From contig SBGZ01000054.1 in the NCBI GenBank assembly GCA_006226415.1, forward strand, positions 1,554 to 65,553: a stretch of DNA of 64,000 bases. The letters run 5' to 3'. How positions within the stretch are numbered: position 1 is the stretch's first letter; the number at the start of each line of letters is the position of its first letter. This DNA is from Alphaproteobacteria bacterium (GTDB lineage: Bacteria > Pseudomonadota > Alphaproteobacteria > M2410). Position numbers and translations under genes: made by a program. Shown here one piece after another: positions 1 through 64,000 of the stretch. The notes beneath the pieces are model-generated. The model made no database searches, was not told the origin of the DNA, and worked only from the letters and a program-made list of their open reading frames with translations.

Positions 1-159
1 ATCCGGATCGCCCCCGCCAACCACTAAACCGATGCGGGCAGTCAAGCAATACACTTCAACCACAACAACGACAAAGTCGTCAATTGTCTGGACCAATAGT
101 GTTGTAGGCAGCCATTTTGAATTTCGCTAAAATTATACCTCGCAAATTGTTTTTGAGGG

Positions 160-1293
160 GTGATCATGTTGAATATCCAATCCATGAGTTTGGGTGTCTT
201 GACTCTATTTTTCACACTATTTGTTTGCCCCGCAGCGCAGGCCCTGCAGACAGGCATGCCGGATGAGAAATATTTTACGACTGACTCACAACGCGAAACT
301 CGCTCGCAATCCGACCAGGTGATTTTAGATGATTTGGATGGGTTAAGTGAGCAGGGTAAAGAAGGGTGGGTTGTTCTTGAGATTGTGATAGCCGAGGATG
401 GTGGGGTCGAAAGAGCTACTATCGTTGAGTCCCACCCTCCCGGCGTATTTGATGAACGAGCTATGAGGCAGGTGCAAAATCGAATTTATGAACCGGCCAT
501 TGTCAACGGCCAACCTTCGCGCCGCACAACACGAGAGATCATTACGTTTCAATTGCAGAAATCGGTTGGCGGACCAGAAATGCTTCGATTAAGGACCAAA
601 TTTCGAAAACAGTTGGACCGGGCTAATACTGCCTTGAGCAAAGGTGATTACGACGAAGCGGCGGCCATTGCCGAAGAAATGGAAGAATCATTCGCCCCCA
701 GTCTCTATGAACAATTTTACATCATGCATTTGAAGGCAAACATCGCCAACGGCAAAGGCGAGATCGGGGATGCAATCCTGTACACCCAAAGAGCAATAGA
801 TATCTCGACTAATCTACTGGATAGGCCAACCCGCGCCGAACTCTATAAGTCCCTATTTGCGTTACAATTGAAAGCGGGCAGAATTCCAGAAGCCATGTTG
901 ACCTTCGAGACTCTTTGGCAATTAGGAACTCTTTCTCCGGATGACCCATACGCGCAAACCTATGCAATGCTTAAAGGCCTCATGGAAAGTAACAAACCAA
1001 TGGTGTACACAGAAGAGTTGTCGAATGCCTGCCATTCATGTGAAGAAACCAAGGGGATGAGCACGCACGTACTTTATCGAGACACTTTCCACTTAGAATT
1101 GACGTCAGGAGAGATTGACCGATTAGAAGTGAGCTGCGATTACAACTGGCAGGAACACAATTTCGAAAATGAAATGACGATTTTCTCAGATCCCGCCTAC
1201 GGTCAATGCAAGGTCAATGTTTATGGGGAGAAGAATGCAGGCTACAAATTGACAGAGACCTGGGCAAACTCGGCGGAACACAGCCAGCGTTGA
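160..1293 (+). CDS. Secreted TonB C-terminal-domain protein with TPR-like tail
   Basis: 377-aa ORF. Signal-like N-terminus LGVLTLFFTLFVCPAAQA. The block WVVLEIVIAEDGGVERATIVESHPPGVFDERAMRQV...PSRRTTREIITFQL fits the TonB_C pattern. Convergent with a TonB-dependent receptor. Confidence 0.6.
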   Translation: MIMLNIQSMSLGVLTLFFTLFVCPAAQALQTGMPDEKYFTTDSQRETRSQSDQVILDDLDGLSEQGKEGWVVLEIVIAEDGGVERATIVESHPPGVFDERAMRQVQNRIYEPAIVNGQPSRRTTREIITFQLQKSVGGPEMLRLRTKFRKQLDRANTALSKGDYDEAAAIAEEMEESFAPSLYEQFYIMHLKANIANGKGEIGDAILYTQRAIDISTNLLDRPTRAELYKSLFALQLKAGRIPEAMLTFETLWQLGTLSPDDPYAQTYAMLKGLMESNKPMVYTEELSNACHSCEETKGMSTHVLYRDTFHLELTSGEIDRLEVSCDYNWQEHNFENEMTIFSDPAYGQCKVNVYGEKNAGYKLTETWANSAEHSQR

Positions 1294-1340
1294 CGTCGTT
1301 GAAAACGGTCTGCAACATTTGGCAGTTCTTGCGATTAATT

Positions 1341-3704
1341 TTAAAAAAGACGACGCAGTGTGAGGCCGAACTCCTGGCCCCGTTGCGGGATAACGCTAAA
1401 GCCGCGCCAGCGACCATTTGGTCCGGAAGGGCTGACAAAGTCAACATAACGGATGATCGACACCGGCGTGTCATCGTCAAAGACATTCTTGCCATAGAAC
1501 TCAAGGCTGAGCGTATCGTTGAGGAGGCCGAGCTTAAAGTCGATCTTTAGACGGTCGCCGGTATGCGCCAGATTGTGAACTTGAGCGTATTTCTTGGACT
1601 CATAGCTTGCGCTCAGCCGGGCAAAACCTTGCCAACCAGATCTAAGCTGCCGGTCATACTGAACGAAAGTATTGGCAGAATGCTTAGGGGCATTCGGCAG
1701 TTCCCGGCCATGCAGGTTGCCGCCCTGTAGGAAATCCGGGTCGTCAAAACCGGAAAGTGCAGCTTCATCAACCGGGTCATTCCCCTTGTCGATTTCTGTC
1801 ATGGCAAGACCATAAGATAAGCCAAACTGCCAGTTCGCGTTGGGTTGATATCCGGCCTCAATCTCAAAGCCCTTGATCGTACTCTCCCCCAGATTGACGA
1901 TGATCGGGACTGATTTCACGGTCAGGTTGGTTTGCTGGATCTCGGCGATCGAGGTGAGCTGTTGGTCGGACCAGTCGATGTAGTAAATGTCCGCTTTGAA
2001 GAACAGCCCTTGCTCAGGCAGTCGGACTTTATAGCCGACCTCGTAGTTCCAGGCCTCTTCTTCATCAATAGTGGCGCGGCCGGTGGCATAGGCCTCCGCG
2101 AGAGCGTCTGGATGGACCGTGGATTTAAAGAAATCAGTATTAAAACCGCCGGGCTTGGTGCCTTTGGCAATATTGCCATAGACCAGACTTTCGGAGCGGA
2201 TCTGATAAGTTGCGGAAAAGCGCGGCGTAAAGCTTTCAAAACTTTCCTCTATTGAATCGGAGAGGAAGATCCGTTCTCGCGCATATCGCGCTTCAAGACT
2301 TAAGGTCAGGGCCTCGGTCGCATCAAATTCCAGATTGCCGAAGATGGCTGAATTCTTGATCCGTTCCGGGTCGCCTGCAGGGGCAAACCCCGCGTAGTGA
2401 GTTCGCCGCTGGTCGGTGTGCCTTTGGTCGTAATAATAAAGGCCGATGCCGCCGCGCAGGGCGCCGAGCTCTGGGCTCGAAAGGCGCAGTTCCGCTGCCT
2501 TGTCTTCGGTTTCCTTCAAGATGACGGTGCCATTGAAAAAGAACAGCGAAGGGCGCCCCCCGGTGTGGTCACTGTCTTCTGCAAGCTGATGCGTGTCCTT
2601 GCTCCAGGAGAGATTGCTGGTCAGGGTCCAGTCCCTCAGGTCATAGTCATACCGGACTGCCAAGCGGGAGGTTTCACGCTCGTTGCCAGGGCTCGCACCG
2701 GGCCCGGTTGAGCCGCCAAAGATAAGGCCCTGCTCGATGTCTGGGATGTTGAGCGACATGCTGCGTCCCGCAACACTCACCTCACCGCAGTAATAGCCGC
2801 GCGACAGCTCTGTTTCTGTTCCGGCGACGGGCATCTTGCAATTGAGCTCATCGGCCCCGATCGCATAGACCGCATAATGACTGTCGTCCATCGTGGTGTG
2901 ATGGGCGGTCAGGCTCAGGCGCGTATCTTCGGTCTCAAAAACGAGTTTACCCAAAACGTTTTGCGTCGACTCTTCTCCCAGCCTCGATCTATCCCCTTTT
3001 GTCGGAGCACCCGGGAAGATAGGCGAAGGAGGTTGGTCGGCCAGCGTGTTGCGCCACTCGGACCCAACAAACGCCTCTCCCGCATAGACAAGAAAGCTGA
3101 GCCGGTCCTCCAACAAGGGGCCGCTGATCAGCATTGAAAGCTGGTGCGAGCCATAACTCCCGGCCCCCACCGTCATGGAACCGGAAAGGTCATCGCCTGG
3201 ATCGCGCGTCACATAGTTCACAGCACCTGCCAGAGTGGAGCGCCCGTAAAGCGAAACTTGAGGGCCGCGCAGCACCTCAATTCTTTCAACCGCCCCCATT
3301 AGCTGGCCGGCAATTGCGCTTTCGGCGTTGACATAATTGCCATCAATGAAAAAGGCGGCATTTGGTGCGCCCAGCACATTGGATTGTCCGCGGATTGTGG
3401 GGCGCTCGGATTGACGCCCGTTGGAGGGGTTCATATTGAAATTGACGAGCGTGTCGGCAAGATCGTGAACATCCACCACTTCATTTACGGCAAGTTCGTC
3501 GCTTCCGATGGTCGTCACACTCATGGGAATGAGGAAGGCTGGCTCTTCTCTCTTGCGCGCGGTGATAATGATTTCGTCGATTATGCCGGGTCTCCACAAT
3601 GCAGAGGCCTCGGCGCCCACCGCGTTACCATGAGTGCCGATGATCGCAGTTGCGATGCTCAGTAAACCCAGCGTGACAGTTCGGCTAAGCAATTTTGTCT
3701 CCAA
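1341..3704 (-). CDS. TonB-dependent outer-membrane receptor
   Basis: 787-aa ORF with a signal peptide. Plug motifs DEIIITARKRE and IEVLRGPQVSLYGRSTLAGAVNYVT. Long beta-barrel region ending in a terminal aromatic (...LTLRRLF). Confidence 0.85.
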   Translation of the reverse strand: METKLLSRTVTLGLLSIATAIIGTHGNAVGAEASALWRPGIIDEIIITARKREEPAFLIPMSVTTIGSDELAVNEVVDVHDLADTLVNFNMNPSNGRQSERPTIRGQSNVLGAPNAAFFIDGNYVNAESAIAGQLMGAVERIEVLRGPQVSLYGRSTLAGAVNYVTRDPGDDLSGSMTVGAGSYGSHQLSMLISGPLLEDRLSFLVYAGEAFVGSEWRNTLADQPPSPIFPGAPTKGDRSRLGEESTQNVLGKLVFETEDTRLSLTAHHTTMDDSHYAVYAIGADELNCKMPVAGTETELSRGYYCGEVSVAGRSMSLNIPDIEQGLIFGGSTGPGASPGNERETSRLAVRYDYDLRDWTLTSNLSWSKDTHQLAEDSDHTGGRPSLFFFNGTVILKETEDKAAELRLSSPELGALRGGIGLYYYDQRHTDQRRTHYAGFAPAGDPERIKNSAIFGNLEFDATEALTLSLEARYARERIFLSDSIEESFESFTPRFSATYQIRSESLVYGNIAKGTKPGGFNTDFFKSTVHPDALAEAYATGRATIDEEEAWNYEVGYKVRLPEQGLFFKADIYYIDWSDQQLTSIAEIQQTNLTVKSVPIIVNLGESTIKGFEIEAGYQPNANWQFGLSYGLAMTEIDKGNDPVDEAALSGFDDPDFLQGGNLHGRELPNAPKHSANTFVQYDRQLRSGWQGFARLSASYESKKYAQVHNLAHTGDRLKIDFKLGLLNDTLSLEFYGKNVFDDDTPVSIIRYVDFVSPSGPNGRWRGFSVIPQRGQEFGLTLRRLF

Positions 3705-3716
3705 TGTTCTATCTAT

Positions 3717-4439
3717 CTACTTGCTCTTAATGGAAGAGCGGATGGCGGGAATATTTGAAATGATGACCTGATTACCTCGCGACTGCAGACCCAACTTGCG
3801 CAGCTTGGCCAGAGACCTCGAAAGCGTTTCTGGCTGCATGCCAAGTCGGCCCGCCAGAAGTGATTTTTCGATGGGCAAATAGATCGTTGCCTCTTTTGCG
3901 CCCTTGGGGCATTGGCTCAATAGAAAATTGGCCAACCTCTCCGTGGAGGACTGGACGGACAATTGCTCAATCTGTCTGACCAGGCTGCGCATGTGCCGTG
4001 ACATGGACGCGACAATGGTCAGGGCATACTCGGAGTTTTCCTTGATGGCTCGAAAAACCGAAGACGCAGGAATAATGAGTAGACGGCAGGAGGTCACGGT
4101 GATGGCGTTGACCGGGAACCCTCCCTTTGAAAACATGGCGGCTTCAGCGAAGGTTTCTCCCTTGGCGAAGACAGAGATGATGCTTTCCTGTCCCTCAATT
4201 GACTGGCGCGTAAGTTTAACCCAGCCTTCCAGGATCAGATAGAAATGATCCGCTGGCTCCCCCCGTTCAAATAAGGTTGATCGGCGATCGACCGACTTGA
4301 TATGGCCATCGCAAATGAGAGAAACAACAGCCTCGTCGTCCAATTCTTCAAAAAGCGTCGAAGCTTTGACGAGCTGAAAATCATCTTCCCGCAACCCGCC
4401 TGTACGTTTTAACGGATCAATTCTGGAAAGCTCTATCAT
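3717..4439 (-). CDS. Crp/Fnr-family transcription regulator, Dnr/NnrR-like (no N-terminal Cys cluster)
   Basis: 240 aa with a cNMP-binding-like beta-roll (FERGEPADHFYLILEGWVKL). C-terminal HTH carries the E--SR recognition motif (PETLSRSLAKLRKLG). It lacks the FNR Cys cluster. Sits inside the nirS-linked gene string. Confidence 0.85.
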   Translation of the reverse strand: MIELSRIDPLKRTGGLREDDFQLVKASTLFEELDDEAVVSLICDGHIKSVDRRSTLFERGEPADHFYLILEGWVKLTRQSIEGQESIISVFAKGETFAEAAMFSKGGFPVNAITVTSCRLLIIPASSVFRAIKENSEYALTIVASMSRHMRSLVRQIEQLSVQSSTERLANFLLSQCPKGAKEATIYLPIEKSLLAGRLGMQPETLSRSLAKLRKLGLQSRGNQVIISNIPAIRSSIKSK

Positions 4440-4537
4440 GTCGTCACCCCTTTATAACGCTCTTAAGAACACAGACGAACGCTGAGCGCATATTGACCTT
4501 TGGGGATGGTGCGTGCAAGGAATGTCTTGGGAGTGCG

Positions 4538-4948
4538 CTAATTTGCCTCGGTTCTAAACCGGTGAATTTCCGCATCAAAGGTTTTGAAATGATTGGAAAA
4601 CCATAAGGCAAGCCGCTCTTCAAGGCGTTGTGGCAAGGTGCCGCATTCTTCTTCGGGCACCTCATCCATCATGTCCAACAAGGTGTCAAGAAGCGCTTCG
4701 TGATCGGCCTTGTGATCAGCAAAACCAGGGTAATTGGACTGGACCATTTCCTGCTCTTCAAGCGCAAAATGGGCGGAGGTCTGGGCGTGTATTTCCCCCA
4801 AATGCTCTCGCACCGCTTCTTCGCGCTGGGGAGAGGGGGCGTCCGTCGCCATGGCCGTCAGAGCCCGGTTGATGAGGTCAATCAGCTCGCGGTGCTCATG
4901 GTCAATGGCCTCAATGCCAATTCTATATTCGTCTTTCCATTCTAGCAT
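4538..4948 (-). CDS. Bacteriohemerythrin-like protein
   Basis: 136 aa. MLEWKDEYRIGIEAIDHEHRELIDLIN, HFALEEQEM and HKADHEALL give the H-HxxxE-H-HxxxxD iron-ligand pattern of hemerythrins. Confidence 0.8.
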   Translation of the reverse strand: MLEWKDEYRIGIEAIDHEHRELIDLINRALTAMATDAPSPQREEAVREHLGEIHAQTSAHFALEEQEMVQSNYPGFADHKADHEALLDTLLDMMDEVPEEECGTLPQRLEERLALWFSNHFKTFDAEIHRFRTEAN

Positions 4949-4974
4949 GTCGCTTATGCCTCTATTGAGTTGTT

Positions 4975-5463
4975 CTAACGGATCGAGAGGCCGTATTGGT
5001 CAGTGAAGTCGATGACAAGGTGTTGACGAGACGTAAGGTCCACATGAACGGTTTCGCTCAGGTCAAATCCCTCCGCGCGTCTGCTGTGCCGAAAATTGAC
5101 TGTCAATTTATGCGTCCCAATGGGCACCGGAAAAGACTCATAAAGGACCGAGGGACCATCATCTCGAAAGCCCGAAGGGGGAACCTCTTTGTCGAAGAGA
5201 ACCTGGTCGCCGTCGAAAAGCTGCACATAGAGAGGGGCCCGCGCCCGTTCACAAATTTCCTTGCGCTTCATGTTCTGCGGCAGCTTGGCGATTTCTTCCT
5301 GAGTGAGTTGTCGGCAGGCCTCCATGCGATCACCATAAAGGGTAAACGTCAGGCGAATCATGGCCTGATCCTCCGGCATGCGCGGATAAATCGGAAACTG
5401 TGACAGGACCCCGAAGAGTCCGGCCAGGACCACGTAGACCAGGGTGGCTCGGATAGGGTTCAT
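4975..5463 (-). CDS. Membrane-anchored hypothetical protein
   Basis: 162-aa ORF with one N-terminal TM (LVYVVLAGLFGVLSQF). ATGA start/stop overlap with the upstream gene at 5460-5463. I recognise no motif. Confidence 0.5.
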   Translation of the reverse strand: MNPIRATLVYVVLAGLFGVLSQFPIYPRMPEDQAMIRLTFTLYGDRMEACRQLTQEEIAKLPQNMKRKEICERARAPLYVQLFDGDQVLFDKEVPPSGFRDDGPSVLYESFPVPIGTHKLTVNFRHSRRAEGFDLSETVHVDLTSRQHLVIDFTDQYGLSIR

Positions 5464-6983
5464 TCCGTGACCGCCTCCTCGTCGGGCTGTTTGCTCATCT
5501 CTGTTGTCAGGGCAATCCCCGGATCACCGCTCGAACCGGCATTGACGATGCGCCATTTCTCATCATTAACCCGGCCTCTCAGGCGCGGGTCGCGCTGACG
5601 GGCAAAACGCTCTCTTGTCCATTGAAGCCCGGTTCTGTTGAAACACTCTCCGTCGCCGCAAGCCGCAAGGACAACTTCGTCCGCCAATCCCTGTGCCAGA
5701 GTGTAATCAAGAAAAGCCGGCGAGAACATCGCCACGCAAGGCACTTCCAGTTCCACAATCGCCGGGTCGTCTTCGGTATTGGTCTTACTGGCGTGAGAAC
5801 AGCGCACCACGAGCCGTTTGGGGGTGTCACCGCTGCCCGTGCAAACCGAAGTGAGCCGGTCGCGCAGCTCAAGCAATGTGTACCCTTCAAGTTCAATGCC
5901 GGGCACAAGCCGCTCGCCGCGCCGGTAGGGCGATCCGGTCGGGCAGGAGCCCGCACAAATACCGCAGCCAACGCAGAGGTTGGGATTAACGGCGGCCTGC
6001 TGCCGATAGGGCTTGCCATCTGTCCGTGGCACCATCGAGATCGCCGAGTAGGGACAGTCTTTCAGGCACCATTCGCAGCCATTGCAATTGTCGAGATGGA
6101 CGGTGGCAATCTGCCGCTCCGGCTTCGTCCATAAGGCCGGCAGACCCAAAAGCGCGATGGTAAAACCGGCAGCCATGAACCAGACGACCCCCGCTGGCAG
6201 ATAGTCAAGCAGAGGGTAAAGGGCCAGATAATACCAATCAAGGTGCAGGTCCGCAGGGACCTTGGAAAGATCCGCCGCCGCGTGACTGGTGGCCGGGCTG
6301 ATCAGGGAAAGAGCCGTCAGCATCCCAAGAAAGCCGAACGCGGCCATGCGCGGCAGGTTGACTTTGGGTTTGGTAATTCTCTGCACATGGATCCACATGA
6401 GCAAAAGTAGAAACAGGGGCACGAAAATATGGATGAAAATCATCAGACTGAAGAAGCGGTCATCCACCCGATCCGGCGACACAAAATTACGCGCGATGGG
6501 CTCTGAGAAGATGGGCAGCCAGTCGAGCCACTCTGCGGATTTGATGGCGATATATTGGGCAAGTTCGTCCCATACAAGCCAGTAGCCGGTAATGCCCGCC
6601 GCATAGAGAAACAGGATCAGAGGAACCCCTGTCATCCAGCTAAAGGCCCGCGGCCCCGTCAGCCGGCCGTAGGCGAGCTCTCGAAAGAGGTGCAGAAAGA
6701 GGAAGAAGACCATGGCATCGGAGGCGTAGCGATGGAAACTGCGCAACAAGCCGCCCAAGTACCACTGGTCATGGGTGAGATATTCCATCGACTCGTAAAC
6801 ACCGGTGATGCTGGTATCAAAGGCGATGTAGAGATAGATCCCAGAGGCCGCGACGATCCAGTAACAGAAATATCCATAGGCGCCGAGCTGGCACAAGGGA
6901 TTGAGATCAGGACCGAAAGCCTTGTCCAAAAAGCTTTCAAGCCGTCCAAAGCCGCGTTTTGCTATGTTCATCTTGTCGCTCAA
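5460..6983 (-). CDS. Fusion protein: di-heme cytochrome b (bc1/b6-type N-terminal domain) + 2x[4Fe-4S] ferredoxin + MvhD/FlpD-like domain
   Basis: 507 aa. Two H-x13-H pairs lie in TM helices (RSFHRYASDAMVFFLFLHLFR and IHIFVPLFLLLLMWIHVQR). Two CxxCxxCxxxCP motifs follow (CNGCEWCLKDCP, CVGCGICAGSCP). The C-terminal block VPCVAMFSPAFLDYTLAQGLADEVVLAACGDGECFNRTG resembles the methyl-viologen-reducing hydrogenase delta subunit. Confidence 0.75.
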   Translation of the reverse strand: MSDKMNIAKRGFGRLESFLDKAFGPDLNPLCQLGAYGYFCYWIVAASGIYLYIAFDTSITGVYESMEYLTHDQWYLGGLLRSFHRYASDAMVFFLFLHLFRELAYGRLTGPRAFSWMTGVPLILFLYAAGITGYWLVWDELAQYIAIKSAEWLDWLPIFSEPIARNFVSPDRVDDRFFSLMIFIHIFVPLFLLLLMWIHVQRITKPKVNLPRMAAFGFLGMLTALSLISPATSHAAADLSKVPADLHLDWYYLALYPLLDYLPAGVVWFMAAGFTIALLGLPALWTKPERQIATVHLDNCNGCEWCLKDCPYSAISMVPRTDGKPYRQQAAVNPNLCVGCGICAGSCPTGSPYRRGERLVPGIELEGYTLLELRDRLTSVCTGSGDTPKRLVVRCSHASKTNTEDDPAIVELEVPCVAMFSPAFLDYTLAQGLADEVVLAACGDGECFNRTGLQWTRERFARQRDPRLRGRVNDEKWRIVNAGSSGDPGIALTTEMSKQPDEEAVTE

Positions 6984-7828
6984 GCGTCCTGTTTCAAGTT
7001 TCTAAATTCACGGATGAGAAAGATCGCAACAAGAGAAAGGCACAAAAATCCGATGATGATCGTCAGGATAAAGGAATAATCGAACTGATAGCGACCGGTA
7101 TTCGGGTTGTAGATTGTGCAGAACAGCTGGACCTGATTGAGGATGCCGTTAAGGCTTGAGAAATTGGCTGCCGCGCCGAAGACCAGACGTTTCAGGGGCT
7201 CAACGAAGTTAGGCGTGGGCAAGGTCTGGCCATAAATCTGGTAGTAGACCTGACCGGAGCGGTCAAGCAGGGTGACCTGCGCCAGATGATCAAACCCGTA
7301 AGGGGATTTTTCGTACAGAAACCCAAGATCCCGCGAGAGGCTCGCGATCGTTGCCTCGTCGGCACTTAAAAAGAGCCAATTGTCTCTGGAAACACGGTGG
7401 ATGCCTTTGTAAGCGTTCATTTGCCGCGGCGTGTCGACCTGCGTATCAAAGCCGATGGTTAGAATGACGAGATTTTCTTCGCCAATCGTCCGGTCTGAGA
7501 TTTTGACAACAGACTTCAGGCTCTCCACGATCATCGGACAGGTGTGGGAACAGGAAGTGTAGATGAGGTTGATGGCCACGGGTGTACCGCGAAAATCGCT
7601 CAAGGAAACAAGATGGCCATCGCTATCAGTAAACTGATAATCACCAACCTCCCTGCCGATGGCGCCCTGCGAGATATCCAAGGCTGAATCGCGGTCAAAG
7701 GCAAGACCGGCTCGAGCGGTATGGGCACCCTCGTGATCTTGCGCATTGGCGGGTGCATCCACAAGCACGGCGCAGAGCATCAACGCACAAAGGCCTCTGA
7801 GGGTGGCTTTAAAAGACAATCCAGGCAT
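6980..7828 (-). CDS. SCO1/SenC-family copper chaperone (thioredoxin fold) with C-terminal TM
   Basis: 282 aa with a signal peptide. CxxxC motif CSHTCP plus a downstream His (FDHLAQVTLLD). 4-nt overlap with the downstream gene. Confidence 0.8.
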   Translation of the reverse strand: MPGLSFKATLRGLCALMLCAVLVDAPANAQDHEGAHTARAGLAFDRDSALDISQGAIGREVGDYQFTDSDGHLVSLSDFRGTPVAINLIYTSCSHTCPMIVESLKSVVKISDRTIGEENLVILTIGFDTQVDTPRQMNAYKGIHRVSRDNWLFLSADEATIASLSRDLGFLYEKSPYGFDHLAQVTLLDRSGQVYYQIYGQTLPTPNFVEPLKRLVFGAAANFSSLNGILNQVQLFCTIYNPNTGRYQFDYSFILTIIIGFLCLSLVAIFLIREFRNLKQDA

Positions 7829-8672
7829 CCAGAAAGACTCCGGCGAACAATGCCGCTAATTGTATGAGAGACGCGAAAAAATTGCGCATGGCTGTGGCCG
7901 GCCCCGGATTGCGAACGTGCAAGAGACTGTGCCAGAGAAAATAGGCGCCCCCGCCCGCGGCAAAGACAAGATAGATCGGACCAAGACCGATAAAGCCCGG
8001 CACAAGCGAGAGGCCAACGAGAAGGGCCGTGTGGGCCAGAATAACCCAGGCACTCTTCTGCGCCCCGATGGTCATGGGCAGCATCGGAATATTCGCGCGC
8101 TCATAGTCCGCCTTGAGCGCACTGGCCAGGCTCCAAAAGTGCGGCGGCGTCCAAAGAAACAGAACGATCGCCAACACAAAAGGAACGGGGGCTTCAGGAT
8201 TGATGGCGGCAGCGCCGGCGAGCACCGCAAAAGAGCCCGACAATCCCCCGACAACGATGTTGAGAGGGGTGCGGGGTTTCAGCCAGACCGTATAGACAAT
8301 GCAGTAAAAGAAAGCGCCAAGAAACAAATAGGCCGCGACCCAATGATTAAACACAAAGCTCGAAATCACGACCGCAGCTGCGAGCAACGCACAAATTGAT
8401 CCCATCCAATAGGCATTCGCCGTAAAGGCACCGGTCACAAAGGGTCGGTTGCTGGTGCGTTTCATCAAGGCATCAGTGTCACGCTCGACATACTGATTGT
8501 AAGCCCCCGCGGCGGCTGACGAAGCAAAGACACAAAGTGCCAGCACGACGATTTCGCTTGCCGTCAGACCGATGCCAGGGGTGGCGATCATGCCCATCAT
8601 CGCCGTGAGGGTGATGAAAGCGCTGATACGCACTTTAAATACGGACGCCAGCATTTTTCCCATACTACTCAT
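7809..8672 (-). CDS. ctaB: Protoheme IX farnesyltransferase (heme O synthase)
   Basis: UbiA-family polytopic protein with motif NQYVERDTDALMKRTSNRP. Start moved to ATG at 8672 (MSSMGKMLAS...) because the longer ORF would overlap the end of subunit I. Confidence 0.85.
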   Translation of the reverse strand: MSSMGKMLASVFKVRISAFITLTAMMGMIATPGIGLTASEIVVLALCVFASSAAAGAYNQYVERDTDALMKRTSNRPFVTGAFTANAYWMGSICALLAAAVVISSFVFNHWVAAYLFLGAFFYCIVYTVWLKPRTPLNIVVGGLSGSFAVLAGAAAINPEAPVPFVLAIVLFLWTPPHFWSLASALKADYERANIPMLPMTIGAQKSAWVILAHTALLVGLSLVPGFIGLGPIYLVFAAGGGAYFLWHSLLHVRNPGPATAMRNFFASLIQLAALFAGVFLDAWIVF

Positions 8673-8717
8673 GACCACTGGCCACCTTCTGACGACAAAA
8701 GCGAAAACCCTCAAGGG

Positions 8718-8740
8718 GGGAGGTTCGCCTGAAACCTCCC
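8718..8740 (-). other. Intercistronic hairpin directly after the subunit I stop codon
   Basis: gggaggtt (8718-8725) and aacctccc (8733-8740) are perfect complements with a 7-nt loop. No clean U-tract follows, so this is more likely an mRNA processing or stability element than a terminator. Confidence 0.4.
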
Positions 8741-10440
8741 TACGACATCGGCCAAACCGTCGCCAGATATTTCCAGTTGATGAAGTAGTAAAGGACAAAG
8801 GCGATAAAGAAGACCGAGATCAACACAACTGTGCCCGGCAACTGAAGCTCGGTTTCACTGCCGTAGCTGGACACAGCTGCCACGCCTTCCGGAGTGGCTT
8901 GTACTTCGGACGTTTCCTTCAATGACTTACCAAAGAAGACAGTGCCGACGGCGACAACGATGAACATAACACCGCCCGCTGCCGCCATAATGGCTGCAAG
9001 CCCGTTCAGACCCAGCATAGCCAGAGCCATCGGCGGATATTCAAACGACAGCGTCGCGTCCGCGAAGGTGATATCCCAGTGCCGCCGGGCGACCCCAAGC
9101 GTCCCCGCGCCCATCATAAAGAGCGAGATACCTGCCACGCCCAGGCCGAAGACGTAGGGCTGCCAGCGCGCCATTTTGGGGAACATCAGCTCTTTCTGGA
9201 AGATCAGCTCCAACACCGGATAGGTAATCGCCATGAAGGCGAGTGTGGTGCCCGCAACGACGGTTCCGTGGAAGTGCCCGGGAACGTAAAGGGTGTTGTG
9301 GGTGATGATGTTGAGCTGCTCCGTGCCCATCATGACACCGGAGATACCGCCCAGGAAGCCGAACAGAACCAGCGAGATGAACATGCCCGCAAAAGCCGGG
9401 TTGTCCCAAGGCGCCTTGCGCAGCCATTCGAAGATCCCATTGGTATAGCCTTTGCGCCGCTGCGCGGCTTCAATGGCGCCGGGAACCGTCATGCCGTGGA
9501 TCATCGATCCCAGAACCGCCAGATACATGGCGTAGGACGTATTGAAGATCTTCCACTCTGAACTCAGACCCGGTTCAACCAGCAAGTGGTGAGCACAGGC
9601 CAGCTGCAGGAAGAGAATATACATCAGGAAAGCCAGACGGCTGACCTTTTCCGACAGCGGCTTGGCGCCAAGCACCATGGCCGCAATGGCATACCAGACG
9701 GCAACCTGCGCCGAAACGTTGATCTGCTGTGATGAGTGCCCCATGCCCCACCAGATCAATTTGTAGATCAACGGATCAATGTGTTGAATGATCCCCAGGG
9801 ACCAAAGCCATGTGGGCACAAGAATAATCGCCCCGGAGACGATTGTGAAAACAGCGATGATGGCGGCCGTCACGGCGGCAAATGTCACAAGCGGCACCGA
9901 GCCCTCATAGGTTTTTTCTTCCTTGGCGATGACCAGCGTTGCAAAGAACAATATGCAGCCGATCAGAGCCCCGACCGCAAAGAGGATTAACCCCAGATAA
10001 AAATGTGGGGCCGCTTGCATGGGCACATAAGACGTGAACATCACGCTGGAATTGCCTTGCAATACGGCGATGTTGGCAATAACGGCGCCGACAATCATCA
10101 GCCAAAACCCAACCCATCCCAGCTTTGGCATGGCCAAGCGGGAGTTCAGCAGCACCGCTGAGCAGAAATAGAGCAGCGCCATTTCGAAAAAGAGGATCCA
10201 GAACAAAAGCACATCCGCGCCATGCGCCGTCAGCGCCAGATAAAATAATTCATCTGACAGCAAGTGGACCGCTGGCCAGCGTGTGAGAGCAACCAGCAGA
10301 CCAAAAAGACCACCGATGGCCAGAAAGACAATGGCCACAACGGCATTGGCTTTGATGAGTTTTTCAGCTGCCAGATCGACCTTAAGGCCAGTTTTGGGGC
10401 AAGTTCGGAATTGGGTTTGGGCGTTCATCGATATCTCCAC
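8740..10440 (-). CDS. Heme-copper oxidoreductase subunit I, ba3/B-family-like, lacking the cross-linked Tyr (candidate NO reductase)
   Basis: 566 aa, colinear with remembered Thermus ba3 CbaA blocks: LTAHG, WWGMGH, ACAHH, APWDNPAF, VPGHFHG. Six canonical His are retained (H73, H235, H284, H285, H389, H391). Thermus GHPIVY reads GHSSQQ here. Confidence 0.9.
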   Translation of the reverse strand: MEISMNAQTQFRTCPKTGLKVDLAAEKLIKANAVVAIVFLAIGGLFGLLVALTRWPAVHLLSDELFYLALTAHGADVLLFWILFFEMALLYFCSAVLLNSRLAMPKLGWVGFWLMIVGAVIANIAVLQGNSSVMFTSYVPMQAAPHFYLGLILFAVGALIGCILFFATLVIAKEEKTYEGSVPLVTFAAVTAAIIAVFTIVSGAIILVPTWLWSLGIIQHIDPLIYKLIWWGMGHSSQQINVSAQVAVWYAIAAMVLGAKPLSEKVSRLAFLMYILFLQLACAHHLLVEPGLSSEWKIFNTSYAMYLAVLGSMIHGMTVPGAIEAAQRRKGYTNGIFEWLRKAPWDNPAFAGMFISLVLFGFLGGISGVMMGTEQLNIITHNTLYVPGHFHGTVVAGTTLAFMAITYPVLELIFQKELMFPKMARWQPYVFGLGVAGISLFMMGAGTLGVARRHWDITFADATLSFEYPPMALAMLGLNGLAAIMAAAGGVMFIVVAVGTVFFGKSLKETSEVQATPEGVAAVSSYGSETELQLPGTVVLISVFFIAFVLYYFINWKYLATVWPMS

Positions 10441-10443
10441 AAC

Positions 10444-11013
10444 TTAGTCAGTGACGTAAATTCGCCCGAGCATGTTGTGATGCCCGATGCCGCAAAATTC
10501 ATTACAGATAACCGAATACTGTCCGGCTTTGTCCGGGGTAATCGTCATCACCAATTCATAACCAGGGTGAACCTGGATGTTGATATTGCTGGGTTGAAGC
10601 GAAAACCCATGCTGCCAATCCTGTGAGGAAAGATGCAGCCGATAGGTCTTGTCCTTTTCAAGCTCAAGGATGGGATACCACTCCCAAAGCCGGGCGATCA
10701 TATAGATGTCGCTGCCAGCAGGTGGATGAACAACCGGTATACCGGTGTCGCCTTCCTCTCGAACCTGATAGGTTGTCGTAAAATTTTCAACCCTTTCAGC
10801 ATAGACCTCAGGGTCGATGCGATAGGATTCGTTGGAAAGATTCTGTTCGCCCGCGATATGCCAATAGATCATGGCGAAGAACATGATCAGACCCCAGACA
10901 AAAGCAACCAGGATCCAAATCAGCTCCTGTTTGCCGATACGCTCATTCCACCAAAGTGGATTTGTAGGACTGTGAATAGCCATGCGCGGCCTCCCATCGT
11001 TTTGGGTGCTCAA
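10444..11013 (-). CDS. Heme-copper oxidoreductase subunit II with CuA centre
   Basis: 189 aa with one TM plus a cupredoxin domain. CuA ligands DWQHGF ... CNEFCGIGHHNM are present. Only 3 nt separate it from subunit I. Confidence 0.85.
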   Translation of the reverse strand: MSTQNDGRPRMAIHSPTNPLWWNERIGKQELIWILVAFVWGLIMFFAMIYWHIAGEQNLSNESYRIDPEVYAERVENFTTTYQVREEGDTGIPVVHPPAGSDIYMIARLWEWYPILELEKDKTYRLHLSSQDWQHGFSLQPSNINIQVHPGYELVMTITPDKAGQYSVICNEFCGIGHHNMLGRIYVTD

Positions 11014-11079
11014 AATGCAAACACCGCAGAATCTCTGCTTAACTGGCCGCGATTAGAAGTGAAGCGGGGGGCTTCTTCC

Positions 11080-11093
11080 TTGACCAAAGTCAA
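11080..11093. promoter_or_regulatory. FNR/Dnr-type box TTGACCAAAGTCAA
   Basis: Perfect palindrome TTGAC-N4-GTCAA, 67 nt upstream of the subunit II start codon. Confidence 0.6.
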
Positions 11094-11110
11094 TCCCGGG
11101 GTGCTGAGCG

Positions 11111-11305
11111 CTAGCCTGCGACAATTTGTATAACTTTGAAAGCCAATACGGCGCTCACAAGAAGAATGCCAAAAAAGATAAGCGAGCGATCAGCAAAGGG
11201 TTTGCCGCGTCTTCTTTCCATAACGCCAAGCAACCCGTTGGCAAAGAAATAAAGCGCAACCGCGACCACTGTAAAAATCAGAAATTGCAAGGGTGCGTGC
11301 TCCAT
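11111..11305 (-). CDS. Small two-TM membrane protein (hypothetical)
   Basis: ORF 11111..11350; the likely start is MEHAPLQ at 11305. Two hydrophobic helices. No recognisable family. Confidence 0.4.
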   Translation of the reverse strand: MEHAPLQFLIFTVVAVALYFFANGLLGVMERRRGKPFADRSLIFFGILLVSAVLAFKVIQIVAG

Positions 11306-11405
11306 TGTCAGTATACGTGTTATGAGGTGAGGGTTCCGTATCTGGGGCAAATAATCAAGTCGTTCGCGCCGTCACCTGCGACATATTTGCATGGGGGTCC
11401 CAGAA

Positions 11406-11419
11406 TTGATTATGGTCAA
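11406..11419. promoter_or_regulatory. FNR/Dnr-type box TTGATTATGGTCAA
   Basis: TTGAT-N4-GTCAA sits 96 nt upstream of the nirS GTG, in the divergent intergenic region. Confidence 0.6.
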
Positions 11420-11502
11420 GGCGGACACTTGATCAGCGGGTCTAAAGAGTGACCGTGGTTCCTGCGTTGAATGACAATTCTTCCAAAACTCGCAGAAAAT
11501 GA

Positions 11503-13401
<1,899 letters not shown>

Positions 13402-13418
13402 CAGACGTGTCAAGACCT

Positions 13419-13449
13419 CCAATCCCCTCTCATTTCAGGAGGGGATTGG
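13419..13449 (+). other. 11-bp perfect hairpin between nirS and the porin gene, overlapping the porin SD
   Basis: ccaatcccctc (13419-13429) pairs with gaggggattgg (13439-13449) across a 9-nt loop. No U-tract follows. Confidence 0.5.
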
Positions 13450-13450
13450 G

Positions 13451-14686
13451 ATGGGGGTTAAAATGAAAACGAAAAGAAATAGAAAACACTTTTTATGCGC
13501 CCTGTTGGCTTCCGCTACATTGGTGTCTTTGGCGCCCTCTTCATATGCGGGAGAGGAAAACAACCTCGCCGACAATATTATTTTGGACCTGAGGCTCCGT
13601 GGTGAGTGGGTCGAACAAGATGGTAAGCCTGACAATGCCGAAGCATTGACCCTGCGCACTCGGTTTGGCTTCAAGACCGATGAGATCAGCGGTTTTCAGT
13701 TTTTGGTAGAAGGCGAAAATGTCACCCATATCATGGATGACTTTGATGACACCATTAACGGCATGGGCAACTACCCGGTGGTGGCAGATCCCGAAACCAC
13801 CGAGCTTAATCGCCTTCAGGTAAGCTATACCGGCCTTGAGAAAACCAAAATCGTCGTCGGTCGTCAGCGCATTATTCTGGGGGATGCCCGTTACGTTGGT
13901 AATGTGGGGTTCCGTCAGAACGAGCAAACCTTTGACGCGGCCTTGCTGGCCTTCAGCCCGGATGATCATGTCTCCTTCACCTATGCCTATGTGGCCAAGG
14001 TCCGCCGCGTTTTCGGCGACGATAGCGCGGTCGGCGAATTTGACATGGACACCCATATTGTCGAGCTCGCCTGGAAGGGAACGCCCGGCACGCTGACCGG
14101 CTTTGCCTATCTGGCTGATGTCGACGATGCTGCCGCAGCCTCTAACGCGACCTATGGCGCGAATTGGAGTGGAGCTCTTCAAGACACAGGCGATTTGTCG
14201 GTGAAATATAAGTTCGAATATGCCCGGCAAACGGACTACGGCAACTCACTGGACGACTTTGAGCTTTCCATGATGCGTGGTGAGTTCATCATATCCAATG
14301 GAACCCTCTCCGGCGGATTGGGGGTTGAGGTGCTGGAAGGCAACGGTGCGCGCGGATTTGCAACACCGCTGGCAACCCTGCACAAATTCCAGGGCTGGTC
14401 AGATGTTTTCCTGACCACACCCTCCGATGGTATTCGCGATCTCTATCTGACCGCTGGCTGGAAAGCGCCCGGCGTTACAGCCATCAAAGGGTTTAATGTC
14501 GGCTTGGTCTATCACAACTATGAAGCTGACAGTGGCGGCGCCAATCTGGGTTCGGAGTGGGGCGCTGTTGCTACCGCTAAGCTGACCGACAAGACGTCGC
14601 TTCAACTCAAATATGCCGACTATGACGGTGCGGGCGGTTATGCAAGTCGCACCAAGACCTGGCTCGCGCTCTCCTGGGTCTATTAG
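13451..14686 (+). CDS. Outer-membrane beta-barrel porin (alginate-export/AlgE-like pattern)
   Basis: 411 aa with a signal peptide ending SSYA. Alternating amphipathic strands. Blocks LRLRGEWVEQD and LTLRTRFGFK. Ends with an aromatic (...LSWVY). Confidence 0.55.
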   Translation: MGVKMKTKRNRKHFLCALLASATLVSLAPSSYAGEENNLADNIILDLRLRGEWVEQDGKPDNAEALTLRTRFGFKTDEISGFQFLVEGENVTHIMDDFDDTINGMGNYPVVADPETTELNRLQVSYTGLEKTKIVVGRQRIILGDARYVGNVGFRQNEQTFDAALLAFSPDDHVSFTYAYVAKVRRVFGDDSAVGEFDMDTHIVELAWKGTPGTLTGFAYLADVDDAAAASNATYGANWSGALQDTGDLSVKYKFEYARQTDYGNSLDDFELSMMRGEFIISNGTLSGGLGVEVLEGNGARGFATPLATLHKFQGWSDVFLTTPSDGIRDLYLTAGWKAPGVTAIKGFNVGLVYHNYEADSGGANLGSEWGAVATAKLTDKTSLQLKYADYDGAGGYASRTKTWLALSWVY

Positions 14687-14888
14687 AAAGTTTTAGGAAT
14701 GTGGTCCTGTCCTTGACCATGCGCCTTGAGGGTGTTGGCCGACTTGGAGAGTCGGTCGGCCATCACCCTTCAGGTGTCTTCGGGGCAGATTTTTTTAACT
14801 TGAAGGGTGCATTTTGAAACGGCTTTACTGCATCGCAGGGCCAAACCGCCTTACGGTTCTTGGCTGGTCGCCAGCGCCTTACATCTCT

Positions 14889-15710
14889 TCAAAGGGTTTT
14901 CTCCGTCGCCGTAATGGTTACGGCTGACGTGGCATCGCGGGTGGGTATCTCCGCCCGCCAGGCAAACAGAAGAGAGTTTCGCACGCCCGCACTTGCTTCA
15001 ATATATTCGCGGCCGTGATAGCTGGTCCGCTCCGGCAACGAATTGACCGCAAAGGCATAACCGCTGTTGGCTCTGTAGGGGAACCGCTTGACCTCTCGAA
15101 ACCCTTTGCCCAGCAGACGCCGATGCAAAGGTTCTCGCACGTAAAGCGAAGTCCCCAGATCTTCTTGATCTTCACTTTCCGGCAAATAAAACTGCATGGT
15201 GACAATCCGAGGATAACCATCCGGATGAGGCTTGATGCGATATTCCGCCGTATCCCGCGTCAGGGTGCCGCCGACAAAGGCATCATACCCGACAACATCG
15301 TCGACGGGTACATTCAACCGCAGAGACAAGTCCTTTTTAAGTTTTTCAAAAACCAGACGCTTCATGGTTTCTGAAGAAATGGCCCGTTTGATCTCGGTCC
15401 AAAAGTCGCGGAGGTCGTCATCGAACTTTGCGATGTTTTCGGGTGTCAGATCGATCCGGTCACGTGTTGAAGTGCCATCCGCGCGCACCCATTTCTTCAG
15501 ATTGATGGGGGCATAAAGAGAAACCGGTGGCAATTTGGTCCTGAGCATCTGGTACACATCGTCGGGCCAAATGTTCTCCACATAAATATGTTCATATGGT
15601 TCTTCAAAGGTTGTCGCGTCTGCAATCACCGACTTCCAGTGTTCAATAATACGCGCCGCCAGCCCTTCATAGGACGGGTTTGTCTCTACGTAATTCTCGG
15701 ATGTGGTCAC
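14889..15710 (-). CDS. Hypothetical protein, possible 2OG-Fe(II) oxygenase fold
   Basis: 273-aa ORF with an HxD...H pattern (RIKPHPDGYP ... TSYHGRE). The assignment is weak. Confidence 0.45.
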   Translation of the reverse strand: MTTSENYVETNPSYEGLAARIIEHWKSVIADATTFEEPYEHIYVENIWPDDVYQMLRTKLPPVSLYAPINLKKWVRADGTSTRDRIDLTPENIAKFDDDLRDFWTEIKRAISSETMKRLVFEKLKKDLSLRLNVPVDDVVGYDAFVGGTLTRDTAEYRIKPHPDGYPRIVTMQFYLPESEDQEDLGTSLYVREPLHRRLLGKGFREVKRFPYRANSGYAFAVNSLPERTSYHGREYIEASAGVRNSLLFAWRAEIPTRDATSAVTITATEKTL

Positions 15711-16029
15711 AATGTGTCTCCAAATGAGGTGCTCACGATGGCCAATTTCAGCCGGATCATAGGGCGAATTGGCTGAGCTGAGAAGCCAAATTGTCGTTCT
15801 GTGGCAATGGCTTGGCAGGGCAGTCCCCTGGCGGCGGGTGATTTTTAAAAAGGGATCAAAAAATCCTCTTTACATCACCCGGGTTCGACCCTACATAGCA
15901 ATCGCCAAGTCCGAGGAAATGCCTTGTGGGGCTGGCGCTTTTGTTTAATGGAGCCTGCCCGGTAGCCCCTCTTGGTGATTATCGCAAGAGACCCCGTGGG
16001 AGAGCTCAATTAGTCGGAGGTCCCATGAG

Positions 16030-17220
16030 GTGTCAGATTACCATAGCGCCTATGAATTAGTGTCCGCGGTCAAACCTGCCGGACCCGTTTTCTGCCAACG
16101 TCCCCATGCCATTAGAGCGGCGGCCCGTTGGTTCAAAATGAATTTTCCTGGACGGTGTCTCTACGCCGTAAAAGCCAATCCCTCGCCGTGGGTCATTTCG
16201 ATCCTCGCCGAAGAGGGTCTGTCGTTCGACGTGGCATCTCTTGATGAGGCCCGCCGAGTACGCGCCCTTGCGCCCGATGCCATGTTGGGCTTCATGCACC
16301 CGATCAAGGCCTATGAAGCCATTCGAGAGGCCTATTTTGATTTGGGCATCCGCACATTCTCGCTCGATAGCTTGAGTGAGCTGCAAAAGATCATGGCCGC
16401 GACTGACAATGCGAAGGATCTGACCCTTTGTGTGCGCCTGCGCGTCTCTAGCGAGCTTTCCAAGATCTCCCTGGGTGCCAAATTTGGCGCTGGCCACGAG
16501 GAAGCCTCACTGCTTTTGGCGGCCGTGCGCCAAAAGGCGGACCGCCTGGGCGTCTGTTTCCATGTCGGCAGTCAGGCCATGCACCCCGGCGCTTTTGCCG
16601 CCGCCATTGATCTTGTGGAGCGCGCCATCATTGAAGCCGGTGTGATTGTGGATGTTCTGGATGTGGGCGGCGGCTTCCCCGCGCCTTATCCAGGCTATAT
16701 GGCGCCGCCCCTTGAAGACTATGTGGCGATGATCACCGCGAGATTTGAAGAGCTCCTGGTCACCAACAATTGTGAGCTTTGGTGCGAACCCGGTCGGGCC
16801 CTGACGGCGGAATCCATGTCCCTTGTCGTGCGTGTTGAAGCGCGCAAAGGGCATGAGCTCTACATCAATGACGGTGTCTACGGCGCGCTCTTTGATGCCG
16901 GCCAATTGGGCTGGACTTATCCCGTGCGGCTTTTGCGCCCCCGGATCAATCCTTCCGAGACCGGCTTCTCCTTCTATGGGCCAACCTGTGACGACTATGA
17001 TCACATGAAGGGCCCATTCTATCTGCCCTCTGACGCGGGCGTTGGAGACTATATTGAGATCGGCAACATCGGGGCCTATGGCGCCGCCATGGCCACAAGA
17101 TTTAATGGTTTTGGTGCCTTTGAGGAATTTCTTGTCGAAGACGCACCCATGCTGACAGCCTATGGCCGTATGGCCCAGCTCCCTGTTCCCTTTACCCAAA
17201 CGGAAGAAAACAATGCTTGA
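16030..17220 (+). CDS. Group IV PLP-dependent decarboxylase (ornithine/lysine/arginine decarboxylase-like, alanine-racemase fold)
   Basis: GTG start 10 nt after GGAGG. YAVKANPSPWV carries the PLP lysine. Also FHVGSQ, DVGGGFP and an EPGRAL-type block. Confidence 0.85.
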   Translation: MSDYHSAYELVSAVKPAGPVFCQRPHAIRAAARWFKMNFPGRCLYAVKANPSPWVISILAEEGLSFDVASLDEARRVRALAPDAMLGFMHPIKAYEAIREAYFDLGIRTFSLDSLSELQKIMAATDNAKDLTLCVRLRVSSELSKISLGAKFGAGHEEASLLLAAVRQKADRLGVCFHVGSQAMHPGAFAAAIDLVERAIIEAGVIVDVLDVGGGFPAPYPGYMAPPLEDYVAMITARFEELLVTNNCELWCEPGRALTAESMSLVVRVEARKGHELYINDGVYGALFDAGQLGWTYPVRLLRPRINPSETGFSFYGPTCDDYDHMKGPFYLPSDAGVGDYIEIGNIGAYGAAMATRFNGFGAFEEFLVEDAPMLTAYGRMAQLPVPFTQTEENNA

Positions 17221-18265
17221 TAAAAACGCAACCAACCAAAAGGCTGAGCTGCTGTCGCGCCCGGTCGAACACATCGACATCAAATCCTTTGATGCGCGCC
17301 CCATCATTGCCGCCATGGACAAGATGTCGTTTTCCTCGCGCGATGTGGCGCGGGCGAGCGAAATCTATAACGCCATGCTGAAGGACAAGGACTGCACGGT
17401 GATGCTGACACTTGCCGGCTCCACATCCGCAGGCGGTTGCATGGACGCCTATGCCGACCTCCTGGAGCTCGGCATGATCGACGTCATTGTCTCCACGGGG
17501 GCCTCTATCGTCGACATGGATTTCTTTGAAGGCATGGGCTTTAAACACTATCAGGCCCGCGACCTCATTCGCGACGAGAGCCTGCGCGATCTCTTGATCG
17601 ACCGGATTTACGACACCTATATCGACGAAGAAGAATTGCAGCGTGTGGACCACACCATTGGTGACATTGCCGATGGCCTGACGCCGGGCGCCATCTCTTC
17701 GCGCGCGTTCATCCGTGAAATGGGGCGCTGGCTGTCAGAAAACGGCAAGAAAGAAAAAAGCCTCGTCCGTCTGGCCTATGAAAAAGACGTGCCGATTTTC
17801 TGCCCGGCTTTTTCTGATAGTTCGGCAGGCTTTGGACTTGTGCGCCACCAGGTGGACCGCATCAAGGAAGGCAAGCCCTATGTCTCCATCGACAGCGTGG
17901 CGGACTTCCGTGAGCTCACGCAAATTAAAATCGATGCGGGCACCACAGGTCTCATGATGATCGGTGGCGGCGTGCCGAAGAACTTTGCCCAGGATACCGT
18001 TGTCTGTGCGGAAATCCTTGGCCATGACGATGTGGAAATGCACAAATATGCCGTCCAGATTACGGTGGCCGACGTGCGCGATGGCGCTTGCTCTTCGTCA
18101 ACGCTGAAAGAAGCCTGCTCCTGGGGCAAGGTCTCCACAGCGCTTGAGCAAATGGTTTTTGCAGAAGCCACAACCGTCTTCCCACTCATCGCGTCTGACG
18201 CTTATCATCAGGGCCATTGGAAGGATCGCGCACCGAAACATTGGGCGCGCCTCTTTAAGGATTGA
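17213..18265 (+). CDS. Deoxyhypusine synthase-like aminobutyl transferase (bacterial DHS homolog)
   Basis: 350 aa from the ATG at 17213, which overlaps the decarboxylase stop (ATGCTTGA). DHS-type blocks LAGSTSAGG and MIGGGVPKNF. The catalytic-lysine context EACSWGKV matches the eukaryotic EAVSWGK. Confidence 0.85.
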   Translation: MLDKNATNQKAELLSRPVEHIDIKSFDARPIIAAMDKMSFSSRDVARASEIYNAMLKDKDCTVMLTLAGSTSAGGCMDAYADLLELGMIDVIVSTGASIVDMDFFEGMGFKHYQARDLIRDESLRDLLIDRIYDTYIDEEELQRVDHTIGDIADGLTPGAISSRAFIREMGRWLSENGKKEKSLVRLAYEKDVPIFCPAFSDSSAGFGLVRHQVDRIKEGKPYVSIDSVADFRELTQIKIDAGTTGLMMIGGGVPKNFAQDTVVCAEILGHDDVEMHKYAVQITVADVRDGACSSSTLKEACSWGKVSTALEQMVFAEATTVFPLIASDAYHQGHWKDRAPKHWARLFKD

Positions 18266-18273
18266 TCTTACAA

Positions 18274-19164
18274 ATGACCGGCTTACGTCCCTCAATTGAT
18301 GGCTTTCTGGGCCTTGAAGAAGCTGTCGCTCCCGCCACCGCTCCGCGTGCACGCATCATTCCCTTTGGGCTTGAGGCAAGCGTTTCCTATGGCGGCGGCA
18401 CGGCAGCCGGGCCGGAGGCCATGATTGCGGCCTCTCATGAGGTGGAGCTTTTTGACGAGACTTATTGGTGTGAGCCGGTCACCCATTTCCAGCTTGAAAC
18501 CCTTGAGCCGATCACGCCGAAGGGGTCGATTGAACAGGCGCTGGAGCAGCTGGCGGGTCTGACCGGCGCCGCGTTGGAAGAGGGGATCTTCCCCATGGTT
18601 TTCGGCGGTGAACACGCCATCACCCCCGGCGCCATCCGGCCTTATCTGGCCCGCTACCCAGATCTGGCCCTGCTGCATTTTGATGCCCATGCCGACCTGC
18701 GTGATGGCTATGAGGGGGAGCATTATTCTCATGCGGCCGCCATTCGGCGTTGCCTCGATCATGAACCCTTGTCCGTTGTCTCTGTCGGTATTCGCAATAT
18801 CTCGGCAAGTGAAATTCCCTTCCTAGAAGCCAATCGCCACCGCATCCATATCCATTGGGCCAAGGACAAGGCCCATTGGAATTTGGAAGAGATCATCGCG
18901 CCCCTCAAAGGCAGGCCGATCTATCTGACCTTCGATGTGGATGGCTTTGACGCGAGCCTGATGCCGGCCACCGGAACCCCGGAGCCGGGCGGGCTCTTTT
19001 GGGATGATGTCATGCCGATTATTAAGCGCGCCGCGGAAGTGGGCGAAATCGTCGGCGCCGATGTCAACGAACTGGCGCCGCGCCCGGAGCTTCACAGCTG
19101 CGATTTTCTTGCTGCCAAACTGGCCTACAAAATCCTGGCGGCCAAATTCCTCGCCAAGGCCTAG
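18274..19164 (+). CDS. speB: Agmatinase/ureohydrolase family protein
   Basis: Mn-ligand motifs GGEHAIT, HFDAHADLRD, SVGIRN, DVDGFD...TGTPEPGG. The ORF opens at a TTG at 18262 overlapping the DHS stop; an ATG follows at 18274. Confidence 0.85.
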   Translation: MTGLRPSIDGFLGLEEAVAPATAPRARIIPFGLEASVSYGGGTAAGPEAMIAASHEVELFDETYWCEPVTHFQLETLEPITPKGSIEQALEQLAGLTGAALEEGIFPMVFGGEHAITPGAIRPYLARYPDLALLHFDAHADLRDGYEGEHYSHAAAIRRCLDHEPLSVVSVGIRNISASEIPFLEANRHRIHIHWAKDKAHWNLEEIIAPLKGRPIYLTFDVDGFDASLMPATGTPEPGGLFWDDVMPIIKRAAEVGEIVGADVNELAPRPELHSCDFLAAKLAYKILAAKFLAKA

Positions 19165-19292
19165 AGCGCACAAACAGGGTCATCGCGCCACGCAGATATT
19201 GATTCCACTCCCCAAACCGGTACTTATGGAGGGGCAAAACGAGACGCCGTTCACAGGCGCATGAAAAATCAGGTGTGAGGGAGGAAAATCAC

Positions 19293-20072
19293 ATGATGAA
19301 CGTGGAAAAAATGTTTCGCCTGGACGGCAAGGTGGCTTTGGTCACCGGTGGTTCGCGCGGTATCGGCAAAATGATTGCCGAGGGCTTTATTGCCCAGGGC
19401 GCCAAGGTCTATATCTCATCACGTAAGGCCGGCGCCTGCGATGAAACCGCGGCCGAACTCGGCCCCAACTGCATCGCCCTTCCGATGGATATTTCAACCG
19501 TCGAAGGCTGCCAGTCCCTGGCGGCAGAGGTCGCCAAGCGGGAAGACCATCTCGATATCCTCGTCAACAATGCGGGGGCGGCATGGGCCGTGCCGTTTGA
19601 AGAATTTCCGGAGCACGGCTGGGACAAGGTCATGGACCTGAACGTCAAATCACCCTTCTTTTTGACCCAGGCCTTGCACGGGCTCTTGAAAGTCAAGGCT
19701 TCCTTTGACGCGCCGTCCAAGGTCATCAACATTACGTCCATTGATGGCATGCGGCTCAATCCGCTGGAAACCTACAGCTATCACGCGTCCAAATCCTCGC
19801 TGATTTATCTCACCAAGCGCATGGCGGCGCGGCTGATCCAGGATGCGATCATTGTCACCAGCCTGGCGCCGGGGCCTTTTGCCAGTGAGATGAACCGTGC
19901 GGCTCGTGACCACGGGGACGAGGTGGCGAAACGCGTGCCCATGCGCCGTGTCGGCACGCCCGAAGATATGGCGGGCGCGGCTGTGTTCCTGGCGAGCCCT
20001 GCCAGTGACTATGTGGTCGGCGACACGCTCACCGTGGACGGCGGCGTCGCTCACGCCACCCTGCCAAGCTGA
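19293..20072 (+). CDS. Short-chain dehydrogenase/reductase
   Basis: TGGSRGIG cofactor motif, NNAG, and the Y-x3-K dyad (YHASK). SD GAGGGAGG lies 9 nt upstream of the ATG at 19293. Confidence 0.85.
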   Translation: MMNVEKMFRLDGKVALVTGGSRGIGKMIAEGFIAQGAKVYISSRKAGACDETAAELGPNCIALPMDISTVEGCQSLAAEVAKREDHLDILVNNAGAAWAVPFEEFPEHGWDKVMDLNVKSPFFLTQALHGLLKVKASFDAPSKVINITSIDGMRLNPLETYSYHASKSSLIYLTKRMAARLIQDAIIVTSLAPGPFASEMNRAARDHGDEVAKRVPMRRVGTPEDMAGAAVFLASPASDYVVGDTLTVDGGVAHATLPS

Positions 20073-20089
20073 TTTGTAAGGGAAAAGGG

Positions 20090-20482
20090 TCAGGCCTTGT
20101 TGGCGAAGGCGCTCAACATGGCCTGCCATTCCAGGTCCATGTCCGCGGTCCATTGACCTGCCAAAATCGAACGGCAGCAGTCCCGGATTGCGACGAAAAA
20201 CTCGTCGAATTTCTCGTCGGGCACTCCGTATCCATCGTGCACAAAGCGGCTGGTTTCGACAAAATTCGTTGCCATGCGATTGTCTTCGCAAAAATCAAAA
20301 ATACACTCCAGAGCGTTCTGCAGCATGGAGCCGCGTACGCTTTGATCTGTGTCAAGAATGAAGAGTGGCTCCAGTTCGGGGCTACCTTCAAACAAACGTT
20401 GATATATCGGACCTGTCGGATCCTCCCCGGTTTCGCCGAGGAGCTCCAGAGAGCGCATCACATGCGTACCTTCAAAACTCAT
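20090..20482 (-). CDS. Globin-like protein
   Basis: 130 aa from the ATG at 20482 (SD GGGAGGAGG). All-helical. A candidate proximal His sits in FVHDGYGVPDEKFDEFF, resembling bacterial sensor or single-domain globins. Confidence 0.5.
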   Translation of the reverse strand: MSFEGTHVMRSLELLGETGEDPTGPIYQRLFEGSPELEPLFILDTDQSVRGSMLQNALECIFDFCEDNRMATNFVETSRFVHDGYGVPDEKFDEFFVAIRDCCRSILAGQWTADMDLEWQAMLSAFANKA

Positions 20483-20506
20483 GAATAGGGTGCCTCCTCC
20501 CAAGAA

Positions 20507-21919
20507 TCACCATCGCCAATAGGCAGGAACAAACATAACAAAGAGTGTCAAAAATTCCAGCCTTCCGAGGATCATACCAAGGCTAAGTGCCCATTTAGCA
20601 AGATCCGGCAAGCTTGAAAAATTCCCCGAGGGTCCGATGATATCGCCAATGCCGGGTCCCACATTGCAGATCGCTGTCGCTGCGCCACTGAGGCTTGTTT
20701 CAAAATCGAGGCCAAGGATTTCCAGAACGAGCGTCAGTCCAATCAGGCTGCCGGTGAATATAAAGATAAAGATGCCAACCGAGCGCATAACATCCGGCGA
20801 AAGCTTTTTGTTTTCGTAGGTCTCGCTGAAGACGCCATGCGGGTAGATGAGCTTGTGAATTTCCAGCCGGATGGTCTTTAATGCGACAATAATTCGCATG
20901 GTCTTAAGGCCGCCTGCGGTTGACCCGGTGCAGCCCCCCATAAATGTAAGGGCCAGAAAGATAATGACCGCAAAGGAGCCCCAGGTGGTGTAGTCGGACG
21001 CGGCAAATCCCGTTGTGGTGACAATGGAGACAACACTGACAGTCACCAGGGTAAAAGCATGAAACGGGGCGAATTGCGCTTTGTGAACCAGCCAAAAAGT
21101 CAAAAGAAGAATGGCCAGGGTCAGCAGAATGAGCAGGGTTTCAACCTGAACGCTGCGCAAGGATTTGCCGCGGAGCACGCGGATGTAAAAGACGAAAGGA
21201 ATACCGCCTGACAACATGAAAATTGTCGCGATCCAGTCAATGGCGTCGCTCTTGAAAAATCCGAGCGAGGCGTCATGGGTTGAATAACCACCGCTTGAGA
21301 CCGTCGTCATGGCATGGGTCACCGCATCAAACCCGGACATGCCCGCCGCCAGATAGGAGAATGCGCAGGCGATCGAAAGCCCCAGGTAAACCCAAAGGGT
21401 TGCCCCCGCAAGCATGGTCGCGCGCGGCAATTCTTTCTCTGAGCGATCTGAGCTTTCTGTTCGAAAGAGCTGCATGCCTCCAATGTTGAGGAGCGGCAGA
21501 ATGGCAATGGAGGTGACAATAATGCCAATGCCCCCGACCCATTGCAGAAGGGCTCGCCAAATCAGAAGCGAATGCGGCGCCGTGTCCAGCCCGCTGAGAA
21601 CTGTCGAGCCGGTGGTGGTGATCCCGGAGACGGATTCAAATACGGCGTCCGTCAGGCTCATGCCATAAGAAGTAAAAGGAATGGCCGCAAAGAGAGGCAG
21701 CAGGATCCAAGCGCCGGAGGTCAGAAGATAGGCTTGCCGAGGCGCAATGTCGTAGCTTTGCCCCCGCGTGGCGAAGTAAAGGGAACCCGCGACGAAGAAA
21801 GTCAGCCATGCGGTTTCCAAAAAGGGTACCGCATGGGACGGGTCCGCGATGGCCGGAACCAGCATAATGGTTGCCAGACCTGCGAGGAAGAAGCCTAAAA
21901 TACCAAGGACTGCTTGCAT
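20507..21919 (-). CDS. trkH: TrkH/KtrB-family potassium uptake protein
   Basis: 470-aa polytopic protein with repeated M1-P-M2 selectivity-like motifs (TTTGS, SSGGY, TTTGF, GPGIG). Confidence 0.8.
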   Translation of the reverse strand: MQAVLGILGFFLAGLATIMLVPAIADPSHAVPFLETAWLTFFVAGSLYFATRGQSYDIAPRQAYLLTSGAWILLPLFAAIPFTSYGMSLTDAVFESVSGITTTGSTVLSGLDTAPHSLLIWRALLQWVGGIGIIVTSIAILPLLNIGGMQLFRTESSDRSEKELPRATMLAGATLWVYLGLSIACAFSYLAAGMSGFDAVTHAMTTVSSGGYSTHDASLGFFKSDAIDWIATIFMLSGGIPFVFYIRVLRGKSLRSVQVETLLILLTLAILLLTFWLVHKAQFAPFHAFTLVTVSVVSIVTTTGFAASDYTTWGSFAVIIFLALTFMGGCTGSTAGGLKTMRIIVALKTIRLEIHKLIYPHGVFSETYENKKLSPDVMRSVGIFIFIFTGSLIGLTLVLEILGLDFETSLSGAATAICNVGPGIGDIIGPSGNFSSLPDLAKWALSLGMILGRLEFLTLFVMFVPAYWRW

Positions 21920-22003
21920 GAAACTATCTGCCTGAGCCGTATTCTGGGGCGACCATACACATTACAACAAAAAGAAAAAGGGAAAGATTGCTCCCTATCT
22001 GCC

Positions 22004-22876
22004 CTAAAGACCATCAATCCGGCAGCCCCGAGCCTGCAGAATGGGCTTGAGGTCGCGGTAAGCCGCGGGGGTGTCGTTGAGCGGTATGAACGGATGGAGG
22101 TGATGAACGATGTGATATTGCATGCCCGCCGATAAGATATTTCCAAGTCGCGAGCGAAAGGCGCGGGTGTCGCGGTAACGGCCCTTTTCTTCCGAAGGGT
22201 AGTGGGGCGCCCAGGACAGGTAGAAGTCAATATAGATGAATGCGATTTGGATCGGTAACCACCACAGGAAAAAGGCCTCAAGCCCGAGACCCATCCAAGC
22301 GAGAGCACATAAGATGCCGATAAACCCAAGTTTATAAAGGACAGATTGGATAATAAGGTCCGTCCGCCCAAGCCGCTGCAGACAATCCGCATAAGCTTGC
22401 GTGCGCGCGCCTTGCGGTTGTCGGTGGTGCAAGCTGTTCCGGATGGATTGCCAGGGCCCGGGTGCCTTTGCGGAGTAGTCCGGGTCAAGTTCTGGATCAT
22501 TGGCATGAAGGTGGTGCTGCAGATGTGTATAGCGCAGCGCGTTATAGGGTGCCGCGAGCATCCAGGTCGTGCCGTGGCCGACCAGTTCATTGAGCCAACG
22601 AAGTTTTGTTCCTTTACGCGCAATAATATCATGCTGCGCGTCATGGGTCGGCAGATAGACCAGCGCCATATTTAGAATGGCGACCGGAAAGGCGATCCAC
22701 AACGACAGGGTGTCGGTCAAGACCAATGCCCAAAGCCCGAGCCATGCGGCCAAATTGCCAAAGGCCCAGACCACCATCAGCAAAGGAAACTTGCCGCGAT
22801 ATTTCTCAGCGATCTCGCGTTCAGCCTTAAACAGCTCCGCGTTCGACATGGCCGCATAATCGGGAGGTGCGCTCAT
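22004..22876 (-). CDS. Membrane fatty-acid desaturase-family protein
   Basis: Three His boxes: HDAQHD, HLQHHLH, HIVHHLHP. Start set at the ATG at 22876 (MSAPPDYAAM). The longer ORF extension has no coding-like features. Confidence 0.8.
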   Translation of the reverse strand: MSAPPDYAAMSNAELFKAEREIAEKYRGKFPLLMVVWAFGNLAAWLGLWALVLTDTLSLWIAFPVAILNMALVYLPTHDAQHDIIARKGTKLRWLNELVGHGTTWMLAAPYNALRYTHLQHHLHANDPELDPDYSAKAPGPWQSIRNSLHHRQPQGARTQAYADCLQRLGRTDLIIQSVLYKLGFIGILCALAWMGLGLEAFFLWWLPIQIAFIYIDFYLSWAPHYPSEEKGRYRDTRAFRSRLGNILSAGMQYHIVHHLHPFIPLNDTPAAYRDLKPILQARGCRIDGL

Positions 22877-23082
22877 AACCAACTCCCGCGAACCTGCGCG
22901 ACCAGACCCCAGGCGCCGCAGACCACCAGAGAAAAAATAAGCGGCGACAAGCCAAAGGGCGGTGTCCATCTGAAGGCGACAATGGCCTGTTGCAGAACAG
23001 GCGTCAGAAAACCGAAGGCAAAGATTAACGGCAGCAATTTGACCACCAATGCAAGAGCGCTGGCGAGGGCTGATTGGATCAT
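22873..23082 (-). CDS. Small membrane protein (hypothetical), translationally coupled to the desaturase
   Basis: 69 aa from the ATG at 23082, preceded by GGAAGGGAGA. Two hydrophobic helices. Its stop overlaps the desaturase ATG (ATGA). Confidence 0.45.
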   Translation of the reverse strand: MIQSALASALALVVKLLPLIFAFGFLTPVLQQAIVAFRWTPPFGLSPLIFSLVVCGAWGLVAQVRGSWL

Positions 23083-23312
23083 CAATCGGGTCTCCCTTCC
23101 TAAGGGGTTGGTCTGGGTCAAACATCCTCCCATGACGGAGGATCTTTGACAATGTGTCCGCCCCAAAAGGGCATGATTTCTGCGGTTTGTGCCGGCGGCG
23201 ATGGGGAAATGGTGCCTTTTGCGGCAAAGGTCACGATGTTCGGGCCTCAAAATCCATTGCCGCAGCGGCAGATTGCCCCTATTTTGCTGAGATCGCAGCA
23301 ATTGAGCTGCAT

Positions 23313-23456
23313 CGTTCTCAGGGCGGGGTGAAAGTCCCCACCGGCGGTAAGCAGAGACCTCTGCAAGCCCGCGAGCGCCTTTCCCATCCCGGGCGAGGGT
23401 CAGCAGATCTGGTGGAAATCCAGAGCCGACGGTTAAAGTCCGGATGGAAGAGAACG
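23313..23456 (+). promoter_or_regulatory. FMN riboswitch (RFN element)
   Basis: The P1 stem pairs cgttctc (23313-23319) with gagaacg (23450-23456). Conserved RFN core strings: AGGGCGGGGTGAAAGTCCCCACCGGCGGTAAG, AGCCCGCGAGCGCC, GGTCAGCAGATCTGGTGGAAATCCAGAGCCGACGGTTAAAGTCCGGATGGAAGAG. Confidence 0.9.
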
Positions 23457-23545
23457 GGGAAAGAGGCTGAAGGCACCGCAGGGGGCTTTGGCGGCCTCTC
23501 GCCTGTTTTGCCCTGAGTTATGAGCGTTGGAGAACAAAGAGCGCC

Positions 23546-24439
23546 ATGACCAGGTTGTTTCGCCACACATCACCGGCTGTTGCCGGAGCCAGCTTGATGG
23601 TGCTCGCCGGGCTGACCTTTGCGCTCGTCAATACGCTTTTGCAGTTTGGCACAATGGTTCTGGGCGTGTCGCCTGCCCGCCTTGCCTTCTGGCAATATCT
23701 CATTGCCTTCCTATTTTCTCTGCCCTGGCTGATCACCCGGGGGTGGCGGTCCATGCGGACCTCTCAGCTGTTTGCCCATGTCTTTCGTGTGGCCCTTGCG
23801 GCGACAGGCGTTCAGCTCTGGGCCATGAGCCTTGCCCATGTCCCGATCTGGCAAGCCATTGCGCTCATCATGCTGTCGCCCTTCTTTGTCATTATTGGTG
23901 CCAATCTCTTCCTGGGAGAAAGGGCGGGCCTCGATCGCTGGGCCGCGGTGATTGTGGGGTTTGTCGGCGGCATGATTATCCTGGCGCCCTGGTCGGATGG
24001 CTTTAGCTATTATGTCCTTTTGCCGGTCATGGCGGCCGCCATGTGGGCCATGACTTCGCTGATGACCAAGCACCTCTCGCGCACAGAATCGCCTGAGTCC
24101 CTGACCGTCTATCTCCTCCTGCTTTTAACCCCGGTCAACGCAGCTTTGGCGGCAGGGGAGGGACTGTCGCCGGGGGTGGGGCTTCCCGGCTTTTTGCTTG
24201 TAGCCGCAGGGCTCTTAACGGCGCTGGCGCAATATGCCATCGCCAAGGCCTATAGCCTGGCGGACGCGAGTTTTCTGCAGCCCTTCGATCACCTCAAACT
24301 GCCTTTTAATGTGGTTCTGGGGCTGGTGGTCTTCGGCTTTGTGCCGCCGGGCTCCATGTGGCTCGGCTCCCTCCTTATCATCGGGGCCTCTTTCCTCCTT
24401 CTTCACAAAGAGTGGCGGCGTTCGCCGCGCCTGAGCTGA
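23546..24439 (+). CDS. ribN: EamA/DMT-family transporter, RibN-like riboflavin transporter candidate
   Basis: 297 aa with about 10 TM and two EamA-like halves. Sits immediately downstream of the FMN riboswitch. Confidence 0.75.
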   Translation: MTRLFRHTSPAVAGASLMVLAGLTFALVNTLLQFGTMVLGVSPARLAFWQYLIAFLFSLPWLITRGWRSMRTSQLFAHVFRVALAATGVQLWAMSLAHVPIWQAIALIMLSPFFVIIGANLFLGERAGLDRWAAVIVGFVGGMIILAPWSDGFSYYVLLPVMAAAMWAMTSLMTKHLSRTESPESLTVYLLLLLTPVNAALAAGEGLSPGVGLPGFLLVAAGLLTALAQYAIAKAYSLADASFLQPFDHLKLPFNVVLGLVVFGFVPPGSMWLGSLLIIGASFLLLHKEWRRSPRLS

Positions 24440-24503
24440 CCTTTTGATCTAAAAATCGGCAGAAAACGGGCAAAAACAGAGGTGCGACAATTTGGGCCTT
24501 GCA

Positions 24504-24534
24504 ATACTTGCTATTTGCGTTAAATAGCAAGTAT
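24504..24534. promoter_or_regulatory. ArsR/SmtB operator: perfect 13-5-13 inverted repeat
   Basis: atacttgctattt-gcgtt-aaatagcaagtat. The right arm overlaps the ArsR ATG at 24533. Confidence 0.7.
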
Positions 24535-24853
24535 GGAAAATACATTTGATATTCTTGAGCTTGAGAAAAACGCAGAAGCGGCATCCACCTATCTGCGGAT
24601 GCTGGCAAATCCCAGCCGTTTGCTGGTGCTGTGCAATCTGATTGAAGGCGAGCAGTCGTCCGGCGAATTGGCCCGAAAGATTGGCATTTCCCACCCCAAT
24701 CTGTCGCAGCACATGTCGAAGCTCAAGTCTCAGGGTCTCGTCGATACCCGGCGAGAGGAAACCACGATCTACTACCGGATCAAGGATGTGCGTGCCGCGC
24801 AGATCATCAATGTTCTGCACGACCTGTTTTGTGCGGCACCTGGAAAAAACTAA
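24533..24853 (+). CDS. ArsR/SmtB-family transcriptional repressor
   Basis: 106 aa. LRMLANPSRLLVLCNLIEGEQSSGELARKIGISHPNLSQHMSKLKSQGLV is a typical winged HTH. Confidence 0.85.
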   Translation: MENTFDILELEKNAEAASTYLRMLANPSRLLVLCNLIEGEQSSGELARKIGISHPNLSQHMSKLKSQGLVDTRREETTIYYRIKDVRAAQIINVLHDLFCAAPGKN

Positions 24854-24870
24854 CAAAAAGGAAAACGTCC

Positions 24871-25074
24871 ATGTCTCTCGATCGCGCCATTTTTGCCTTT
24901 GCCGGCGTCATGATTCTTACCAGCCTCGCTCTGGCATATTTTCACTCGCCTTATTGGCTGTTCTTTACCGCCTTTGTGGGTCTCAACATGTTCCAGGCGG
25001 CCTTTACCGGTTTTTGCCCGGCGGCCATGATCTTCAAAAAACTCGGCATTGCTCCCGGCAAAGCCTTCGACTGA
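24871..25074 (+). CDS. DUF2892/YgaP-C-terminal-like small membrane protein
   Basis: 67 aa from the ATG at 24871. Two TM helices, with the FTGFCP motif typical of the family. Confidence 0.6.
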   Translation: MSLDRAIFAFAGVMILTSLALAYFHSPYWLFFTAFVGLNMFQAAFTGFCPAAMIFKKLGIAPGKAFD

Positions 25075-25107
25075 TCCACTGACCTTTTCAACGGGAGCCA
25101 GGGCTCG

Positions 25108-27747
25108 ATGCAATTTCTGTCTGACATAGCGACAAACCGTCCGAAGACCATCATGCGGGTAACCGCACTTCTTAGCGTCCTCTTGATTGCCTTGGTGGCG
25201 GTGCCCTCCCTTGCGCCGAACGCAGCGCCGTTCCTGAGTGGTGTCAAAATTGATACCGACCCGGAAAACATGCTGCCCGCTGAAGAGCCCGTGCGGGTCT
25301 ATCACAATGCCCAAAAGAAAAACTTCGCGCTTCACGATATGGTGGTCGTGGGGGTTGTCGACAATGAGAGCCCTCAAGGTGTTTTCACCGTTGAGACCCT
25401 GAAAGAGATTTACGCGCTGACCGACTATGCCAAGTCACTGCGCTGGCAGGATGACGAAGGTGTTTGGCACGGTGTCATCGAGAAGGACTTGATGTCGCCC
25501 TCGACCGTCGACAACATTGAGCAAGCCGGTCTCGGGAGTGTGTCTTTCAATTGGCTTATGCAGACCCCGCCGGAAACCGAAGAAGAAGCGGCAGAGATCG
25601 CCAAGGCAGCGCTTAATCTGCCCATGCTAAATGGCACGCTGATCTCTGAAGACGGCAAGGCCGCCGCGCTTTACATCCCCATTGAACTTAAAGCTGACGG
25701 CTACGATGTCGCCCGGCAGCTCAAGGCCGAGTTTGAAACCTTCTCCGGTCCCGCCACCTATTACGTCACCGGCATGCCAGTGGCACAGGACCAGTTCGGC
25801 GTCGAAATGTTCGTGCAAATGGCCATTTCCGCCCCGGCGGCCATGGTGCTGATCTTCCTGCTCATGTGGTTTTTCTTCCGTCAGGTCAATCTGATCATCG
25901 CGCCCATGCTGGTCGCCATGGCTTCCGTTGTCTTTACCATGGGTCTCTTGATTGTGACGGGCAATACGGTCCACATCATGAGCTCGATGATCCCGATTTT
26001 CATCATGCCCATCGCGGTCCTGGACTCGGTGCACATCCTGTCGGATTTCTTTGACCGCTATAAGGAAACAGGAGATCGCAAGGCAACCTTGAAAGCAGTC
26101 ATGAGCGAGCTTTCCGCGCCCATGTTCTTTACCTCGCTGACCACCTTTGCGGGCTTTGTTTCGCTCACCTTGACGCCTATTCCGCCGGTTCAGGTCTTCG
26201 GCTTCTTCGTCGCGCTGGGTGTCATGGCGGCCTGGGCTTTTACCATCACCATGATCCCGGCCTATATCATGTTGATGCCGGAAAAATCCTTTGCCAACTT
26301 TGGCATGGAAAAAAATCATGAAGATCATGGCCCGCTTGGCAATGCCTTGCAGGCGGTCGGACGCTTTACATTCCGCCATGCCAAATTCGTGATTTTGTTG
26401 ACGGCGGTTTTCGGTGTTATTGCCTATGTCGGCATTCAGAAAATCACGATCAACGACAATCCCGTAAAGTGGTTTGCCCCCTCTCATGAAATTCGCGTTG
26501 CGGACAAGGCGCTCAACGAACGCTTCGCCGGCACCTATATGGCCTATCTGGTGTTGGAGGCGGACGAAAGCGCGCTCTCTGATGCGGATGAAATCGCAGG
26601 CCTGAAATCAGCGCTCAAGCAGTCTGGCCTGGAGGTGGCACCGGATCTTCTGGTGCGCACCGAAGAGATGGATGCCAGAGCCATGTCTTTTGCCGCGATC
26701 CTGAGTGCGCTCACCAGCTACTCAGAAGAACGTCTTGACGGGGCCGGCGATGACGAATGGATGGCCTGGGATGATGCGCTTATTTTCCTAGGCGGTTTTG
26801 AGGGGCGCGAAGCGCTCTTTAAAGATCCGGAGGTCTTGAACTTTGTGTCGGAGTTGGAAGATTATCTCCTTCAGACCGGCCTGGTCGGCAAAAGTTCCTC
26901 CGTTGTGGATGTGGTCAAGACCGTTCACCGCGAACTCTATGAAGGCGCCCCGGAAGCTTACCGCATCCCGGCAACACGCGATGCGGTGGCTCAAACCCTG
27001 CTAACCTTCCAGAACAGCCACCGTCCGGACGACCTTTGGCACTTCGTGACCCCGGACTACACATCGGCCAATCTGTGGATTCAATTGAAATCCGGTGACA
27101 ACAAAGACATGAGCGCGCTCGTGGATGCCGTGGAAGAATTCTTCGCAGACAACGAAGCTCCCATAGCGCTCAAGCACAATTGGTTTGGTCTCACTTACAT
27201 CAATGTCATCTGGCAGCAGCAGATGGTCAGCGGCATGATGGAAGCGTTCCTCGGGTCCTTCATCGTGGTCCTGATCCTGATGACCGTTCTGTTCAGGTCG
27301 ATCCTGTGGGGTCTCCTTGCCATGGTGCCGCTGACGGTCACCATTGCCATGATCTATGGCCTCATTGGTTTGATCGGCAAAGACTACGACATGCCCGTTG
27401 CCGTTCTCTCCTCGCTCAGTCTCGGATTGGCGGTCGATTATGCGATCCACTTCCTGGCGCGCAGTCGCTATCACCGTGCGCTTCGGGGCAGCTGGGAAGA
27501 GACCGTACCTGAGGTCTTCGGCGAGCCAGCGCGCGCCATTACCCGAAATGTCATCGTGCTGGGCGTTGGCTTCCTGCCGCTTCTGGCGGCGCCGCTGGTG
27601 CCCTACAACACCGTTGGCATTTTCATCTCGGCAATCTTGTTGCTGGCCGGCTTTGCCAGCATCTTCATTCTCCCGGCCTTGATCAAGCTGATGCAGCCCT
27701 GGCTGTTTCGCAAGGCTGTCCCCCCACAAGCCCAAGTAAAGGAGTGA
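25108..27747 (+). CDS. RND-superfamily exporter (MMPL/SSD-type, COG1033-like)
   Basis: 879 aa with two 6-TM bundles, each preceded by a large periplasmic loop. Its stop overlaps the next ORF. Confidence 0.8.
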   Translation: MQFLSDIATNRPKTIMRVTALLSVLLIALVAVPSLAPNAAPFLSGVKIDTDPENMLPAEEPVRVYHNAQKKNFALHDMVVVGVVDNESPQGVFTVETLKEIYALTDYAKSLRWQDDEGVWHGVIEKDLMSPSTVDNIEQAGLGSVSFNWLMQTPPETEEEAAEIAKAALNLPMLNGTLISEDGKAAALYIPIELKADGYDVARQLKAEFETFSGPATYYVTGMPVAQDQFGVEMFVQMAISAPAAMVLIFLLMWFFFRQVNLIIAPMLVAMASVVFTMGLLIVTGNTVHIMSSMIPIFIMPIAVLDSVHILSDFFDRYKETGDRKATLKAVMSELSAPMFFTSLTTFAGFVSLTLTPIPPVQVFGFFVALGVMAAWAFTITMIPAYIMLMPEKSFANFGMEKNHEDHGPLGNALQAVGRFTFRHAKFVILLTAVFGVIAYVGIQKITINDNPVKWFAPSHEIRVADKALNERFAGTYMAYLVLEADESALSDADEIAGLKSALKQSGLEVAPDLLVRTEEMDARAMSFAAILSALTSYSEERLDGAGDDEWMAWDDALIFLGGFEGREALFKDPEVLNFVSELEDYLLQTGLVGKSSSVVDVVKTVHRELYEGAPEAYRIPATRDAVAQTLLTFQNSHRPDDLWHFVTPDYTSANLWIQLKSGDNKDMSALVDAVEEFFADNEAPIALKHNWFGLTYINVIWQQQMVSGMMEAFLGSFIVVLILMTVLFRSILWGLLAMVPLTVTIAMIYGLIGLIGKDYDMPVAVLSSLSLGLAVDYAIHFLARSRYHRALRGSWEETVPEVFGEPARAITRNVIVLGVGFLPLLAAPLVPYNTVGIFISAILLLAGFASIFILPALIKLMQPWLFRKAVPPQAQVKE

Positions 27748-27752
27748 CTTTC

Positions 27753-28553
27753 ATGACCCGAAACATTCGTAAAATGACCATTGCACTGGCAGCCATTCTG
27801 ACAACAGCGACCTCGGCATGGGCTATGGACGTGGATGAAATTGTCGCCAAGGCCAACGAGGTTTCCTACTACCAGGGCGACGATGGCCGCGCCAAAGTCA
27901 ACATGACCATCACCGATGATCAGGGCCGCGAGCGCACCCGCGCCTTTGTCATTCTGCGCAAGGATAATGAGCCGGGCGCGGGAAGTGGCGAGCAGAAGTT
28001 TTATGTTTATTTCTCCCGCCCCACGGACGTCAACAAGACCGCCTTCCTGGTTTGGAAGCACATGGACAAGGACGATGACCGCTGGCTCTATCTGCCGGGT
28101 CTGGATCTCGTCAAGCGCATCGCCGCCAGCGACAAGCGGTCAAGCTTTGTCGGTTCGAACTTCTTCTATGAGGATGTTTCCGGCCGCAATCCGGATCTTG
28201 ATAACCATGTGCTGGTCGAGGAAAACGACACCTACTACGTTCTGGACAGCACGCCGAAGGACAAGTCGGGCGTAGAGTTTGCTTCGTACAAAAGCTGGAT
28301 CCACAAAGCGACCTTCCTGCCGATCAAGATCGACTACCTCAATGAGGCGGGTGAGGTTTACCGCACCTATGAAGCCCTCAATGTGGAAGAGGTCGGCGGC
28401 TTCATGACTGTTACCGCCTCGAAGATGACGGACGTCAAGGCCGGAAGCTCGACCTCCATGACATATTCGGACGTAGCCTACGATATGGGGCTCGAAGATG
28501 ATATCTTCTCCGAGCGCTATCTGCGTAATCCGCCGCGAAATCTGCTGCGATAG
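27753..28553 (+). CDS. LolA-like outer-membrane lipoprotein-sorting protein
   Basis: Signal peptide ending SAWA. AAGGAG lies 8 nt upstream of the ATG at 27753. Blocks YVYFSRPTDVNKTAFLVW and RWLYLPGL are typical of the LolA_like family that accompanies COG1033 exporters. Confidence 0.65.
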   Translation: MTRNIRKMTIALAAILTTATSAWAMDVDEIVAKANEVSYYQGDDGRAKVNMTITDDQGRERTRAFVILRKDNEPGAGSGEQKFYVYFSRPTDVNKTAFLVWKHMDKDDDRWLYLPGLDLVKRIAASDKRSSFVGSNFFYEDVSGRNPDLDNHVLVEENDTYYVLDSTPKDKSGVEFASYKSWIHKATFLPIKIDYLNEAGEVYRTYEALNVEEVGGFMTVTASKMTDVKAGSSTSMTYSDVAYDMGLEDDIFSERYLRNPPRNLLR

Positions 28554-28565
28554 GAGTTCGAGGTC

Positions 28566-29927
28566 ATGACCCTCAAAAATACTTTCCTCACTCTTGCCCT
28601 CCTCGGCGCGGTCTACAGCCCGGCCGCGCTGGCGGATGGTCCCTCCTTGCCGCCAGGCCTTGGTGGCCCCAGTCTCCCCTCAGGCCTTGGCGACAAGGAG
28701 GCAGAGGTGACTGAGAAGGAAGAGGCGCCGGAACCGGCTTTCAATGTGACCGGCTTCATTGAGGCGCGGGCGGGGACGCGGCTGCAGGATGCTCAAGGCT
28801 ATGACGATTGGACCCTGGGTGAACTGCGCGGCCAGCTTTCCCTCGACGGCATGACCGATACCTTGACCTGGCGCATCACCGCCGATGCGGTTCTCGACCC
28901 TGTACTCGAAGAATATGGGCCGGACCTTGGCCGCGGTGAGGGCGTGCTGGATCTGCGTGAGGCCTGGGCGCTGTTCCGCCCGTCAGGCAACATGGACCTG
29001 AAACTTGGTCGCCAGATCCTCACCTGGGGGACGGGAGACCTTCTCTTTATCAATGACCTCTTTCCCAAAGACTGGAATGCTTTCTTCATTGGCCGGGACG
29101 TGGAATACCTCAAAGCCCCGTCAGATGCCTTGAAGCTTTCCTGGTATGGCGCCAAGGCGAGTGTTGATCTTGTGGTCACACCGCAGTTTGATCCGGACCG
29201 CGCCATCGATGGCCGCATTCTAACCTACTACAATCCTATGACAGGCAGTGTGAACACGTCTCCCGCCGCGTTGCGGGTCCAATCTGAAAATGGTCCGGAA
29301 GTCGCTGCGCGGCTCTATGGCCAATCCGGGTCTACGGAATGGGCGCTTTATTATTACAACGGCTATTGGAAGAGCCCAGCCGGTTTTGACATTGTGGATC
29401 TGAAAGCGACCTATCCGGAACTTGCCGTTTATGGCGCCAGTGTCCGCGCGCCGATGCTAGGCGGCATCGGCAATGCGGAGGTGGGATATTACGACAGCCG
29501 TGATGAAAAGAGTGGCGCTGATCCTTTCACGCCCAACAGCCAGTGGCGTTTCCTTGTGGGCCTCGAACGTGAAATAGTGCCGGACCTGACAGGTGCGGTT
29601 CAGTATTACGTTGAAAAAACGGAGGACTATGACGCCTATCTGGGGGCGTTGTTACCAGGCATGCCAAAGGTCGATGAGTATCGCCAGGTCCTGACCTTGC
29701 GTTTGACCCAGCAACTCATGAACCAGAACCTGGTTTTGAGCGGCTTTAACTTCTATTCGCCGACCGATGAGGATGGCTACCTGCGCCTCAATGTGGCTTA
29801 CAAGGTCACCGATGCCTTGCGCGTCGAAGCCGGTAGTAATTTCTTCTACGGCGCGGCGAACACCAGCTTCTTCGGCCAGTTTGAAGATAACTCAAATATC
29901 TATGTGGCCCTTCGCCGGAGCTTTTAG
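28566..29927 (+). CDS. Outer-membrane beta-barrel protein (third member of the exporter trio)
   Basis: 453 aa with a signal peptide ending ALA. Tandem GPSLPPGLG/GPSLPSGLG motif, then beta-strand periodicity. C-terminal ...VALRRSF. Confidence 0.55.
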   Translation: MTLKNTFLTLALLGAVYSPAALADGPSLPPGLGGPSLPSGLGDKEAEVTEKEEAPEPAFNVTGFIEARAGTRLQDAQGYDDWTLGELRGQLSLDGMTDTLTWRITADAVLDPVLEEYGPDLGRGEGVLDLREAWALFRPSGNMDLKLGRQILTWGTGDLLFINDLFPKDWNAFFIGRDVEYLKAPSDALKLSWYGAKASVDLVVTPQFDPDRAIDGRILTYYNPMTGSVNTSPAALRVQSENGPEVAARLYGQSGSTEWALYYYNGYWKSPAGFDIVDLKATYPELAVYGASVRAPMLGGIGNAEVGYYDSRDEKSGADPFTPNSQWRFLVGLEREIVPDLTGAVQYYVEKTEDYDAYLGALLPGMPKVDEYRQVLTLRLTQQLMNQNLVLSGFNFYSPTDEDGYLRLNVAYKVTDALRVEAGSNFFYGAANTSFFGQFEDNSNIYVALRRSF

Positions 29928-29958
29928 TGAAAGCTTCGCCTCACCCTGAGGGCGGAGG

Positions 29959-31185
29959 TCAGCTTGCTTGGGATAGGCGGCGAACCTTGCAGGCATCCAG
30001 CGCCCGGGTGAGGTCGTCAACGATATCCTCAATGCTTTCAAGGCCTGCCGAAAGACGGATCAATCCATCGCTGATGCCGTGGCGAGCGCGCTCTTCCGGC
30101 GTATAGGCCGAGTGGGTCATAGTGGCGGGATGCTGCACCAGCGTCTCCGGATCGCCCAGGCTCACCGCGCGCTGAACCAGTGAGACGCTGTCGATGAACT
30201 TGCGTCCCATCAGCATGCCGCCTTTCAATTCAAAGGCCATCATGCCGCCCGGCTGCGCCATTTGCGCTTCTGCCAGTTCATATTGCGGATAGCTCTGAAG
30301 GCCCGGATAAAAGACCCGCTCCACCATCGGATGGGCTTCCAGCATATCGGCAATCACTTTGGCCGCTTTCACATGTCGGTCCATGCGGAGTTCCAGGGTC
30401 TTAAGGCCGCGCATGATGAGCATGGCGCTAAAGGGAGACATCACCGCGCCGGTCATGTCTTTAAGGCCTTCCAGACGGATACGCTGAATATCTTCTGCCC
30501 CGCCGACGACAGCGCCGGCAACCAGGTCGCCATGTCCGCCCAAATACTTCGTGGCCGAGTGGATAACCAGATCCGCGCCAAGGGCGAGCGGATTTTGCAG
30601 GTAAGGGGTCGCATAGGTGTTGTCGACAATCACCTTGGCCCCCTTCGTGTGGGCGATCTCAGCCACCCGCGCAATATCCACGAGCCGCATATTGGGATTG
30701 GCAGGCGTTTCAAAATAAACGATGCGAGTTTGATCGGTGAGGGCGCCTTCAAGGTTTTCAGGGTCGCGCAGATCCACCGGCGTCACCTTGATGCCGAACT
30801 TGGCAAGACCTGACCGCAGGAATGCAAACGTGCAGCCGTAAAGCGTCTCGTCCATGACCACTTCCGCGCCGGGCTCAATAAAGGTCCAGAAGGTGGCGGT
30901 AATAGCGCCCATGCCCGAGGCCGTGACCAGGCCCGCTTCAGCGCCTTCCAGCGCTGCCAGTCGCCGCTCTAGAAGGTCGAGCGTCGGGTTGGAAATACGG
31001 CTGTAAAAATGGCCCTCCCGCACGCCGGCAAAAAGGTCGCCCCCATGCTGGGCATCTTCGAAGGTAAAGGTGGAGGAAAAATGTACTGGCGGCACCAGAG
31101 CATGATCATGATCGGCCGGATCATACCCCTCATGAATGGCGCGCGTGGCAAAGCCCTTAAGACCGGTCTTGCTGGACATTTTCAT
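29959..31185 (-). CDS. Methionine gamma-lyase / Cys-Met-metabolism PLP enzyme
   Basis: 408 aa. PLP-lysine motif [12 protein letters not shown]. Divergent from an Lrp-type regulator, as in mdeR-mdeA arrangements. Confidence 0.85.
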
Positions 31186-31315
31186 ACCTCCTCATAGATG
31201 GCGAGAGTTGGACTCGCTTTCAGCGCAATAATATCACTGCAGGGAGGTCAAAAAATTGCGTTTAAAGCCAATGATATGCTAGAAAAGGGCAGAAACTGCT
31301 AAAAAAGAGCAAAAG

Positions 31316-31780
31316 ATGGACAAAATTGATCGCAAAATCATACGAGAACTCCAGACCAACGGGCGCCTGACCAATCATGAATTGGCGGACCGGGTGGGCC
31401 TGTCGCCCTCACCTTGCCTGCGCCGGGTGCGGGGGCTGGAAGAGCGGGGCGTTATTCAGGGCTATACGGCGATTGTGGATCAGGAAAAATTCGGCCTGCC
31501 CATCAATGTCTTTGTCCAGGTCAAGCTCGACCGGCCTTCAGAGGAAAACATCCGGTCCTTCGAAGATCACATAAGGGCCATTGATGAGGTATTGGAGTGC
31601 TACCTCATGACAGGCACCAATGACTACATGCTGCATGTGGTCAGCGAAAGCCTTCAGACCTATGAGCGCCTGATGAAGGAAAAGCTCACCAAAATTCCCG
31701 GTATCGGGTCCATTGAATCAGGCTTTGCCTTTGGTCTGACCAAGAAGAAGACAACCTTTCCGCCGCTCACAAGCAGCTAA
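31316..31780 (+). CDS. Lrp/AsnC-family transcriptional regulator
   Basis: MDKIDRKIIRELQTNGRLTNHELADRVGLSPSPCLRRVRGLEERGVI plus a RAM domain. Confidence 0.9.
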   Translation: MDKIDRKIIRELQTNGRLTNHELADRVGLSPSPCLRRVRGLEERGVIQGYTAIVDQEKFGLPINVFVQVKLDRPSEENIRSFEDHIRAIDEVLECYLMTGTNDYMLHVVSESLQTYERLMKEKLTKIPGIGSIESGFAFGLTKKKTTFPPLTSS

Positions 31781-31917
31781 AACGCACCAAGCTGGATGCC
31801 GGACACGGCCACCCGATTGCAACAAGTGTGACATTTGCTGCGAAAGTGCGGTGTTGTGGAGAAAAATCACCATAAATAGCGGCTAAGACATCATATCCTA
31901 TGGTGTGGGCATGGTGA

Positions 31918-32310
31918 ATGGAGCGCTCCAACACAGTCCCAGGTCTACAGGCCAAGAGAGCCGAATTAGTCAAACTCCGTAAACACTTGGTTGGTGAGTC
32001 AAAGAAAGTGTTATGCGACATAGATCACTTGGCTGCCTGTATACGGTTATTTGATCCCAACGCCGCACTGGAGGGCGTCGGGTTCAATAGCTACGCAGCA
32101 CAGCACCCTGCGCCCAAGGGTCACCAAAAGCGATTCATCTTTTCCGCCTTACGTAAGGCGGCAGGACCAATGACTTCACGACAAATCACAGAAACGTGGA
32201 TAAAAGATCGCGGGCTCAGCCCAGATGAAAGCACGTTTGCAATACTCCGCAAGAGAAACGGGGAATGCCTGAAATCCTTTTGCAATAAGGAAATTGTCGA
32301 AGGGGCATGA
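31918..32310 (+). CDS. Hypothetical protein (islet)
   Basis: 130-aa ORF in the more AT-rich islet, with a possible winged-helix segment. Its 3' part is overlapped by the antisense ORF 32176..32553, so the call is uncertain. Confidence 0.35.
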   Translation: MERSNTVPGLQAKRAELVKLRKHLVGESKKVLCDIDHLAACIRLFDPNAALEGVGFNSYAAQHPAPKGHQKRFIFSALRKAAGPMTSRQITETWIKDRGLSPDESTFAILRKRNGECLKSFCNKEIVEGA

Positions 32311-32743
32311 CATGACGGCGAATACAAGCTGTGGAAACATAAATAGTAGCATCGGCATATGGCTTGGTATGAAAAGTTCTCTTTCTGCGGGCAAAGCCTC
32401 CCATGAGGCGAGAGCGTCGAAGTATTTCCTAGTGGCAGCCTTCTCCGTTCTCCCCGCCACGCCGATTCTTAGCAGGGCTTGATCTGTGGATATCGCCAGC
32501 CCGCCGCCACATTCGCGCGGGGTCGCCCTCACAAAAACCATGTTTTCTTTCATATTCCAACCCTTCGTAGTTTAATGAGTACTAAGTTGTTGTACATTGC
32601 GCAGGATAAAAAAACAATAAATTCAAGTAGTTGATGGACATATGGGGGGTTAAGCTGCGTAACAGTAACCAAAAAACACATCTTGACCTCTGTCCGGAGC
32701 GGGTGTAAGAAGGTGTTTCCAACGAAATACAGAGGCGGATGTT

Positions 32744-33460
32744 ATGCCTGTACACCAAGACAAGCCAGCACCATATGCGCCAACCTCGGCCATTATGGAC
32801 ATCATTATGCGGCACCGAACCAAGGGACTGCCGTCGCCGGTTGACGCTGATGTGCTCGGCCGAGCCGGAATTTCGGATAGCCTAATCTCGCGGACGCTTC
32901 AGGCTCTAGAAACGCTTGACCTAATTGACGAGAACGGAGCACCCACAAAGGTCTTTGAGGGAATCCGTTTGGCACCAGAAGCGGACTTCAAGGTGAAGCT
33001 TGACGAGTGGCTTAGATCTGCATACGCGGACGCGCTTCTATTTGTTGATCCAGAAACAGCAGATGACACCAGCATTCGTGATGCCTTTCGGGGCTACAAG
33101 CCAATTGGGCAGCAGCCGCGAATGGTAACATTGTTTACTGGCCTTTTTGCAGCAGCCGGGGTTAGACCCGAAAAGCAAGAAACAAAGCCACGTAAGCCAA
33201 GAGCAGAATCGTCGCCGAGACAGACAAAGCGCACGCCACGCAAACCATCGGCTGGCCAGACTAGCAAGCAGGATCAATCATCCTTCTCGGGAAATTTACC
33301 CCCCGCGCTGGCTGGACTGCTTGCAAGTCTTCCGGATGAGGGCGGAACGTGGACGCAAAATGATCGTGATGCGTTCGTTACCACCTTCGAGGCCGTCTTG
33401 AACTTCTGCTACAAGGTCGCCGAAAATGAGGGCGAAGAAGAAATTGCCGATTCGGCATAA
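32744..33460 (+). CDS. Hypothetical protein with disordered Lys/Pro/Ser-rich linker (islet)
   Basis: 238-aa ORF with a structured N-terminal domain and a low-complexity linker (KQETKPRKPRAESSPRQTKRTPRKPSAGQTSKQDQ). Followed by a strong hairpin. Confidence 0.5.
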   Translation: MPVHQDKPAPYAPTSAIMDIIMRHRTKGLPSPVDADVLGRAGISDSLISRTLQALETLDLIDENGAPTKVFEGIRLAPEADFKVKLDEWLRSAYADALLFVDPETADDTSIRDAFRGYKPIGQQPRMVTLFTGLFAAAGVRPEKQETKPRKPRAESSPRQTKRTPRKPSAGQTSKQDQSSFSGNLPPALAGLLASLPDEGGTWTQNDRDAFVTTFEAVLNFCYKVAENEGEEEIADSA

Positions 33461-33463
33461 AGA

Positions 33464-33490
33464 AAACCCTCGGGGCTGAACCGAGGGTTT
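33464..33490 (+). terminator. Hairpin after the 238-aa ORF
   Basis: aaaccctcgg (33464-33473) pairs with ccgagggttt (33481-33490): 10 bp with a 7-nt loop. The only U-run is the ttt at the 3' end of the right arm. Confidence 0.5.
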
Positions 33491-33661
33491 CGCGGTCTGT
33501 AGTGGTTGGGTACTCCAGTGCAGGTCGGCAGCGGCGTAGGCCGTAACAGGGGCTAGTTAGTTGGTATCGACTGCTAGCCCCACACTACCAAAGCGCCAAT
33601 CCGCAAATCCGGTCGCGGGGAAGGCGGAGGCAGGTGTATCATGATATGAATCGCATGCTCA

Positions 33662-33697
33662 CGCGTCAGTGATTTACCCCCACTGACGCGTCTTTGT
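33662..33697 (+). terminator. Orphan hairpin plus T-rich tail in the non-coding islet region
   Basis: cgcgtcagtg (33662-33671) pairs with cactgacgcg (33681-33690), followed by tctttgt. No annotated gene lies upstream. Confidence 0.35.
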
Positions 33698-34112
33698 ACA
33701 AAAAACCCCCATAAATTTCAAGTGTTTAGAAATTGCGAGTCGCATCAAGGGCTAGGCGAGCACACTGCCAATACCCCACCCAACTCCTTGAAATCGGTGC
33801 CGCCGTGGCAGCGTGGACGATACTTCAAAACTGAGCGCCGTTAACGATCCTACGAGGATCCTCGCGTCATGCCATTTCCGCGCAGCAGGAGGACAGATGT
33901 TTCCGGGCGATATGGTGATGCGTCCCGATCTCCGCACGGCGCAAGCGGCTAAAGAACGACACAGCCAAATTGGTGCTAGCACCATCCTTTGAATATGCGC
34001 ATTTGTGATTGATACGCTCTCTCATGTGTATGGAAGCGATAGACACAACGCCTTTGCAACTACCAAGCAATCCAAGCAAAGCGGCTTAACAAATTGTTTT
34101 AAGGGGGAGAAA

Positions 34113-34185
34113 CGGGCGTGGCGGGACTCGAACCCGCGACTGCCCGTTTACCGAACGGCTACTCTACCAACTGAGCTACACGCCG
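34113..34185 (-). tRNA. tRNA-Thr(GGU)-like gene with non-canonical positions
   Basis: A manual cloverleaf of the reverse complement gives: D arm GCTC/GAGT, anticodon arm GCCGT-TCGGTAA-ACGGG, T arm GCGGG-TTCGAGT-CCCGC, acceptor CGGCGTG/CACGCCC. The deviations are C1:C72, C33 and G27:G43. No CCA is encoded. Confidence 0.65.
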
Positions 34186-34329
34186 ACCTCATAAATAAGT
34201 CGGTTCTCTTTACCTTCAAGAGCAAAAATCAAAAAGATTGGTAAGTTTGCTCCATAATACCGCGAAAGTGCGAAGACTCGCGCCAAATTCCTGTGTTATT
34301 ATCCGCGCAACAATAATTGGGAGGACAAG

Positions 34330-35616
34330 ATGAACGTCGCACTTTCAGACGTCTCGACGATCGATGACAGCATCATAGATGCGGTATATGCGGAGCCGCT
34401 GGAAACTTTCAATCCGGCACAATCGGCAAATTTTCAGAACAATACCATGTGGCCCTATTTTGAGCGGCTGCGCAAAGAGGCACCAGTTCACTACACACCC
34501 GACAGCGACTTTGGCCCCTATTGGTCCATCACCAAGTTCAACGACATCGTTGCCATTGATACCAACCACAAGGACTTTTCATCCGAGCCAGGAATTGCCC
34601 TGGCGCTGAAAGATACGCCGACTTTTGATGAGGCAAATGCTTCCGGTCCGCCGCCCATGTTCATTGCCATGGACCCGCCCAAGCACGACGTTCAGCGCAA
34701 GACCGTGAGCCCTGTCGTGGCGCCTGCCCATTTGGCGGAACTCTCGCCGCTGATCCGGGAGCGGGCGGGCAAAATTCTTGACAATCTGCCGATCGGGGAG
34801 GAATTTGACTGGGTCGATCTGGTCTCCAAGGAACTCACCGGCATGACCCTGGCGACCCTCTTTGGCATTCCGCTCGAAGACCACCGCCGTCTGCTCCATT
34901 GGTCAGACGTGGTGACAGCGGTTCCAGGTCACGGCCTGATCGACAGCTTTGAGCAGAAGTTTGAAATCTTCCAGGAGTATCGCCAATACTTCCTGGATCA
35001 ATGGGCGACCCGCAAAGCACAAGAGCCCATGGGCAACCTGGTGTCCATGCTGGCCCATGGCGCTCACACCAAAGACATGGAGCCGCGCGAATATTTCGGC
35101 AATGTCATCCTGCTGACGGTTGGCGGCAATGATACAACGCGGAATTCCATTTCCGGTTCGGTCCTGGCGCTGAACCAGAACCCGGACCAATACAACAAGC
35201 TGCGCGCCGACCCGGGCCTCATTCCTTCCATGGTTTCTGAGACCATTCGCTGGCAAACACCGCTCGCGCATATGAAGCGCCGCGCGACCCGCGACATTGA
35301 CTTCCAGGGTCAGACCATCAAAAAGGATGACAATGTGGTCATGTGGTATGTCTCGGGCAACCGCGATGAGGAAGTTGTGGATCGCCCCAATGAGTACATC
35401 ATTGATCGCGAGCGTCCGCGCCACCACATTTCCTTCGGCTTTGGTATTCACCGCTGCGTCGGCAATCGTTTGGCGGAATTGCAGCTCACCATCATCTGGG
35501 AAGAAATCATGAAACGCTTCCCGGAGATCGTTGTGGTCTCCGAGCCGAAGCGGACCTTCTCATGTTTTGTGAAGGGTTATGAATCCATGAATGTGGTGAT
35601 CCCCAAGCGCAACTAG
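34330..35616 (+). CDS. Cytochrome P450, CYP153-like
   Basis: Heme loop FGFGIHRCVGNRLAE, EXXR motif (SETIRW), and MFIAMDPPKHDVQRKTVSPVVAP typical of CYP153 terminal hydroxylases. No ferredoxin or reductase is adjacent. Confidence 0.9.
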   Translation: MNVALSDVSTIDDSIIDAVYAEPLETFNPAQSANFQNNTMWPYFERLRKEAPVHYTPDSDFGPYWSITKFNDIVAIDTNHKDFSSEPGIALALKDTPTFDEANASGPPPMFIAMDPPKHDVQRKTVSPVVAPAHLAELSPLIRERAGKILDNLPIGEEFDWVDLVSKELTGMTLATLFGIPLEDHRRLLHWSDVVTAVPGHGLIDSFEQKFEIFQEYRQYFLDQWATRKAQEPMGNLVSMLAHGAHTKDMEPREYFGNVILLTVGGNDTTRNSISGSVLALNQNPDQYNKLRADPGLIPSMVSETIRWQTPLAHMKRRATRDIDFQGQTIKKDDNVVMWYVSGNRDEEVVDRPNEYIIDRERPRHHISFGFGIHRCVGNRLAELQLTIIWEEIMKRFPEIVVVSEPKRTFSCFVKGYESMNVVIPKRN

Positions 35617-35653
35617 GCGCTTATCAACCCTTTCCGGAAATTGAAATCGCCCG

Positions 35654-35941
35654 CTATTTGTGGGCGATTTCTTTATCCGTAAAGAGGTAATCCCGCAGCT
35701 CTTTGTCGAAGGCAGGGTCTTTACGCCGGATCCATTCGAGCACCATGGCCGCATGTTCCTTTTCTTCATCGCGGTTATGAGCCAGGATGGCGGCCAGATC
35801 CTTATCCTTACAGGCATCAACCCGTTGTTGATACCAGTCGACGGCTTCCAGCTCCTCCATCAGCGAAACAATGGCGCGGTGCATATCCCGTGTTTCATCA
35901 GAGAGTTCTTCGATGGGTTCGTGATAACCTTCATTTGCCAT
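35654..35941 (-). CDS. EncFtn-like ferritin-like protein (no targeting peptide, no adjacent encapsulin)
   Basis: 95 aa. HRAIVSLMEELEAVDWYQQRVDA ... LAAILAHNRDEEKEHAAMVLEWIRR closely matches remembered Rhodospirillum rubrum EncFtn. The protein ends shortly after YLFTDKEIAHK. Confidence 0.75.
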   Translation of the reverse strand: MANEGYHEPIEELSDETRDMHRAIVSLMEELEAVDWYQQRVDACKDKDLAAILAHNRDEEKEHAAMVLEWIRRKDPAFDKELRDYLFTDKEIAHK

Positions 35942-36081
35942 GGGGGTAGGTGCTCCTTCGTTGATCTGGAAAGCCGGAGATTGCGTGCCGGCAAGTTGCT
36001 GCCAAGTCTAGTGAGAATAGGTAAAGTGTAAAGAGATTCGCGGGGCGGCAGGACCCCATGTAATACCCAGAGGAGCAAGAA

Positions 36082-37554
36082 GTGGCGGAGACTTCACCAG
36101 CATCAGATGAACGCGCACCCCATCAGAACATCGGGTTGGCGACGGGTCCGATCGCGGCAGGCCTCGCCTTGTTATTCTTCTGGCCGGCGGATTTGCCCGC
36201 CGTCGGAACTTATACTGCCGCGATCGCCCTTTGCATGGCGATCTGGTGGGCCACAGAGGCGGTGCCTGTGCCGGTAACCGGGTTCTTGCCCATTGTGCTC
36301 TATCCGCTCTTTGGCATTCAATCGATCAAGGAAACTTTGTCGACTTCCTATGCTCACCCCACGGTTTATCTCTTCCTCGGCGGATTTATCATGGCGCTCG
36401 CTATTGAGCGCTCCGGCCTCCATTTGCGTTTGGCGCTTAACATCTTTCGCCGGGTTGGCGTGCACGGAAGGTCCCTCATAGGGGGTTTCATGGTGGTCGC
36501 GGCGCTGCTCAGCATGTGGATCTCCAACACCTCCACCACCATGATGCTTCTGCCCATTACGGCTTCCATCATCTTTGTCATGCGCGAATCCATGAAGGAA
36601 TTGCCTGCCAATGACATGAAGAATTTTGAAATGGCGCTGCTCCTTGGGCTCGCCTATGGCGCCACGCTGGGCGGTATCGCCACGCTTGTTGGCACGCCGC
36701 CCAATGTTTTCATGGCAGGTTTTATGTCCGAGACCTATAGCGTGGACGTAAGTTTTGCAAAGTGGATGCTCATCGGCATTCCCATTACGGTGGTTATGTT
36801 GCCCATCACATGGGCGCTTTTGACCCATGTGCTCTTCCCGGTAAATTTTAAAGCCTCGACGGAACTAAAGGCGCATATCGAGGATCTGCGACTGGGGCTT
36901 GGGTCCATGCGGGCGGCGGAAAAACGGGTTGGCCTGCTCTTTGTTTTGCTCGTCGGTGGCTGGATCTTGCGCAAACCCTTGATCGCCTGGACCGGCCTGA
37001 CGGGTCTGACCGATGCCGGTATCGCCATGACAGCGGCCGTGGCCGCTTTTATCATCCCGTCAGGCAAAAAAGGGGAGGCGCTCTTGACCTGGGAGGATAC
37101 CGCGCGTTTGCCCTGGGGTGTGCTCATCCTGTTCGGCGGCGGGCTGGCGCTGGCTGGCGGCATGTCCACCTCCGGGCTTACCTTATTCCTGGGTCAGCAA
37201 TTGGCGCCGCTGGGGCAGATCCACATCGCGGTGCTGGTCCTTGCCTCCGTGGTGCTGGTGATATTTCTGACAGAGCTCACCTCCAATCTTGCCACCACCG
37301 CGACCATCCTGCCGGTTATGGGCGCCATTGCCGTGCAAACCGGTCAGGATCCGCTGCTTTTCACCATCCCGGTCACTTTGGCCGCCAGCTGCGCCTTCAT
37401 GTTACCGGTGGCGACCCCGCCCAACGCCATTGTCTTTTCCTCTGGCGGTTTAACGATCCCGCAAATGATGCGGGCAGGGGTCTGGCTCAATCTGATCGGC
37501 GTCTTGATCCTCTCTTTGGTGACCCTAAAACTTGTCCCGATGGTTTTCGGATAG
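36082..37554 (+). CDS. DASS/SLC13-family anion:sodium symporter
   Basis: 490-aa polytopic protein with a GTG start after AGAGGAG. SNTSTT and TSNLATT hairpin-tip motifs are characteristic of DASS transporters. Confidence 0.85.
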   Translation: MAETSPASDERAPHQNIGLATGPIAAGLALLFFWPADLPAVGTYTAAIALCMAIWWATEAVPVPVTGFLPIVLYPLFGIQSIKETLSTSYAHPTVYLFLGGFIMALAIERSGLHLRLALNIFRRVGVHGRSLIGGFMVVAALLSMWISNTSTTMMLLPITASIIFVMRESMKELPANDMKNFEMALLLGLAYGATLGGIATLVGTPPNVFMAGFMSETYSVDVSFAKWMLIGIPITVVMLPITWALLTHVLFPVNFKASTELKAHIEDLRLGLGSMRAAEKRVGLLFVLLVGGWILRKPLIAWTGLTGLTDAGIAMTAAVAAFIIPSGKKGEALLTWEDTARLPWGVLILFGGGLALAGGMSTSGLTLFLGQQLAPLGQIHIAVLVLASVVLVIFLTELTSNLATTATILPVMGAIAVQTGQDPLLFTIPVTLAASCAFMLPVATPPNAIVFSSGGLTIPQMMRAGVWLNLIGVLILSLVTLKLVPMVFG

Positions 37555-37627
37555 AAGAATGAGGCAAAGCACGCTTGCCAGACGCCTGGCTCCGAGGGAT
37601 GCTAGAAAAAATAAAACATCATGAAGG

Positions 37628-40600
37628 ATGAAAGCCTCAATGGCGCGCCATCAAAAGAATAGGATCTGGGCGCTTGTTCCGATTAAGCCGTTTGAAGCGG
37701 CCAAAGGACGTTTGCGCGAGGCTTTGCCTGTCACCGAGCGCAGAGCGCTTGCTGAGGCCATGGCCCGCGATGTTTTGGCGGCCTTGCGCGGTGCTTCGAG
37801 GGTCGAAGGCATATTGCTTGTCTCGCGCGGCATCGAAGCCAAGTCGCTCGCTGAGAAATTCGGCGCTGAGCTCTGGGAAGAGGTCGAAGGAGCGGACCTG
37901 AACGGGGCCTTGCGCGAAGGGCTTGAGGTTCTCAAAACCAAAGGGGTTGATCGCGCGCTCATTCTGCCTGGAGATCTGCCTTTCATCACCGCGCAAGCGG
38001 TTGACGCGCTGATCGACAAGGCACCCAAGGCCGCTCTGGTTGCTTCTCACGATGGCGACGGCACCAATGCCTTGCTGCTGGATTTGAATGCACCTTTTGT
38101 GCCTGAGTTTGGCCCCGGCAGCTTTTTTCGTCACCGGGCGGTGCTTGGCGAAGAGGCGGTGGCAGAAAGCAAAGCTCTGGCCTTCGATCTCGACACCGCC
38201 ACTGATCTTGAAGCCTCAATCGCCAGATTTTCTCGTCTGCCGGAGAAGGGGCGCACGCGCGCATTTATCGGCGATCATTTGCGCCTCAGTGAAGCGGCAG
38301 CTCATAAGCTGGCAGAGCGGGAAAGCCTGGACGCGCTCATGACCCGCGCGGCCGAGAAACGCGACCGCTCATTTGGGGATACGCTCACCTATTCGCGCAA
38401 GGTCTTCATTCCGCTCACCCAGCTCTGCCGGGATGTTTGCCACTATTGTACTTTCGCAAAAACCCCTCGATCTCTCGCCAACCCGTTTCTGACGGTAGAT
38501 GAGTGCATTGCAATTGCAAAAGAAGGCGCGGCCCTTGGCTGCGAAGAGGCGCTCTTCACCCTCGGAGAAAAACCGGAGCTACGATATCAGGCCGCCCGTG
38601 AGGCTCTGCAGGCCATGGGCTTTGCCTCTACAACGGATTATCTCGCCCATGTGGCCCGCCGTGTCTTCGAGGAGACCGGACTCTTGCCTCACGTTAATCC
38701 CGGCTGCATGGATGAAAGTGAAATTGAAAAGCTGCGTCAGGTCGCCCCTTCCATGGGGTTGATGCTCGAAAGTGCTTCGGACCGTTTGTGCGAAAAAGGC
38801 ATGCCGCACTATGGATCGCCCGACAAGGTGCCGGCCTTGCGCCTTGCCACCCTCGAAAGGGCGGGGGCGGCAAAGGTCCCCTTCACCAGCGGCATCCTGA
38901 TTGGCATTGGCGAGACAAGGGCTGAGCGCGTCGACGCCCTCTTGAAGCTGCGCGATCTTCATGAGGCCCATGGGCATCTGCAGGAAGTGATCGTGCAGAA
39001 CTTCAAACCCAAGCCCGACACGAAAATGGCAGGCGTGCCCGAGCCTGATCTGAAGGAGCTGCTCTGGTCCATCGCCATGGCGCGGCTCATATTGCCCGGG
39101 GATGTGTCTGTTCAGGCGCCGCCCAACCTGTCTCCCGGGGATCTCAAGCAGCTCGTTGCCGCCGGTATCAACGATTGGGGCGGCGTTTCACCGCTCACTC
39201 CCGATCACGTCAACCCGGAAGCCCCTTGGCCGCATCTGGACGATCTGGCGCGCCTCAGCGCCGAGGCGGGCAAAGCCCTTGCCGGACGCCTGACGGTCTA
39301 TCCGAAATATGTAAAGTCGAGCGTGGTTTGGACGGACCCGAACTTTCACAAAGCGCTTCTGCAAAAAAGCGATGGCGAGGGCCTGGCGCGCCATGAGGGG
39401 TGGACGCCGGGCGGAGAGGCGTTGCCCAGTCTCGAGCTGCCTGCGATCTCCACCACCCACCGACTGACAAGGAGTTTGGAGCGCCTGAGCTCAGGTGACG
39501 AGTTGAGTGAAGGTGAGGTGGCCGAGCTCTTTACGGCCAGAGGCAGCGCGCTCGCCGATGTCGTGAGCGCCGCTGACGCGCTCCGGCAGGCGCAGGTGGG
39601 CGACACTGTCACCTATGTGGTCAACCGCAATATCAATTACACCAACATCTGCAGCTTCGGCTGCACCTTCTGTGCCTTCTCCAAAGGCAAAACCAACGAG
39701 ACACTGCGCGGCACGCCTTATGATATTGGCCTGGCGGAAACCACCCGCCGCGCCGAGGAAGCCTGGGCGCGCGGGGCAACGGAGGTTTGTCTGCAGGGCG
39801 GCATCCATCCGGCCTATACCGGCACGACCTATCTGGAGATCTGCCGGGCGATCAAGTCGGCACTGCCGCAGATGCACATTCATGCTTTTTCGGCGCTTGA
39901 GGTTTCTCAAGGCGCTGAGACGTTAGGCCTTTCGGTCCCGGCCTTTTTGGAGCAGCTCAAGGATGCCGGGCTCGACACCATGCCCGGCACAGCAGCGGAA
40001 GTATTGGACGACCGGGTTCGCACACGCATCTGCCCTGACAAGCTCACCAGCGACAATTGGATGAGCGTGATTGGTGCCGCTCACGCCGCGGGCATCAACA
40101 CCACCGCGACCATCATGTTTGGCCACATCGATTCCTATGCCCATTGGGCGCGGCATCTCGTGCTTCTGAGAAATCTTCAGGAAGACAGTCTCGCTGAGGG
40201 AAGGGGGTGCTTCACCGAATTTGTGCCGCTGCCCTTTGTTCATATGGAAGCCCCCATGTATCTAAAGTCCGGCGCGCGCAAAGGCCCGACCTTCCGTGAG
40301 ACGGTGCTTATGCATGGCATCGCAAGGCTGGTACTTGGCAAGACCTTCACCAACATTCAGGCAAGCTGGACCAAACTGGGCCGCGGCGGCGTGGCGCAAG
40401 TCCTTCGCGCCGGCGTCAATGATCTGGGGGGCACCTTGATGAATGAATCCATTTCCCGCGCCGCCGGGTCCACCCACGGCCAGGAGATGCCGCCGGAGGC
40501 CATGGAGGAACTCATCCGCGCCTGTGATCGCAGCCCGCGCCAACGCACAACCCTTTATGGCCCCGTGTCTGACACGCGCAAAAAGGCAGGCCGAAATGCC

Positions 40601-40672
40601 CCGCCGCTGCAGGAGGTCCAGCTGGAGCGGGTGGACCGTAAACCCCTGGCGGGTATCGCCGCCGCCGAATAA
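37628..40672 (+). CDS. fbiC: CofC(FbiD)-CofG-CofH triple fusion: phospho-lactate/PEP guanylyltransferase domain + FO synthase (FbiC)
   Basis: 1014-aa uninterrupted ORF. N-terminal roughly 215 aa: IWALVPIKPFEAAKGRLREALPVTERRALAEAMARDVLAAL (CofC pattern). Two radical-SAM sites follow: CRDVCHYCTF (CofG half) and CSFGCTFCAF (CofH half). Confidence 0.85.
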   Translation: MKASMARHQKNRIWALVPIKPFEAAKGRLREALPVTERRALAEAMARDVLAALRGASRVEGILLVSRGIEAKSLAEKFGAELWEEVEGADLNGALREGLEVLKTKGVDRALILPGDLPFITAQAVDALIDKAPKAALVASHDGDGTNALLLDLNAPFVPEFGPGSFFRHRAVLGEEAVAESKALAFDLDTATDLEASIARFSRLPEKGRTRAFIGDHLRLSEAAAHKLAERESLDALMTRAAEKRDRSFGDTLTYSRKVFIPLTQLCRDVCHYCTFAKTPRSLANPFLTVDECIAIAKEGAALGCEEALFTLGEKPELRYQAAREALQAMGFASTTDYLAHVARRVFEETGLLPHVNPGCMDESEIEKLRQVAPSMGLMLESASDRLCEKGMPHYGSPDKVPALRLATLERAGAAKVPFTSGILIGIGETRAERVDALLKLRDLHEAHGHLQEVIVQNFKPKPDTKMAGVPEPDLKELLWSIAMARLILPGDVSVQAPPNLSPGDLKQLVAAGINDWGGVSPLTPDHVNPEAPWPHLDDLARLSAEAGKALAGRLTVYPKYVKSSVVWTDPNFHKALLQKSDGEGLARHEGWTPGGEALPSLELPAISTTHRLTRSLERLSSGDELSEGEVAELFTARGSALADVVSAADALRQAQVGDTVTYVVNRNINYTNICSFGCTFCAFSKGKTNETLRGTPYDIGLAETTRRAEEAWARGATEVCLQGGIHPAYTGTTYLEICRAIKSALPQMHIHAFSALEVSQGAETLGLSVPAFLEQLKDAGLDTMPGTAAEVLDDRVRTRICPDKLTSDNWMSVIGAAHAAGINTTATIMFGHIDSYAHWARHLVLLRNLQEDSLAEGRGCFTEFVPLPFVHMEAPMYLKSGARKGPTFRETVLMHGIARLVLGKTFTNIQASWTKLGRGGVAQVLRAGVNDLGGTLMNESISRAAGSTHGQEMPPEAMEELIRACDRSPRQRTTLYGPVSDTRKKAGRNAPPLQEVQLERVDRKPLAGIAAAE

Positions 40673-40730
40673 GGAAAAGAGATGCGCGGCATCTGCCAAG
40701 CGACTACCATAAGCCCCAGGAGGAAAGCCG

Positions 40731-41594
40731 ATGATCAATGTGACACCCTCAAGGGAGGCCTGCGGCGCGGAAGTAACTGGCGTCGATTTTTCAAAACCAG
40801 TGGACCCCCAAACCATGGACGCCATTCGCAAGGCATGGATTGACCACAAGGTTTTGGCTTTTCCGGACCAGAATTTGAGCGACGCGGATCTGGAACGGGT
40901 CACCTTGCTTTTCGGCAGTTTTGGGGCCGAGCCCTATTTTGAAACCATCGAGGGCAGCGAGCACGTGGTCAATTTGTGCCGCCGTGCTGAGGAAACCGCG
41001 CCGGTTTTCGCCGAGGCCTGGCACAGCGACTGGAGCTTTCAGGAAGACCCACCCATCGGGACCTGCCTCTACAGCCTGGTCATTCCACCTGTTGGGGGCA
41101 ACACCGGTTTTGCCAATCAGGAACTCGCCCTTGAAAGAATGCCGCCGGATCTGCGCGCCCGTCTCGAAGGCAAGATCGCGCTGCACTCCGCCGCCGCGGC
41201 TTATGCGCCGGAAGGGGTCTATGGTGAGGCGGACAAAGAAACCGACCGCTCGTTGAAGATCGTTTATTCAGAGACCGCACGGGAGGTTTTCCCCCATCCC
41301 TTTATTGTCACCCATCCGGAATCCGGCAAGGAGACACTTTTCGGCTGCGCCGGATACATCATGGGGGTTGAAGGTATGGCGGAAGACGAAGCGCGAAGCC
41401 TCATCATGGATCTTTATGCCTGGCAGACCCGGGAAGAGTTTCAATACACCCACAAATGGCGCGAAAACATGTTGGTCATCTGGGACAATCGCGCGGTTCT
41501 TCATCGCGCCTATGGCGGCTATGACGGATATGATCGCGAGTTGCATCGCACCACCGTGCGCGGTAATCCGGAATTGTTTCTAAAGGTCAGTTGA
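40731..41594 (+). CDS. TauD/TfdA-family Fe(II)/2-oxoglutarate dioxygenase
   Basis: 287 aa. WHSDWSF (HxD), a late His in the VLHRA context, and R near the C-terminus. Confidence 0.85.
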   Translation: MINVTPSREACGAEVTGVDFSKPVDPQTMDAIRKAWIDHKVLAFPDQNLSDADLERVTLLFGSFGAEPYFETIEGSEHVVNLCRRAEETAPVFAEAWHSDWSFQEDPPIGTCLYSLVIPPVGGNTGFANQELALERMPPDLRARLEGKIALHSAAAAYAPEGVYGEADKETDRSLKIVYSETAREVFPHPFIVTHPESGKETLFGCAGYIMGVEGMAEDEARSLIMDLYAWQTREEFQYTHKWRENMLVIWDNRAVLHRAYGGYDGYDRELHRTTVRGNPELFLKVS

Positions 41595-41606
41595 GCTTCA
41601 AACAAG

Positions 41607-41640
41607 ACAGCCTGCGGTCCCAGAAGAGACCACAGGCTGT
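41607..41640. other. Hairpin between convergent genes
   Basis: acagcctgcggtc pairs with gaccacaggctgt: 13 bp with one mismatch and an 8-nt loop. No U-tract. Confidence 0.4.
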
Positions 41641-41686
41641 AGCTGTCGCGATTGCTAGAAGGGGGAGGCAATCACAACAGAGGGCG

Positions 41687-42511
41687 TTAGAAGTGGATGC
41701 GGTAGCCAATCTCGAGAATTGAGCCCGCAGTCTCGATATCGAGTGTTGCCGGGAACAACGAGGTTTGAACCTCTACATCATTGGCGCGTCGATATTTGTA
41801 AGCGCCGTAAATAGCGCTGCTTTCAGAAACACCGTAGCTGAGACCGCCAATCAGCTGGTAGGCAAAGACCGTGTCGTCATCGGACACAATGCCAACGCCG
41901 CTTGGCTTAAAACTCACGTCCACTTTCGACCAGCCAATCCCGAGCCCAAGATAGGGTGTGAGCGCCCCTTCCATGGGAAAATCATAAAGACCGTTGACGA
42001 AAAATGAGGTGGCGGAAATGTCGCCGCGCCCGCTGGCGACAACTTCGGCAACGCTCGCGCCAATATTAGAGGCGCCGCTGATCAAGACGGCTGCATCTTC
42101 GTCTGCCAATTCAATGCCGGCAGCTTTTACACCTCTGTGGGTGTCGACGTCATGGCTTTGGTAGGAAAGCTCCAGCTCAATCCGGAGCTGATCCCCATAG
42201 CGGTGCCCCAATCCGGCGGAGAAAACCGCGCCATTGTCGAAATCGGTCTTCCAGCCAACCGGCGTTCCCTCCGGCAAAAAGGTATCAAGCGGAATGGTCG
42301 TGCCTTCACCGGTCAGAAAGTCACTCGAAAAAGCACCCCTATTGTCGGAATCTGAAAGCATGCCGAGACCAATAGAGCCAAAGACGTATTTGTCTTGAGC
42401 TTGCGCCGCAGGACTGACGAAGAGTGCGCCCAAGGCGGCCGCGCCAATAATTGTCGTAAATTTATACTTCAAGGGATAGCCCTCCATTTGTGTGAACTTG
42501 TAGGGATTCAT
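41687..42511 (-). CDS. Outer-membrane beta-barrel protein (Omp25/31-like porin family)
   Basis: 274 aa with a signal peptide ending AQA. Blocks YVFGSIGLGM and YLGLGIGWS. Terminal GYRIHF. Confidence 0.7.
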   Translation of the reverse strand: MNPYKFTQMEGYPLKYKFTTIIGAAALGALFVSPAAQAQDKYVFGSIGLGMLSDSDNRGAFSSDFLTGEGTTIPLDTFLPEGTPVGWKTDFDNGAVFSAGLGHRYGDQLRIELELSYQSHDVDTHRGVKAAGIELADEDAAVLISGASNIGASVAEVVASGRGDISATSFFVNGLYDFPMEGALTPYLGLGIGWSKVDVSFKPSGVGIVSDDDTVFAYQLIGGLSYGVSESSAIYGAYKYRRANDVEVQTSLFPATLDIETAGSILEIGYRIHF

Positions 42512-42552
42512 ACGTAGACGGAGGAATAATGGATCAGGAAATTAATGTGACG

Positions 42553-42987
42553 TCAGACACACTTTTTGATGAGGCGGATCAAAGGTCCGACAACGGGAAA
42601 TCGCTCGTAAAACTGAGAGGCTGCATCCCAGTGATCGATATGTGAGATCGCCAGCCCGTCTTCATTAAAGGTGACAAGGGAGGTGCCCTCAAAGGTAAGA
42701 GGTTTTGAGGACTTCGGCGCCGTGTCATACATAATCCAGGTAAGAAACCCAGTGTTCTCGGAGCGGGTAAGGAAGCCGAAGTCCGTCACCTCCAGGCGAA
42801 TGCCAGGAAGTTTTTCAAACATTCGCTTGAAGATCTGGATCATTTCACCGCGTGTTTGGTGATGATTGAACGGGTCTTTGAACTCGATATCCTCGGCAGT
42901 AATTTCGGTGAGGTGGTCAACCGTATCGCCTCTCAGCGTCTCCATCACGTCCCCATAGTGCTTCAGATGATTAAGAAGATCATTCAT
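42553..42987 (-). CDS. SnoaL/NTF2-like protein
   Basis: 144 aa from the ATG at 42987, which forms an ATGA overlap with the upstream stop. The cone-like alpha+beta pattern is typical of SnoaL-like proteins found in RpoE-ChrR clusters. Confidence 0.6.
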   Translation of the reverse strand: MNDLLNHLKHYGDVMETLRGDTVDHLTEITAEDIEFKDPFNHHQTRGEMIQIFKRMFEKLPGIRLEVTDFGFLTRSENTGFLTWIMYDTAPKSSKPLTFEGTSLVTFNEDGLAISHIDHWDAASQFYERFPVVGPLIRLIKKCV

Positions 42988-43658
42988 GAGGAAACAGCAC
43001 CTTCCAGTGACGGCGGGCGGCAATTGCTGCAGATGAGCTCAATCGGTGTGCCGCGCTTGTCCAAAAAGGCCAGCTTGAGCCAGCGACCTTGCTGGTCATA
43101 CCACGACGTAAACTGAAGTTCTCCGGAGACATCAAAGCGTTGCGCGGGCACATGATCGCCGATCTGGTCAAACCAGAGCTGATCTTGTGAGGTCGCGATC
43201 TCAATTCGGTTATGCCGTCCGGTAAGCGTGTTAAACAGCTGGTTTTTATCGAGCGCGGCAATGTTCCAGTGATTGGTCGCATAGCCGGGCCGCTCGGCAT
43301 GGGTTTCGCCTTTTTGGCCATTCTCGTTGACCGTTGAACGGATCGACATCAATTGATCCGCGCACCAGACCTCGCGGGACTGATAGTCATAAGAATATAC
43401 CGGGACAAAAAGGATCGAGACGTCGATCTGGGTGCGAACGTCAACGGCGAGCGTGGAGCCTTGGGTGTCGAAGCGCACCTCATGGGCGCCAATAGATTGA
43501 CCCTTCCGGACGATGTCAAATTTCAGATGAGGCGTCCCGTAAAGATCGATGGGGTCAAGGGCGCGCGCGCCATTGCAAGCGGCAGGCTCTGCCCGGGCCA
43601 GGCCCGGCGACAAGGCAAGCACGACAAAAAGGGACAGGAGGCGTTTCATGACGATCAA
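42984..43658 (-). CDS. Periplasmic hypothetical protein
   Basis: 224 aa with signal peptide LSLFVVLALSPGLARA. 4-nt overlap with chrR. Beta-rich. Confidence 0.5.
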   Translation of the reverse strand: MIVMKRLLSLFVVLALSPGLARAEPAACNGARALDPIDLYGTPHLKFDIVRKGQSIGAHEVRFDTQGSTLAVDVRTQIDVSILFVPVYSYDYQSREVWCADQLMSIRSTVNENGQKGETHAERPGYATNHWNIAALDKNQLFNTLTGRHNRIEIATSQDQLWFDQIGDHVPAQRFDVSGELQFTSWYDQQGRWLKLAFLDKRGTPIELICSNCRPPSLEGAVSS

Positions 43659-44311
43659 AGCTTGATGAAGGGGTTGAGAAAGCGGCTAAACGGCCCGGCG
43701 AGAACGACAGGCGCGTCCATTACCACCAGCGCATAACAGTCTTCGCCGTCATCGACGACCGGCTGATGCTTGTGGCGGGTGTCTTTCAGGTCAAAGTCAC
43801 CGACTCCAAAGTGTTGACCTTGATCGGTATATCCGCCGGTGAGAACCAGGGTCGCCTCATGGCCCTTATGAGTATGGATGGGCTGCGATTGACCAGCCTT
43901 AAAGCGCATCAGCGAAACTTTGAAAGAGCCGATGTGAAGGTCGAGATTAAACTGGGAAACCTTGCTCCCGATGTGTCGCCATTTGAGGTCCCCCAAAGAG
44001 GCGGGCAGATAATCGCGCAGCGGCGCCGGCAAGATCTTCAAACTCTTGTCGTCAAAATGAGGAACCGTGGGCGGCGTGACGGTTTCAGGTTCGTCCAGAC
44101 GGCTCAGAACCGCGTTCAGAGAAGTCGCATCCACCTGAGCGCGCCCGCTCGCCTCCAGAAGAGAGCCGCCTAGTGCCTCCAGGCGCTGGATCTCCTCGGC
44201 GCAGGTTTGACAGAGGCTGGCGTGGCAGGCAACGGAGAGCGCCATAGGTTCGGCCAAGGCACCGGTCGCATAGTCAAGAAGGAGGCCGGAATCGGGATGG
44301 TGCGTAATCAT
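43655..44311 (-). CDS. chrR: Anti-sigma-E factor ChrR (ZAS + cupin)
   Basis: The N-terminus MITHHPDSGLLLDYATGALAEPMALSVACHASLCQTCAEE carries the H-x3-C-x2-C zinc motif. C-terminal cupin domain. Overlaps the sigma-factor stop. Confidence 0.85.
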   Translation of the reverse strand: MITHHPDSGLLLDYATGALAEPMALSVACHASLCQTCAEEIQRLEALGGSLLEASGRAQVDATSLNAVLSRLDEPETVTPPTVPHFDDKSLKILPAPLRDYLPASLGDLKWRHIGSKVSQFNLDLHIGSFKVSLMRFKAGQSQPIHTHKGHEATLVLTGGYTDQGQHFGVGDFDLKDTRHKHQPVVDDGEDCYALVVMDAPVVLAGPFSRFLNPFIKL

Positions 44312-44955
44312 GAGCTGTACCCAACAGATTGTCTCAGGCGCGCAACGCCAAGGCGAATGCGCGACTTAACGGTGCCAAGCGGCAATTGCAGGTCTTCGGC
44401 GATCTCGCCGTGGGATTTGTCTTCATAAAAGGCTTTGAAAATAATGTCCCGTTGAGTGTCCGGGAGGTCGTCAATCGCCGCCTTGAGAATATCGGCCTGT
44501 TGACTTTCATCCACCCGGTCGTCGGCGCCGGGGGCTGTATCGGCAACCTCAAGTCCTTCTTCAAGCGTATATTCCGGGTGCCGCTCTTTCCGGAACATAT
44601 CAATCCGCTTGTTCCGCAGGATGGTAAAAACCCAGTTGGAAGGGGATCCTTTGCGCGCGTCAAATGAAGAGGCCTTGCGCCAGACCATGAGCATGGTTTC
44701 CTGAACCAGTTCTTCGGCCCGCGAGGGATTGGTGCCTTGTTTGAGGGTGAAGGCCTTGAGCCGAGGCGCGTAATGTTCAAAGAGCCGGGAAAAGGCCTCG
44801 CGGCTTCGATTAAGGGCAATGTCTTCGATCAGTGCAGACAGCTGGTCATTTGTCAGATCTGGCAAATTCAGACTCACCACGTTGGAGGCGGCTTTTTGGT
44901 TTCCAAGAAAACCTTGCCTCATCGCGGGAGAATTTTCCAGACGCATTCTGTTCAT
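44308..44955 (-). CDS. rpoE: ECF sigma factor (RpoE, ChrR-partnered)
   Basis: Sigma-70 region 2 (FSRLFEHYAPRLKAF...ELVQETMLMVWRKA) and region 4 (DLPDTQRDIIFKAFYEDKSHGEIAEDLQLPLGTVKSRIRLG). The start is ambiguous (ATG at 44955, 44946 or 44922). The ORF-track extension to 45132 is rejected. Confidence 0.85.
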   Translation of the reverse strand: MNRMRLENSPAMRQGFLGNQKAASNVVSLNLPDLTNDQLSALIEDIALNRSREAFSRLFEHYAPRLKAFTLKQGTNPSRAEELVQETMLMVWRKASSFDARKGSPSNWVFTILRNKRIDMFRKERHPEYTLEEGLEVADTAPGADDRVDESQQADILKAAIDDLPDTQRDIIFKAFYEDKSHGEIAEDLQLPLGTVKSRIRLGVARLRQSVGYSS

Positions 44956-45005
44956 GACAATCAAAGGGCTCCTGATAGCCGTTCTGTTTTTGGACTTGTG
45001 GTGCT

Positions 45006-45034
45006 TGATACGCCGCTTTTTGAGATTTAGATCA
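45006..45034 (-). promoter_or_regulatory. Candidate sigma-E promoter TGATCT-N18-TATCA upstream of rpoE
   Basis: On the minus strand, TGATCT occupies 45034..45029 and TATCA occupies 45010..45006. The spacing matches the three other sites in this cluster. Confidence 0.5.
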
Positions 45035-45826
45035 CTCTGCGGCAATGGTGGGCCGGGTCTCGGCGGTTGGGGTGCTATGTTTGGGGTGCCCGTATACCTT
45101 AGCCCCTTTGCGCCAAAGCCGGAAGGCCTCAAAATGGATGGCGCCGATCACTTTGAGCGTCATAAGCGGATATTTGAAAAAGCCATTAAAGAGCGTTCGG
45201 GTGGTGAGGGGCTCAGCCGTGCCGGTGACGCCGGTAAGAAGAAGGGTTCCCGGCCCTTCATGGCAAATCTCAAGGCGAAGCTTTGGCCCGGGCGCTTGAA
45301 AGCGAAAAGTGTACTGGCCGTCTAAATCGATAAAGGGAGAGACATGAAAGTCCTTGGCCGCCTTTTGTTCGGCGAGTTGACCTCTCTCATTCCTCTCTGC
45401 GCGGCAGACATAGACATGCTGCTCGCCAAAAGTATTCTTCACCTCGCAGACCACGGCAAAGAGGTTGTCCGCCTCATCATAGCAATAGTAAGCCGAAAGC
45501 GGATTAAACACATATCCCAAGATGCGTGGGTAGCATAAGAGTGCGATCCGTCCGCAAGGCGTGTTGAGCCCCTGATCCGCCAGCTGCGCCTCTACCCAGG
45601 GCCGCAAAGGGCTGCCATCGCGGGCCCCGTGATCCCTGTCGTGAAGTGAAAAGAGCCCAAAACGATTGTAGGCAAAGCCATGCGTCTCTTGCGGCAAGGT
45701 TTCAAGCTCATCCAGATCCAGAAGGCAGGTAAACACCCGGTAGCGAAAACTGTGGGTAAGCGGTTGCTTGCGCTGGTGGAAGACGCTTCCGAAGTAAATT
45801 TGGTGTGCGGCCTGGGTCATCTTCAC
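45032..45826 (-). CDS. DUF1365-family protein
   Basis: 264 aa. IYFGSVFHQRKQPLTHSFRYRVFTCLLDLDELE is the family signature. 4-nt overlap with the upstream FAD enzyme gene. Confidence 0.75.
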   Translation of the reverse strand: MKMTQAAHQIYFGSVFHQRKQPLTHSFRYRVFTCLLDLDELETLPQETHGFAYNRFGLFSLHDRDHGARDGSPLRPWVEAQLADQGLNTPCGRIALLCYPRILGYVFNPLSAYYCYDEADNLFAVVCEVKNTFGEQHVYVCRAERNERGQLAEQKAAKDFHVSPFIDLDGQYTFRFQAPGPKLRLEICHEGPGTLLLTGVTGTAEPLTTRTLFNGFFKYPLMTLKVIGAIHFEAFRLWRKGAKVYGHPKHSTPTAETRPTIAAE

Positions 45827-47136
45827 TCTGCCGCCACAAGCCGGGCCGGCGAGGCATATCCGCTCCCCGTTTCCGCCCAGGGGCGCTGGCCGCCTAAGCG
45901 CTCGCCCACTTCCAGCCCGGAGCGAAGGCCGTCTTCATGAAAACCATAGCCAAAATAGGCACCGCAAAACCAACTGCGGTTTTGCCCCTGCAGGTCCTGG
46001 AGGTTTTGTTGGGCACTCAGAGCAGCGCCATCGAAAAGTGGATGCATATAGACAAAGCGCTGGAAGGTCAGATCGGGGTCCGGGTCCACATGGGGGTTCA
46101 GGCTAACAAACAGGGGGTATTGAGGATCAATCCCTTGAAGCCGGTTCATCCAATAGGTGATGGAGGCCGCGCGGTCGTTGCCCGCGGTGGGGGCGCTCAT
46201 ATAGTTCCAGCTTGCCCAGGCTTTGCGCCGCTGCGGCATGAACTGCGGGTCCGCATGGAGGATTGCTGTATTGGGCGTGTAGCGAATGGCGCCGAGGAGG
46301 GCCTGCTCTGCGGCGCTGGGTTTGTCGATCAGCGCCAGCGCCTCGTCGCTATGGCAGGCGAAAATAACTTCATCAAAGTCCTCACGGGCGCCATCTTCAT
46401 GCACCAGCGTAACCTTATCTTCCGAGCGTAAAACCTTTTGAGGTTTTGTGCCCAAACGAAACTTGTCCTGAAATCCGGCGGTCATGCGCTGCACATATTC
46501 ACGCGAACCTCCTGAGACCGTGCGCCATTCCGGACGCTCGATCTTGCGGTTGATGAGTTTGTGATTGGCAAAAAACCGAACAAAAGAGGCGGCGGGAAAA
46601 GCGAGCATTTCAGAAGGAGAGGTCGACCAGATCGCGGCGCCCATGGGAACAAGATAGCGGTCGCGGAAGTCGTCGCCAAATCCCCGCCAGGAAAGATAGT
46701 CGCCAAGCGTGCGGTTCTCCAGATATCCGGCCTGAAGATCAGGAATAGCAACCCGGTTGAACTTCAAAATATTGCTCAGCATCAGGATAAATGAGGGGCT
46801 TAAAACATTGCGGCGGAAGGCAAAGATTGTATCCAGATTGTCGCCACACCACTCCACATGAGTTTCGCTTTGACTGAAGGCGAAGCTCATATTGCTGGCT
46901 TGAGTAGGGACATTGAGGTACTCAAATAACGCGGTGAGGTTCGGATAATTGAGCTCGTTGTAAACGATAAACCCGGTGTCGACCGGGATCGTGCGATCAC
47001 CGTAATCCACCTCCACGGTATTAGAATGCCCCCCTATGCGCTTTTCCTTTTCAAAAATGGTAATGTCATGCCGTTCATTAAGGAGGTAAGCGGCGCCGAG
47101 ACCGGAGATGCCGGAACCGATAATGGCGATTTTCAT
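45823..47136 (-). CDS. FAD-dependent oxidoreductase (amine-oxidase-like; UfaD-like candidate)
   Basis: 437 aa. MKIAIIGSGISGLGAAYLL dinucleotide-binding motif with amine oxidase-like architecture. Sits in the sigma-E cluster. Confidence 0.85.
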   Translation of the reverse strand: MKIAIIGSGISGLGAAYLLNERHDITIFEKEKRIGGHSNTVEVDYGDRTIPVDTGFIVYNELNYPNLTALFEYLNVPTQASNMSFAFSQSETHVEWCGDNLDTIFAFRRNVLSPSFILMLSNILKFNRVAIPDLQAGYLENRTLGDYLSWRGFGDDFRDRYLVPMGAAIWSTSPSEMLAFPAASFVRFFANHKLINRKIERPEWRTVSGGSREYVQRMTAGFQDKFRLGTKPQKVLRSEDKVTLVHEDGAREDFDEVIFACHSDEALALIDKPSAAEQALLGAIRYTPNTAILHADPQFMPQRRKAWASWNYMSAPTAGNDRAASITYWMNRLQGIDPQYPLFVSLNPHVDPDPDLTFQRFVYMHPLFDGAALSAQQNLQDLQGQNRSWFCGAYFGYGFHEDGLRSGLEVGERLGGQRPWAETGSGYASPARLVAAE

Positions 47137-47246
47137 AGTCTTCTCTATTCCCTTCTGTGTTCAGGCTGACAAACACAGCCTCCATGCCTCCTCAAGAAAA
47201 GTCATTTGTGTTAGACTTCTTTTGTCCTCGTTGGAGATTTGTGAGT

Positions 47247-47275
47247 TTGTACGGGGGAAAAGCGCCGCCGGATCA
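47247..47275 (-). promoter_or_regulatory. Candidate sigma-E promoter TGATCC-N18-TACAA upstream of the FAD oxidoreductase/DUF1365 operon
   Basis: On the minus strand, TGATCC occupies 47275..47270 and TACAA occupies 47251..47247. Confidence 0.5.
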
Positions 47276-47305
47276 ACGGCAGAGCCTTTTTATTTTCCCT
47301 CGCCA

Positions 47306-47334
47306 TCATCCAACTTGCCGTGAACTGCGTAAGA
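47306..47334 (+). promoter_or_regulatory. Candidate sigma-E promoter TCATCC-N18-TAAGA upstream of the CFA-synthase-like gene
   Basis: TCATCC at 47306-47311 and TAAGA at 47330-47334. The ATG at 47391 follows. Confidence 0.5.
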
Positions 47335-47390
47335 GACCTTGCATACTCGATATGCAGTCAATACCGATCAGAAAGGGGACTTGGATCATT

Positions 47391-48638
47391 ATGGAGGAAA
47401 AAACCTTATCGCCATTGCGCGCGCCTTCGGGCGAAGTAGAAAGTGAGCTTAATAGGGTGCCGCGGGTTTTGCGCCGCGTCTTTCGCGAAATCTCACGCAT
47501 TGAGTTTGGTCAGTTGCATATAGAGCTGCCAGACGGGCGGCGCCTTTCCTTTGTGGGTGAAAATCAGGGTCCGCAAGGAACCCTAAAGCTCAATAGCTAC
47601 CGCGCCATATGGGCTTTTGTTGTTGGCGGCGCCCTTGGATTTAGTGAAGCCTATGTCGCAGGTCACTGGGAAAGTCCCAATTTGACAGCGCTCTTGGAGG
47701 TTTTCGTCGCCAATCGCCGGATGCTGGAGCGCATGCGCCACACAGGTAAAATCGTAAAACCCTTCCACAAGGCCATGCACGCCTTGCACCGAAATACCCG
47801 CCGCGGGGCTCGCAAAAACATAACGGCGCACTACGACCTTGGCAACAAGTTCTATGGAGAGTGGCTCGACGAGACCATGACCTATTCGTCCGCCCGCTTT
47901 GCCCGCGAGGATATGACCCTAAGTGAGGCACAAAAGCAGAAGTATCGCGAATTGGCGGCGCGGCTTGATATTCAGCCGGGGCACCGGGTTCTGGAGATCG
48001 GTTGCGGCTGGGGCGGCTTTGCCGAATTTGCTGCTCGCGAAATCGGTTGCCCCGTCACCGCGATTACGATCAGTCGGCAGCAATATGACTTTGCCAAGAA
48101 GCGGATTTCTGACGCGGGTCTAGGCCATCTGGTCGAAGTGCGGTTTTGTGATTATCGCGACACCCAGGATCAATTTGACCGAATTGTCTCCATTGAAATG
48201 ATTGAAGCCGTGGGGGAAGCCTTTTGGCCTGCCTATTTCGGGACGCTTCGCGACCGGCTTGTGCCGGGCGGTCAGGCCGGTTTGCAGGTCATCACTATTG
48301 AAGATGGGGCCTTTGACGGATACCGCAAGTCGCCGGATTTTATTCAGCGTCATATTTTCCCAGGCGGCATGCTCCTGTCACGCACTGTGCTGATTGAGCA
48401 AATCAAGAAGGCCGGGCTGCTTCCGGGCGAGCTTTTCCCCTTCGGCCTGGACTATGGTCGTACCTTGCATCTTTGGTCTGAGCGCTTCAATGCGGCATGG
48501 AAGAAGATCACGAAGCAAGGGTTTGATGAGCGGTTCAAACGTCTGTGGGACTATTACCTGAGCTACTGCGAAGCAGGCTTCAAAGGCGGCAGTCTGGACG
48601 TTTTGCAAGTTACCATGCAAAAGCCCGCAAATTCTTGA
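47391..48638 (+). CDS. Cyclopropane-fatty-acyl-phospholipid synthase-family SAM enzyme
   Basis: 415 aa from the ATG at 47391 (SD GAAAGGGGA). SAM motif VLEIGCGWGG, plus the HYDLGNKFY and YSSARF blocks of the CFA synthase family. Confidence 0.85.
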   Translation: MEEKTLSPLRAPSGEVESELNRVPRVLRRVFREISRIEFGQLHIELPDGRRLSFVGENQGPQGTLKLNSYRAIWAFVVGGALGFSEAYVAGHWESPNLTALLEVFVANRRMLERMRHTGKIVKPFHKAMHALHRNTRRGARKNITAHYDLGNKFYGEWLDETMTYSSARFAREDMTLSEAQKQKYRELAARLDIQPGHRVLEIGCGWGGFAEFAAREIGCPVTAITISRQQYDFAKKRISDAGLGHLVEVRFCDYRDTQDQFDRIVSIEMIEAVGEAFWPAYFGTLRDRLVPGGQAGLQVITIEDGAFDGYRKSPDFIQRHIFPGGMLLSRTVLIEQIKKAGLLPGELFPFGLDYGRTLHLWSERFNAAWKKITKQGFDERFKRLWDYYLSYCEAGFKGGSLDVLQVTMQKPANS

Positions 48639-48646
48639 TCATGCGA

Positions 48647-48675
48647 TGATCCATTCGAGCTTCCAGTACGTAGTC
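48647..48675 (+). promoter_or_regulatory. Candidate sigma-E promoter TGATCC-N18-TAGTC upstream of the lipocalin gene
   Basis: TGATCC at 48647-48652 and TAGTC at 48671-48675. Confidence 0.45.
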
Positions 48676-48799
48676 AGATAGGCGCGGGCCGACATTTGCC
48701 CCTTCGACCGGCGCATTTGGGACAATTGTCCAATCCCAATAGCCGCGCTGTCGCTCTACTTGAGTGGCAGCGTGGCCCTTAAAGGAATTTTGATACAAC

Positions 48800-49336
48800 A
48801 TGAAACCACTTGTGATCGCTTTTTCATCATTTCTGGTCGGATGCACAGGTGTGCCTGAGGGAGTCACGCCGGTGACAGGCTTTCAGGTCGATCGCTATCT
48901 GGGCACTTGGTATGAAGTTGCCAGGCTGGACCACTCCTTCGAGCGCGGCATGACCAATGTGACCGCCTCCTATAGGCAGCAAGAGGATGGCACCCTCAAG
49001 GTTCTTAATCGCGGTTATAAGACAAGCGCCTGCGAGTTTGAGGAAGCCGAAGGAACCGCGCGCTTTCAAGGAGATCCTTCGGTTGCCAGTCTTTCGGTAA
49101 CATTCTTCTGGCCTTTTGCCGGGGGATACCATGTCATCGACCTGGATCAGGAAGACTATCAACATGCTCTGGTGGTAGGTCCGTCGCGAAAATATCTGTG
49201 GATCCTGAGCCGCACGCCTGATCTTGATCCCGTTACAGCAGGGTCTTTGACGGCCAAAGCAGCCCTGCTCGAGTTCCCGGTCGAAGAGCTCATCTGGGTG
49301 TCACACGACACCCCGCAATGTGATGATGAAGGCTAG
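48800..49336 (+). CDS. blc: Bacterial lipocalin (Blc-like)
   Basis: 178 aa. Lipobox-like FLVGC, then YLGTWYEVARLDHSFERG and the ALVVGPSRKYLWILSR lipocalin signatures. Confidence 0.8.
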   Translation: MKPLVIAFSSFLVGCTGVPEGVTPVTGFQVDRYLGTWYEVARLDHSFERGMTNVTASYRQQEDGTLKVLNRGYKTSACEFEEAEGTARFQGDPSVASLSVTFFWPFAGGYHVIDLDQEDYQHALVVGPSRKYLWILSRTPDLDPVTAGSLTAKAALLEFPVEELIWVSHDTPQCDDEG

Positions 49337-49844
49337 AGCGGCGCCCGTGAAAAAGGTCTCGGTCAACGACAAGATGCAGAAGGGTTACACCTATGAGAGG
49401 GTGGCGCCTATGGGCGAGAATTTCGATCCGGATTTTGCCCCGCACCTGACCCCGAAGGAGATGCTCGAACTCGGGATCTTTGAGGGCAAATATATGAACG
49501 ATTGTCAGGACGAGTTTCCCAAAGACTGGTTCATCAAGGCAAAGCTTTCTGAAGAGCCTGATGCCTCACTAAATTTTTTTGGTGTCAAAAGCAGGCAGCC
49601 CTTAAGCCACTGGCGCGAAAAGGGGTGGATCATCGGTCCGGACCCGCGCGGCTGGTTTCAATGGTATTGCCGCTATTATATGGGGCGCCGCTTGCCAGAA
49701 GTCGATCAGCGTCAAATCAAGCGGTGGCGCGCCTTTTCGCGTCATGCGGCTCAAGTCAAAAAAAACTGCGAGCCCGGCGACCTCTACTGCCGTCCTCGCC
49801 AACGTCAGGCCCTTCTGCAATGGGCTTGGGACCCGTTTATTTGA
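49320..49844 (+). CDS. Conserved hypothetical protein
   Basis: 174-aa ORF overlapping the lipocalin stop; possible starts at 49323 or 49374. The Trp-rich block GWFQWYCRYYMGRR is distinctive. I cannot name the family. Confidence 0.5.
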   Translation: MMMKARAAPVKKVSVNDKMQKGYTYERVAPMGENFDPDFAPHLTPKEMLELGIFEGKYMNDCQDEFPKDWFIKAKLSEEPDASLNFFGVKSRQPLSHWREKGWIIGPDPRGWFQWYCRYYMGRRLPEVDQRQIKRWRAFSRHAAQVKKNCEPGDLYCRPRQRQALLQWAWDPFI

Positions 49845-49862
49845 GCGCCAAGAAGTCGCAAT

Positions 49863-49898
49863 AAAAACGCCGACCCGGGTTGCCCGCGGATCGGCGTT
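49863..49898 (-). terminator. Terminator hairpin between convergent genes
   Basis: aacgccga (49866-49873) pairs with tcggcgtt (49891-49898), with a GC-rich interior. The A-run at 49863-49867 supplies a U-tract on the minus strand, downstream of the SDR gene. Confidence 0.55.
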
Positions 49899-49920
49899 CC
49901 TAAAAACCTAATACAGCTGG

Positions 49921-50715
49921 TTATTTCGGCTGCATGCGAATGCCGCCGTCCATCCGGATGCACTCACCGTTGATATAATCATTCTCAACAATGTGTTCGG
50001 CCAATGAGGCAATTTCTTCCGCCAGCCCCAGGCGCTGCGGATAAAGCACCTGGCTTGCCAGCGGCTTCAGGAAGCCTTCAATCTCCGGCGTCATTTCCTC
50101 TGCGCCGCCCATCAGGAGCGGAGTGGCGACCAGCCCCGGGACAATGGTGTTAACCCGAATGCCAATAACCGCCAGGTCACGGGCGATCGGCAAAGTCATG
50201 CCGACAACACCGCCTTTGGAAGCCGAATAGGCAGCCTGACCAATTTGACCTTCATAGGCTGCAACAGACGCGGTGTTGATGATCACGCCCCGGCCGCCGT
50301 AACGGTCATAAGGCTCGTTTTTGGCCATTTGCTCTGAACACAGACGGGCCACATCAAAGGAGCCGATCAGGTTGATGTTGATGATTCGCTTGAAATCCTC
50401 AATCGGGAAGGGGCCGTTTTTACCCATGGTGCGCTTCGCATTGCCGGTGCCGGCATAGTTGCAGCACACATGGATGGCACCGAATTTTTCCATGGTCGCG
50501 GCAATGCCTGCTTCAATGGTTTCGGTCTTGGTCACGTCCACCTTGCAGAAGACGGCATTGTCGGCACCCACTTCCTCGACGACTTTTTGGCCTTTTTCCT
50601 CGTTAAAATCAAAGATCGCACATTTGGCGCCCTTGCTAACGAAGAGCTTCACCGTGGCCCGGCCCATGCCTGATGAGCCACCTGTAATGACAGCAACTTT
50701 TCCGTTTAGATCCAT
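49921..50715 (-). CDS. Short-chain dehydrogenase (3-hydroxyacyl-CoA dehydrogenase type-2-like)
   Basis: 264 aa. VAVITGGSSGMG, NYAG, and the Y-x3-K dyad (YSASK). Confidence 0.85.
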   Translation of the reverse strand: MDLNGKVAVITGGSSGMGRATVKLFVSKGAKCAIFDFNEEKGQKVVEEVGADNAVFCKVDVTKTETIEAGIAATMEKFGAIHVCCNYAGTGNAKRTMGKNGPFPIEDFKRIININLIGSFDVARLCSEQMAKNEPYDRYGGRGVIINTASVAAYEGQIGQAAYSASKGGVVGMTLPIARDLAVIGIRVNTIVPGLVATPLLMGGAEEMTPEIEGFLKPLASQVLYPQRLGLAEEIASLAEHIVENDYINGECIRMDGGIRMQPK

Positions 50716-50944
50716 GGGGTTAGTCCTCCCTTGCAGTAATTGTTTTTATTGGGGATCCGCCGGTCGCGGGGCCCCTCTTTTAGGCAAAGCCTATAGGCCA
50801 TACTGTTGGCGCGCCGTCAATCCGCTACCGCGTAGATTTGTCGCAGGCTGTGCAACTGAGGCCTTCAGCATTTGATCCCGCCCAAGACCTTCCCTATTCT
50901 ATGAGGTCAAAAGAGCCGTCAAAAGGCTTTGGGAGGAAAACAAA

Positions 50945-52447
50945 ATGAATATGAACACACCCATTAGCGGGCCGGAGCACGCCTGGGCCAAAGAGGGCCG
51001 TCAGCCACGTATTGCCATCATTGGCGCGGGCTTTTCGGGCATGGGCTCCATCATCAAATTACGCGAGGCCGGATACACCGACATCACTTGCTTTGAGCGC
51101 GAAGACAAACTCGGCGGCACCTGGCGCGACAATACCTATCCCGGGCTTTCTTGCGATGTGCCTTCGCACTGGTACTCCTATTCCTTTGAGCTCAATCCCG
51201 ACTGGAGCTATCGCTTTTCCTATGGGCCCGAGATCTGGGCCTATCAGGAAAAGATCGCGCGCAAATATGACCTCTTGCCAACGATCCAGTTCAACAACGC
51301 GGTGAAAAAGCTCACCTATCTGGGCTCGCAGTGGAAAGTCGAGACCGAAAAGAACGGCGAGGAGATCTTCGATTTTGTCATCGCCGCGACCGGAGTTCTG
51401 GTCAATCCAGCCTATCCTGATATTCCCGGTCTCGACAGCTTCAAGGGGCACATGTTCCATTCGGCGCGCTGGAACCATGATGTTTCGATCAAGGGCAAGC
51501 GCGTGGGCATTATCGGTACAGGTTCCACCGCCTGTCAGATTGTCGGCGCCATTGCTGAAGAAGTCGGTCATCTGGATGTTTTCCAGCGCACACCCCACTG
51601 GGTCGTGCCCATGCCGCAAAAGAAATACACCAAGGCCTGGCAAACGCTGCTCCGGATATTTCCGCCTTTGCAGATGTATATCCGCAATCTTATCCGTCGC
51701 CGGATGGAGGGAACCTTCGGCAAGGCCACCCTCGGCGATGAGGCTGAGCAGGAAAGAATTCAGCAGGCTTGCCTGCAGTTCCTGAAGGAGCAAGTGCCCG
51801 ACCCCGAACTTCGCGAAAAACTGACACCCAATTACAAAGCGACTTGCAAGCGGTTGATCCTATGTTCGGATTTTTACCCGGCCTTGCAGCGCGATAATGT
51901 CGAGCTGGTCACCGAAAACATTGAAGCCATTGAGCCAGAAGGCGTGCGCACAAAGGATGGGCAACTTCATGAGTTGGATGTTCTTGTACTGGCAACCGGT
52001 TTCCGCGCCGGTGACTTCATCCTGCCCACAGAGGTAATTGGTGAAAACGGTCTTTCCCTGAGGGACTTCTGGCATGGCCTGCCGCGCGCGCACCGAGGCA
52101 TGACCTTCCCGGGTTTCCCGAATTTCTGGATGCTGGAAGGCCCGACAGGCGTCATCGGCAATACCTGCCTGATCGATATTTCCGAGCACCAAATCGGCTA
52201 TATGATCGATGCGATCAACAAAATTCGCGACGACAAGCTGGTGGCCATTGCGCCGAAGATGGAGGCTTTTGAAGGTTATAACGCCCGCATTGCCGATGCC
52301 ATCAAGACTTCGACCTGGGCTAGCGGCGGCTGCTCAAGCTGGTATCTGGATCCATCGGGCACGCCCAACATCTACCCGTGGCTGCCAGACGCCTATCGCG
52401 AGGACATGAAGAACATCGATTTCACTGAGTACGAACTCGTGAGCTGA
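50945..52447 (+). CDS. Flavin-dependent Baeyer-Villiger-type monooxygenase
   Basis: 500 aa. IAIIGAGFSGMG, BVMO fingerprint FKGHMFHSARWN, and a second Rossmann motif GIIGTGSTACQ. Confidence 0.85.
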   Translation: MNMNTPISGPEHAWAKEGRQPRIAIIGAGFSGMGSIIKLREAGYTDITCFEREDKLGGTWRDNTYPGLSCDVPSHWYSYSFELNPDWSYRFSYGPEIWAYQEKIARKYDLLPTIQFNNAVKKLTYLGSQWKVETEKNGEEIFDFVIAATGVLVNPAYPDIPGLDSFKGHMFHSARWNHDVSIKGKRVGIIGTGSTACQIVGAIAEEVGHLDVFQRTPHWVVPMPQKKYTKAWQTLLRIFPPLQMYIRNLIRRRMEGTFGKATLGDEAEQERIQQACLQFLKEQVPDPELREKLTPNYKATCKRLILCSDFYPALQRDNVELVTENIEAIEPEGVRTKDGQLHELDVLVLATGFRAGDFILPTEVIGENGLSLRDFWHGLPRAHRGMTFPGFPNFWMLEGPTGVIGNTCLIDISEHQIGYMIDAINKIRDDKLVAIAPKMEAFEGYNARIADAIKTSTWASGGCSSWYLDPSGTPNIYPWLPDAYREDMKNIDFTEYELVS

Positions 52448-52464
52448 ATTGAGAGTCGGGCGCT

Positions 52465-53109
52465 TTAGAAGAGACGCCCGACACCCATCCCAAAGACCCA
52501 GGGGTCAAGGTCGACATCGGCGGTAATCGTGCCACCGTTCAGCTTAACGTCTGTATTGATATAAACCTTTTTCAAATCGACGTTAAAATACCAGGGCCCT
52601 TGGCATTTAATGTCGACCCCGGCCTGCAAGGCCAGATCCGTGCTGGACCCATAGTCCACATCGGTAACAAGGCCGGCCGGAAGGTCAGCCTTGTGGAAAC
52701 TTGTATAGTTGATGCCCGCCCCCACATAAGGACTGACTGTTGCTTTAGGTGCAAAATGATATTGCAGCGTCACGGTTGGCGGCACCAGCCATACGGTTCC
52801 CAGATCCACATCACCAAACAACGTGTTTTTGGCGGCTACATCGTGGCGTGTCGCGCCGATGATGAGCTCGGCGGCAATATGGTCTGTAAAGAAATAGGAA
52901 AAGTCGACCTCCGGCACGACTTCATCGCTAATTTCAGCTTCCCCGCCAATGGGTGCAATGGTGCTGGAAAGGTCGCCTTGAATGGCGAGCAATCGGCCGC
53001 GGATCAGAAAGTCACCGGCGGATTTGCCATCCTCACCGGCGACGGCCGGAAGCGTGAGAGCGCCCGCGCTCAAGATCGTAGTCAAAAGAAGGACGGATAG
53101 CTTTGTCAT
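52465..53109 (-). CDS. ompW: OmpW-family outer-membrane protein (copy 1)
   Basis: Start at the ATG at 53109 (MTKLSVLLLTT...). Blocks GDFLIRGR and TLQYHF. Terminal GVGRLF. Confidence 0.8.
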   Translation of the reverse strand: MTKLSVLLLTTILSAGALTLPAVAGEDGKSAGDFLIRGRLLAIQGDLSSTIAPIGGEAEISDEVVPEVDFSYFFTDHIAAELIIGATRHDVAAKNTLFGDVDLGTVWLVPPTVTLQYHFAPKATVSPYVGAGINYTSFHKADLPAGLVTDVDYGSSTDLALQAGVDIKCQGPWYFNVDLKKVYINTDVKLNGGTITADVDLDPWVFGMGVGRLF

Positions 53110-53207
53110 GGAGGGGGAAGCCTTTAGGGAGTTGCACTGCAACATCACTTAAGGCCGCGAAGCTAAAAAATCCTTAAATTCAGGGGAAAAACAGGGATTG
53201 AGTGTGC

Positions 53208-53234
53208 AAAAAAAGGGAGCCCAAGAGGGCTCCC
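53208..53234 (-). terminator. Rho-independent terminator of ompW copy 2
   Basis: gggagccc (53215-53222) pairs with gggctccc (53227-53234) across a 4-nt loop. Seven A at 53208-53214 give a U7 tail on the minus strand. Confidence 0.85.
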
Positions 53235-53265
53235 TTTACCGATTTTCTAGATGGGGGGCGGTGCC

Positions 53266-53910
53266 TTAGAACAGGCGGCCAAAGCCGATCCCGAAGACCC
53301 AGGGGTCCAGATCCACATCGGCTTTGATAGCGCCGCCGTTGATCGAGACATCTGTGCTCAGGAAGAGCTTTTTCACGTCGACGTTGAAGTACCAGGTGTC
53401 ATTGGTCTTGAAGTCCACACCGGCTTGAAGTGCCCAGCCAAAGCTGTCGTCATAGTCAATATCGGTAACAATCGCTGCCGGCAGATCTTCATTATAGAAC
53501 ATGGTGTAATTGACGCCTGCGCCCACATAAGGGCTGATGTCGCCCTTGGGGTCAAAGTGATATTGCAAGGTCAAGGTGGGCGGCAGAACCCAAACGCTGC
53601 CGAGGTCAACAGTGCCCAGCCCGGTCGATTTGGCTTCTACATCGTGCTTTGTGGTTGCCAGGATCAGTTCAACCGCCAGATTGTCGGTGAAGAAGTAGGA
53701 GAAATCCAACTCCGGTACCACTTCCGTGCTCACTTCGGCATCTCCGCCGATGACCGAAATCGTACTGGATTCATCACCTTGAACAGCGATGATCCGGCCA
53801 CGAACCATCCAGTCGCCAGCGGATTTGCCATCTTCACCGGCAAATGCCGGAACGGCCAGAGCAGATGTGCCCAAAAGGGCGGCAATTGAGAGAGAAGCAA
53901 TTTTCTTCAT
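53266..53910 (-). CDS. ompW: OmpW-family outer-membrane protein (copy 2)
   Basis: Start at the ATG at 53910 (MKKIASLS), 6 nt after GAGG. Colinear with copy 1 (GDWMVRGR, TLQYHF, GFGRLF). Confidence 0.8.
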   Translation of the reverse strand: MKKIASLSIAALLGTSALAVPAFAGEDGKSAGDWMVRGRIIAVQGDESSTISVIGGDAEVSTEVVPELDFSYFFTDNLAVELILATTKHDVEAKSTGLGTVDLGSVWVLPPTLTLQYHFDPKGDISPYVGAGVNYTMFYNEDLPAAIVTDIDYDDSFGWALQAGVDFKTNDTWYFNVDVKKLFLSTDVSINGGAIKADVDLDPWVFGIGFGRLF

Positions 53911-54079
53911 TTTCAGCCTCATTTATTTAGGCTCGGCCAGCACACCCGGCCTGAGCGAGAAATCTGTTGGGCTCTTTCTCCTCCAGGGGGCAATCAAAGT
54001 AAATTTGCAGGATTGACGCAGGTCAAACTGTCGCAGGCCCCACGGCCTGATAGGACTTGAAATGAGGCCCAAAAAGGCG

Positions 54080-55564
54080 TTAGGCGCCGCGCGCGTCGGC
54101 GCACCGGATTTCTGCCTTCAGACCCATCAGATTAGCCAGATTCTGCAATCTGGCATCCACCGCTTCGCCGCCCAGCTCCTTAAACTCAGGGGCAAGATCA
54201 AAGATCAATTTGTCGTCCTGAACCAAGAGGGTGCATTTGTCGAGCACACCGCAAACCCGCCCGGTCAGCGTGTGGACGAACCTGAGGAGGGCGCCCACGA
54301 TTTTGGCAACAGCAACGTCACTTGGCATCAGCACATGCGTAAGTTTTGCGGCGTCCCGCAGATTGTCGCCGCCATATCGATAGTAGAGGGCCAGCGCGGC
54401 GAAAATCCGCTCCTTGTGCGAAAGCCCGTCGATCGGCGAGTACAAGATGGCATGCAGAATGTTGCCACGGCGGTAATTGGGGTGATCGCGCCAAGCCAGA
54501 TTGGAAAGTCGGCAGATCGGCTCCAGAAGATGCAGATAGGGAGAAGGCGTTTGGCGCAATAGGCGCTGGGCGAATTCATAGACCTCGCGCGCGCGTGCTG
54601 GATCGAGTTGGTATTGCCGCTCCAGCGTTGCAATGCCATCCGTGACGGGGTCCTCAGCCTGGACAGGCGCGGGCAGCATCCTTTGTATCAACCCTTCCCG
54701 AATGCCATGGGAAGAAAAAGTAACGCTGGTGGGGCAAAGCGCCTCAATGAGTTCGCCGAGGACATGGGCGGCGTAGGGCAGGCTTTGTGCACGCGCCGGC
54801 GATACCAGCGAGGTCATCTTTTGTAGCTCCTGAAGGTCCGCTGACATCATCTGCTGGCAGAACCGGGCCGCCTCGTCAGTTGCAATATCATAGTGATGTA
54901 AGACTTTCAGCGGATAGCGCGATTGTCTCATGTGAATTTGACCGAGCGCCCGCCACGCTCCGCCGACGATATAAAGGTTGCCCAATTGCTTAAGGGAGGC
55001 GTAACCGTGAAAAGCCTTTGAGAGCGTTGGCGTAATTTCAGAAACAGGGCGCTGTCCCAGGCGAAGCGCTCCGAAGGGAAAGCTGGCAGGGTGCTGAATT
55101 TTTCCATCTGAAACTTCGGCCAGTTCAAGGCTGCCGCCGCCAAGGTCTGCGACCCAGCCGCAGAATGAAGGATCCCCCGCCATGACCCCATGGGCGGCAA
55201 GAATAGCTTCCTCTTCCCCGGAAAGGATGTTGAGAGGGGTTCCCATGATGCTTTGCGCGGTCTCAATAAAGGCCGTGTTATTCTGTGCGTCTCGGACGGC
55301 AGAGGTGGCAATGCAGGAAATCTGTTCTGCTCTCAGTCCATGTTGAGAGCAAATAATGTGGAAGCGCTTGAGGGCCTTGAGAGCCCGTTCGCAGCCCTCA
55401 TCGGGGAGGACGCCGGTTTGGTCAAGACCCGTCCCAAGTCCGCATAAAACCTTTTCGTTAAAAAAGCTGACCGGCGTTCGATTGACCCCGTCAAATAAGA
55501 CCATTCGGACCGAATTGGATCCGATATCAACGACAGCATGAGGGTCTCGTGTGAGCTGGGGCAT
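54080..55564 (-). CDS. ppx: Ppx/GppA-family exopolyphosphatase
   Basis: 494 aa. AVVDIGSNSVRMVLF, DLGGGSLE and related ASKHA phosphatase motifs. Confidence 0.85.
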   Translation of the reverse strand: MPQLTRDPHAVVDIGSNSVRMVLFDGVNRTPVSFFNEKVLCGLGTGLDQTGVLPDEGCERALKALKRFHIICSQHGLRAEQISCIATSAVRDAQNNTAFIETAQSIMGTPLNILSGEEEAILAAHGVMAGDPSFCGWVADLGGGSLELAEVSDGKIQHPASFPFGALRLGQRPVSEITPTLSKAFHGYASLKQLGNLYIVGGAWRALGQIHMRQSRYPLKVLHHYDIATDEAARFCQQMMSADLQELQKMTSLVSPARAQSLPYAAHVLGELIEALCPTSVTFSSHGIREGLIQRMLPAPVQAEDPVTDGIATLERQYQLDPARAREVYEFAQRLLRQTPSPYLHLLEPICRLSNLAWRDHPNYRRGNILHAILYSPIDGLSHKERIFAALALYYRYGGDNLRDAAKLTHVLMPSDVAVAKIVGALLRFVHTLTGRVCGVLDKCTLLVQDDKLIFDLAPEFKELGGEAVDARLQNLANLMGLKAEIRCADARGA

Positions 55565-55723
55565 GGCTCAAGACTTATCTCAATTCAGGGGCCGCCCTCA
55601 AGCTCAGACCGCTCATGAGCCAAATATTTCTCTTTCCCGCCTGCCAGGCAATTGACTCGGTGAGGCCCTCCATTGCAGATTTTGTAAAGGCCGCAATGGC
55701 ACGTGTACATGAGGGAGGAAGCA

Positions 55724-56557
55724 ATGGAAATTACCCCCTATTCAGATGGGTGCGGGGCACTCGTTCAAGGCATTCAACTGGCGAGCCTTGAAGATAAAAG
55801 TCTGGAGACGCTGCGCCGTGCCTACGCCGACCACGGCTTGCTCTTTTTTCGCGACCAAGACCTGCCGCCTGAAGAGCATCTAAGGTTTGCCCGTCGCTTT
55901 GGCGACATCGTGGTCAACAAATTTTTCAAGACGACCGAGGCGTTTCCGGAAATCGCCGAAGTGCGCAAGGAAAAGACTCAGGAGATGAATATCGGCGGCG
56001 GCTGGCACACAGATCATTCCTATGATGATGAGCCAGCCATGGGGTCGATCCTGGTCGCCCGAGAGTTACCAGAAACCGGCGGTGATACGCTGTTTGCCAA
56101 TCTCTATGCGGCCTACGAAGCACTCTCCCCTGACTTTCAAAAAATGCTGGAGGGTTTAAGGGCGGTGCATTCAAATCGCCACCTCTACGGCGAAGGTGGG
56201 TATTATCGTCAGACTGATCTATCCCAGCAGCTCGGCGGCATGGACCGGGTGGGGGACGCAGTGCATCCTGTCATCGTGCGCCACCCTGAATCGGGCCGCA
56301 AGGTGCTCTATGTCAATCCGGGTCATACCATCGGCATCGAAGGATGGTCGAAGGAAGAAAGTGCAGCTCTGCTCAAGTTTCTCTACAAACATGTGGACCA
56401 GCCGCAGTTTACCTGCCGCTTCCACTGGGAACCGGGCTCCATCGCCTTTTGGGACAATCGCTGCACCTGGCATATGGCGGAAAATGACTATCAGGGGCAG
56501 TTTCGCTTGATGCACCGGATCACTCTGAAGGGCTCTGCGCTCGCCTCAGCGGCTTGA
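55724..56557 (+). CDS. TauD/TfdA-family Fe(II)/2-oxoglutarate dioxygenase (second paralog)
   Basis: The ATG at 55724 lies 6 nt after GAGGGAGG. GGGWHTDHSY (HxD) and a distal His in the WHMAEND region. Confidence 0.85.
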   Translation: MEITPYSDGCGALVQGIQLASLEDKSLETLRRAYADHGLLFFRDQDLPPEEHLRFARRFGDIVVNKFFKTTEAFPEIAEVRKEKTQEMNIGGGWHTDHSYDDEPAMGSILVARELPETGGDTLFANLYAAYEALSPDFQKMLEGLRAVHSNRHLYGEGGYYRQTDLSQQLGGMDRVGDAVHPVIVRHPESGRKVLYVNPGHTIGIEGWSKEESAALLKFLYKHVDQPQFTCRFHWEPGSIAFWDNRCTWHMAENDYQGQFRLMHRITLKGSALASAA

Positions 56558-56560
56558 ATA

Positions 56561-57754
56561 TTAGAACTGAGACATTTCTCGCAGGTACCACGCCATAGAC
56601 CTTTGGGTCCAATGCTCCATTTGTGAATAGGGGCCCGGCTGGTAGAACCGTGAATTCACGCCCTTCTGATTGTTGACGATGATGTCTTCGTCCGCCAGCG
56701 TGGTGATGTGCCAAAGCCAGGTGAGCTTCTCCACATCATAGTCACGGCCCTCCACCGCATCGCCGCGCACCATCCAGTAAATGTCACAGGTGCAGTTATC
56801 AACGTCCTCAGGCAGAAAGCGGTATCCCACCATGTGGTCGGAATAGATCAGGAAGAAACTGAAAGGGCCAATGCTGAGGTCTGACCCACCCTGGTCAAAG
56901 TCCTTAAGGTCGCCGAGCAAAGGCGCTAGCGGTTGCCCATCTTGGCTGCCGGTTTTGATCCCTTCAAACAGAGCCGTTCGGCTATAGGCATAGCCTTGAA
57001 TGTGAGAGGGTTGCCGGTCATCCAGATGGTCAAATTCGATTGTTTTAAGCCCGCAGCTCCCCATCGCCTCTCTCATATGGGCCTGGCGTTTCTCAATCTC
57101 ATCCGGCCCAAGTTTAAGGGTATGCATAGCGGCATATTCCGGATGCGACGGAGCGCAGTGATAGCACTCGTGATAGTTCTCGACGGCGAGTTTCCAATTG
57201 GCCTTGAAGTGATAGCGCCGCTTGGCGGCCAGCTTCATATTGTCAAAACCAAACATGTCAAAAACCGGTTGCAGGTCCTGCTTGGCGGGCTCCAGGGACG
57301 GCGGCTTCTTGGCAAGGCACACATAGATCATCCCTCCCAGAACCTCGATCTGGGCGCGGTGTAAATGATGCTGGGACGCATCAAAGTCGGGACCCATATG
57401 CTGGGCAACCTTCAAGGTGCCATCAAAATCATAGGCCCAGGCGTGATAGGGGCAGGTCAGCACATTCACCGACCCCTTTTCCTTTGTGCAGATTTGACTG
57501 CCCCGGTGTCGGCAAACATTGATGAGCGCGTGGATCTCGTCACCGCGCCCCCGAATGACAATGACCGTTTCCTCCCCGATCTTAAAAAGGAAGTAGTCTC
57601 CTTTATTGGGAATCTCACTCACGTGCCCGGCGAAACACCAGTTACGCGACATGATTCGGTCAACCTCGATCTGATAGATCTCAGGGGATCGGTAAAAGAT
57701 CTGATCCAGCGAATAGCCTGGCCTTTGTTGATCGATGAGCTCTTGCAAATTCAT
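56561..57754 (-). CDS. Rieske [2Fe-2S] non-heme-iron oxygenase alpha subunit (GbcA/CntA/Stc2-like)
   Basis: Rieske motif CRHRGSQIC...CPYHAWAY. Mononuclear-iron motif region NYHECYHCAPSHPEY. The start is ambiguous (ATG at 57754 or GTG at 57775). Confidence 0.85.
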   Translation of the reverse strand: MNLQELIDQQRPGYSLDQIFYRSPEIYQIEVDRIMSRNWCFAGHVSEIPNKGDYFLFKIGEETVIVIRGRGDEIHALINVCRHRGSQICTKEKGSVNVLTCPYHAWAYDFDGTLKVAQHMGPDFDASQHHLHRAQIEVLGGMIYVCLAKKPPSLEPAKQDLQPVFDMFGFDNMKLAAKRRYHFKANWKLAVENYHECYHCAPSHPEYAAMHTLKLGPDEIEKRQAHMREAMGSCGLKTIEFDHLDDRQPSHIQGYAYSRTALFEGIKTGSQDGQPLAPLLGDLKDFDQGGSDLSIGPFSFFLIYSDHMVGYRFLPEDVDNCTCDIYWMVRGDAVEGRDYDVEKLTWLWHITTLADEDIIVNNQKGVNSRFYQPGPYSQMEHWTQRSMAWYLREMSQF

Positions 57755-57923
57755 AAGATGACAAAGTCCTTTCACTTGAAATCTGCCAAAAAATTCTACC
57801 TAGAACCATGAAAAACGGCCTTTATCCGGACAAATGTCGATTGCCGCAGGTTTGCAACCAGAGGGTAAATAACGTAGGATTAACCATACGAGATTTGCTT
57901 TTTGACAAGGCGCGGGGCTCACC

Positions 57924-58883
57924 ATGAAAAAATTTCTTCTTGCTTCAACAGCAGCAGGGGCGGCACTGGCCGTGTCATCGCCCGCCGCATTAGCTGACAA
58001 CTATGTGACTATTTTTGGCGGCTATTCCATGGCCGACGAAACGCTCAATAACTTTGTCACGCGGACAGGCTCTTTCTGGAGCTATTCGTACTCCACACTC
58101 AATTATACGACCCTGCGTCACTCGCATACGGAGGGGTTGATTTTCCTCTTCAGCCATACGTTCTATTCGTCATCGGTCTGGTACCGGTCCACCTCCGGCA
58201 GTTTCTACAGCGCAACCGATTTTGATCTTTCTGTGGATTCAGGTTTCGTCATTGGTGCGGCGGCCGGCTACGATATGGGCAATGGTGTCAATTTCGAAAT
58301 TGAATTTGCTTATCGCAAGCAGGATGCAGACGCCAAGCGGGTCTTCAGTTTCTCGTCCTCTTATTCGGGCTCAAGCTGGACCTATTGGCATTCAAGCCGC
58401 TTCCGTTATTACACCTCGCCGACAACGACTGTTCCCAATTCGGCGACCTTTATCAGTGGTTCGGTCACAATTCCGCCCGGCAACTATGGCTATTACACCT
58501 TCACCAACCCGGCGATTACCGGCGGCACCGCCTATACAACGACTTCGGCGGCCAGCGGGGATATCCGCGCCATGTCCATCATGGCGAATGTTTGGTTTGA
58601 TCTGGGCAGCGGTCAAGGCAACATCCATCCCTATATTGGCGGTGGTCTGGGCATGGCCGATGTCACATTGGATGTGGCGCCGATTACCGATTCCTCGGAC
58701 CGCGCCTTTGCTTACCAGATCGGTGCAGGTATTGGCTGGCAGCCAGAGGGCGCCGACTACCGGATTAATCTGGAGTATCGCTATTTTGCGGTGGACGGCC
58801 TTGAATTCGAGCAAGGTCCGAACACTTTTGAATATGACTATAATGTCAGCGAAATCTTGATCGGTATTCGCTTCAATTATTAA
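57924..58883 (+). CDS. Outer-membrane beta-barrel protein with Ser/Thr/Tyr-rich inserts
   Basis: 319 aa with signal peptide ending ALA. The OMP_b-brl-type ends (YVTIFGGYSM ... IGIRFNY) flank low-complexity S/T/Y/W segments. Confidence 0.7.
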   Translation: MKKFLLASTAAGAALAVSSPAALADNYVTIFGGYSMADETLNNFVTRTGSFWSYSYSTLNYTTLRHSHTEGLIFLFSHTFYSSSVWYRSTSGSFYSATDFDLSVDSGFVIGAAAGYDMGNGVNFEIEFAYRKQDADAKRVFSFSSSYSGSSWTYWHSSRFRYYTSPTTTVPNSATFISGSVTIPPGNYGYYTFTNPAITGGTAYTTTSAASGDIRAMSIMANVWFDLGSGQGNIHPYIGGGLGMADVTLDVAPITDSSDRAFAYQIGAGIGWQPEGADYRINLEYRYFAVDGLEFEQGPNTFEYDYNVSEILIGIRFNY

Positions 58884-58910
58884 TCAAAGCATCAAACTTC
58901 ATTGAAGGGG

Positions 58911-58941
58911 CCCCCGTCTAAAAGGCGGGGGTTTCTTTTTT
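58911..58941 (+). terminator. Rho-independent terminator
   Basis: cccccgtc (58911-58918) pairs with ggcggggg (58924-58931) across a 5-nt loop, then tttctttttt (58932-58941). Confidence 0.8.
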
Positions 58942-58950
58942 GCATCCGGG

Positions 58951-60330
58951 TCAAAAGGATCTCAAATACCAGGCGTAGTCGCGGTCTGAGACTTCTGCGT
59001 GGAAGCGCTCTGATTCGTTGCGCCGCGCACGGGCAAAGAGTGCCGCATATTTTTCACCGAGATATTTTGGCAGGACTTGCGCCGTGTCAAAGAGATCAAG
59101 GGCCGCTTCCCACCTCAAAGGCAGCTTTGGCTTGAGGTTAAAACGCTCCCGCTCCGCCCGCATGGGTCCCGGATCGCATTGATGGGTTATGCCGTGATGG
59201 ATACCGGCGACAATGGCGGCGGCCACCAGATAGGGGTTAGCGTCTGCCCCGGCCACACGGTGCTCAATGCGCCGGTTCTTGGCGTCGGACAGGGGAATGC
59301 GCAGCGACAGGTCCCTGTGGTTCGGCCCCCAATTGGGCTCCACCGGGACAAAAAGGCCGGGTTGATAACGCCTATAGGAATTGGCATTGGGCGAAAAGAT
59401 CGCCATGCCTTCGGCCATGGTTTCCGACAAGCCGCCTATCGCGTGGACAAGGGTGTCGTTGAAATTTGAAAGACCATCCGTCGGCCCATCTTCCATGAAA
59501 ATGTTGTGGCCGTCCTTGTCCAACAGGCTCATGTGGACATGCAGCCCGCTGCCCGCCGTATCGGCAAAGGGCTTCGCCATAAAACTCGCCACCATGCCGT
59601 GGCTTTGGGCGATTGAGCGGATAATCCGCTTGAGCAGAAAGGCCTGGTCGCAGGCCCGCACCAGATCATTGGTGTGGTAAAGATTGATCTCAAACTGACC
59701 CGCGCCATATTCGGTGATGGCTGTTGCCGCCGGAATATTATGTAGCTGACAAGCGGCATCGACTTCCCGGAAGAAATCGCCGAAGTCTTCCACAAGATCC
59801 AGATTGTAAACCTGGGCGCCCGAATGGGCGGGCATTCCGTTCGGCGGATCGGCCGGCACGGGCGCCCGCGTGCCTGGCTTAAGGAGATAAAATTCCAATT
59901 CGATCGCGGCAACCGGCGTAAGACCCATGTCCGTCAGAGGTTGAAGCGCATGTTTGAGGACATTGCGCGGTTCACCGAAAAACGGCGTGCCATCACGCTC
60001 AATCATAGTGGCAAGCACCTGGCCGCGCGGAATTGGGCTCCAGGGCACCGGCGCAAGCGTGTCTTCCACGGCCACCACAAGGGCATCGGGGTCGCCGTCC
60101 CCCACGCCGGGCATGCCATCTTCCTCAACCACTTCGGCACGAATATTCAAAAAGTAAAATCCGAGCGGAAAGTTCATACCGCCCTTGTAGAGTTTTTCAA
60201 ATCCACTGCGATTGACCTGCTTGCCCCGCTGGATGCCGTGCATATCGCTGAGCAGAATATCAAAGCTATCCGTGTCGGGATGCTGATTGAAGAACTCATG
60301 GACTTCCGGGGGCAATTTCTGTGAGGTCAT
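58951..60330 (-). CDS. Glutamine-synthetase-family protein (gamma-glutamyl-amine synthetase-like, PuuA/GmaS type)
   Basis: 459 aa with a GS catalytic-domain pattern: IELEFYLL, GSGLHVHMSL, NSYRRY, and a RIEHR-type block. Confidence 0.85.
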   Translation of the reverse strand: MTSQKLPPEVHEFFNQHPDTDSFDILLSDMHGIQRGKQVNRSGFEKLYKGGMNFPLGFYFLNIRAEVVEEDGMPGVGDGDPDALVVAVEDTLAPVPWSPIPRGQVLATMIERDGTPFFGEPRNVLKHALQPLTDMGLTPVAAIELEFYLLKPGTRAPVPADPPNGMPAHSGAQVYNLDLVEDFGDFFREVDAACQLHNIPAATAITEYGAGQFEINLYHTNDLVRACDQAFLLKRIIRSIAQSHGMVASFMAKPFADTAGSGLHVHMSLLDKDGHNIFMEDGPTDGLSNFNDTLVHAIGGLSETMAEGMAIFSPNANSYRRYQPGLFVPVEPNWGPNHRDLSLRIPLSDAKNRRIEHRVAGADANPYLVAAAIVAGIHHGITHQCDPGPMRAERERFNLKPKLPLRWEAALDLFDTAQVLPKYLGEKYAALFARARRNESERFHAEVSDRDYAWYLRSF

Positions 60331-60353
60331 AAAAGATCCTTGGATCGGAAGTG

Positions 60354-61556
60354 TTAAAAAGGTTCAGGGGGAGTGGCTCGTCGCCGGGCAGGATTCCACG
60401 GCGCGCTTTCAAGAACCGTTGCGCGCACCATATTGCGGTGCCATTGAAGCTCCCGTTGGAAATAGATCTCAACCCATAATTTCTCACCTGGATTGGCATA
60501 ACGCGCATCCACGGTGGCCAGCGCAATATTGGCCTTCAAAGTCGGCGACCAGACGGCAGACGTGGTATTGCCAATTCTCCGGCCACTCTTGGAAAAGAAA
60601 ATATAGGAATGCTCGGCAGGTTTGTTGCCTTCAATATCGAGCTTGACGAGTTTTCGTTTCGGTCCCTTTGCTTTGATCTCAAGCAGCGCTTTACGGCCGG
60701 TGAAATTTGGTTTTTCCAGGTCCACCAGCCAGTCGAGATCAAGCTCGAAAGGGTTGCGGGCGTGGCCATTGCGAACCGTCTCAAGTGCCGGGCTGTATTC
60801 TGCGCGCGCTTCGATAAAGCCCGCCTCAATACGAACGATTTCAAGGGCGTTAAGGCCAATCGGGCGGATGCCATGGTCTTTGCCCGCATCCATCAGCCGG
60901 TCCCAAAGGGAAAGGGCCTGGGCCGCCTCAATCCAAAGCTCATAACCGAGATCGCCTGTATATCCCGTGCGAGACACCATGAGCTTCACGCCGTTAAAGG
61001 TGAAATACTCAATGCCAAAGGGTTTGAGAGTCTCTATGCCTTCAAGGCGCAGCCGCTTGAGAACCTCGCAAGACGTGGGTCCTTGCACAGACAGCGCGGC
61101 GATTTCGGCGGTTTCTTCGGCAACCCGCACATCAAAGCCGAGGGTTGCCATCTGCAGCCAGTCCCGCTGATGCGCCTGGGTGCAGATCCGGTAGTCATTG
61201 GGGCCCAGATGAAAAAGCGTGCCGTCTTCGACAACTTCGCCCTTTTCGTTGCACCAGACCGTATAGCCCACCCGGCGCTCCTTGATCTTGGAAACATTGC
61301 GCGCCATGAGACGCTCCAGATAGGGCAGGGCATCCGGTCCGGTAACGCGAAACTTGCTCATCGGGGAAATATCGAGCACCGAACAACTGTTACGGATGGC
61401 AAAATATTCGTAGGTCGTGTTCTCCATGGAGCGGGAGACTGTGTAACCGTTCCACACCGACCAGACGCTCATCTTATTTTCCAGGGACGTGCGCTCGTGG
61501 AAAGGCGTTGGCCAGACATATTGGCGATAATGTTCTTTATCGATGGTCGCACTCAT
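60354..61556 (-). CDS. GcvT-family aminomethyltransferase-like (THF-dependent demethylase-type)
   Basis: 400 aa. Blocks LDISPMSKFRVTGPDA and SRTGYTGDLGYELW are typical of the GcvT/DmdA/SoxA-type folate-binding fold. Confidence 0.8.
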   Translation of the reverse strand: MSATIDKEHYRQYVWPTPFHERTSLENKMSVWSVWNGYTVSRSMENTTYEYFAIRNSCSVLDISPMSKFRVTGPDALPYLERLMARNVSKIKERRVGYTVWCNEKGEVVEDGTLFHLGPNDYRICTQAHQRDWLQMATLGFDVRVAEETAEIAALSVQGPTSCEVLKRLRLEGIETLKPFGIEYFTFNGVKLMVSRTGYTGDLGYELWIEAAQALSLWDRLMDAGKDHGIRPIGLNALEIVRIEAGFIEARAEYSPALETVRNGHARNPFELDLDWLVDLEKPNFTGRKALLEIKAKGPKRKLVKLDIEGNKPAEHSYIFFSKSGRRIGNTTSAVWSPTLKANIALATVDARYANPGEKLWVEIYFQRELQWHRNMVRATVLESAPWNPARRRATPPEPF

Positions 61557-63118
61557 GGTGCTTCTCCTTCCGCCAATATGGCCTTCGCCGCATTATGTCC
61601 TGCCGCGCCCATCACCCCGCCGCCAGGGTGAGCGCCCGCGCCGCAAAGATAGAGCCCCTCCATGGGGGTCTGATACTGGGCGGCGCCATAAACGGGACGC
61701 ATCATCATAATCTGGTCGAAAGACATCTCGCCCTGATGCCAATGTCCGCCGCCCATGTTGAAGGCGCCTTCCAGATCTGCTGGGGTAAGAAGCTCAAGCA
61801 CGTCGATGCAGTCGCCAATATCGGGCGCAAATTCCGCCAACCGTGCAATCACCGCATCGGCAAAAGCCGCCTTCCCGCTGTCCCAACCGGCCTGCAGGTC
61901 ATAGGGTGCATATTGCACCACGGCGGACAGAACATGCGCGCCTTCCGGCGCCAGGCTAGGATCGTGTACGGTTGGGAGGATGATTTCCATCGCAGGCTTT
62001 TGCGAAAACTCGCCATATTTGACGTGATTGTAAGCCCGTTCCACCTCATCCATGCTGGGCGCGATGACCAGGCGGTTGCCGAGATCCTTGGCATCAAGCC
62101 CCTTGAAAGTCGGCAACTGTTTTAGGGCCACATGCAATTTGGCCGCAGAACCCTTCATGCGGAACTTTGTGATCCGGTGCGCAAAATAGGCCTCCAGATG
62201 CCGGGCGCCAAGCAAAGTCAGGAAGGTGGTTTTGGGGTTCGCATTGGAGATAACGCGTTTGGCGTGGATCACATCGCCGCTGGCAAGCTGAATGCCCATG
62301 ACGCGGGAGCCTTCCACGAGGATTTTTTCAACGGGCGCATTGACCCGAATGTCCGCGCCGTGACCCGCCGCCGCCGTGGCGATGGCCTCGGTCAGCTTGC
62401 CCATACCGCCGCGCACCACCGCGTGACCAGCGGCGCCATTGACCTCGCGGGTCAAATGGTAGAGATAGTTGAATAATGTGTTAGGCGTGCGCGGTGCCAT
62501 GTTGCCACCCAGCACGGCGTCGAGCGACAGGGCGCCTTTGATAAGCTCGCTTTCAAAGCATTCGTTGAGCGCGTCATAAACATTGATGCCGATGATCCGA
62601 AGAAAATCTTGCATCTTTTCCTTGCCATGCCGGAAGCGCAGGTCAAAGCCAAGTTGAGCCAGTGTCTTGGCGTCCGCCCATTCGCCGCTGGCGATGCGCG
62701 GCGGTGTTTTGAGGAGATAGGGCGCAAGCAGCTCCATGTGTTCGCGCATGCGTTTTTTGAACTTGGGATAGGCCGCGACATCGCCATCACTAAGGCCCGG
62801 TCCCGTTACCTGGTCCCGCGTGAGATTGAGCGGTGCGCCCTCAGCCGAAAGCGCAATGGTATCAAGTCCGGTTGCCGCATAGTCGATCGAAATACCAAGA
62901 TCCTTGATCACGCGGGGGTGCATTTGCCCGGCAAAATGAGCGCAGCTCGACACTTGATAGCCCGGTGCAAATTCACGGGTCTGGGCGCCGCCACCTACCT
63001 GCGCGCCAGCCTCCAGAACCAATACCGATTGCCCTTGCTGGGCCAGGTATCCGGCGCAGACGAGGCCATTGTGTCCGGCTCCGATGATGATCGCGTCGAA
63101 GGTCTTAGTCATTGCCAA
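61553..63118 (-). CDS. CrtI/phytoene-desaturase-like NAD(P)/FAD-dependent oxidoreductase (COG1233-type)
   Basis: 521 aa. FDAIIIGAGHNGLVCAGYLA...VLEA...GG dinucleotide motif. C-terminal GAGAHPGGGVMGAAG. ATGA overlap with the GcvT-like gene. Confidence 0.8.
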   Translation of the reverse strand: MAMTKTFDAIIIGAGHNGLVCAGYLAQQGQSVLVLEAGAQVGGGAQTREFAPGYQVSSCAHFAGQMHPRVIKDLGISIDYAATGLDTIALSAEGAPLNLTRDQVTGPGLSDGDVAAYPKFKKRMREHMELLAPYLLKTPPRIASGEWADAKTLAQLGFDLRFRHGKEKMQDFLRIIGINVYDALNECFESELIKGALSLDAVLGGNMAPRTPNTLFNYLYHLTREVNGAAGHAVVRGGMGKLTEAIATAAAGHGADIRVNAPVEKILVEGSRVMGIQLASGDVIHAKRVISNANPKTTFLTLLGARHLEAYFAHRITKFRMKGSAAKLHVALKQLPTFKGLDAKDLGNRLVIAPSMDEVERAYNHVKYGEFSQKPAMEIILPTVHDPSLAPEGAHVLSAVVQYAPYDLQAGWDSGKAAFADAVIARLAEFAPDIGDCIDVLELLTPADLEGAFNMGGGHWHQGEMSFDQIMMMRPVYGAAQYQTPMEGLYLCGAGAHPGGGVMGAAGHNAAKAILAEGEAP

Positions 63119-64000
63119 AGTCCTCCGGTGTCACATTGGGTCGTTTTAAGTCGCGCATAATCTCCCGCGCCGCATTAACCCCCGGTGCGGCCATCACCCC
63201 GCCACCGGGATGGTTAGTGCTGCCGCACATATACATGCCTTTCACCGGGCCGCGATATTGCGCATAGCCCGGGAAGGGGCGATTAAACATGAGTTGGTCA
63301 AGTGTCAGTTCGCCTTGAAAGATATTGCCTTCGGTAAGCCCCACCTCCGCCTCTAGCTCGCGGGGGGTGCGAATCTCAGCGTGCAAAATCAGATCCTTGA
63401 AGTTCGGGCTGTAGTTGGCGATCTGGTCAATGACTGTTTTGCCAAACGCATCGCGCTTCTCATCGGTCCAGTCGCCCTCTGCGAGCTTGGGCGGGCAATA
63501 TTGCACGAAGACAGACATAAAATGTTTGCCCGGCGGTGCCATGGTCGGGTCCACCATCGTCGGAACGATCAGGTCCACATAAGGGTCTTTCGACCAGGTA
63601 CCGTTTTTCCAGTCGTCATAGGCGCGCTCATAGCGCTCAACAGAATCGAGAAAATGCCAATCGCCCGTGATCAGCGGATTGCCCTTGGGCAATGCCGGAA
63701 AATCCGGAAAGCCATCAAGGGCGATATTGAGCTTGCCTGACGAACCGCGAATTTTGAAATTGCGGGCCTTCTCGATCACATCCGCAGGCACATCCTTTTC
63801 ATCCATGATCTTCAGAAAGGTGCGTTTGACATCCAGATTGGAAACCACGATGTCGGCTCTGATCTCTTCGCCGCCCTCGAGCACAACGCCTTTCACCTCA
63901 CCATCTCGCACGAGGATTTGCTCAACCCTCGCGCTAGTGCGGATCTCGCTCCCATGTTCCTGCAAGGCGCCGGCCAGCGCCCGCGAGATGGCGCCCATGC
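63105..64000 (-). CDS. Second CrtI-like FAD oxidoreductase, 5'-truncated by the window edge
   Basis: The ORF runs off the window. It is paralogous to the previous gene (C-terminal GSTNHPGGGVMAAPG). 14-nt overlap with the downstream start. Confidence 0.75.
   Translation of the reverse strand, partial: MGAISRALAGALQEHGSEIRTSARVEQILVRDGEVKGVVLEGGEEIRADIVVSNLDVKRTFLKIMDEKDVPADVIEKARNFKIRGSSGKLNIALDGFPDFPALPKGNPLITGDWHFLDSVERYERAYDDWKNGTWSKDPYVDLIVPTMVDPTMAPPGKHFMSVFVQYCPPKLAEGDWTDEKRDAFGKTVIDQIANYSPNFKDLILHAEIRTPRELEAEVGLTEGNIFQGELTLDQLMFNRPFPGYAQYRGPVKGMYMCGSTNHPGGGVMAAPGVNAAREIMRDLKRPNVTPEDFGND

What the first reader, a model, noticed from the sequence alone, without database searches (positions are those of the whole stretch)
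5460..6983. Unusual three-module fusion (di-heme cytochrome b + 2x[4Fe-4S] + MvhD-like) translationally coupled inside the oxidase/NOR gene string
Seen in the sequence:
- One uninterrupted 507-aa ORF.
- The N-terminal membrane domain has two H-x13-H pairs in the bc1/b6 cytochrome b arrangement (RSFH...LHLFR and IHIF...WIHVQR).
- A ferredoxin module carries CNGCEWCLKDCP and CVGCGICAGSCP.
- The C-terminal block resembles the methyl-viologen hydrogenase delta subunit / FlpD (…AACGDGECFNRTG) but lacks the N-terminal CNWC-type Cys pair.
- ATGA-type overlaps join it to SCO1 upstream and to a 162-aa membrane protein downstream.

Established knowledge: MvhD-like domains normally accompany heterodisulfide reductase or hydrogenase electron-transfer modules, not terminal oxidases.

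Inference: it could be a dedicated quinol-linked electron entry or exit module, or an assembly or redox-sensing factor for the adjacent HCO. I know of no characterised protein with this architecture.
Basis: partly seen in the sequence, partly recalled or inferred. Interest (0 to 1): 0.7.

Follow-up and report, generated by a model that had tools for sequence, protein, structure and literature searches.

The report
Conserved cytochrome b–FeS partner of eNOR
The ORF is a real, uninterrupted membrane redox protein (a cytochrome b without its usual Rieske partner, plus two iron-sulfur modules) that sits in nearly every eNOR-type nitric oxide reductase gene cluster sampled here across at least six bacterial phyla, has never been characterised, and most likely carries electrons across the membrane to build, maintain or feed that enzyme.

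Summary
Window 5460-6983, minus strand, encodes one uninterrupted 507-aa ORF (503 aa from the ATG). It has a di-heme bc-type cytochrome b, two CxxCxxCxxxCP motifs and an MvhD/FlpD-like domain.

The adjacent 'Tyr-less HCO' is an eNOR: Gln replaces the cross-linked Tyr (GHSSQQ).

The fusion is neither rare nor unlinked:
- It has relatives in at least 460 species genomes and 480 clusters at 50% identity.
- All 66 loci with enough upstream DNA carry eNOR II, eNOR I and SCO1 upstream. In 72 of 74 the 162-aa gene follows.
- Distant members from Bacteroidota, Nitrospirota, Gemmatimonadota and Aquificota show the same linkage. One Nitrospinae locus does not.

About half of the family fuses the 162-aa protein on as a fourth module (TM helix plus periplasmic beta-sandwich). 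Other relatives fuse SCO1, or replace FeS–MvhD with NAD(P)H-flavin modules.

The four Cys aligned with MvhD's [2Fe-2S] ligands are invariant. Only MvhD's extra, non-ligand Cys is missing.

Best reading: a transmembrane electron wire from a cytoplasmic Fe-S/flavin partner to the periplasmic face, serving eNOR biogenesis or maintenance. Function is inferred, not shown. Only one 2026 preprint mentions such genes.

The parts
5460..6983 (-). The fusion protein: 507 aa from the TTG, or 503 aa from the ATG at 6971. Stop codon at 5460-5462.
   Evidence: ORF list and translation. 100% identical NCBI protein P0001 of 503 aa. AlphaFold2 model with pLDDT 79.6 and pTM 0.81.
6117..6971 (-). Membrane domain, aa 1-285: bc-type di-heme cytochrome b with six TM helices (A-F). 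Heme ligands H80/H94 and H181/H195. PEWY-equivalent motif LDWYY.
   Evidence: Pfam Cytochrome_B 73.5 bits. Alignment to cytochrome b6 with all four His matched. Invariant residues. Foldseek matches to bc1 cytochrome b, probability 1.00, about 285 columns. Helices from the model.
5916..6116 (-). Ferredoxin module, aa 286-352, with two CxxCxxCxxxCP motifs (2x[4Fe-4S]). Predicted cytoplasmic.
   Evidence: Pfam Fer4 and Fer4_7. All eight Cys invariant. Topology from six TM helices, the positive-inside rule and homology to b6.
5538..5915 (-). MvhD/FlpD-like domain, aa 353-478, with four conserved Cys (C391, C412, C438, C443). Predicted to bind a [2Fe-2S] cluster; cytoplasmic.
   Evidence: Pfam FlpD 26.7 bits. 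The family profile matches solved MvhD chains over the whole domain at E about 5e-17. The four Cys are invariant in A1 and A3, and invariant (1) or at least 90% conserved (3) in A2.
4975..5463 (-). 162-aa partner: an N-terminal TM helix plus a soluble, predicted periplasmic beta-sandwich. ATGA-coupled to the fusion. It is the fourth module of the fusion in about half of the family.
   Evidence: ATGA overlap. Present downstream in 72/74 loci. Fused in 74 of 150 representatives. Long-form model shows a TM helix followed by beta strands. No Pfam or PDB match.
6980..7828 (-). SCO1/SenC copper chaperone (CSHTC motif) with an N-terminal anchor and an extra C-terminal TM helix.
   Evidence: Pfam SCO1-SenC 57 bits. 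Adjacent to the fusion in 66/66 loci. An SCO1-cytochrome b fusion exists, P0181. TM prediction.
7809..8798 (-). Heme O synthase (CtaB/CyoE).
   Evidence: TIGR01473 scores 234 bits against a cut-off of 210. Present in 46/66 loci.
8740..10440 (-). eNOR subunit I: a B-family-derived HCO with Gln in place of the cross-linked Tyr (GHSSQQ).
   Evidence: Pfam COX1 227 bits. Alignment to T. thermophilus ba3 places GHPIVY opposite GHSSQQ. The same motif occurs in all 70 related loci scored. eNOR signature as given in PMC8756737 Table A4.
10444..11013 (-). eNOR subunit II: one TM helix plus a cupredoxin domain with the CuA motif CNEFCGIGHHNM.
   Evidence: Translation. Pfam COX2 and TIGR02866 matches.
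4538..4948 (-). Hemerythrin-domain protein directly downstream of the 162-aa gene.
   Evidence: Pfam Hemerythrin 43.7 bits. A homologous gene cluster sits in the same position in 27 related loci.
3717..4439 (-). Crp/Fnr-family regulator (Dnr/NnrR-like) at the end of the gene string.
   Evidence: Pfam cNMP_binding and HTH_Crp_2. Found near the cluster in many loci.
11080..11093 (.). FNR/Dnr-type box TTGACCAAAGTCAA, 67 nt upstream of the eNOR II start.
   Evidence: Pattern TTGAYNNNNRTCAA gives 4 matches in the window against 0.25 expected. Two of them lie in this 500-bp divergent region.
11406..11419 (.). FNR/Dnr-type box TTGATTATGGTCAA in the eNOR-nirS divergent region.
11515..13401 (+). Cytochrome cd1 nitrite reductase NirS, divergently transcribed. 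It is the source of the NO substrate.
   Evidence: Pfam Cytochrom_D1 487 bits.

Best explanation
The ORF is the conserved accessory membrane redox protein of the eNOR (heme-copper-type nitric oxide reductase) gene cluster.

Anatomy. This is shown by sequence, profiles and the predicted structure.
- A Rieske-less bc-type cytochrome b with six TM helices and two b hemes stacked across the membrane.
- Its C-terminus, on the cytoplasmic side, carries a 2x[4Fe-4S] ferredoxin and an MvhD-like domain predicted to bind a [2Fe-2S] cluster.
- It is made together with SCO1 upstream and with a TM-anchored, predicted periplasmic beta-sandwich protein downstream (orf162).

Mechanism (inferred). The chain MvhD-like cluster -> 2x[4Fe-4S] -> heme bH -> heme bL forms a transmembrane electron wire.
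- It takes electrons from a cytoplasmic Fe-S/flavin/NAD(P)H-level donor and delivers them to the periplasmic face.
- There, together with SCO1 and orf162, it keeps eNOR's cofactors in an assembly-competent or active state. Candidates are reduction of Cu(II) or of the SCO1 thiols for CuA insertion, and electron supply for heme A formation at low O2.
- In role this resembles NosR for N2O reductase, or NOX/FRE/MsrQ-type transmembrane reductases.
- The protein is not a stoichiometric catalytic subunit.
For: Linkage:
- SCO1, eNOR I and eNOR II lie upstream in 66/66 loci, and orf162 lies downstream in 72/74.
- The same cluster occurs in Bacteroidota, Nitrospirota, Gemmatimonadota, Aquificota and bacterium HR21.
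- Every adjacent HCO scored carries the eNOR Gln motif.

Wire anatomy:
- Four invariant His, eight invariant Cys in the ferredoxin module and four conserved Cys in the MvhD-like domain.
- Six TM helices with the Fe-S domains on the n-side.
- The MvhD-like domain matches solved MvhD chains at E about 5e-17.
- The only MvhD Cys that is missing is Cys16, described as an additional, non-ligand Cys (PMC13580544).

Rosetta-stone fusions:
- orf162 is fused after an extra TM helix in 74 of 150 representatives.
- SCO1 is fused N-terminally in P0181.

Direction of electron flow:
- Paralogues replace FeS-MvhD with flavodoxin-FAD-NAD or [2Fe-2S]-FAD-NAD modules. These also sit in eNOR clusters.
- A NuoF-like NADH/FMN gene lies between two fusion paralogues in Nitrospirota loci.
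- Electrons from NAD(P)H running outward through two b hemes is the thermodynamically sensible direction (inference).

Not a core subunit:
- The gene sits after ctaB and sco1, among the biogenesis genes.
- Purified R. marinus eNOR shows two bands on SDS-PAGE, identified as subunits I and II. It contains only a-type heme and is active with TMPD/ascorbate.

Expression:
- The homologous Ferrigenium proteins were detected in the proteome of denitrifying cultures (preprint).
Against: - There is no experimental datum on any member of the family.
- SCO1 and CuA also occur in sNOR, bNOR and ba3 clusters, which are not reported to carry this protein. CuA assembly alone therefore does not explain the specificity for eNOR.
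- The p-side loops are the most conserved part of the protein. They include an invariant Asp-Trp in the PEWY position and the W-D of the cd loop. This fits a retained quinol site as well as it fits a docking site.
- Some relatives fuse the cytochrome b to an HCO-like domain, which could mean direct electron supply to an enzyme.
- The cytoplasmic donor for the MvhD-like domain is not identified in this window.
- One distant member (Nitrospinae, L081) has no eNOR within the contig.
- The periplasmic location of orf162 and the nature of the MvhD-like cluster are predictions.
Confidence: 0.42

Rival explanations
1. Respiratory electron-input module. The cytochrome b oxidises quinol at a retained Qo-like pocket, or receives cytoplasmic reductant. 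It passes electrons to eNOR during turnover, as a dedicated donor that bypasses bc1 and cytochrome c. In this reading the protein is effectively an additional, loosely bound eNOR subunit.
For: - bc1-type fold with cd and ef loops strongly conserved and an invariant Asp-Trp in the PEWY position.
- cytochrome b-HCO-like fusions P0238 and P0183.
- Near-obligate co-occurrence with eNOR.
- NapGH and NosGH set a precedent for quinol dehydrogenases dedicated to N-oxide reductases (established knowledge).
Against: - eNOR subunit II keeps a complete CuA site for periplasmic donors. Cytochrome c and cupredoxin genes occur nearby in related loci.
- Purified eNOR is a two-subunit enzyme with a-type heme only, and is active with TMPD/ascorbate.
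- No Rieske-type first acceptor is encoded in the cluster.
- Cytoplasmic Fe-S and MvhD domains have no obvious role in a quinol-to-periplasm route.
- The fused HCO-like domain belongs to a different family that lacks the CuB His pair; it is not eNOR.
Confidence: 0.25
2. Rieske-less, Q-cycle-like bifurcating module. Quinol oxidation at the p-side splits the two electrons. One goes to the very high-potential eNOR/NO couple. The other goes through bL and bH to the cytoplasmic Fe-S/MvhD chain, or to the NAD(P)-flavin modules of the paralogues, and reduces ferredoxin or NAD(P)+. This is the supercomplex idea raised for Ferrigenium.
For: - The preprint proposes coupling NO reduction to NAD+ reduction.
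- MvhD and the HdrA-type ferredoxin domain (NCBIfam HdrA2 hit) belong to electron-bifurcating complexes.
- NAD(P)H-binding paralogues and a NuoF-like neighbour occur in eNOR clusters.
- The Qo-like motifs are retained.
Against: - Inward electron flow from quinol to NAD(P)+ is uphill in redox terms and runs against the membrane potential unless tightly coupled. No first-electron acceptor equivalent to Rieske is evident.
- The window organism is an alphaproteobacterial MAG. It may well be a heterotroph with no evident need for reverse electron flow, but its metabolism was not examined.
- There is no biochemical precedent for quinone-based bifurcation onto an HCO.
Confidence: 0.1
3. Electron donor for heme A synthesis at low O2. 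eNOR uses a-type heme in both sites but is made under microoxic denitrifying conditions. The cytochrome b-FeS protein would feed electrons to heme A synthase, with the hemerythrin supplying O2 and the NAD(P)H-[2Fe-2S] paralogues playing the part of the mitochondrial Arh1/Yah1 pair. This is a specific sub-case of the best explanation.
For: - eNOR contains heme As in both sites, and many eNOR operons carry ctaA.
- ctaB is in the cluster. ctaA lies within 10 kb in 14 of 80 loci and in L090.
- A hemerythrin gene follows orf162 in the window and in 27 loci.
- The idea would explain specificity for eNOR rather than for all CuA enzymes (inference).
- The ferredoxin requirement of Cox15 is established knowledge, recalled from memory and not checked here.
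Against: - Purely circumstantial.
- ctaA is absent from the window and from most loci.
- There is no evidence for contact with CtaA.
- SCO1 fusions point to copper rather than heme.
Confidence: 0.1
4. Redox or NO sensor. The hemes and clusters would sense NO, O2 or quinone-pool state, and signal to the Dnr-type regulator.
For: A Crp/Fnr regulator, a hemerythrin and FNR/Dnr-type boxes belong to the same locus.
Against: - No output or signalling domain is present.
- The architecture is a complete electron-transfer chain.
- The fusions are to SCO1, NAD(P)H-flavin modules and HCO-like domains, not to signalling domains.
Confidence: 0.04

Closest known systems
Cytochrome b of bc1 / b6f complexes (Pfam PF00033)
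   Same: - Four His ligands in helices B and D with bc1-type H-x13-H spacing.
- The same fold over helices A-F (Foldseek probability 1.00).
- Conserved cd loop (GYxLxWD) and an ef-loop motif in the PEWY position.
   Different: - Only six TM helices; helices G and H are absent.
- The motif is LDW[YF]Y rather than PEWY.
- No Rieske or cytochrome c1/f partner is encoded in the cluster.
- The C-terminus continues into cytoplasmic Fe-S domains.
- The genomic context is eNOR, not a quinol:cytochrome c oxidoreductase.
MvhD / FlxD (Pfam FlpD PF02662) of Mvh-Hdr and Flx-Hdr complexes
   Same: - Whole-domain similarity to solved MvhD chains (E about 5e-17).
- The four Cys that align with the [2Fe-2S] ligands are conserved.
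- The role is probably that of an electron adaptor between modules. The same NAD(H)-linked theme is suggested by the NuoF-like neighbour and the NAD(P)H paralogues. That FlxD links an NADH module to Hdr is recalled from memory and was not checked here.
   Different: - Lacks MvhD Cys16, the second Cys of CNWC.
- Covalently tethered to a membrane cytochrome b.
- No HdrA, HdrBC or hydrogenase genes nearby.
- Found in denitrifying bacteria, including aerobic lineages.
NosR / NirI and NapH / NosH (membrane Fe-S proteins accessory to periplasmic N-oxide reductases)
   Same: - A membrane protein with two cytoplasmic [4Fe-4S] clusters, encoded inside a denitrification enzyme cluster.
- By analogy with NosR it would be needed in vivo without being a catalytic subunit.
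- NosR/NirI-like genes also occur near the fusion in 18 related loci.
   Different: - No sequence or fold relationship in the membrane part.
- It has b hemes instead of a periplasmic FMN domain or CX3CP motifs.
- It carries an MvhD-like domain.
NarI, HdrE-HdrD, DsrMK, QmoC (membrane cytochrome b coupled to cytoplasmic Fe-S proteins)
   Same: The logic is shared: a di-heme b spans the membrane and connects a p-side site with cytoplasmic Fe-S clusters. The Qmo complex also contains an MvhD-like domain (recalled from memory, not checked here).
   Different: - The cytochrome b fold is different (NarI/HdrE type versus bc1 type).
- The partners and pathways are different.
[quoted passage not shown]
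NOX / FRE / STEAP and MsrQ-type transmembrane reductases
   Same: The paralogues with an NAD(P)H-flavin module fused to the same cytochrome b reproduce the scheme: cytoplasmic NAD(P)H -> flavin -> two stacked b hemes -> extracytoplasmic acceptor.
   Different: - The heme-binding fold is unrelated.
- The window protein has Fe-S and MvhD modules instead of a flavin domain.
- The acceptor is unknown.
Cytochrome b/[Fe-S] genes noted in the Ferrigenium straubiae eNOR operon (bioRxiv 10.64898/2026.01.22.701106)
   Same: - Same operon type: eNOR II, eNOR I, heme o synthase, sco1 and a 'scaffold protein', plus cytochrome b/[Fe-S] proteins.
- These are probably members of the same family as the window protein, and of the NAD(P)H paralogue seen in L084, L090 and L091.
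   Different: - The preprint calls the genes 'rather unusual' and specific markers of Ferrigenium. Here they prove to be near-universal eNOR companions.
- The preprint text found here describes only cytochrome b, [Fe-S], FAD- and NADH-binding domains. It mentions neither an MvhD-like domain nor a fusion with the 'scaffold' protein.
- The window has a single paralogue and no NAD(P)H module.

Membership tests
Cytochrome b of bc1/b6f type | Two His pairs in TM helices B and D that ligate hemes bL and bH | tested here: met
   H80/H94 and H181/H195, each H-x13-H. They align with b6 His86/100/187/202 and are invariant in 42 close and 37 distant relatives.
Cytochrome b of bc1/b6f type | Profile match above the curated threshold, and the same fold | tested here: met
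   PF00033 scores 73.5 bits against 27.2. Foldseek matches bc1 cytochrome b with probability 1.00, about 285 columns and TM (target) 0.57.
Cytochrome b of bc1/b6f type | PEWY motif of the Qo site | tested here: not met
   The motif is LDWYY, with family consensus LDW[YF]Y. Asp and Trp are invariant; Pro and Glu are absent. Natural PDWY variants are known (from memory), so a quinol site is not excluded.
Cytochrome b of bc1/b6f type | Eight TM helices (or b6 plus subunit IV), with Rieske and cytochrome c1/f partners encoded alongside | tested here: not met
   Six TM helices in the model. No Rieske or c1/f gene in the cluster of the window or of the related loci.
2x[4Fe-4S] bacterial-type ferredoxin | Two CxxCxxCxxxCP motifs | tested here: met
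   CNGCEWCLKDCP and CVGCGICAGSCP. Pfam Fer4 and Fer4_7 pass their cut-offs. All eight Cys are invariant.
MvhD / FlpD (PF02662) | Sequence similarity across the whole domain | tested here: met
   PF02662 scores 26.7 bits against 22.3 but covers only part of the profile in the window protein. The relative P0148 matches the full profile at 57 bits. The family profile matches solved MvhD chains 8rvu_F and 5odc_D over residues 4-127 at E about 5e-17.
MvhD / FlpD (PF02662) | Four Cys that ligate the [2Fe-2S] cluster | tested here: met
   C391, C412, C438 and C443 are invariant in A1 and A3. In the distant alignment A2 one is invariant and three are at least 90% conserved. They align with MvhD Cys in CCNWC, MCSG, GGCH and GDCH. 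That these are the ligands is inferred from PMC13580544, which calls Cys16 an additional Cys. Cluster binding itself cannot be tested here.
MvhD / FlpD (PF02662) | Additional conserved Cys16 (second Cys of CNWC) facing HdrA | tested here: not met
   The position holds Ala or Gly: VRCSHAS in the window, G-C-D-H-G in the consensus.
MvhD / FlpD (PF02662) | Partnership with HdrA and a [NiFe]-hydrogenase, or with Flx | tested here: not met
   No such genes were found in the window or in the 92 related loci surveyed.
eNOR gene cluster (context of the finding) | HCO subunit I with Gln in place of the cross-linked Tyr | tested here: met
   GHSSQQ lies opposite ba3 GHPIVY. The criterion comes from PMC8756737 Table A4. 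The motif GH[SAG][SA]QQ is present in all 70 related loci scored and in the distant loci.
eNOR gene cluster (context of the finding) | CuA-containing subunit II | tested here: met
   CNEFCGIGHHNM, plus COX2/CoxB profile matches.
eNOR gene cluster (context of the finding) | NO reductase activity, heme As in both sites | not testable with these tools
   Shown only for the R. marinus enzyme (PMC11214002).
sNOR cluster norSY-senC-orf1 (considered and rejected) | Asn at the Tyr position of subunit I | tested here: not met
   The window has Gln. sNOR = N and eNOR = Q according to PMC8756737 Table A4.
NosR / NirI / NapH | Periplasmic FMN-binding domain and/or CX3CP motifs with a NosR-type membrane part | tested here: not met
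   No such Pfam or NCBIfam hit for the fusion. The resemblance is functional and contextual only.

The most novel reading that the evidence does not exclude
The protein could be the core of a Rieske-less, Q-cycle-like machine. In it, a bc-type cytochrome b splits the two electrons of quinol between the very high-potential eNOR/NO couple and a cytoplasmic low-potential Fe-S/MvhD chain that reduces ferredoxin or NAD(P)+. That would be quinone-based electron bifurcation attached to a heme-copper nitric oxide reductase, giving denitrifiers and nitrate-dependent Fe(II) oxidisers a new way to make low-potential reductant.
Probability: 0.1. Interest if true: 0.9.

Novelty: new variant of a known kind. 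Interest (0 to 1): 0.6.

Why it matters
eNOR was only recently shown to be a true NO reductase. It is among the commonest N2O-producing enzymes in environmental data (PMC11214002).

The 2024 paper's main text, as searched here, mentions only CtaA among accessory genes. This analysis shows that eNOR almost always travels with a second, unstudied redox system. That system comprises a Rieske-less bc-type cytochrome b wired to cytoplasmic Fe-S clusters, a periplasmic beta-sandwich protein of unknown fold family, and a doubly anchored SCO1.

What this protein does bears on three things:
- How eNOR is assembled and kept active at low O2.
- Whether eNOR can be expressed heterologously.
- Whether NO reduction is linked to cytoplasmic reductant, which would change the bioenergetics assumed for aerobic denitrifiers and Fe(II)-oxidising denitrifiers.

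The protein is also a practical genomic marker. In the loci surveyed here, finding it predicted an eNOR cluster nearby in all but one case.

Tried and rejected
1. sNOR cluster. My first idea was that this is the norSY-senC-orf1 (sNOR) cluster of ammonia oxidisers. I rejected it. Subunit I has Gln, not Asn, at the Tyr position. The Bacillus counterpart of orf1 is described as a six-TMH membrane protein of about 190 aa.

2. Heme ci/cn. A b6f-like covalent heme through the N-terminal Cys (LCQLG) is ruled out, because that Cys is not conserved.

3. Replacement of CtaA. The idea that the fusion replaces heme A synthase is weakened, because ctaA co-occurs within 10 kb in 14 of 80 loci and in L090.

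4. Quinol:NAD+ oxidoreductase running inward (the preprint's suggestion). I judged this thermodynamically implausible without bifurcation. It is kept only as a low-probability rival.

5. Whole-model Foldseek search. It returned only cytochrome b hits and so said nothing about the MvhD-like or beta-sandwich domains.

6. orf162 profile. Searches against PDB and Pfam found nothing.

7. R. marinus eNOR. A search seeded with a Bacteroidota eNOR I did not return the biochemically characterised enzyme among the 120 hits listed. Whether its operon carries the fusion remains unknown.

8. Supplements of PMC11214002 are not held.

Full report
**1. The observation**

The ORF at 5460..6983 lies on the minus strand; the plus-strand frame is broken by stops. 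It runs 507 codons from a TTG that overlaps the SCO1 stop (cTTGAg). An ATG 12 nt downstream gives the 503-aa protein that NCBI annotates identically in an alphaproteobacterial MAG (P0001). The stop overlaps the start of the next gene as ATGA.

Pfam places three modules above their gathering cut-offs:

| Module | Residues | Score |
|---|---|---|
| Cytochrome_B | 23-203 | 73.5 bits (cut-off 27.2) |
| Two Fer4 motifs | 299-350 | pass |
| FlpD | 407-465 | 26.7 bits (cut-off 22.3) |

The ORF is not a frameshift artefact, because hundreds of independent sequences share the architecture.

**2. The gene string**

On the minus strand the order is as follows:

- a small two-TM ORF
- an HCO subunit II with a full CuA motif (10444-11013)
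- HCO subunit I (8740-10440)
- heme O synthase (7809-8798)
- SCO1 (6980-7828)
- the fusion
- a 162-aa ORF (4975-5463)
- a hemerythrin-domain protein (4538-4948)
- a Crp/Fnr regulator (3717-4439)

nirS is transcribed divergently. The 500-bp divergent region holds two of the four TTGAY-N4-RTCAA boxes found in the 64-kb window, against 0.25 expected.

Aligned to T. thermophilus ba3, subunit I reads GHSSQQ where ba3 reads GHPIVY. Gln at the position of the cross-linked Tyr is the published eNOR signature; sNOR has Asn (PMC8756737 Table A4; PMC11214002). My initial idea, the sNOR cluster norSY-senC-orf1, is therefore rejected.

**3. How common the fusion is, and how tightly it is linked**

- A word-indexed search returned over 3,000 hits. 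The best 120 were all 470-560 aa, shared the same Pfam content and were about 50% identical.
- An exhaustive HMMER scan of 1.84 billion representatives found 480 clusters at E <= 1e-30.
- A scan of one genome per species found 460 genomes with a relative.

In the 80 best loci the synteny is essentially invariant:

| Test | Result |
|---|---|
| Loci with >= 4.5 kb upstream that carry adjacent SCO1, eNOR I and eNOR II | 66 of 66 |
| Same loci carrying ctaB | 46 of 66 |
| Loci with >= 800 bp downstream that carry the 162-aa gene | 72 of 74 |
| Subunit I sequences scored that carry GH[SAG][SA]QQ | 70 of 70 |

Distant family members were then looked up individually.

- An eNOR cluster is present at the locus in Bacteroidota (L082), Nitrospirota (L083, L086), Gemmatimonadota (L085), a Rhodocyclaceae contig (L084) and two metagenome contigs (L087, L090).
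- It is absent only from a Nitrospinae contig, L081.

Going the other way, three eNOR subunit I proteins were chosen without regard to the fusion. They come from a Hydrogenobacter-like locus (L088), a widespread Bacteroidota lineage (L089) and bacterium HR21 (L092). All three have the fusion and an orf162 homologue next to them.

The fusion is common and tightly linked.

**4. Anatomy of the protein**

*Cytochrome b module.*
- It aligns with cytochrome b6 with all four heme-ligand His matched.
- The spacing is bc1-like, H-x13-H twice.
- The four His are invariant in 42 close and 37 distant relatives.
- The AlphaFold2 model (pLDDT 79.6, pTM 0.81) has an N-terminal amphipathic helix and six TM helices.
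- Foldseek aligns about 285 residues to bc1 cytochrome b helices A-F with probability 1.00.

*Topology.* By homology the N-terminus is on the n-side. The D-E loop is K/R-rich, and the C-D and E-F loops are acidic. With six TM helices, the ferredoxin and MvhD-like domains are therefore cytoplasmic.

*Conserved surface.* The p-side loops hold most of the invariant residues, including W134-D135 in the cd loop and D245-W246 in the position of the PEWY motif. The N-terminal Cys that might have suggested a b6f-type covalent heme is not conserved.

*MvhD-like domain.*
- A profile of this domain matches solved MvhD chains over their whole length at E about 5e-17.
- Four Cys (C391, C412, C438, C443) are invariant in alignments A1 and A3. 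In the distant alignment A2 one is invariant and three are at least 90% conserved. They align with four MvhD Cys.
- The one MvhD Cys that is missing is the second of CNWC, Cys16. [quoted passage not shown]
- The domain is therefore most likely cluster-competent. What it lacks is the HdrA-facing feature.

**5. The unit is larger than three modules**

- Of the 150 best representatives, 74 have the architecture cyt b-FeS-FlpD-orf162 in one chain of about 690 aa, and 38 have the split form seen in the window.
- The long-form model (pLDDT 84.9) shows a seventh TM helix after the MvhD-like domain, followed by an all-beta domain. This places the orf162 domain in the periplasm.
- That domain has no Pfam or PDB relative and no conserved metal-ligand pattern. 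Its Cys pair is frequent but not invariant.
- SCO1 in the window has an extra C-terminal TM helix with a basic tail. One representative, P0181, fuses SCO1 to the N-terminus of the cytochrome b.

These Rosetta-stone fusions tie the fusion, orf162 and SCO1 into one functional unit on the periplasmic face.

**6. Informative paralogues**

The same cytochrome b occurs fused to other modules in place of FeS-MvhD:

- flavodoxin-FAD-NAD (P0163)
- [2Fe-2S]-FAD-NAD (P0165, P0348, P0349, P0354)

All three of the [2Fe-2S]-FAD-NAD paralogues that I looked up lie inside eNOR clusters, beside an FeS-MvhD paralogue and an orf162 gene (L084, L090, L091).

In two Nitrospirota loci a NuoF-like NADH/FMN gene is sandwiched, with overlapping ends, between two fusion paralogues (L083, L086).

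The cytoplasmic end of this cytochrome b family is thus repeatedly connected to NAD(P)H-level redox modules. Electrons running from NAD(P)H outward through two stacked b hemes are downhill in redox terms and run with the membrane potential. The inward direction, quinol to NAD+, is uphill on both counts unless it is coupled by bifurcation. This last step is inference.

Some relatives fuse the cytochrome b to an HCO-like domain (P0238, P0183). That domain belongs to a separate family, with the motif GGGH[VIA]LQF and no CuB His pair. The same family also occurs as a free gene in many eNOR loci.

**7. What it most likely does**

*Shown.* A complete, conserved cofactor-binding chain: an MvhD-like Cys4 site, two [4Fe-4S] motifs and two b hemes spanning the membrane. 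It is co-encoded and translationally coupled with SCO1 and a predicted periplasmic partner, inside a Dnr/FNR-boxed eNOR-nirS locus.

*Inferred.* It acts as a transmembrane electron wire, from a cytoplasmic donor to the periplasmic face, in the service of eNOR.

I favour a biogenesis or maintenance role for three reasons. Candidates are a reductant for SCO1/Cu, or for heme A formation at low O2; this is a NosR-like role.

- The gene sits after ctaB and sco1.
- SCO1 fusions exist.
- Purified R. marinus eNOR shows two bands on SDS-PAGE, contains only a-type heme, and turns over with TMPD/ascorbate. eNOR subunit II also keeps a CuA entry site.

The main rival is a dedicated respiratory electron-input module, quinol- or cytoplasm-linked. 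It is supported by the strongly conserved Qo-like p-side loops.

A more radical version is quinol bifurcation between eNOR and the low-potential cytoplasmic chain. The Ferrigenium preprint raises it as an 'NO reduction coupled to NAD+ reduction' supercomplex. I cannot exclude it.

A pure sensor role is unlikely, because the protein has no signalling output domain.

**8. Comparison with what is known**

- The modules are members of known families: bc-type cytochrome b, 2x[4Fe-4S] ferredoxin and MvhD/FlpD. The membership table gives the qualifications.
- The combination matches no characterised protein.
- In logic it resembles three kinds of system. NarI, HdrE and QmoC are b hemes coupled to cytoplasmic Fe-S proteins. 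NosR and NapH are Fe-S membrane proteins accessory to N-oxide reductases. NOX, FRE and MsrQ are NAD(P)H-fed transmembrane b-heme reductases. It is homologous to none of their membrane parts.
- Term searches of the main text of the 2024 PNAS paper that established eNOR, and of its 2021 preprint, found no mention of these genes.
- Only the 2026 Ferrigenium preprint notes 'rather unusual' cyt b/[Fe-S] genes, and it treats them as lineage markers. The survey here shows that they are a general feature of bacterial eNOR clusters.

**9. Verdict**

Novelty: a new variant of a known kind of system, namely membrane Fe-S/heme accessory modules of respiratory N-oxide reductases. It is represented by a large but uncharacterised family of which the window protein is an ordinary member.

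Interest is moderate to high. The family is widespread, tied to an environmentally important N2O-forming enzyme, and directly testable.

Noticed in passing
L083:2036-3460, L086:14092-15486, L084:11128-12447 (-), L088:10668-11936, L090:11463-12776 (-), L091:5515-6894; proteins P0238, P0183: A second, divergent HCO-subunit-I-like family of about 420-470 aa recurs in eNOR clusters outside the Alphaproteobacteria. It has the motif GGGH[VIA]LQF and lacks the CuB His-His pair. In some relatives it is fused to the same cytochrome b. It is absent from the window. Its function is unknown.
   Followed up: partly
L083:10108-11421 and L086:10102-11403: A NuoF-like gene (Complex1_51K, SLBB, NADH_4Fe-4S) lies between two paralogues of the fusion, with overlapping ends, in Nitrospirota eNOR clusters. 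It is a candidate cytoplasmic partner of the MvhD-like domain.
   Followed up: partly
L084:2986-4905, L090:9001-10914, L091:1761-3677; also P0163, P0165: Paralogues in which the same cytochrome b is fused to [2Fe-2S]-FAD-NAD or flavodoxin-FAD-NAD modules. All three that were looked up lie inside eNOR clusters, next to an FeS-MvhD paralogue and an orf162 gene. This is the arrangement noted in the Ferrigenium preprint.
   Followed up: partly
window 4538-4948 (-): A hemerythrin-domain protein lies directly downstream of the 162-aa gene. A homologous gene occupies the same position in 27 of the 80 related loci. It could sense or deliver O2 or NO.
   Followed up: partly
window 11080-11093 and 11406-11419: Two FNR/Dnr-type boxes (TTGAY-N4-RTCAA) lie in the 500-bp divergent eNOR-nirS region. 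There are four such boxes in the whole window, against 0.25 expected by chance.
   Followed up: yes
window 11111-11305 (-): A small ORF of about 64 aa with two hydrophobic segments lies upstream of eNOR subunit II. Small ORFs of 57-68 aa sit in the same position in L088, L089, L090 and L092. It may be a small eNOR subunit.
   Followed up: no
window 6980-7828 (-): The SCO1 of this cluster has a C-terminal extension of about 50 aa (CTIYNPNTGRYQFDYS, then a TM helix and a basic tail). The protein would therefore be anchored at both ends.
   Followed up: partly
L081:3290-5380: In a Nitrospinae MAG contig a four-module family member stands alone between mreC and an HhH-GPD gene, with no eNOR within the 13 kb held. 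This is the one clear exception to the linkage.
   Followed up: no
window 37628-40672 (+): A 1014-aa ORF combines a CofC-like guanylyltransferase domain with two radical-SAM/CofH-type regions. This looks like a fused set of F420 biosynthesis genes in an alphaproteobacterial MAG.
   Followed up: no
window 11515-14686 (+): nirS stands without the usual heme d1 biosynthesis genes in the window. It is followed by a 411-aa ORF (13451-14686) that has a signal-like N-terminus and no Pfam match; it may be a porin. In related loci, nirE/nirDLGH-type genes, NosR/NirI-like, ApbE and NnrS genes lie nearby.
   Followed up: no

What the first reader, a model, noticed from the sequence alone, without database searches (positions are those of the whole stretch)
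8740..11013. ba3/B-family-like heme-copper oxidase with the cross-linked Tyr replaced by Gln, head-to-head with nirS: candidate non-canonical NO reductase
Seen in the sequence:
- Subunit I is colinear with my remembered Thermus thermophilus ba3 CbaA and keeps all six metal-ligand His (H73, H235, H284, H285, H389, H391).
- The helix VI motif GHPIVY reads GHSSQQ here (codons 9738..9724, CAC TCA TCA CAG CAG), so the His-Tyr cross-link partner is Gln239.
- The following K-channel-lining stretch FWLLPAY reads INVSAQV.
- Subunit II keeps a complete CuA site (H...CNEFCGIGHHNM).
- No norCB or qnor is present in the window, while nirS and a Dnr-type regulator flank the genes.

Established knowledge: the cross-linked Tyr is the hallmark of O2-reducing HCOs. 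Several NOR families derived from oxygen reductases and lacking it (eNOR, sNOR, gNOR, bNOR) have been proposed, and only a few enzymes have been characterised.

Inference: this enzyme is the NO reductase partner of NirS, with eNOR-like being the closest concept I know. I cannot confirm family membership without an alignment.
Basis: partly seen in the sequence, partly recalled or inferred. Interest (0 to 1): 0.8.

Follow-up and report, generated by a model that had tools for sequence, protein, structure and literature searches.

The report
eNOR nitric oxide reductase beside NirS
The two genes encode an ordinary member of the already described eNOR family of nitric oxide reductases, but in this lineage the enzyme's small membrane subunit has been fused onto the neighbouring nitrite reductase NirS, which suggests the two enzymes are physically joined.

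Summary
Subunit I (8740-10428, minus strand) keeps all six metal-ligand His. Gln239 sits exactly where T. thermophilus ba3 has the cross-linked Tyr237. Subunit II keeps a full CuA site. No other heme-copper oxidase is in the window.

This is not a new kind of enzyme. Gln at that position is the published diagnostic of the eNOR family, whose Rhodothermus marinus member reduces NO and not O2. The motif GHxxQQ[IV]N is invariant in 123 proteobacterial and 119 haloarchaeal homologues, including Natronomonas pharaonis. In a tree these form one clade (90% bootstrap), apart from true ba3 oxidases. At least 590 species genomes carry such a gene. The operon (subunits II and I, heme O synthase, SCO1, cytochrome b/Fe-S protein, 162-aa protein, hemerythrin) is conserved in most of 80 related loci. 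Tyr274 is not a migrated cross-link Tyr, because the Tyr-keeping sister clade has it too.

One new point. A roughly 50-aa single-helix protein is encoded directly upstream of subunit II in nearly all relatives. It is the positional counterpart of ba3 subunit IIa. Here it is missing from that place and is fused in frame to the N-terminus of NirS, replacing the signal peptide. Three independent assemblies show this. It supports a NirS-eNOR partnership.

The parts
8740..10428 (-). eNOR subunit I (562 aa from ATG 10428; the ORF extends to GTG 10440). It has the six His ligands, Gln239 in place of the cross-link Tyr, and the motif GHSSQQIN.
10444..10983 (-). eNOR subunit II: one transmembrane helix plus a cupredoxin domain with a complete CuA site (179 aa from ATG 10983; the ORF extends to TTG 11013).
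   Evidence: present in 80 of 80 related loci
11111..11305 (-). Conserved 64-aa ORF with two hydrophobic segments, upstream of subunit II. Its role is unknown; it may be a further small subunit or an assembly factor.
   Evidence: (tblastn hits in 39 related loci, almost all just upstream of the operon)
11515..11676 (+). Subunit-IIa-like segment (residues 1-54 of the NirS ORF). It is homologous to the stand-alone protein of about 50-60 aa that is encoded directly upstream of eNOR subunit II in relatives. It has one hydrophobic helix, and N-in/C-out topology is inferred.
11515..13401 (+). Cytochrome cd1 nitrite reductase NirS (628 aa). Its cleavable signal peptide is replaced by the IIa-like helix plus an acidic linker of about 30 aa.
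   Evidence: (Cytochrom_D1 E 3.7e-146, cytochrome c domain)
7809..8672 (-). Heme O synthase (CtaB/CyoE), 287 aa from Met43 of the ORF.
   Evidence: TIGR01473, 234 bits, above the cut-off; 59 of 80 loci
6980..7828 (-). SCO1/SenC copper chaperone.
   Evidence: 75 of 80 loci
5460..6983 (-). Membrane protein with a cytochrome b6-like domain fused to two [4Fe-4S] motifs and a FlpD/MvhD-like domain. It is a conserved accessory gene of this eNOR operon type.
   Evidence: 70 of 80 loci; compare 10.64898/2026.01.22.701106
4975..5463 (-). Conserved 162-aa protein with an N-terminal hydrophobic segment and no family match.
   Evidence: 69 of 80 loci
4538..4948 (-). Bacteriohemerythrin.
   Evidence: NF033749, 93.7 bits, above the cut-off; 65 of 80 loci
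3717..4439 (-). Crp/Fnr-family (Dnr-type) transcription regulator.
   Evidence: also adjacent in L081, L084 and L086-L088
11406..11419 (.). FNR/Dnr-box-like palindrome TTGATTATGGTCAA between the divergent operons. This is suggestive only.
   Evidence: (4 matches in the window, 2.5 expected by chance)
11080..11093 (.). Second palindrome, TTGACCAAAGTCAA, between the 64-aa ORF and subunit II. This is suggestive only.
   Evidence: read from the sequence

Best explanation
Genes 8740-10983 encode subunits I and II of an eNOR-family nitric oxide reductase.

Proposed mechanism, by homology with the characterised R. marinus eNOR:
- Electrons enter from a periplasmic donor through CuA in subunit II.
- They pass to the low-spin heme (His73/His391) and then to the binuclear site. 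That site is the high-spin heme (His389) plus a metal held by His235, His284 and His285.
- There 2 NO + 2 e- + 2 H+ give N2O + H2O.
- Gln239 replaces the redox-active Tyr, so four-electron O2 reduction is not supported.
- Protons probably arrive from the cytoplasm through a retained K-type channel (Tyr250, Ser263, Ser312, His315, Thr318), which would make the step electrogenic.

The downstream genes supply heme O/A-type cofactor (CtaB) and copper (SCO1). They also include a conserved module of unknown role: a cytochrome b/Fe-S protein, a 162-aa protein and a hemerythrin.

NO is supplied by the divergently encoded NirS. In this lineage NirS carries the enzyme's own small single-helix subunit (IIa-like) as its N-terminal membrane anchor. 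NirS is therefore most likely docked on the eNOR complex, so that NO is made next to the enzyme that consumes it.

Shown: the sequence features, clade membership, synteny and the fusion. Inferred: the metal identity, NO activity, proton uptake and docking of the fused helix.
For: (1) Gln239 aligns with ba3 Tyr237 and all six His ligands are present.

(2) Gln at this site is the published eNOR diagnostic (PMC8756737 Table A4). The R. marinus eNOR reduces NO and cannot reduce O2 (PMC11214002).

(3) GHxxQQ[IV]N is invariant in 123 close homologues. It is also invariant in 119 haloarchaeal homologues, including Natronomonas pharaonis, a genus in which eNOR was first described.

(4) In the NJ tree the Gln sequences form one clade (90% bootstrap), separate from canonical ba3 enzymes (93%). 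The best structural matches of the model are ba3 oxidases.

(5) Subunit II has a CuA site and the counterparts of the ba3 K-channel residues are kept, as described for eNOR.

(6) The gene order subunit II - subunit I - heme O synthase - SCO1 matches what is called the common eNOR operon. It is conserved in 59-80 of 80 genome loci.

(7) The IIa-like protein is stand-alone and abuts subunit II in about 78 of 80 genome loci, in 67 of 67 metagenome loci with enough sequence and in N. pharaonis.

(8) In the window and in two further assemblies (L083, L084) that protein is fused to NirS. The fused segment is 49/54 identical between the two organisms, against 7/22 for the linker. Orthologous NirS proteins have ordinary signal peptides.

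(9) A Dnr-type regulator and FNR-like boxes are present.
Against: - No activity, metal or heme data exist for this protein.
- The characterised R. marinus and Magnetospirillum sequences could not be retrieved, so the link to them runs through the diagnostic residue, the Natronomonas clade and operon structure.
- The tree is a simple neighbour-joining tree on 32 sequences.
- The curated eNOR HMMs were not available.
- Only 12 of 80 related loci have a true nirS within 10 kb, so the family is not generally tied to nirS by position.
- No ctaA is in the cluster, although eNOR is reported to use heme As.
- The window has no heme d1 biosynthesis genes, so NirS maturation depends on genes not seen here.
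- A canonical norB elsewhere in the genome cannot be excluded.
- The fused helix might serve only as an export signal or membrane anchor.
Confidence: 0.8

Rival explanations
1. It is an eNOR-family enzyme, but it is not hard-wired to NirS. On this reading it scavenges NO generally, or works under microoxic conditions, and the IIa-like segment on NirS now serves only as a signal anchor or export signal without docking into the enzyme.
For: Most relatives (68 of 80 loci) have no nirS within 10 kb. The operon carries a hemerythrin and a Dnr-type regulator, which would also fit an NO/O2 stress response. The closest relatives at 78-81% identity lack a IIa gene next to subunit II, so the enzyme may tolerate its absence there.
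Against: The fused segment, including its cytoplasmic tail, is far better conserved (49/54) than the adjacent linker (7/22), which is unlike a mere signal peptide. Its 22-residue hydrophobic stretch has no conserved AXA cleavage site. No separate IIa copy exists in the 64-kb window. Fusion of IIa to a redox partner has a precedent in halocyanin (PMC3128077).
Confidence: 0.12
2. It is still an O2 reductase of the B family that uses a different, relocated Tyr (Tyr274, Tyr303 or Tyr306), as C-family oxidases do.
For: Tyr274 is invariant. Tyr303 and Tyr306 on helix VIII are invariant and specific to the Gln clade. Their positions could not be checked in three dimensions, because no coordinates are available and the model has pLDDT below 50 around model residues 281-303 (window numbering 285-307).
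Against: Tyr274 is equally conserved in the GHxxQY sister clade that keeps the canonical Tyr, so it predates the loss. It lies 10 residues before the HH pair. From my own knowledge the C-family Tyr lies 6 residues before it. Murali et al. report no migrated Tyr in models of these families, and they report no O2 reduction by the R. marinus eNOR.
Confidence: 0.04
3. The enzyme carries out some other chemistry at the heme/metal site (for example a different N-oxide or an unknown substrate), and NO reduction is incidental.
For: Only one eNOR has been assayed, and its turnover is low at 0.68 NO per second. The conserved cytochrome b/Fe-S, 162-aa and hemerythrin module has no explained role.
Against: The fusion to NirS and the Dnr-type regulator point to NO as the substrate. 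eNOR transcripts rise under denitrifying conditions in Ferrigenium, and eNOR is the dominant expressed nor in estuarine sediments.
Confidence: 0.04

Closest known systems
eNOR family (Rhodothermus marinus Rmar_0161; Magnetospirillum 'cytochrome a1-like hemoprotein'; Natronomonas pharaonis enzyme)
   Same: - Gln in place of the cross-link Tyr.
- Three His for the second metal.
- A CuA subunit II.
- A K-type channel with the Ser309 counterpart.
- Heme O synthase and SCO1 in the operon.
- A small single-helix gene upstream of subunit II.
- The same clade as the Natronomonas protein.
   Different: - The window protein is 38-39% identical to the haloarchaeal representative P0133. Identity to the R. 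marinus enzyme is unknown.
- There is no ctaA in the cluster.
- This proteobacterial operon type adds the cytochrome b/Fe-S, 162-aa and hemerythrin genes.
- The IIa-like subunit is fused to NirS instead of standing alone.
B-family cytochrome ba3 oxidase of Thermus thermophilus (PDB 1EHK, 3S8F)
   Same: It is the best sequence and fold match among solved structures (E about 1e-44, TM about 0.75). The helix order is colinear. The six His ligands, the CuA subunit II with a single helix, a IIa-type third subunit gene upstream of subunit II, and most K-channel positions are shared.
   Different: The substitutions are Tyr237 to Gln, Val236 to Gln, Trp239 to Asn, Tyr244 to Val and Thr312 to His. The protein sits in a separate clade. 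It is therefore not expected to reduce O2.
A clade of heme-copper enzymes with GHxxQY[IV]N (P0131, P0132, P0136, P0143), name not established here
   Same: These are the nearest relatives outside the Gln clade (37-43% identity). They share Gln238, Asn241, Tyr274 and His315.
   Different: They keep the cross-link Tyr and lack the Gln-clade-specific Tyr303, Tyr306 and Trp55. They are presumably O2 reductases.
bNOR / sNOR, cNOR / qNOR, gNOR
   Same: All are heme-copper superfamily NO reductases that lack the cross-link Tyr. bNOR and sNOR are also related to the B family and have a CuA subunit.
   Different: The diagnostic residue at His+4 is Asn in sNOR and bNOR, Glu in cNOR and qNOR, and Gln here. 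gNOR replaces an active-site His with Asp. cNOR uses a cytochrome c subunit instead of CuA (Table A4).
Halocyanin-subunit IIa fusions of haloarchaeal ba3 oxidases, and the NirS-cNOR complex of Pseudomonas aeruginosa
   Same: In Halobacterium and Haloarcula the IIa helix is fused to halocyanin, the oxidase's redox partner (PMC3128077). From my own knowledge, NirS and cNOR of P. aeruginosa form a complex (Terasaka et al. 2017). Both are precedents for attaching a partner to the enzyme.
   Different: Here the helix is at the N-terminus of NirS, the producer of the substrate, not at the C-terminus of an electron donor. The association is encoded by a gene fusion rather than by non-covalent contacts. 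It has not been shown experimentally.

Membership tests
eNOR | Gln at the position of the cross-linked Tyr (His+4 on helix VI) | tested here: met
   Gln239 lies opposite ba3 Tyr237. Gln occupies this column in 61/61 proteobacterial and 60/60 haloarchaeal sequences sampled. The feature is defined in PMC8756737 Table A4.
eNOR | Three His ligands of the second metal and three heme His ligands retained | tested here: met
   His235, 284 and 285, and His73, 389 and 391, align with the ba3 ligands.
eNOR | Groups phylogenetically with recognised eNOR sequences, apart from B-family O2 reductases | tested here: met
   In the NJ tree with 200 bootstraps the Gln clade, including N. pharaonis P0357, has 90% support and canonical ba3 has 93%. 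Caveats: the method is simple, and the R. marinus and Magnetospirillum references were not available.
eNOR | CuA-containing subunit II | tested here: met
   The ligands H...C..EFC...H..M align with ba3 subunit II.
eNOR | Conserved K-type proton channel like that of the B family, including the Ser309 counterpart | tested here: met
   Ser312, Tyr250 and Ser263 are kept, His315 replaces Thr312, and position 318 is Thr or Ser. Tyr244 is lost. The feature is described.
eNOR | Operon with heme O/A biosynthesis and SCO1 genes | tested here: met
   ctaB and SCO1 follow subunit I. This is called the common arrangement. ctaA, present in many eNOR operons, is absent here.
eNOR | Score above threshold against the curated eNOR HMM (github ranjani-m/HCO) | not testable with these tools
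NCBIfam has no eNOR model; the best hit, CtaD, scores 62.6 bits against a cut-off of 670.
eNOR | NO reductase activity without O2 reductase activity; heme As in both heme sites | not testable with these tools
   This needs biochemistry. It has been shown only for the R. marinus enzyme.
B-family O2 reductase (ba3 type) | Cross-linked His-Tyr cofactor (Tyr at His+4) | tested here: not met
   The residue is Gln239.
C-family-like arrangement (Tyr relocated to helix VII) | A conserved Tyr able to reach the helix VI His, found only where the canonical Tyr is lost | tested here: inconclusive
   Tyr274 is also invariant in the Tyr-keeping sister clade, and it is 10 rather than 6 residues before the HH pair. 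Tyr303 and Tyr306 are specific to the Gln clade, but their positions could not be measured because no coordinates were available and the model is weak there. Published models report no migrated Tyr.
cNOR / qNOR | Glu at His+4; cytochrome c subunit or fused quinol domain; no CuA | tested here: not met
   The residue is Gln, and a CuA subunit II is present. The nearest solved relatives are ba3 oxidases, not NOR structures.
sNOR / bNOR | Asn at His+4 | tested here: not met
   The residue is Gln239 (Table A4).
gNOR | One active-site His replaced by Asp; subunit II without CuA ligands | tested here: not met
   All three His ligands and the CuA ligands are present.

The most novel reading that the evidence does not exclude
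In this lineage nitrite reductase and NO reductase form an obligatory, genetically hard-wired complex. The eNOR's single-helix subunit IIa no longer exists as a separate protein. It is the N-terminal anchor of NirS, so each eNOR recruits a NirS through a structural subunit, and NO is produced within the reach of a linker of about 30 residues from the enzyme that reduces it. This would be the first case in which a heme-copper enzyme's core subunit is shared with the enzyme that makes its substrate.
Probability: 0.45. Interest if true: 0.65.

Novelty: new member of a known kind. Interest (0 to 1): 0.4.

Why it matters
The enzyme itself adds little. eNOR is named, has been characterised once, and is now annotated routinely. 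It was the most abundant and most highly expressed nor type in one estuarine survey. What the locus does show is how easily these genes are still labelled 'cytochrome c oxidase subunit I' or 'cbb3-type oxidase' in public records.

The NirS fusion is the useful part.
- It is independent, gene-fusion evidence that this enzyme family works with nitrite reductase.
- It argues that the small upstream ORF is a real subunit.
- It offers a natural construct for testing whether NO is handed directly from Nir to Nor.

The fusion is hidden in databases, because gene callers start this NirS at a Met inside the helix.

Tried and rejected
- Reference sequences for the R. marinus and Magnetospirillum eNORs. 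The paper's supplements are not held. Accession searches found nothing. The one genome scan returned only the 80 closest proteobacterial MAGs.
- Organism names from cluster look-up. They were mostly absent.
- The AlphaFold model. It reached only pLDDT 70.9, with values below 50 around the HH pair and the start of helix VIII. No coordinates are exposed, so distances from Tyr274, Tyr303 or Tyr306 to the active site could not be measured. The fold search only confirmed ba3 as the nearest fold.
- A first Biopython bootstrap run timed out. It was replaced by a numpy version.
- The sigma-70 promoter scan was not enriched over shuffles. The FNR-box search was not significant window-wide, with 4 matches against 2.5 expected. 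Both are treated as suggestive only.
- A metagenome scan with exact peptides of the fused N-terminus found nothing.
- A second scan with the small-protein alignment found at least 539 copies, and all 80 examined stand alone. No further fusion was found.
- A literature search for such a fusion returned only irrelevant papers.
- I considered and rejected sNOR/bNOR, gNOR, cNOR/qNOR and a relocated-Tyr oxidase (see the membership tests).
Full report
**Observation.**
The minus-strand ORFs 10444-11013 and 8740-10440 encode a cupredoxin subunit II and a COX1-type subunit I. Codons 9738-9724 read CAC TCA TCA CAG CAG. phmmer against solved structures finds Thermus thermophilus ba3 subunit I as the best match (E about 1e-44). 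It aligns GHSSQQINVSAQV with GHPIVYFWLLPAY, so Gln239 lies opposite the cross-linked Tyr237. In a 130-sequence alignment His73, 235, 284, 285, 389 and 391 match the six ba3 ligands. Subunit II aligns with ba3 subunit II through all the CuA ligands. Pfam and NCBIfam scans of the large ORFs across the 64 kb found no other heme-copper oxidase or NorB. From the homologue gene calls, the likely true starts are ATG 10428 for subunit I and ATG 10983 for subunit II.

**Family.**
The literature settles what a Gln at this site means.
- Schwartz et al. use Gln at the Tyr position to define eNOR. Their table lists Y for oxygen reductases, E for cNOR and qNOR, N for sNOR and CuANOR, and Q for eNOR (PMC8756737).
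- Murali et al. purified the Rhodothermus marinus eNOR. It reduces NO at 0.68 per second and cannot reduce O2. It contains heme As, has a CuA subunit and has a K-type channel like the B family (PMC11214002).

I tested membership as follows.
- All 123 close homologues retrieved carry GH[SA][SA]QQ[IV]N.
- The library of 50% representatives yielded more distant full-length relatives.
- One of these, P0133, is haloarchaeal. Its 119 relatives all have GH[GS][ST]QQIN. They include the 'cox-type terminal oxidase subunit I' of Natronomonas pharaonis, a genus named as an original source of eNOR.
- In a neighbour-joining tree with 200 bootstraps the Gln sequences (window clade, P0124, haloarchaea) form one clade at 90%. 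Their sister is a small clade with GHxxQY that keeps the Tyr. Canonical ba3-type enzymes form a separate clade at 93%.
- The model of subunit I (pLDDT 70.9) finds ba3 oxidases as its best structural matches.
- A genome scan found at least 590 species representatives with W[GAI][MLV]GH[SMG][ST]QQ relatives. The 80 best are alpha- and gammaproteobacterial MAGs (Woeseiaceae, Rhodospirillales, Steroidobacteraceae and others) at 68-77% identity.
- Recent surveys annotate such genes as eNOR with the published HMMs. One found eNOR to be the most abundant and most highly expressed nor in estuarine sediments (PMC13592168).

The enzyme is thus a new member of a known family. I could not include the R. 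marinus or Magnetospirillum sequences or run the curated HMMs.

**The relocated-Tyr test.**
Tyr274 lies 10 residues before His284/His285. It is invariant in the Gln clade, but it is equally invariant in the four GHxxQY sequences that still have the canonical Tyr. Canonical ba3 enzymes have Phe or Leu at that position. It therefore predates the loss of the Tyr and is not a replacement for it. From my own knowledge, the C-family Tyr is 6 residues before the HH pair. Two Tyr on helix VIII, Tyr303 and Tyr306, are invariant and specific to the Gln clade. I could not place them in space, because the tools expose no coordinates and the model is poor there. Murali et al. state that models of these families show no migrated Tyr.

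**Proton channel.**
Of the ba3 K-channel residues, the counterparts of Tyr248, Ser261 and Ser309 are kept (Tyr250, Ser263, Ser312). Thr312 is His315 throughout the Gln and GHxxQY clades. Thr315 is Thr or Ser. Tyr244 is Val.

**Operon.**
Six genes follow subunit I:
- heme O synthase (7809-8672);
- SCO1/SenC (6980-7828);
- a cytochrome b6-like protein fused to two [4Fe-4S] motifs and a FlpD-like domain (5460-6983);
- a 162-aa protein with no family match (4975-5463);
- a bacteriohemerythrin (4538-4948);
- a Crp/Fnr (Dnr-type) regulator (3717-4439).

The table gives how many of the 80 related genome loci have each gene in the same order.

| Gene | Loci (of 80) |
|---|---|
| Subunit II | 80 |
| SCO1 | 75 |
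| Cytochrome b/Fe-S protein | 70 |
| 162-aa protein | 69 |
| Hemerythrin | 65 |
| ctaB | 59 |

Several of these loci are truncated by contig ends. A 2026 preprint on Ferrigenium straubiae calls 'eNOR II, eNOR I, heme o synthase, sco1, scaffold protein' the common eNOR operon and notes cytochrome b/[Fe-S] genes in its own operon. The N. pharaonis cluster has a UbiA-type gene, a small ORF, subunit II and subunit I, but none of the cytochrome b/Fe-S, 162-aa or hemerythrin genes. A true nirS (at least 44% identity) lies within 10 kb in only 12 of the 80 loci, and a Dnr-type gene in 18.

- Residues 3-54 of the window's NirS ORF (11515-13401, 628 aa) match a separate small ORF at 46-69% identity. 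In about 78 of 80 genome loci that ORF sits immediately upstream of subunit II on the operon strand, ends with a stop, and is followed by the subunit II start.
- The protein database holds 49 such proteins of 52-84 aa, all annotated as hypothetical, and none is fused.
- An alignment shows an invariant core, P-x-M-Q-R-x-L-D-N-P-F-x-L-L-x-x-G-x-x-x-P-x-x-x-Y-x-x-W-G-x-x-E.
- A metagenome scan found at least 539 further copies. In all 80 examined the protein ends 38-42 residues after the MQR motif. In 67 of 67 loci with enough sequence, subunit II follows within -12 to +75 nt.
- The 49-aa ORF upstream of the N. pharaonis subunit II is a detectable homologue (33% identity, E 1e-4).
- This gene is the positional counterpart of ba3 subunit IIa (cbaD). 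Prunetti et al. found cbaD directly upstream of subunit II in B-type enzymes whose subunit II has one helix. They list a 5.8-kDa candidate for Magnetospirillum magneticum AMB-1. They also report IIa fused to halocyanin, the redox partner, in some haloarchaea (PMC3128077).
- In the window the small gene is absent upstream of subunit II, and the only copy in 64 kb is the NirS N-terminus.
- The same fusion occurs in an NCBI MAG (GCA_006226305.1, L083) and in an independent Logan assembly (SRR8389941, L084). Both come from an organism whose subunit I is 94% identical to the window's. It is therefore not an assembly artefact.
- Between the two organisms the IIa-like part is 49/54 identical, the following linker 7/22, and the mature NirS N-terminus 39/49.
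- Orthologous NirS proteins in related loci have ordinary signal peptides ending in A-x-A, followed by the conserved 'TTPG..Y.PSLDVL' region. The window's NirS has that region from about residue 84.
- The segment has a charged N-terminal tail, a 22-residue hydrophobic stretch and an acidic C-terminal linker. This fits N-in/C-out topology. Soulimane et al., as cited, describe that polarity for subunit IIa. It places NirS in the periplasm.
- A GAGGAG lies 8 nt before GTG 11515.
- Gene callers start this NirS at Met44, inside the helix (585 aa in L083), which hides the fusion.

**Regulation.**
A TTGATTATGGTCAA palindrome (11406-11419) lies between the divergent operons, and TTGACCAAAGTCAA (11080-11093) precedes subunit II. 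The window-wide count is not above chance, so these sites are only suggestive.

**Mechanism and status.**
Shown:
- the active-site substitutions and clade membership;
- the CuA site and the retained channel residues;
- the conserved operon;
- the IIa-NirS fusion and its conservation.

Inferred:
- NO reduction with no O2 reduction, by homology to the one characterised eNOR;
- the identity of the metal and the heme;
- uptake of protons from the cytoplasm;
- docking of NirS on eNOR through the fused helix.

**Rivals.**
- An eNOR that is not physically tied to NirS (0.12).
- A relocated-Tyr oxidase (0.04).
- Some other chemistry (0.04).

**Verdict.**
The unusual feature of the locus is the capture of the enzyme's small subunit by NirS.

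Noticed in passing
window 11515-11676 (+), within nirS 11515-13401; also L083 8751-8912 and L084 1147-1308: The N-terminal 54 residues of NirS are homologous to the small single-helix protein (subunit-IIa-like) that is encoded directly upstream of eNOR subunit II in nearly all relatives. Here it replaces the NirS signal peptide and is absent from its usual place.
   Followed up: yes
L083 7026-8783 (gene call of 585 aa) against ORF start 8912: Public gene calls start this NirS at a Met inside the transmembrane helix. The fusion is therefore invisible in protein databases, where only stand-alone proteins of 52-84 aa were found.
   Followed up: yes
window 11111-11305 (-): A 64-aa ORF with two hydrophobic segments lies upstream of subunit II. 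tblastn finds it in 39 of 80 related genome loci and in L086-L088. Its function is unknown.
   Followed up: partly
window 4538-6983 (-): A module of three genes follows SCO1 in 65-70 of 80 proteobacterial eNOR loci but is absent from the Natronomonas cluster. The genes are a cytochrome b6-like protein fused to 2x[4Fe-4S] and a FlpD-like domain, a 162-aa protein, and a bacteriohemerythrin. No ctaA is present, although eNOR is reported to need heme A-type cofactors.
   Followed up: partly
P0131, P0132, P0136, P0143 (library representatives): These heme-copper enzymes form the sister clade to the Gln clade. They have the motif GHxxQY[IV]N: they share Gln238, Asn241, Tyr274 and His315 with eNOR but keep the cross-link Tyr. 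They look like the oxygen-reducing relatives closest to eNOR.
   Followed up: partly
window subunit I residues 303 and 306 (codons about 9534-9523): Tyr303 and Tyr306 on helix VIII are invariant in proteobacterial and haloarchaeal eNOR sequences. They are absent from the Tyr-keeping sister clade and from ba3 enzymes. Their position relative to the active site could not be determined.
   Followed up: partly
L086 952-4329, L087 1336-4713, L088 3-2101: In the relatives at 78-81% identity the operon is preceded by NosR-like and ApbE genes. The IIa-like gene is missing upstream of subunit II and within 6 kb, and its location in those genomes is unknown.
   Followed up: no
P0188, P0198, P0208, P0266 (library representatives): These are distant heme-copper-like proteins with FH[VI][NY]HY in place of GHxxxY and YH in place of the HH pair. 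The family was not identified here.
   Followed up: no
window 13451-15710 and the rest of the window: nirS is followed by a 411-aa outer-membrane-type protein and a 273-aa protein, neither with a family match. No heme d1 biosynthesis genes (nirE/F/D/L/G/H/J/N) were found among the ORFs scanned in the window.
   Followed up: partly
window 37628-40672 (+): A 1014-aa ORF combines a CofC-like guanylyltransferase domain with radical-SAM CofG/CofH-type domains. It appears to be a fused F420-biosynthesis protein.
   Followed up: no
window 16030-19164 (+): A polyamine gene set: a PLP-dependent decarboxylase, 1,9-bis(guanidino)-5-aza-nonane synthase (568.8 bits, above the cut-off) and agmatinase.
   Followed up: no
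window 160-3704: A TonB-like protein and a TonB-dependent receptor lie next to the Dnr-type regulator. The same arrangement occurs in L081 and L084.
   Followed up: no

What the first reader, a model, noticed from the sequence alone, without database searches (positions are those of the whole stretch)
37628..40672. Single ORF fusing CofC/FbiD to both halves of FO synthase (CofG+CofH)
Seen in the sequence: a 1014-aa ORF without stops. The N-terminal roughly 215 aa has the CofC-type nucleotidyltransferase pattern (ALVPIKPFEAAKGRL...). It is followed by two radical-SAM domains with CRDVCHYCTF and CSFGCTFCAF.

Established knowledge: FbiC is the CofG-CofH fusion that makes the deazaflavin FO. CofC/FbiD activates the 2-phospholactate, PEP or 3-phosphoglycerate-derived moiety for F420 side-chain assembly, and it is normally a separate gene or linked to cofD and cofE. 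F420 production in Proteobacteria is documented but patchy.

Inference: the fusion joins the first and a later step of F420 synthesis in one polypeptide. No cofD/fbiA or cofE/fbiB is in this window, so the organism may make F420 using genes elsewhere, or the CofC-like domain has a new role. A DASS anion transporter immediately upstream could supply an organic-acid precursor; that idea is speculative.
Basis: partly seen in the sequence, partly recalled or inferred. Interest (0 to 1): 0.6.

Follow-up and report, generated by a model that had tools for sequence, protein, structure and literature searches.

The report
CofC fused to FO synthase FbiC
This is a real single gene joining three enzyme domains for making the redox cofactor F420, but it is a common and easily formed merger of two neighbouring genes in an otherwise ordinary pathway.

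Summary
The 1014-aa ORF at 37628-40672 (+) is real. It holds an N-terminal CofC/FbiD guanylyltransferase domain, then CofG and CofH radical-SAM domains, and each scores above its curated cut-off.

All eight ligand-binding residues known from M. tuberculosis FbiD are kept. The diagnostic position is Gly, which marks the 2-phospholactate/PEP type rather than the 3-phosphoglycerate type.

The same MAG has fno-cofE-cofD on another contig and an F420-dependent luciferase-like oxidoreductase. The fused CofC is its only CofC.

The fusion is not rare. At least 120 protein clusters from Alpha-, Beta- and Gammaproteobacteria-labelled MAGs share the architecture, named only "CofH" or "FO synthase". About 4 of 58 sampled CofC-bearing genomes of the same class carry it.

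In unfused relatives cofC lies directly upstream of fbiC, with a 4-nt NTGA overlap in 10 of 17 loci, so a small frame change fuses them. The FbiC tree needs at least 4 to 7 fusion or fission events.

CofC and FbiC make the two co-substrates of CofD, so the fusion couples two converging branches. The DASS transporter link holds only within the genus.

I found no paper that describes the fusion. It is a modest variant of a known system.

The parts
37628..40672 (+). Whole cofC-fbiC fusion ORF. It is 1014 aa from the first ATG, and 1010 aa from the probable start at ATG 37640.
37664..38215 (+). CofC/FbiD guanylyltransferase domain (residues 13-196). Ligand residues are K20, L91, D116, T146, G162, S165, D187 and D189.
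   Evidence: TIGR03552 scores 124.7 against a cut-off of 105. It aligns to PDB 7p97, 6bwg and 2i5e. The residues are conserved across fused and separate homologues. The fold matches 7p97 with a TM-score of 0.85-0.88.
38216..38386 (+). Junction and linker (residues 197-253). It is made of a shortened CofC C-terminal tail joined to the N-terminal helices of FbiC, and residues 196-220 are modelled with low confidence.
   Evidence: Junction comparison with unfused relatives. AF2 pLDDT is about 58 over residues 200-220. dN/dS is 0.32 against G006.
38387..39352 (+). CofG radical-SAM domain (residues 254-575). The CxxxCxxC cluster motif C267/C271/C274 lies at 38426-38449.
   Evidence: TIGR03550 scores 477 against a cut-off of 213. 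The cysteines are invariant in 20 fused homologues.
39506..40567 (+). CofH radical-SAM domain with the CofH_C region (residues 627-980). The motif C675/C679/C682 lies at 39650-39673.
   Evidence: TIGR03551 scores 535 against a cut-off of 374. PF19288 matches. The fold matches MqnE 6xig with a TM-score of 0.84.
36082..37554 (+). Upstream neighbour: a DASS family anion symporter. It is context only, and the synteny holds only within the genus.
   Evidence: L019, 89% identity
40731..41594 (+). Downstream neighbour: a TauD-like Fe(II)/2-oxoglutarate dioxygenase. It is context only and is followed by a strong hairpin at 41607-41640.

Best explanation
The gene encodes one polypeptide with three working catalytic domains of the canonical F420 pathway.

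- The CofH and CofG radical-SAM domains build the deazaflavin FO from tyrosine and 5-amino-6-ribitylamino-uracil.
- The N-terminal CofC domain uses GTP to activate a C3 phospho-acid to its guanylyl diphosphate (LPPG or EPPG). The G162 residue points to the 2-phospholactate/PEP type rather than 3-phosphoglycerate.
- Both products are the two co-substrates of CofD. CofD is encoded on another contig together with cofE (tail ligase) and fno (NADPH:F420 oxidoreductase).

The fusion arose in place. In proteobacterial F420 operons cofC ends directly before fbiC, or 4 nt into it. A one-base frame change, or loss of a stop codon, therefore merges the two genes. This has happened or been reversed several times.

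The likely benefit is inferred, not shown. The fusion gives fixed 1:1 co-expression and co-location of the two branches that converge on CofD. That may matter because the CofC product is unstable.
For: Shown here:
- Domain identities are above curated cut-offs.
- All eight FbiD ligand residues are present in the window protein, and in 26 to 28 of 28 fused homologues at each position.
- The predicted CofC fold superposes on 7p97 and 6bwg with TM-scores of 0.85-0.88. The model has mean pLDDT 83.
- The CofC domain is under purifying selection against the same-genus copy, with dN/dS about 0.19.
- It is the only CofC in the genome.
- The pathway partners are all above cut-off: cofE at C1:19091-19840, cofD at C1:19837-20793, fno at C1:18335-19072, and a TIGR03559 F420-dependent LLM oxidoreductase at C86:68365-69402.
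- The operon order fno-cofE-cofD-cofC-fbiC, or cofD-cofC-fbiC, is seen in relatives, with cofC directly before fbiC.
- 10 of 17 unfused loci have an NTGA overlap. In L031 the two genes are in the same frame, separated by a single stop.
- The FbiC tree needs 7 changes of the fused state, at least 4 of them forced by strongly supported branches. An AU test rejects a single fused clade with p = 1.5e-109.
- Linker lengths differ from 0 to 89 aa between lineages.
- All of the top 120 protein clusters share the architecture.

From the literature:
- The FO and LPPG/EPPG branches merge at FbiA/CofD, and FbiD was active only when FbiA was present (PMC6450877).
- Gly versus Ser/Thr at the position of Mrhiz-CofC S162 is diagnostic for 3-PG use (PMC8764529).
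Against: - There is no biochemical evidence for any fused protein. Nobody has shown that the full-length polypeptide accumulates rather than being cleaved, or that FbiC is not also made from an internal start.
- The CofC domain evolves faster than the rest: 61% identity against about 81% between the two species of the genus. This is also true of stand-alone CofC, at 32-42% against about 60%.
- No dehydro-F420-0 reductase (FbiB C-terminal domain or FbiE) was found. No 2-phospholactate source is known. The actual C3 substrate is therefore unresolved, as for other Proteobacteria.
- The MAG is 83.7% complete, so absences are soft.
- Philmus et al., as quoted in PMC8498797, found that the CofG and CofH halves of FbiC work independently by diffusion. 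That argues against assuming channelling.
Confidence: 0.85

Rival explanations
1. The CofC-like domain has been recruited to a new role, such as activating another substrate or regulating FO synthase. It would no longer serve F420 side-chain assembly.
For: The domain is separated from cofD and cofE in this genus. It diverges faster than CofG and CofH. New neighbours (DASS, TauD-like, P450) flank it.
Against: It scores above the equivalog cut-off for CofC. All ligand residues are conserved. dN/dS is about 0.19. It is the only CofC in a genome that keeps cofD, cofE, fno and an F420-dependent enzyme. In other lineages the same fusion sits directly after cofD.
Confidence: 0.05
2. The fusion is a sequencing or assembly artefact: a lost stop or a frameshift in a MAG. 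The organism would really have separate cofC and fbiC genes.
For: The genome is a fragmented MAG of 96 contigs. Unfused relatives differ by only one frame step. Raw reads could not be checked.
Against: The same-genus genome G006 has the same continuous frame with a diverged linker. More than 120 independent clusters from several sources share the architecture, some on contigs longer than 1 Mb. The linker region is under purifying selection rather than looking like out-of-frame sequence.
Confidence: 0.02
3. The DASS transporter and the fused enzyme form a functional unit. The imported organic anion would be the precursor of the F420 linker.
For: The two genes are adjacent on the same strand with a gap of 73 to 85 nt. 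DASS, the fusion and the TauD-like gene are conserved in the same order in G006 at 89-90% identity.
Against: The synteny holds only within one genus. None of the other eight fused loci, nor any of the unfused loci with usable tblastn hits, has a DASS or TauD hit nearby. PEP, 2-PL and 3-PG are intracellular phosphorylated metabolites. G162 predicts the ordinary 2-PL/PEP type.
Confidence: 0.05
4. The organism mainly needs FO, for example as a photolyase antenna. The F420 branch would be vestigial.
For: A ChrR/ECF-sigma photo-oxidative stress cluster lies 3 kb downstream.
Against: No photolyase domain (PF00875) was found in the genome, although the control genomes gave matches. cofD, cofE, fno and an F420-dependent LLM enzyme are intact. 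A search for an RpoE-type promoter pattern found nothing near the gene.
Confidence: 0.03

Closest known systems
FbiC (bifunctional FO synthase, CofG-CofH fusion) of Actinobacteria and Proteobacteria
   Same: Residues 210-1014 match the full-length CofGH equivalog (1098 bits). The domains are in the same CofG-then-CofH order. Both CxxxCxxC motifs and the CofH_C region are present.
   Different: It carries an extra N-terminal CofC domain of about 200 aa in the same polypeptide. The reviews I could read list only the CofG+CofH and CofE+FbiE fusions (PMC8498797).
CofC/FbiD: M. tuberculosis FbiD (PDB 6BWG/6BWH), Mycetohabitans CofC (7P97), M. mazei CofC (2I5E)
   Same: The fold matches, with TM-scores of 0.82-0.88. 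The three Mg-binding aspartates and the K, L, T, G and S ligand residues are all present.
   Different: It is not a stand-alone protein. It has Gly and Leu where the 3-PG-using Mycetohabitans enzyme has Ser162 and Met91, so it is predicted to be of the 2-PL/PEP type.
Proteobacterial F420 operon fno-cofE-cofD-cofC-fbiC (Oligotropha, Paracoccus and similar)
   Same: The gene set is the same. CofE is single-domain and has no FbiB reductase domain. Fno is the F420 reductase.
   Different: In this genus the operon is split into fno-cofE-cofD on contig C1 and the cofC-fbiC fusion on C92. The last two genes are merged into one.
FbiB (CofE fused to the FbiE nitroreductase domain) of mycobacteria
   Same: It is another case in the same pathway where adjacent steps have merged into one polypeptide (PMC8498797).
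   Different: The domains and steps are different. FbiB joins consecutive steps, whereas this fusion joins two parallel branches that feed one enzyme.

Membership tests
CofC/FbiD (TIGR03552, PF01983) | Profile score above the curated cut-off | tested here: met
   TIGR03552 scores 124.7 bits against 105. PF01983 scores 66.6 against 22.
CofC/FbiD (TIGR03552, PF01983) | Mg2+-binding aspartates and substrate-contact residues (Mtb FbiD K17, L92, D116, T148, G163, S166, D188, D190) | tested here: met
   The window protein has K20, L91, D116, T146, G162, S165, D187 and D189. Each is kept in 26-28 of 28 fused homologues.
CofC/FbiD (TIGR03552, PF01983) | MobA-like nucleotidyltransferase fold as in the solved CofC structures | tested here: met
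   In the AF2 model the domain has pLDDT about 80-93. Foldseek gives 7p97 TMt 0.85-0.88 with rmsd 2.3-2.5 A, 6bwg 0.85 and 2i5e 0.82.
CofC/FbiD (TIGR03552, PF01983) | GTP-dependent guanylylation of 2-PL, PEP or 3-PG in a coupled assay with CofD | not testable with these tools
   This needs an enzyme assay. The sequence predicts the 2-PL/PEP type (Gly at the S162 position).
FbiC / CofG+CofH FO synthase (NF006687) | Full-length equivalog score above the cut-off, with the CofG and CofH halves in order | tested here: met
   NF006687 scores 1098 against 1018. TIGR03550 scores 477 against 213. TIGR03551 scores 535 against 374.
FbiC / CofG+CofH FO synthase (NF006687) | Two radical-SAM CxxxCxxC [4Fe-4S] motifs | tested here: met
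   The motifs are C267/C271/C274 and C675/C679/C682. They are invariant in 20 homologues.
Complete F420 biosynthesis and use in the host genome | cofD, cofE, an F420 reductase and at least one F420-dependent enzyme are present | tested here: met
   CofD scores 286 against 257. CofE scores 281 against 181. Fno (TIGR01915) scores 194 against 150. The LLM enzyme (TIGR03559) scores 383 against 335.
Mycobacterial-type PEP route | Dehydro-F420-0 reductase (FbiB C-terminal domain or FbiE) | tested here: not met
   TIGR03553 gives only 24 and 17 bits against a cut-off of 250. CofE is 249 aa and single-domain. The MAG is 84% complete.
3PG-F420 route (Mycetohabitans type) | Ser or Thr at the Mrhiz-CofC S162 position | tested here: not met
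   The position is Gly162 in the window protein and Gly in 28 of 28 fused homologues.

The most novel reading that the evidence does not exclude
The recurrent CofC-FbiC fusion may be a Rosetta-stone sign of a physical assembly. In Proteobacteria, FO synthase, CofC and CofD would work together, so that FO and the labile LPPG/EPPG are handed to CofD on one scaffold. If so, the fused protein would be a natural, stable form of CofC. It could finally be assayed or crystallised with a formed GTP site, and used to identify the still unknown C3 donor of the proteobacterial pathway, which has no FbiE and no known 2-PL source.
Probability: 0.2. Interest if true: 0.5.

Novelty: new variant of a known kind. 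Interest (0 to 1): 0.3.

Why it matters
The fusion matters modestly, in three ways.

1. Annotation. More than a hundred public proteins of this architecture are labelled only "CofH" or "FO synthase". Genome surveys that look for a separate cofC gene will wrongly score these organisms as lacking CofC, and so as unable to make F420.

2. Pathway logic. The fusion links the two branches that converge on CofD. This gives independent genomic support for the idea that CofC acts in close association with its partners.

3. Practical use. A single gene that supplies both FO and the activated linker could simplify heterologous F420 production.

It does not reveal a new pathway or new chemistry.

Tried and rejected
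- **CofD-CofC fusions.** Class-level matches with open frames of 430-620 aa looked like possible fusions. tblastn shows cofD and cofC in different frames, or no cofD upstream. These are just long stop-free stretches in GC-rich DNA. The 1429-aa frame of G403 is an ordinary cofC-fbiC fusion whose frame happens to stay open upstream.
- **Representative-library search with the CofC domain alone.** It gave 2916 homologues at E <= 1e-10, but the top 150 are all 185-498 aa. Fused proteins are presumably filed under FbiC-type cluster representatives. The search could not measure how common the fusion is.
- **Phylum-level sample.** Only 7 of 401 genomes had CofC, and none besides the window genome carried the fusion. 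It was uninformative.
- **RpoE/ChrR-type promoter pattern.** The pattern was recalled from memory. It gave one match far away at 4246 and none near the gene, which is no more than chance.
- **Generic promoter and terminator scan.** Nothing exceeded the shuffled controls, apart from the hairpin after the TauD-like gene.
- **Ddn/FDOR family PF04075.** There was no match, but the control genomes were silent too, so absence is not shown.
- **Ney et al. 2017 (ISME J).** The paper could not be read. Whether it mentions the fusion is unchecked.
- **Earlier scan notes.** They describe ordinary proteobacterial F420 operons. None describes this fusion.
Full report
**1. Observation**

The window holds one uninterrupted frame at 37628-40672 (+), 1014 aa.

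Profile searches confirm three domains:
- Pfam CofC (PF01983), residues 15-194, plus two Radical_SAM stretches and CofH_C.
- NCBIfam TIGR03552 (CofC), 124.7 bits against a cut-off of 105.
- TIGR03550 (CofG), residues 254-575.
- TIGR03551 (CofH), residues 627-980.
- The full-length CofGH equivalog NF006687, 1098 bits against 1018.

An AAGGA motif at 37624-37628 favours the second ATG at 37640 as the start. The public gene call of 1010 aa agrees (P0002).

**2. Is the CofC domain intact?**

The best solved relatives are Mycetohabitans CofC (7P97), M. tuberculosis FbiD (6BWG/6BWH) and M. mazei CofC (2I5E).

I mapped the eight PEP/Mg-contact residues of Mtb FbiD (K17, L92, D116, T148, G163, S166, D188, D190; listed in PMC8764529) through the HMMER alignment. 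They correspond to K20, L91, D116, T146, G162, S165, D187 and D189, and all are identical. Across 28 fused and 16 separate homologues these positions are almost invariant.

Position 162 is Gly. Ser or Thr at this position is the diagnostic for 3-phosphoglycerate use (PMC8764529). The domain is therefore predicted to be of the ordinary 2-phospholactate/PEP type.

An AlphaFold2 model built on 20 fused homologues has mean pLDDT 83.3 and pTM 0.74. It shows three well-folded domains and a low-confidence stretch at about 196-220. Foldseek matches the N-terminal domain to 7p97, 6bwg and 2i5e with TM-scores of 0.82-0.88. It matches the radical-SAM halves to MqnE with 0.84.

Against the same-genus copy, dN/dS is about 0.19 for CofC, 0.06 for CofG and 0.08 for CofH. 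dS is saturated, so these values are rough. All three domains are under purifying selection.

**3. The rest of the pathway**

The host genome is a MAG of 2.45 Mb in 96 contigs, 83.7% complete.
- cofE (249 aa, single domain) and cofD lie side by side on contig C1, preceded by fno (TIGR01915, 194 bits against 150).
- One luciferase-like F420-dependent oxidoreductase (TIGR03559, 383 bits against 335) is on contig C86.
- The fused CofC is the only CofC above noise in the genome.
- No photolyase domain was found.
- No FbiB C-terminal or FbiE reductase was found.

The organism therefore looks like a normal proteobacterial F420 producer. As in other Proteobacteria, the source and reduction state of its linker remain unknown. 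Earlier scan notes on other genomes raised the same open point.

**4. How common is the fusion, and how did it arise?**

A word-index search with the N-terminal 260 residues found 20 clusters with the same architecture. A profile of these returned a list cut off at 120 clusters. All are 948-1066 aa and all have an N-terminal nucleotidyltransferase domain: 119 carry PF01983 and one carries PF12804 only. They come from MAGs labelled Steroidobac..., Hyphomicrob..., Burkholderi... and Proteobacte.... They are named only "CofH" or "FO synthase".

Counts from the genome samples:
- In the window's small order, 3 of 6 CofC-bearing genomes are fused.
- In an even sample of 401 genomes of the class, 58 have CofC and 4 of those are fused.

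In all but two of the related loci with both genes, cofC lies directly upstream of fbiC. The usual order is fno-cofE-cofD-cofC-fbiC or cofD-cofC-fbiC. In 10 of 17 unfused loci the cofC stop and the fbiC start overlap as NTGA. In the rest the gap is at most 34 nt. In L031 the two genes are already in the same frame, separated by one stop codon. A single-base frame change or the loss of a stop is therefore enough to fuse them.

Evidence for repeated events:
- A maximum-likelihood tree of the FbiC part (44 rows) needs 7 changes of the fused or separate state, at least 4 of them forced by strongly supported branches.
- An AU test rejects a single fused clade with p = 1.5e-109.
- The CofC tree is less resolved but also needs 7 changes.
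- Linker lengths vary from 0 to 89 aa between fused lineages.

The window's copy groups with its same-genus relative. Their sister group is the unfused genes of the same family.

**5. Neighbourhood**

Upstream are a P450 gene and a DASS symporter. Downstream is a TauD-like dioxygenase. DASS and the TauD-like gene flank the fusion in the same-genus genome at 89-90% identity. They flank it in no other fused or unfused locus. The transporter idea is therefore at best specific to this genus.

In this genus the ancestral operon has been split. fno-cofE-cofD stayed together on C1, and the fused gene moved elsewhere as a unit.

**6. Mechanism**

The domain identities, the intact catalytic residues and the complete pathway are shown here. 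The roles come from the literature. FO made by FbiC and LPPG/EPPG made by CofC/FbiD are the two substrates that FbiA/CofD joins. The CofC product is unstable, and FbiD was active only when FbiA was present (PMC6450877).

From this I infer that the fusion gives stoichiometric, co-located production of both CofD substrates. Whether there is real channelling or a complex with CofD is unknown. The CofG and CofH halves of FbiC are reported to work by free diffusion (PMC8498797), which counsels caution. The fusion may equally be a nearly neutral result of translational coupling.

**7. Novelty**

Four full-text searches and the 2021 F420 review turned up no description of a CofC-FbiC fusion. The review names only the CofG+CofH and CofE+FbiE fusions. 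Ney et al. 2017 could not be read.

The architecture is plainly present in public databases and is widespread. It is therefore an undescribed variant of a known system, not a new kind of system.

**8. Verdict**

Interest is low to moderate.

Noticed in passing
window 43655-50715: A cluster resembling the ChrR/ECF-sigma photo-oxidative stress type. It holds a ChrR anti-sigma factor (TIGR02451, 189 bits), an ECF sigma factor, DUF1365, a flavin amine oxidase, a cyclopropane-fatty-acid-synthase-like methyltransferase, a lipocalin and an SDR. The resemblance to the Rhodobacter singlet-oxygen regulon is from memory. No photolyase was found in the genome.
   Followed up: partly
genome contig C1:12531-20793: fno-cofE-cofD is divergently adjacent to an fdhD gene and a formate-dehydrogenase-like operon. 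That operon holds a 945-aa molybdopterin subunit with an N-terminal 2Fe-2S region and a 679-aa NuoE/NuoF-like fusion. A functional link between formate oxidation and F420 was not examined.
   Followed up: partly
window 34330-35616: A cytochrome P450 whose best match is the solanimycin SolI model (507 bits, below the 850 cut-off). It lies two genes upstream of the fusion. An unassigned 123-aa ORF with no Pfam match lies between it and the DASS gene, at 35660-36031.
   Followed up: no
window 37664-38215 compared with L019: Within one genus the CofC domain is only about 61% identical. CofG and CofH are about 81-83% identical, and the flanking DASS and TauD-like genes are 89-90% identical. CofC is a fast-evolving part of the pathway in both fused and separate forms.
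   Followed up: partly
L014:8678-9996: In this alphaproteobacterial MAG the fbiC homology starts 614 nt after cofC and is split into two pieces. This may be a disrupted or frameshifted fbiC.
   Followed up: no
window 25108-29927: A run of an MMPL/RND-like transporter (879 aa), a LolA-like protein and a weak DUF1302-like outer-membrane protein. It looks like a lipid or hydrophobe export module.
   Followed up: no
L022 and L024 (G166, G371): Here the gene order is fbiC-fno-cofE-cofD-cofC, so cofC follows cofD but is not next to fbiC. The operon has been rearranged more than once in the class.
   Followed up: no
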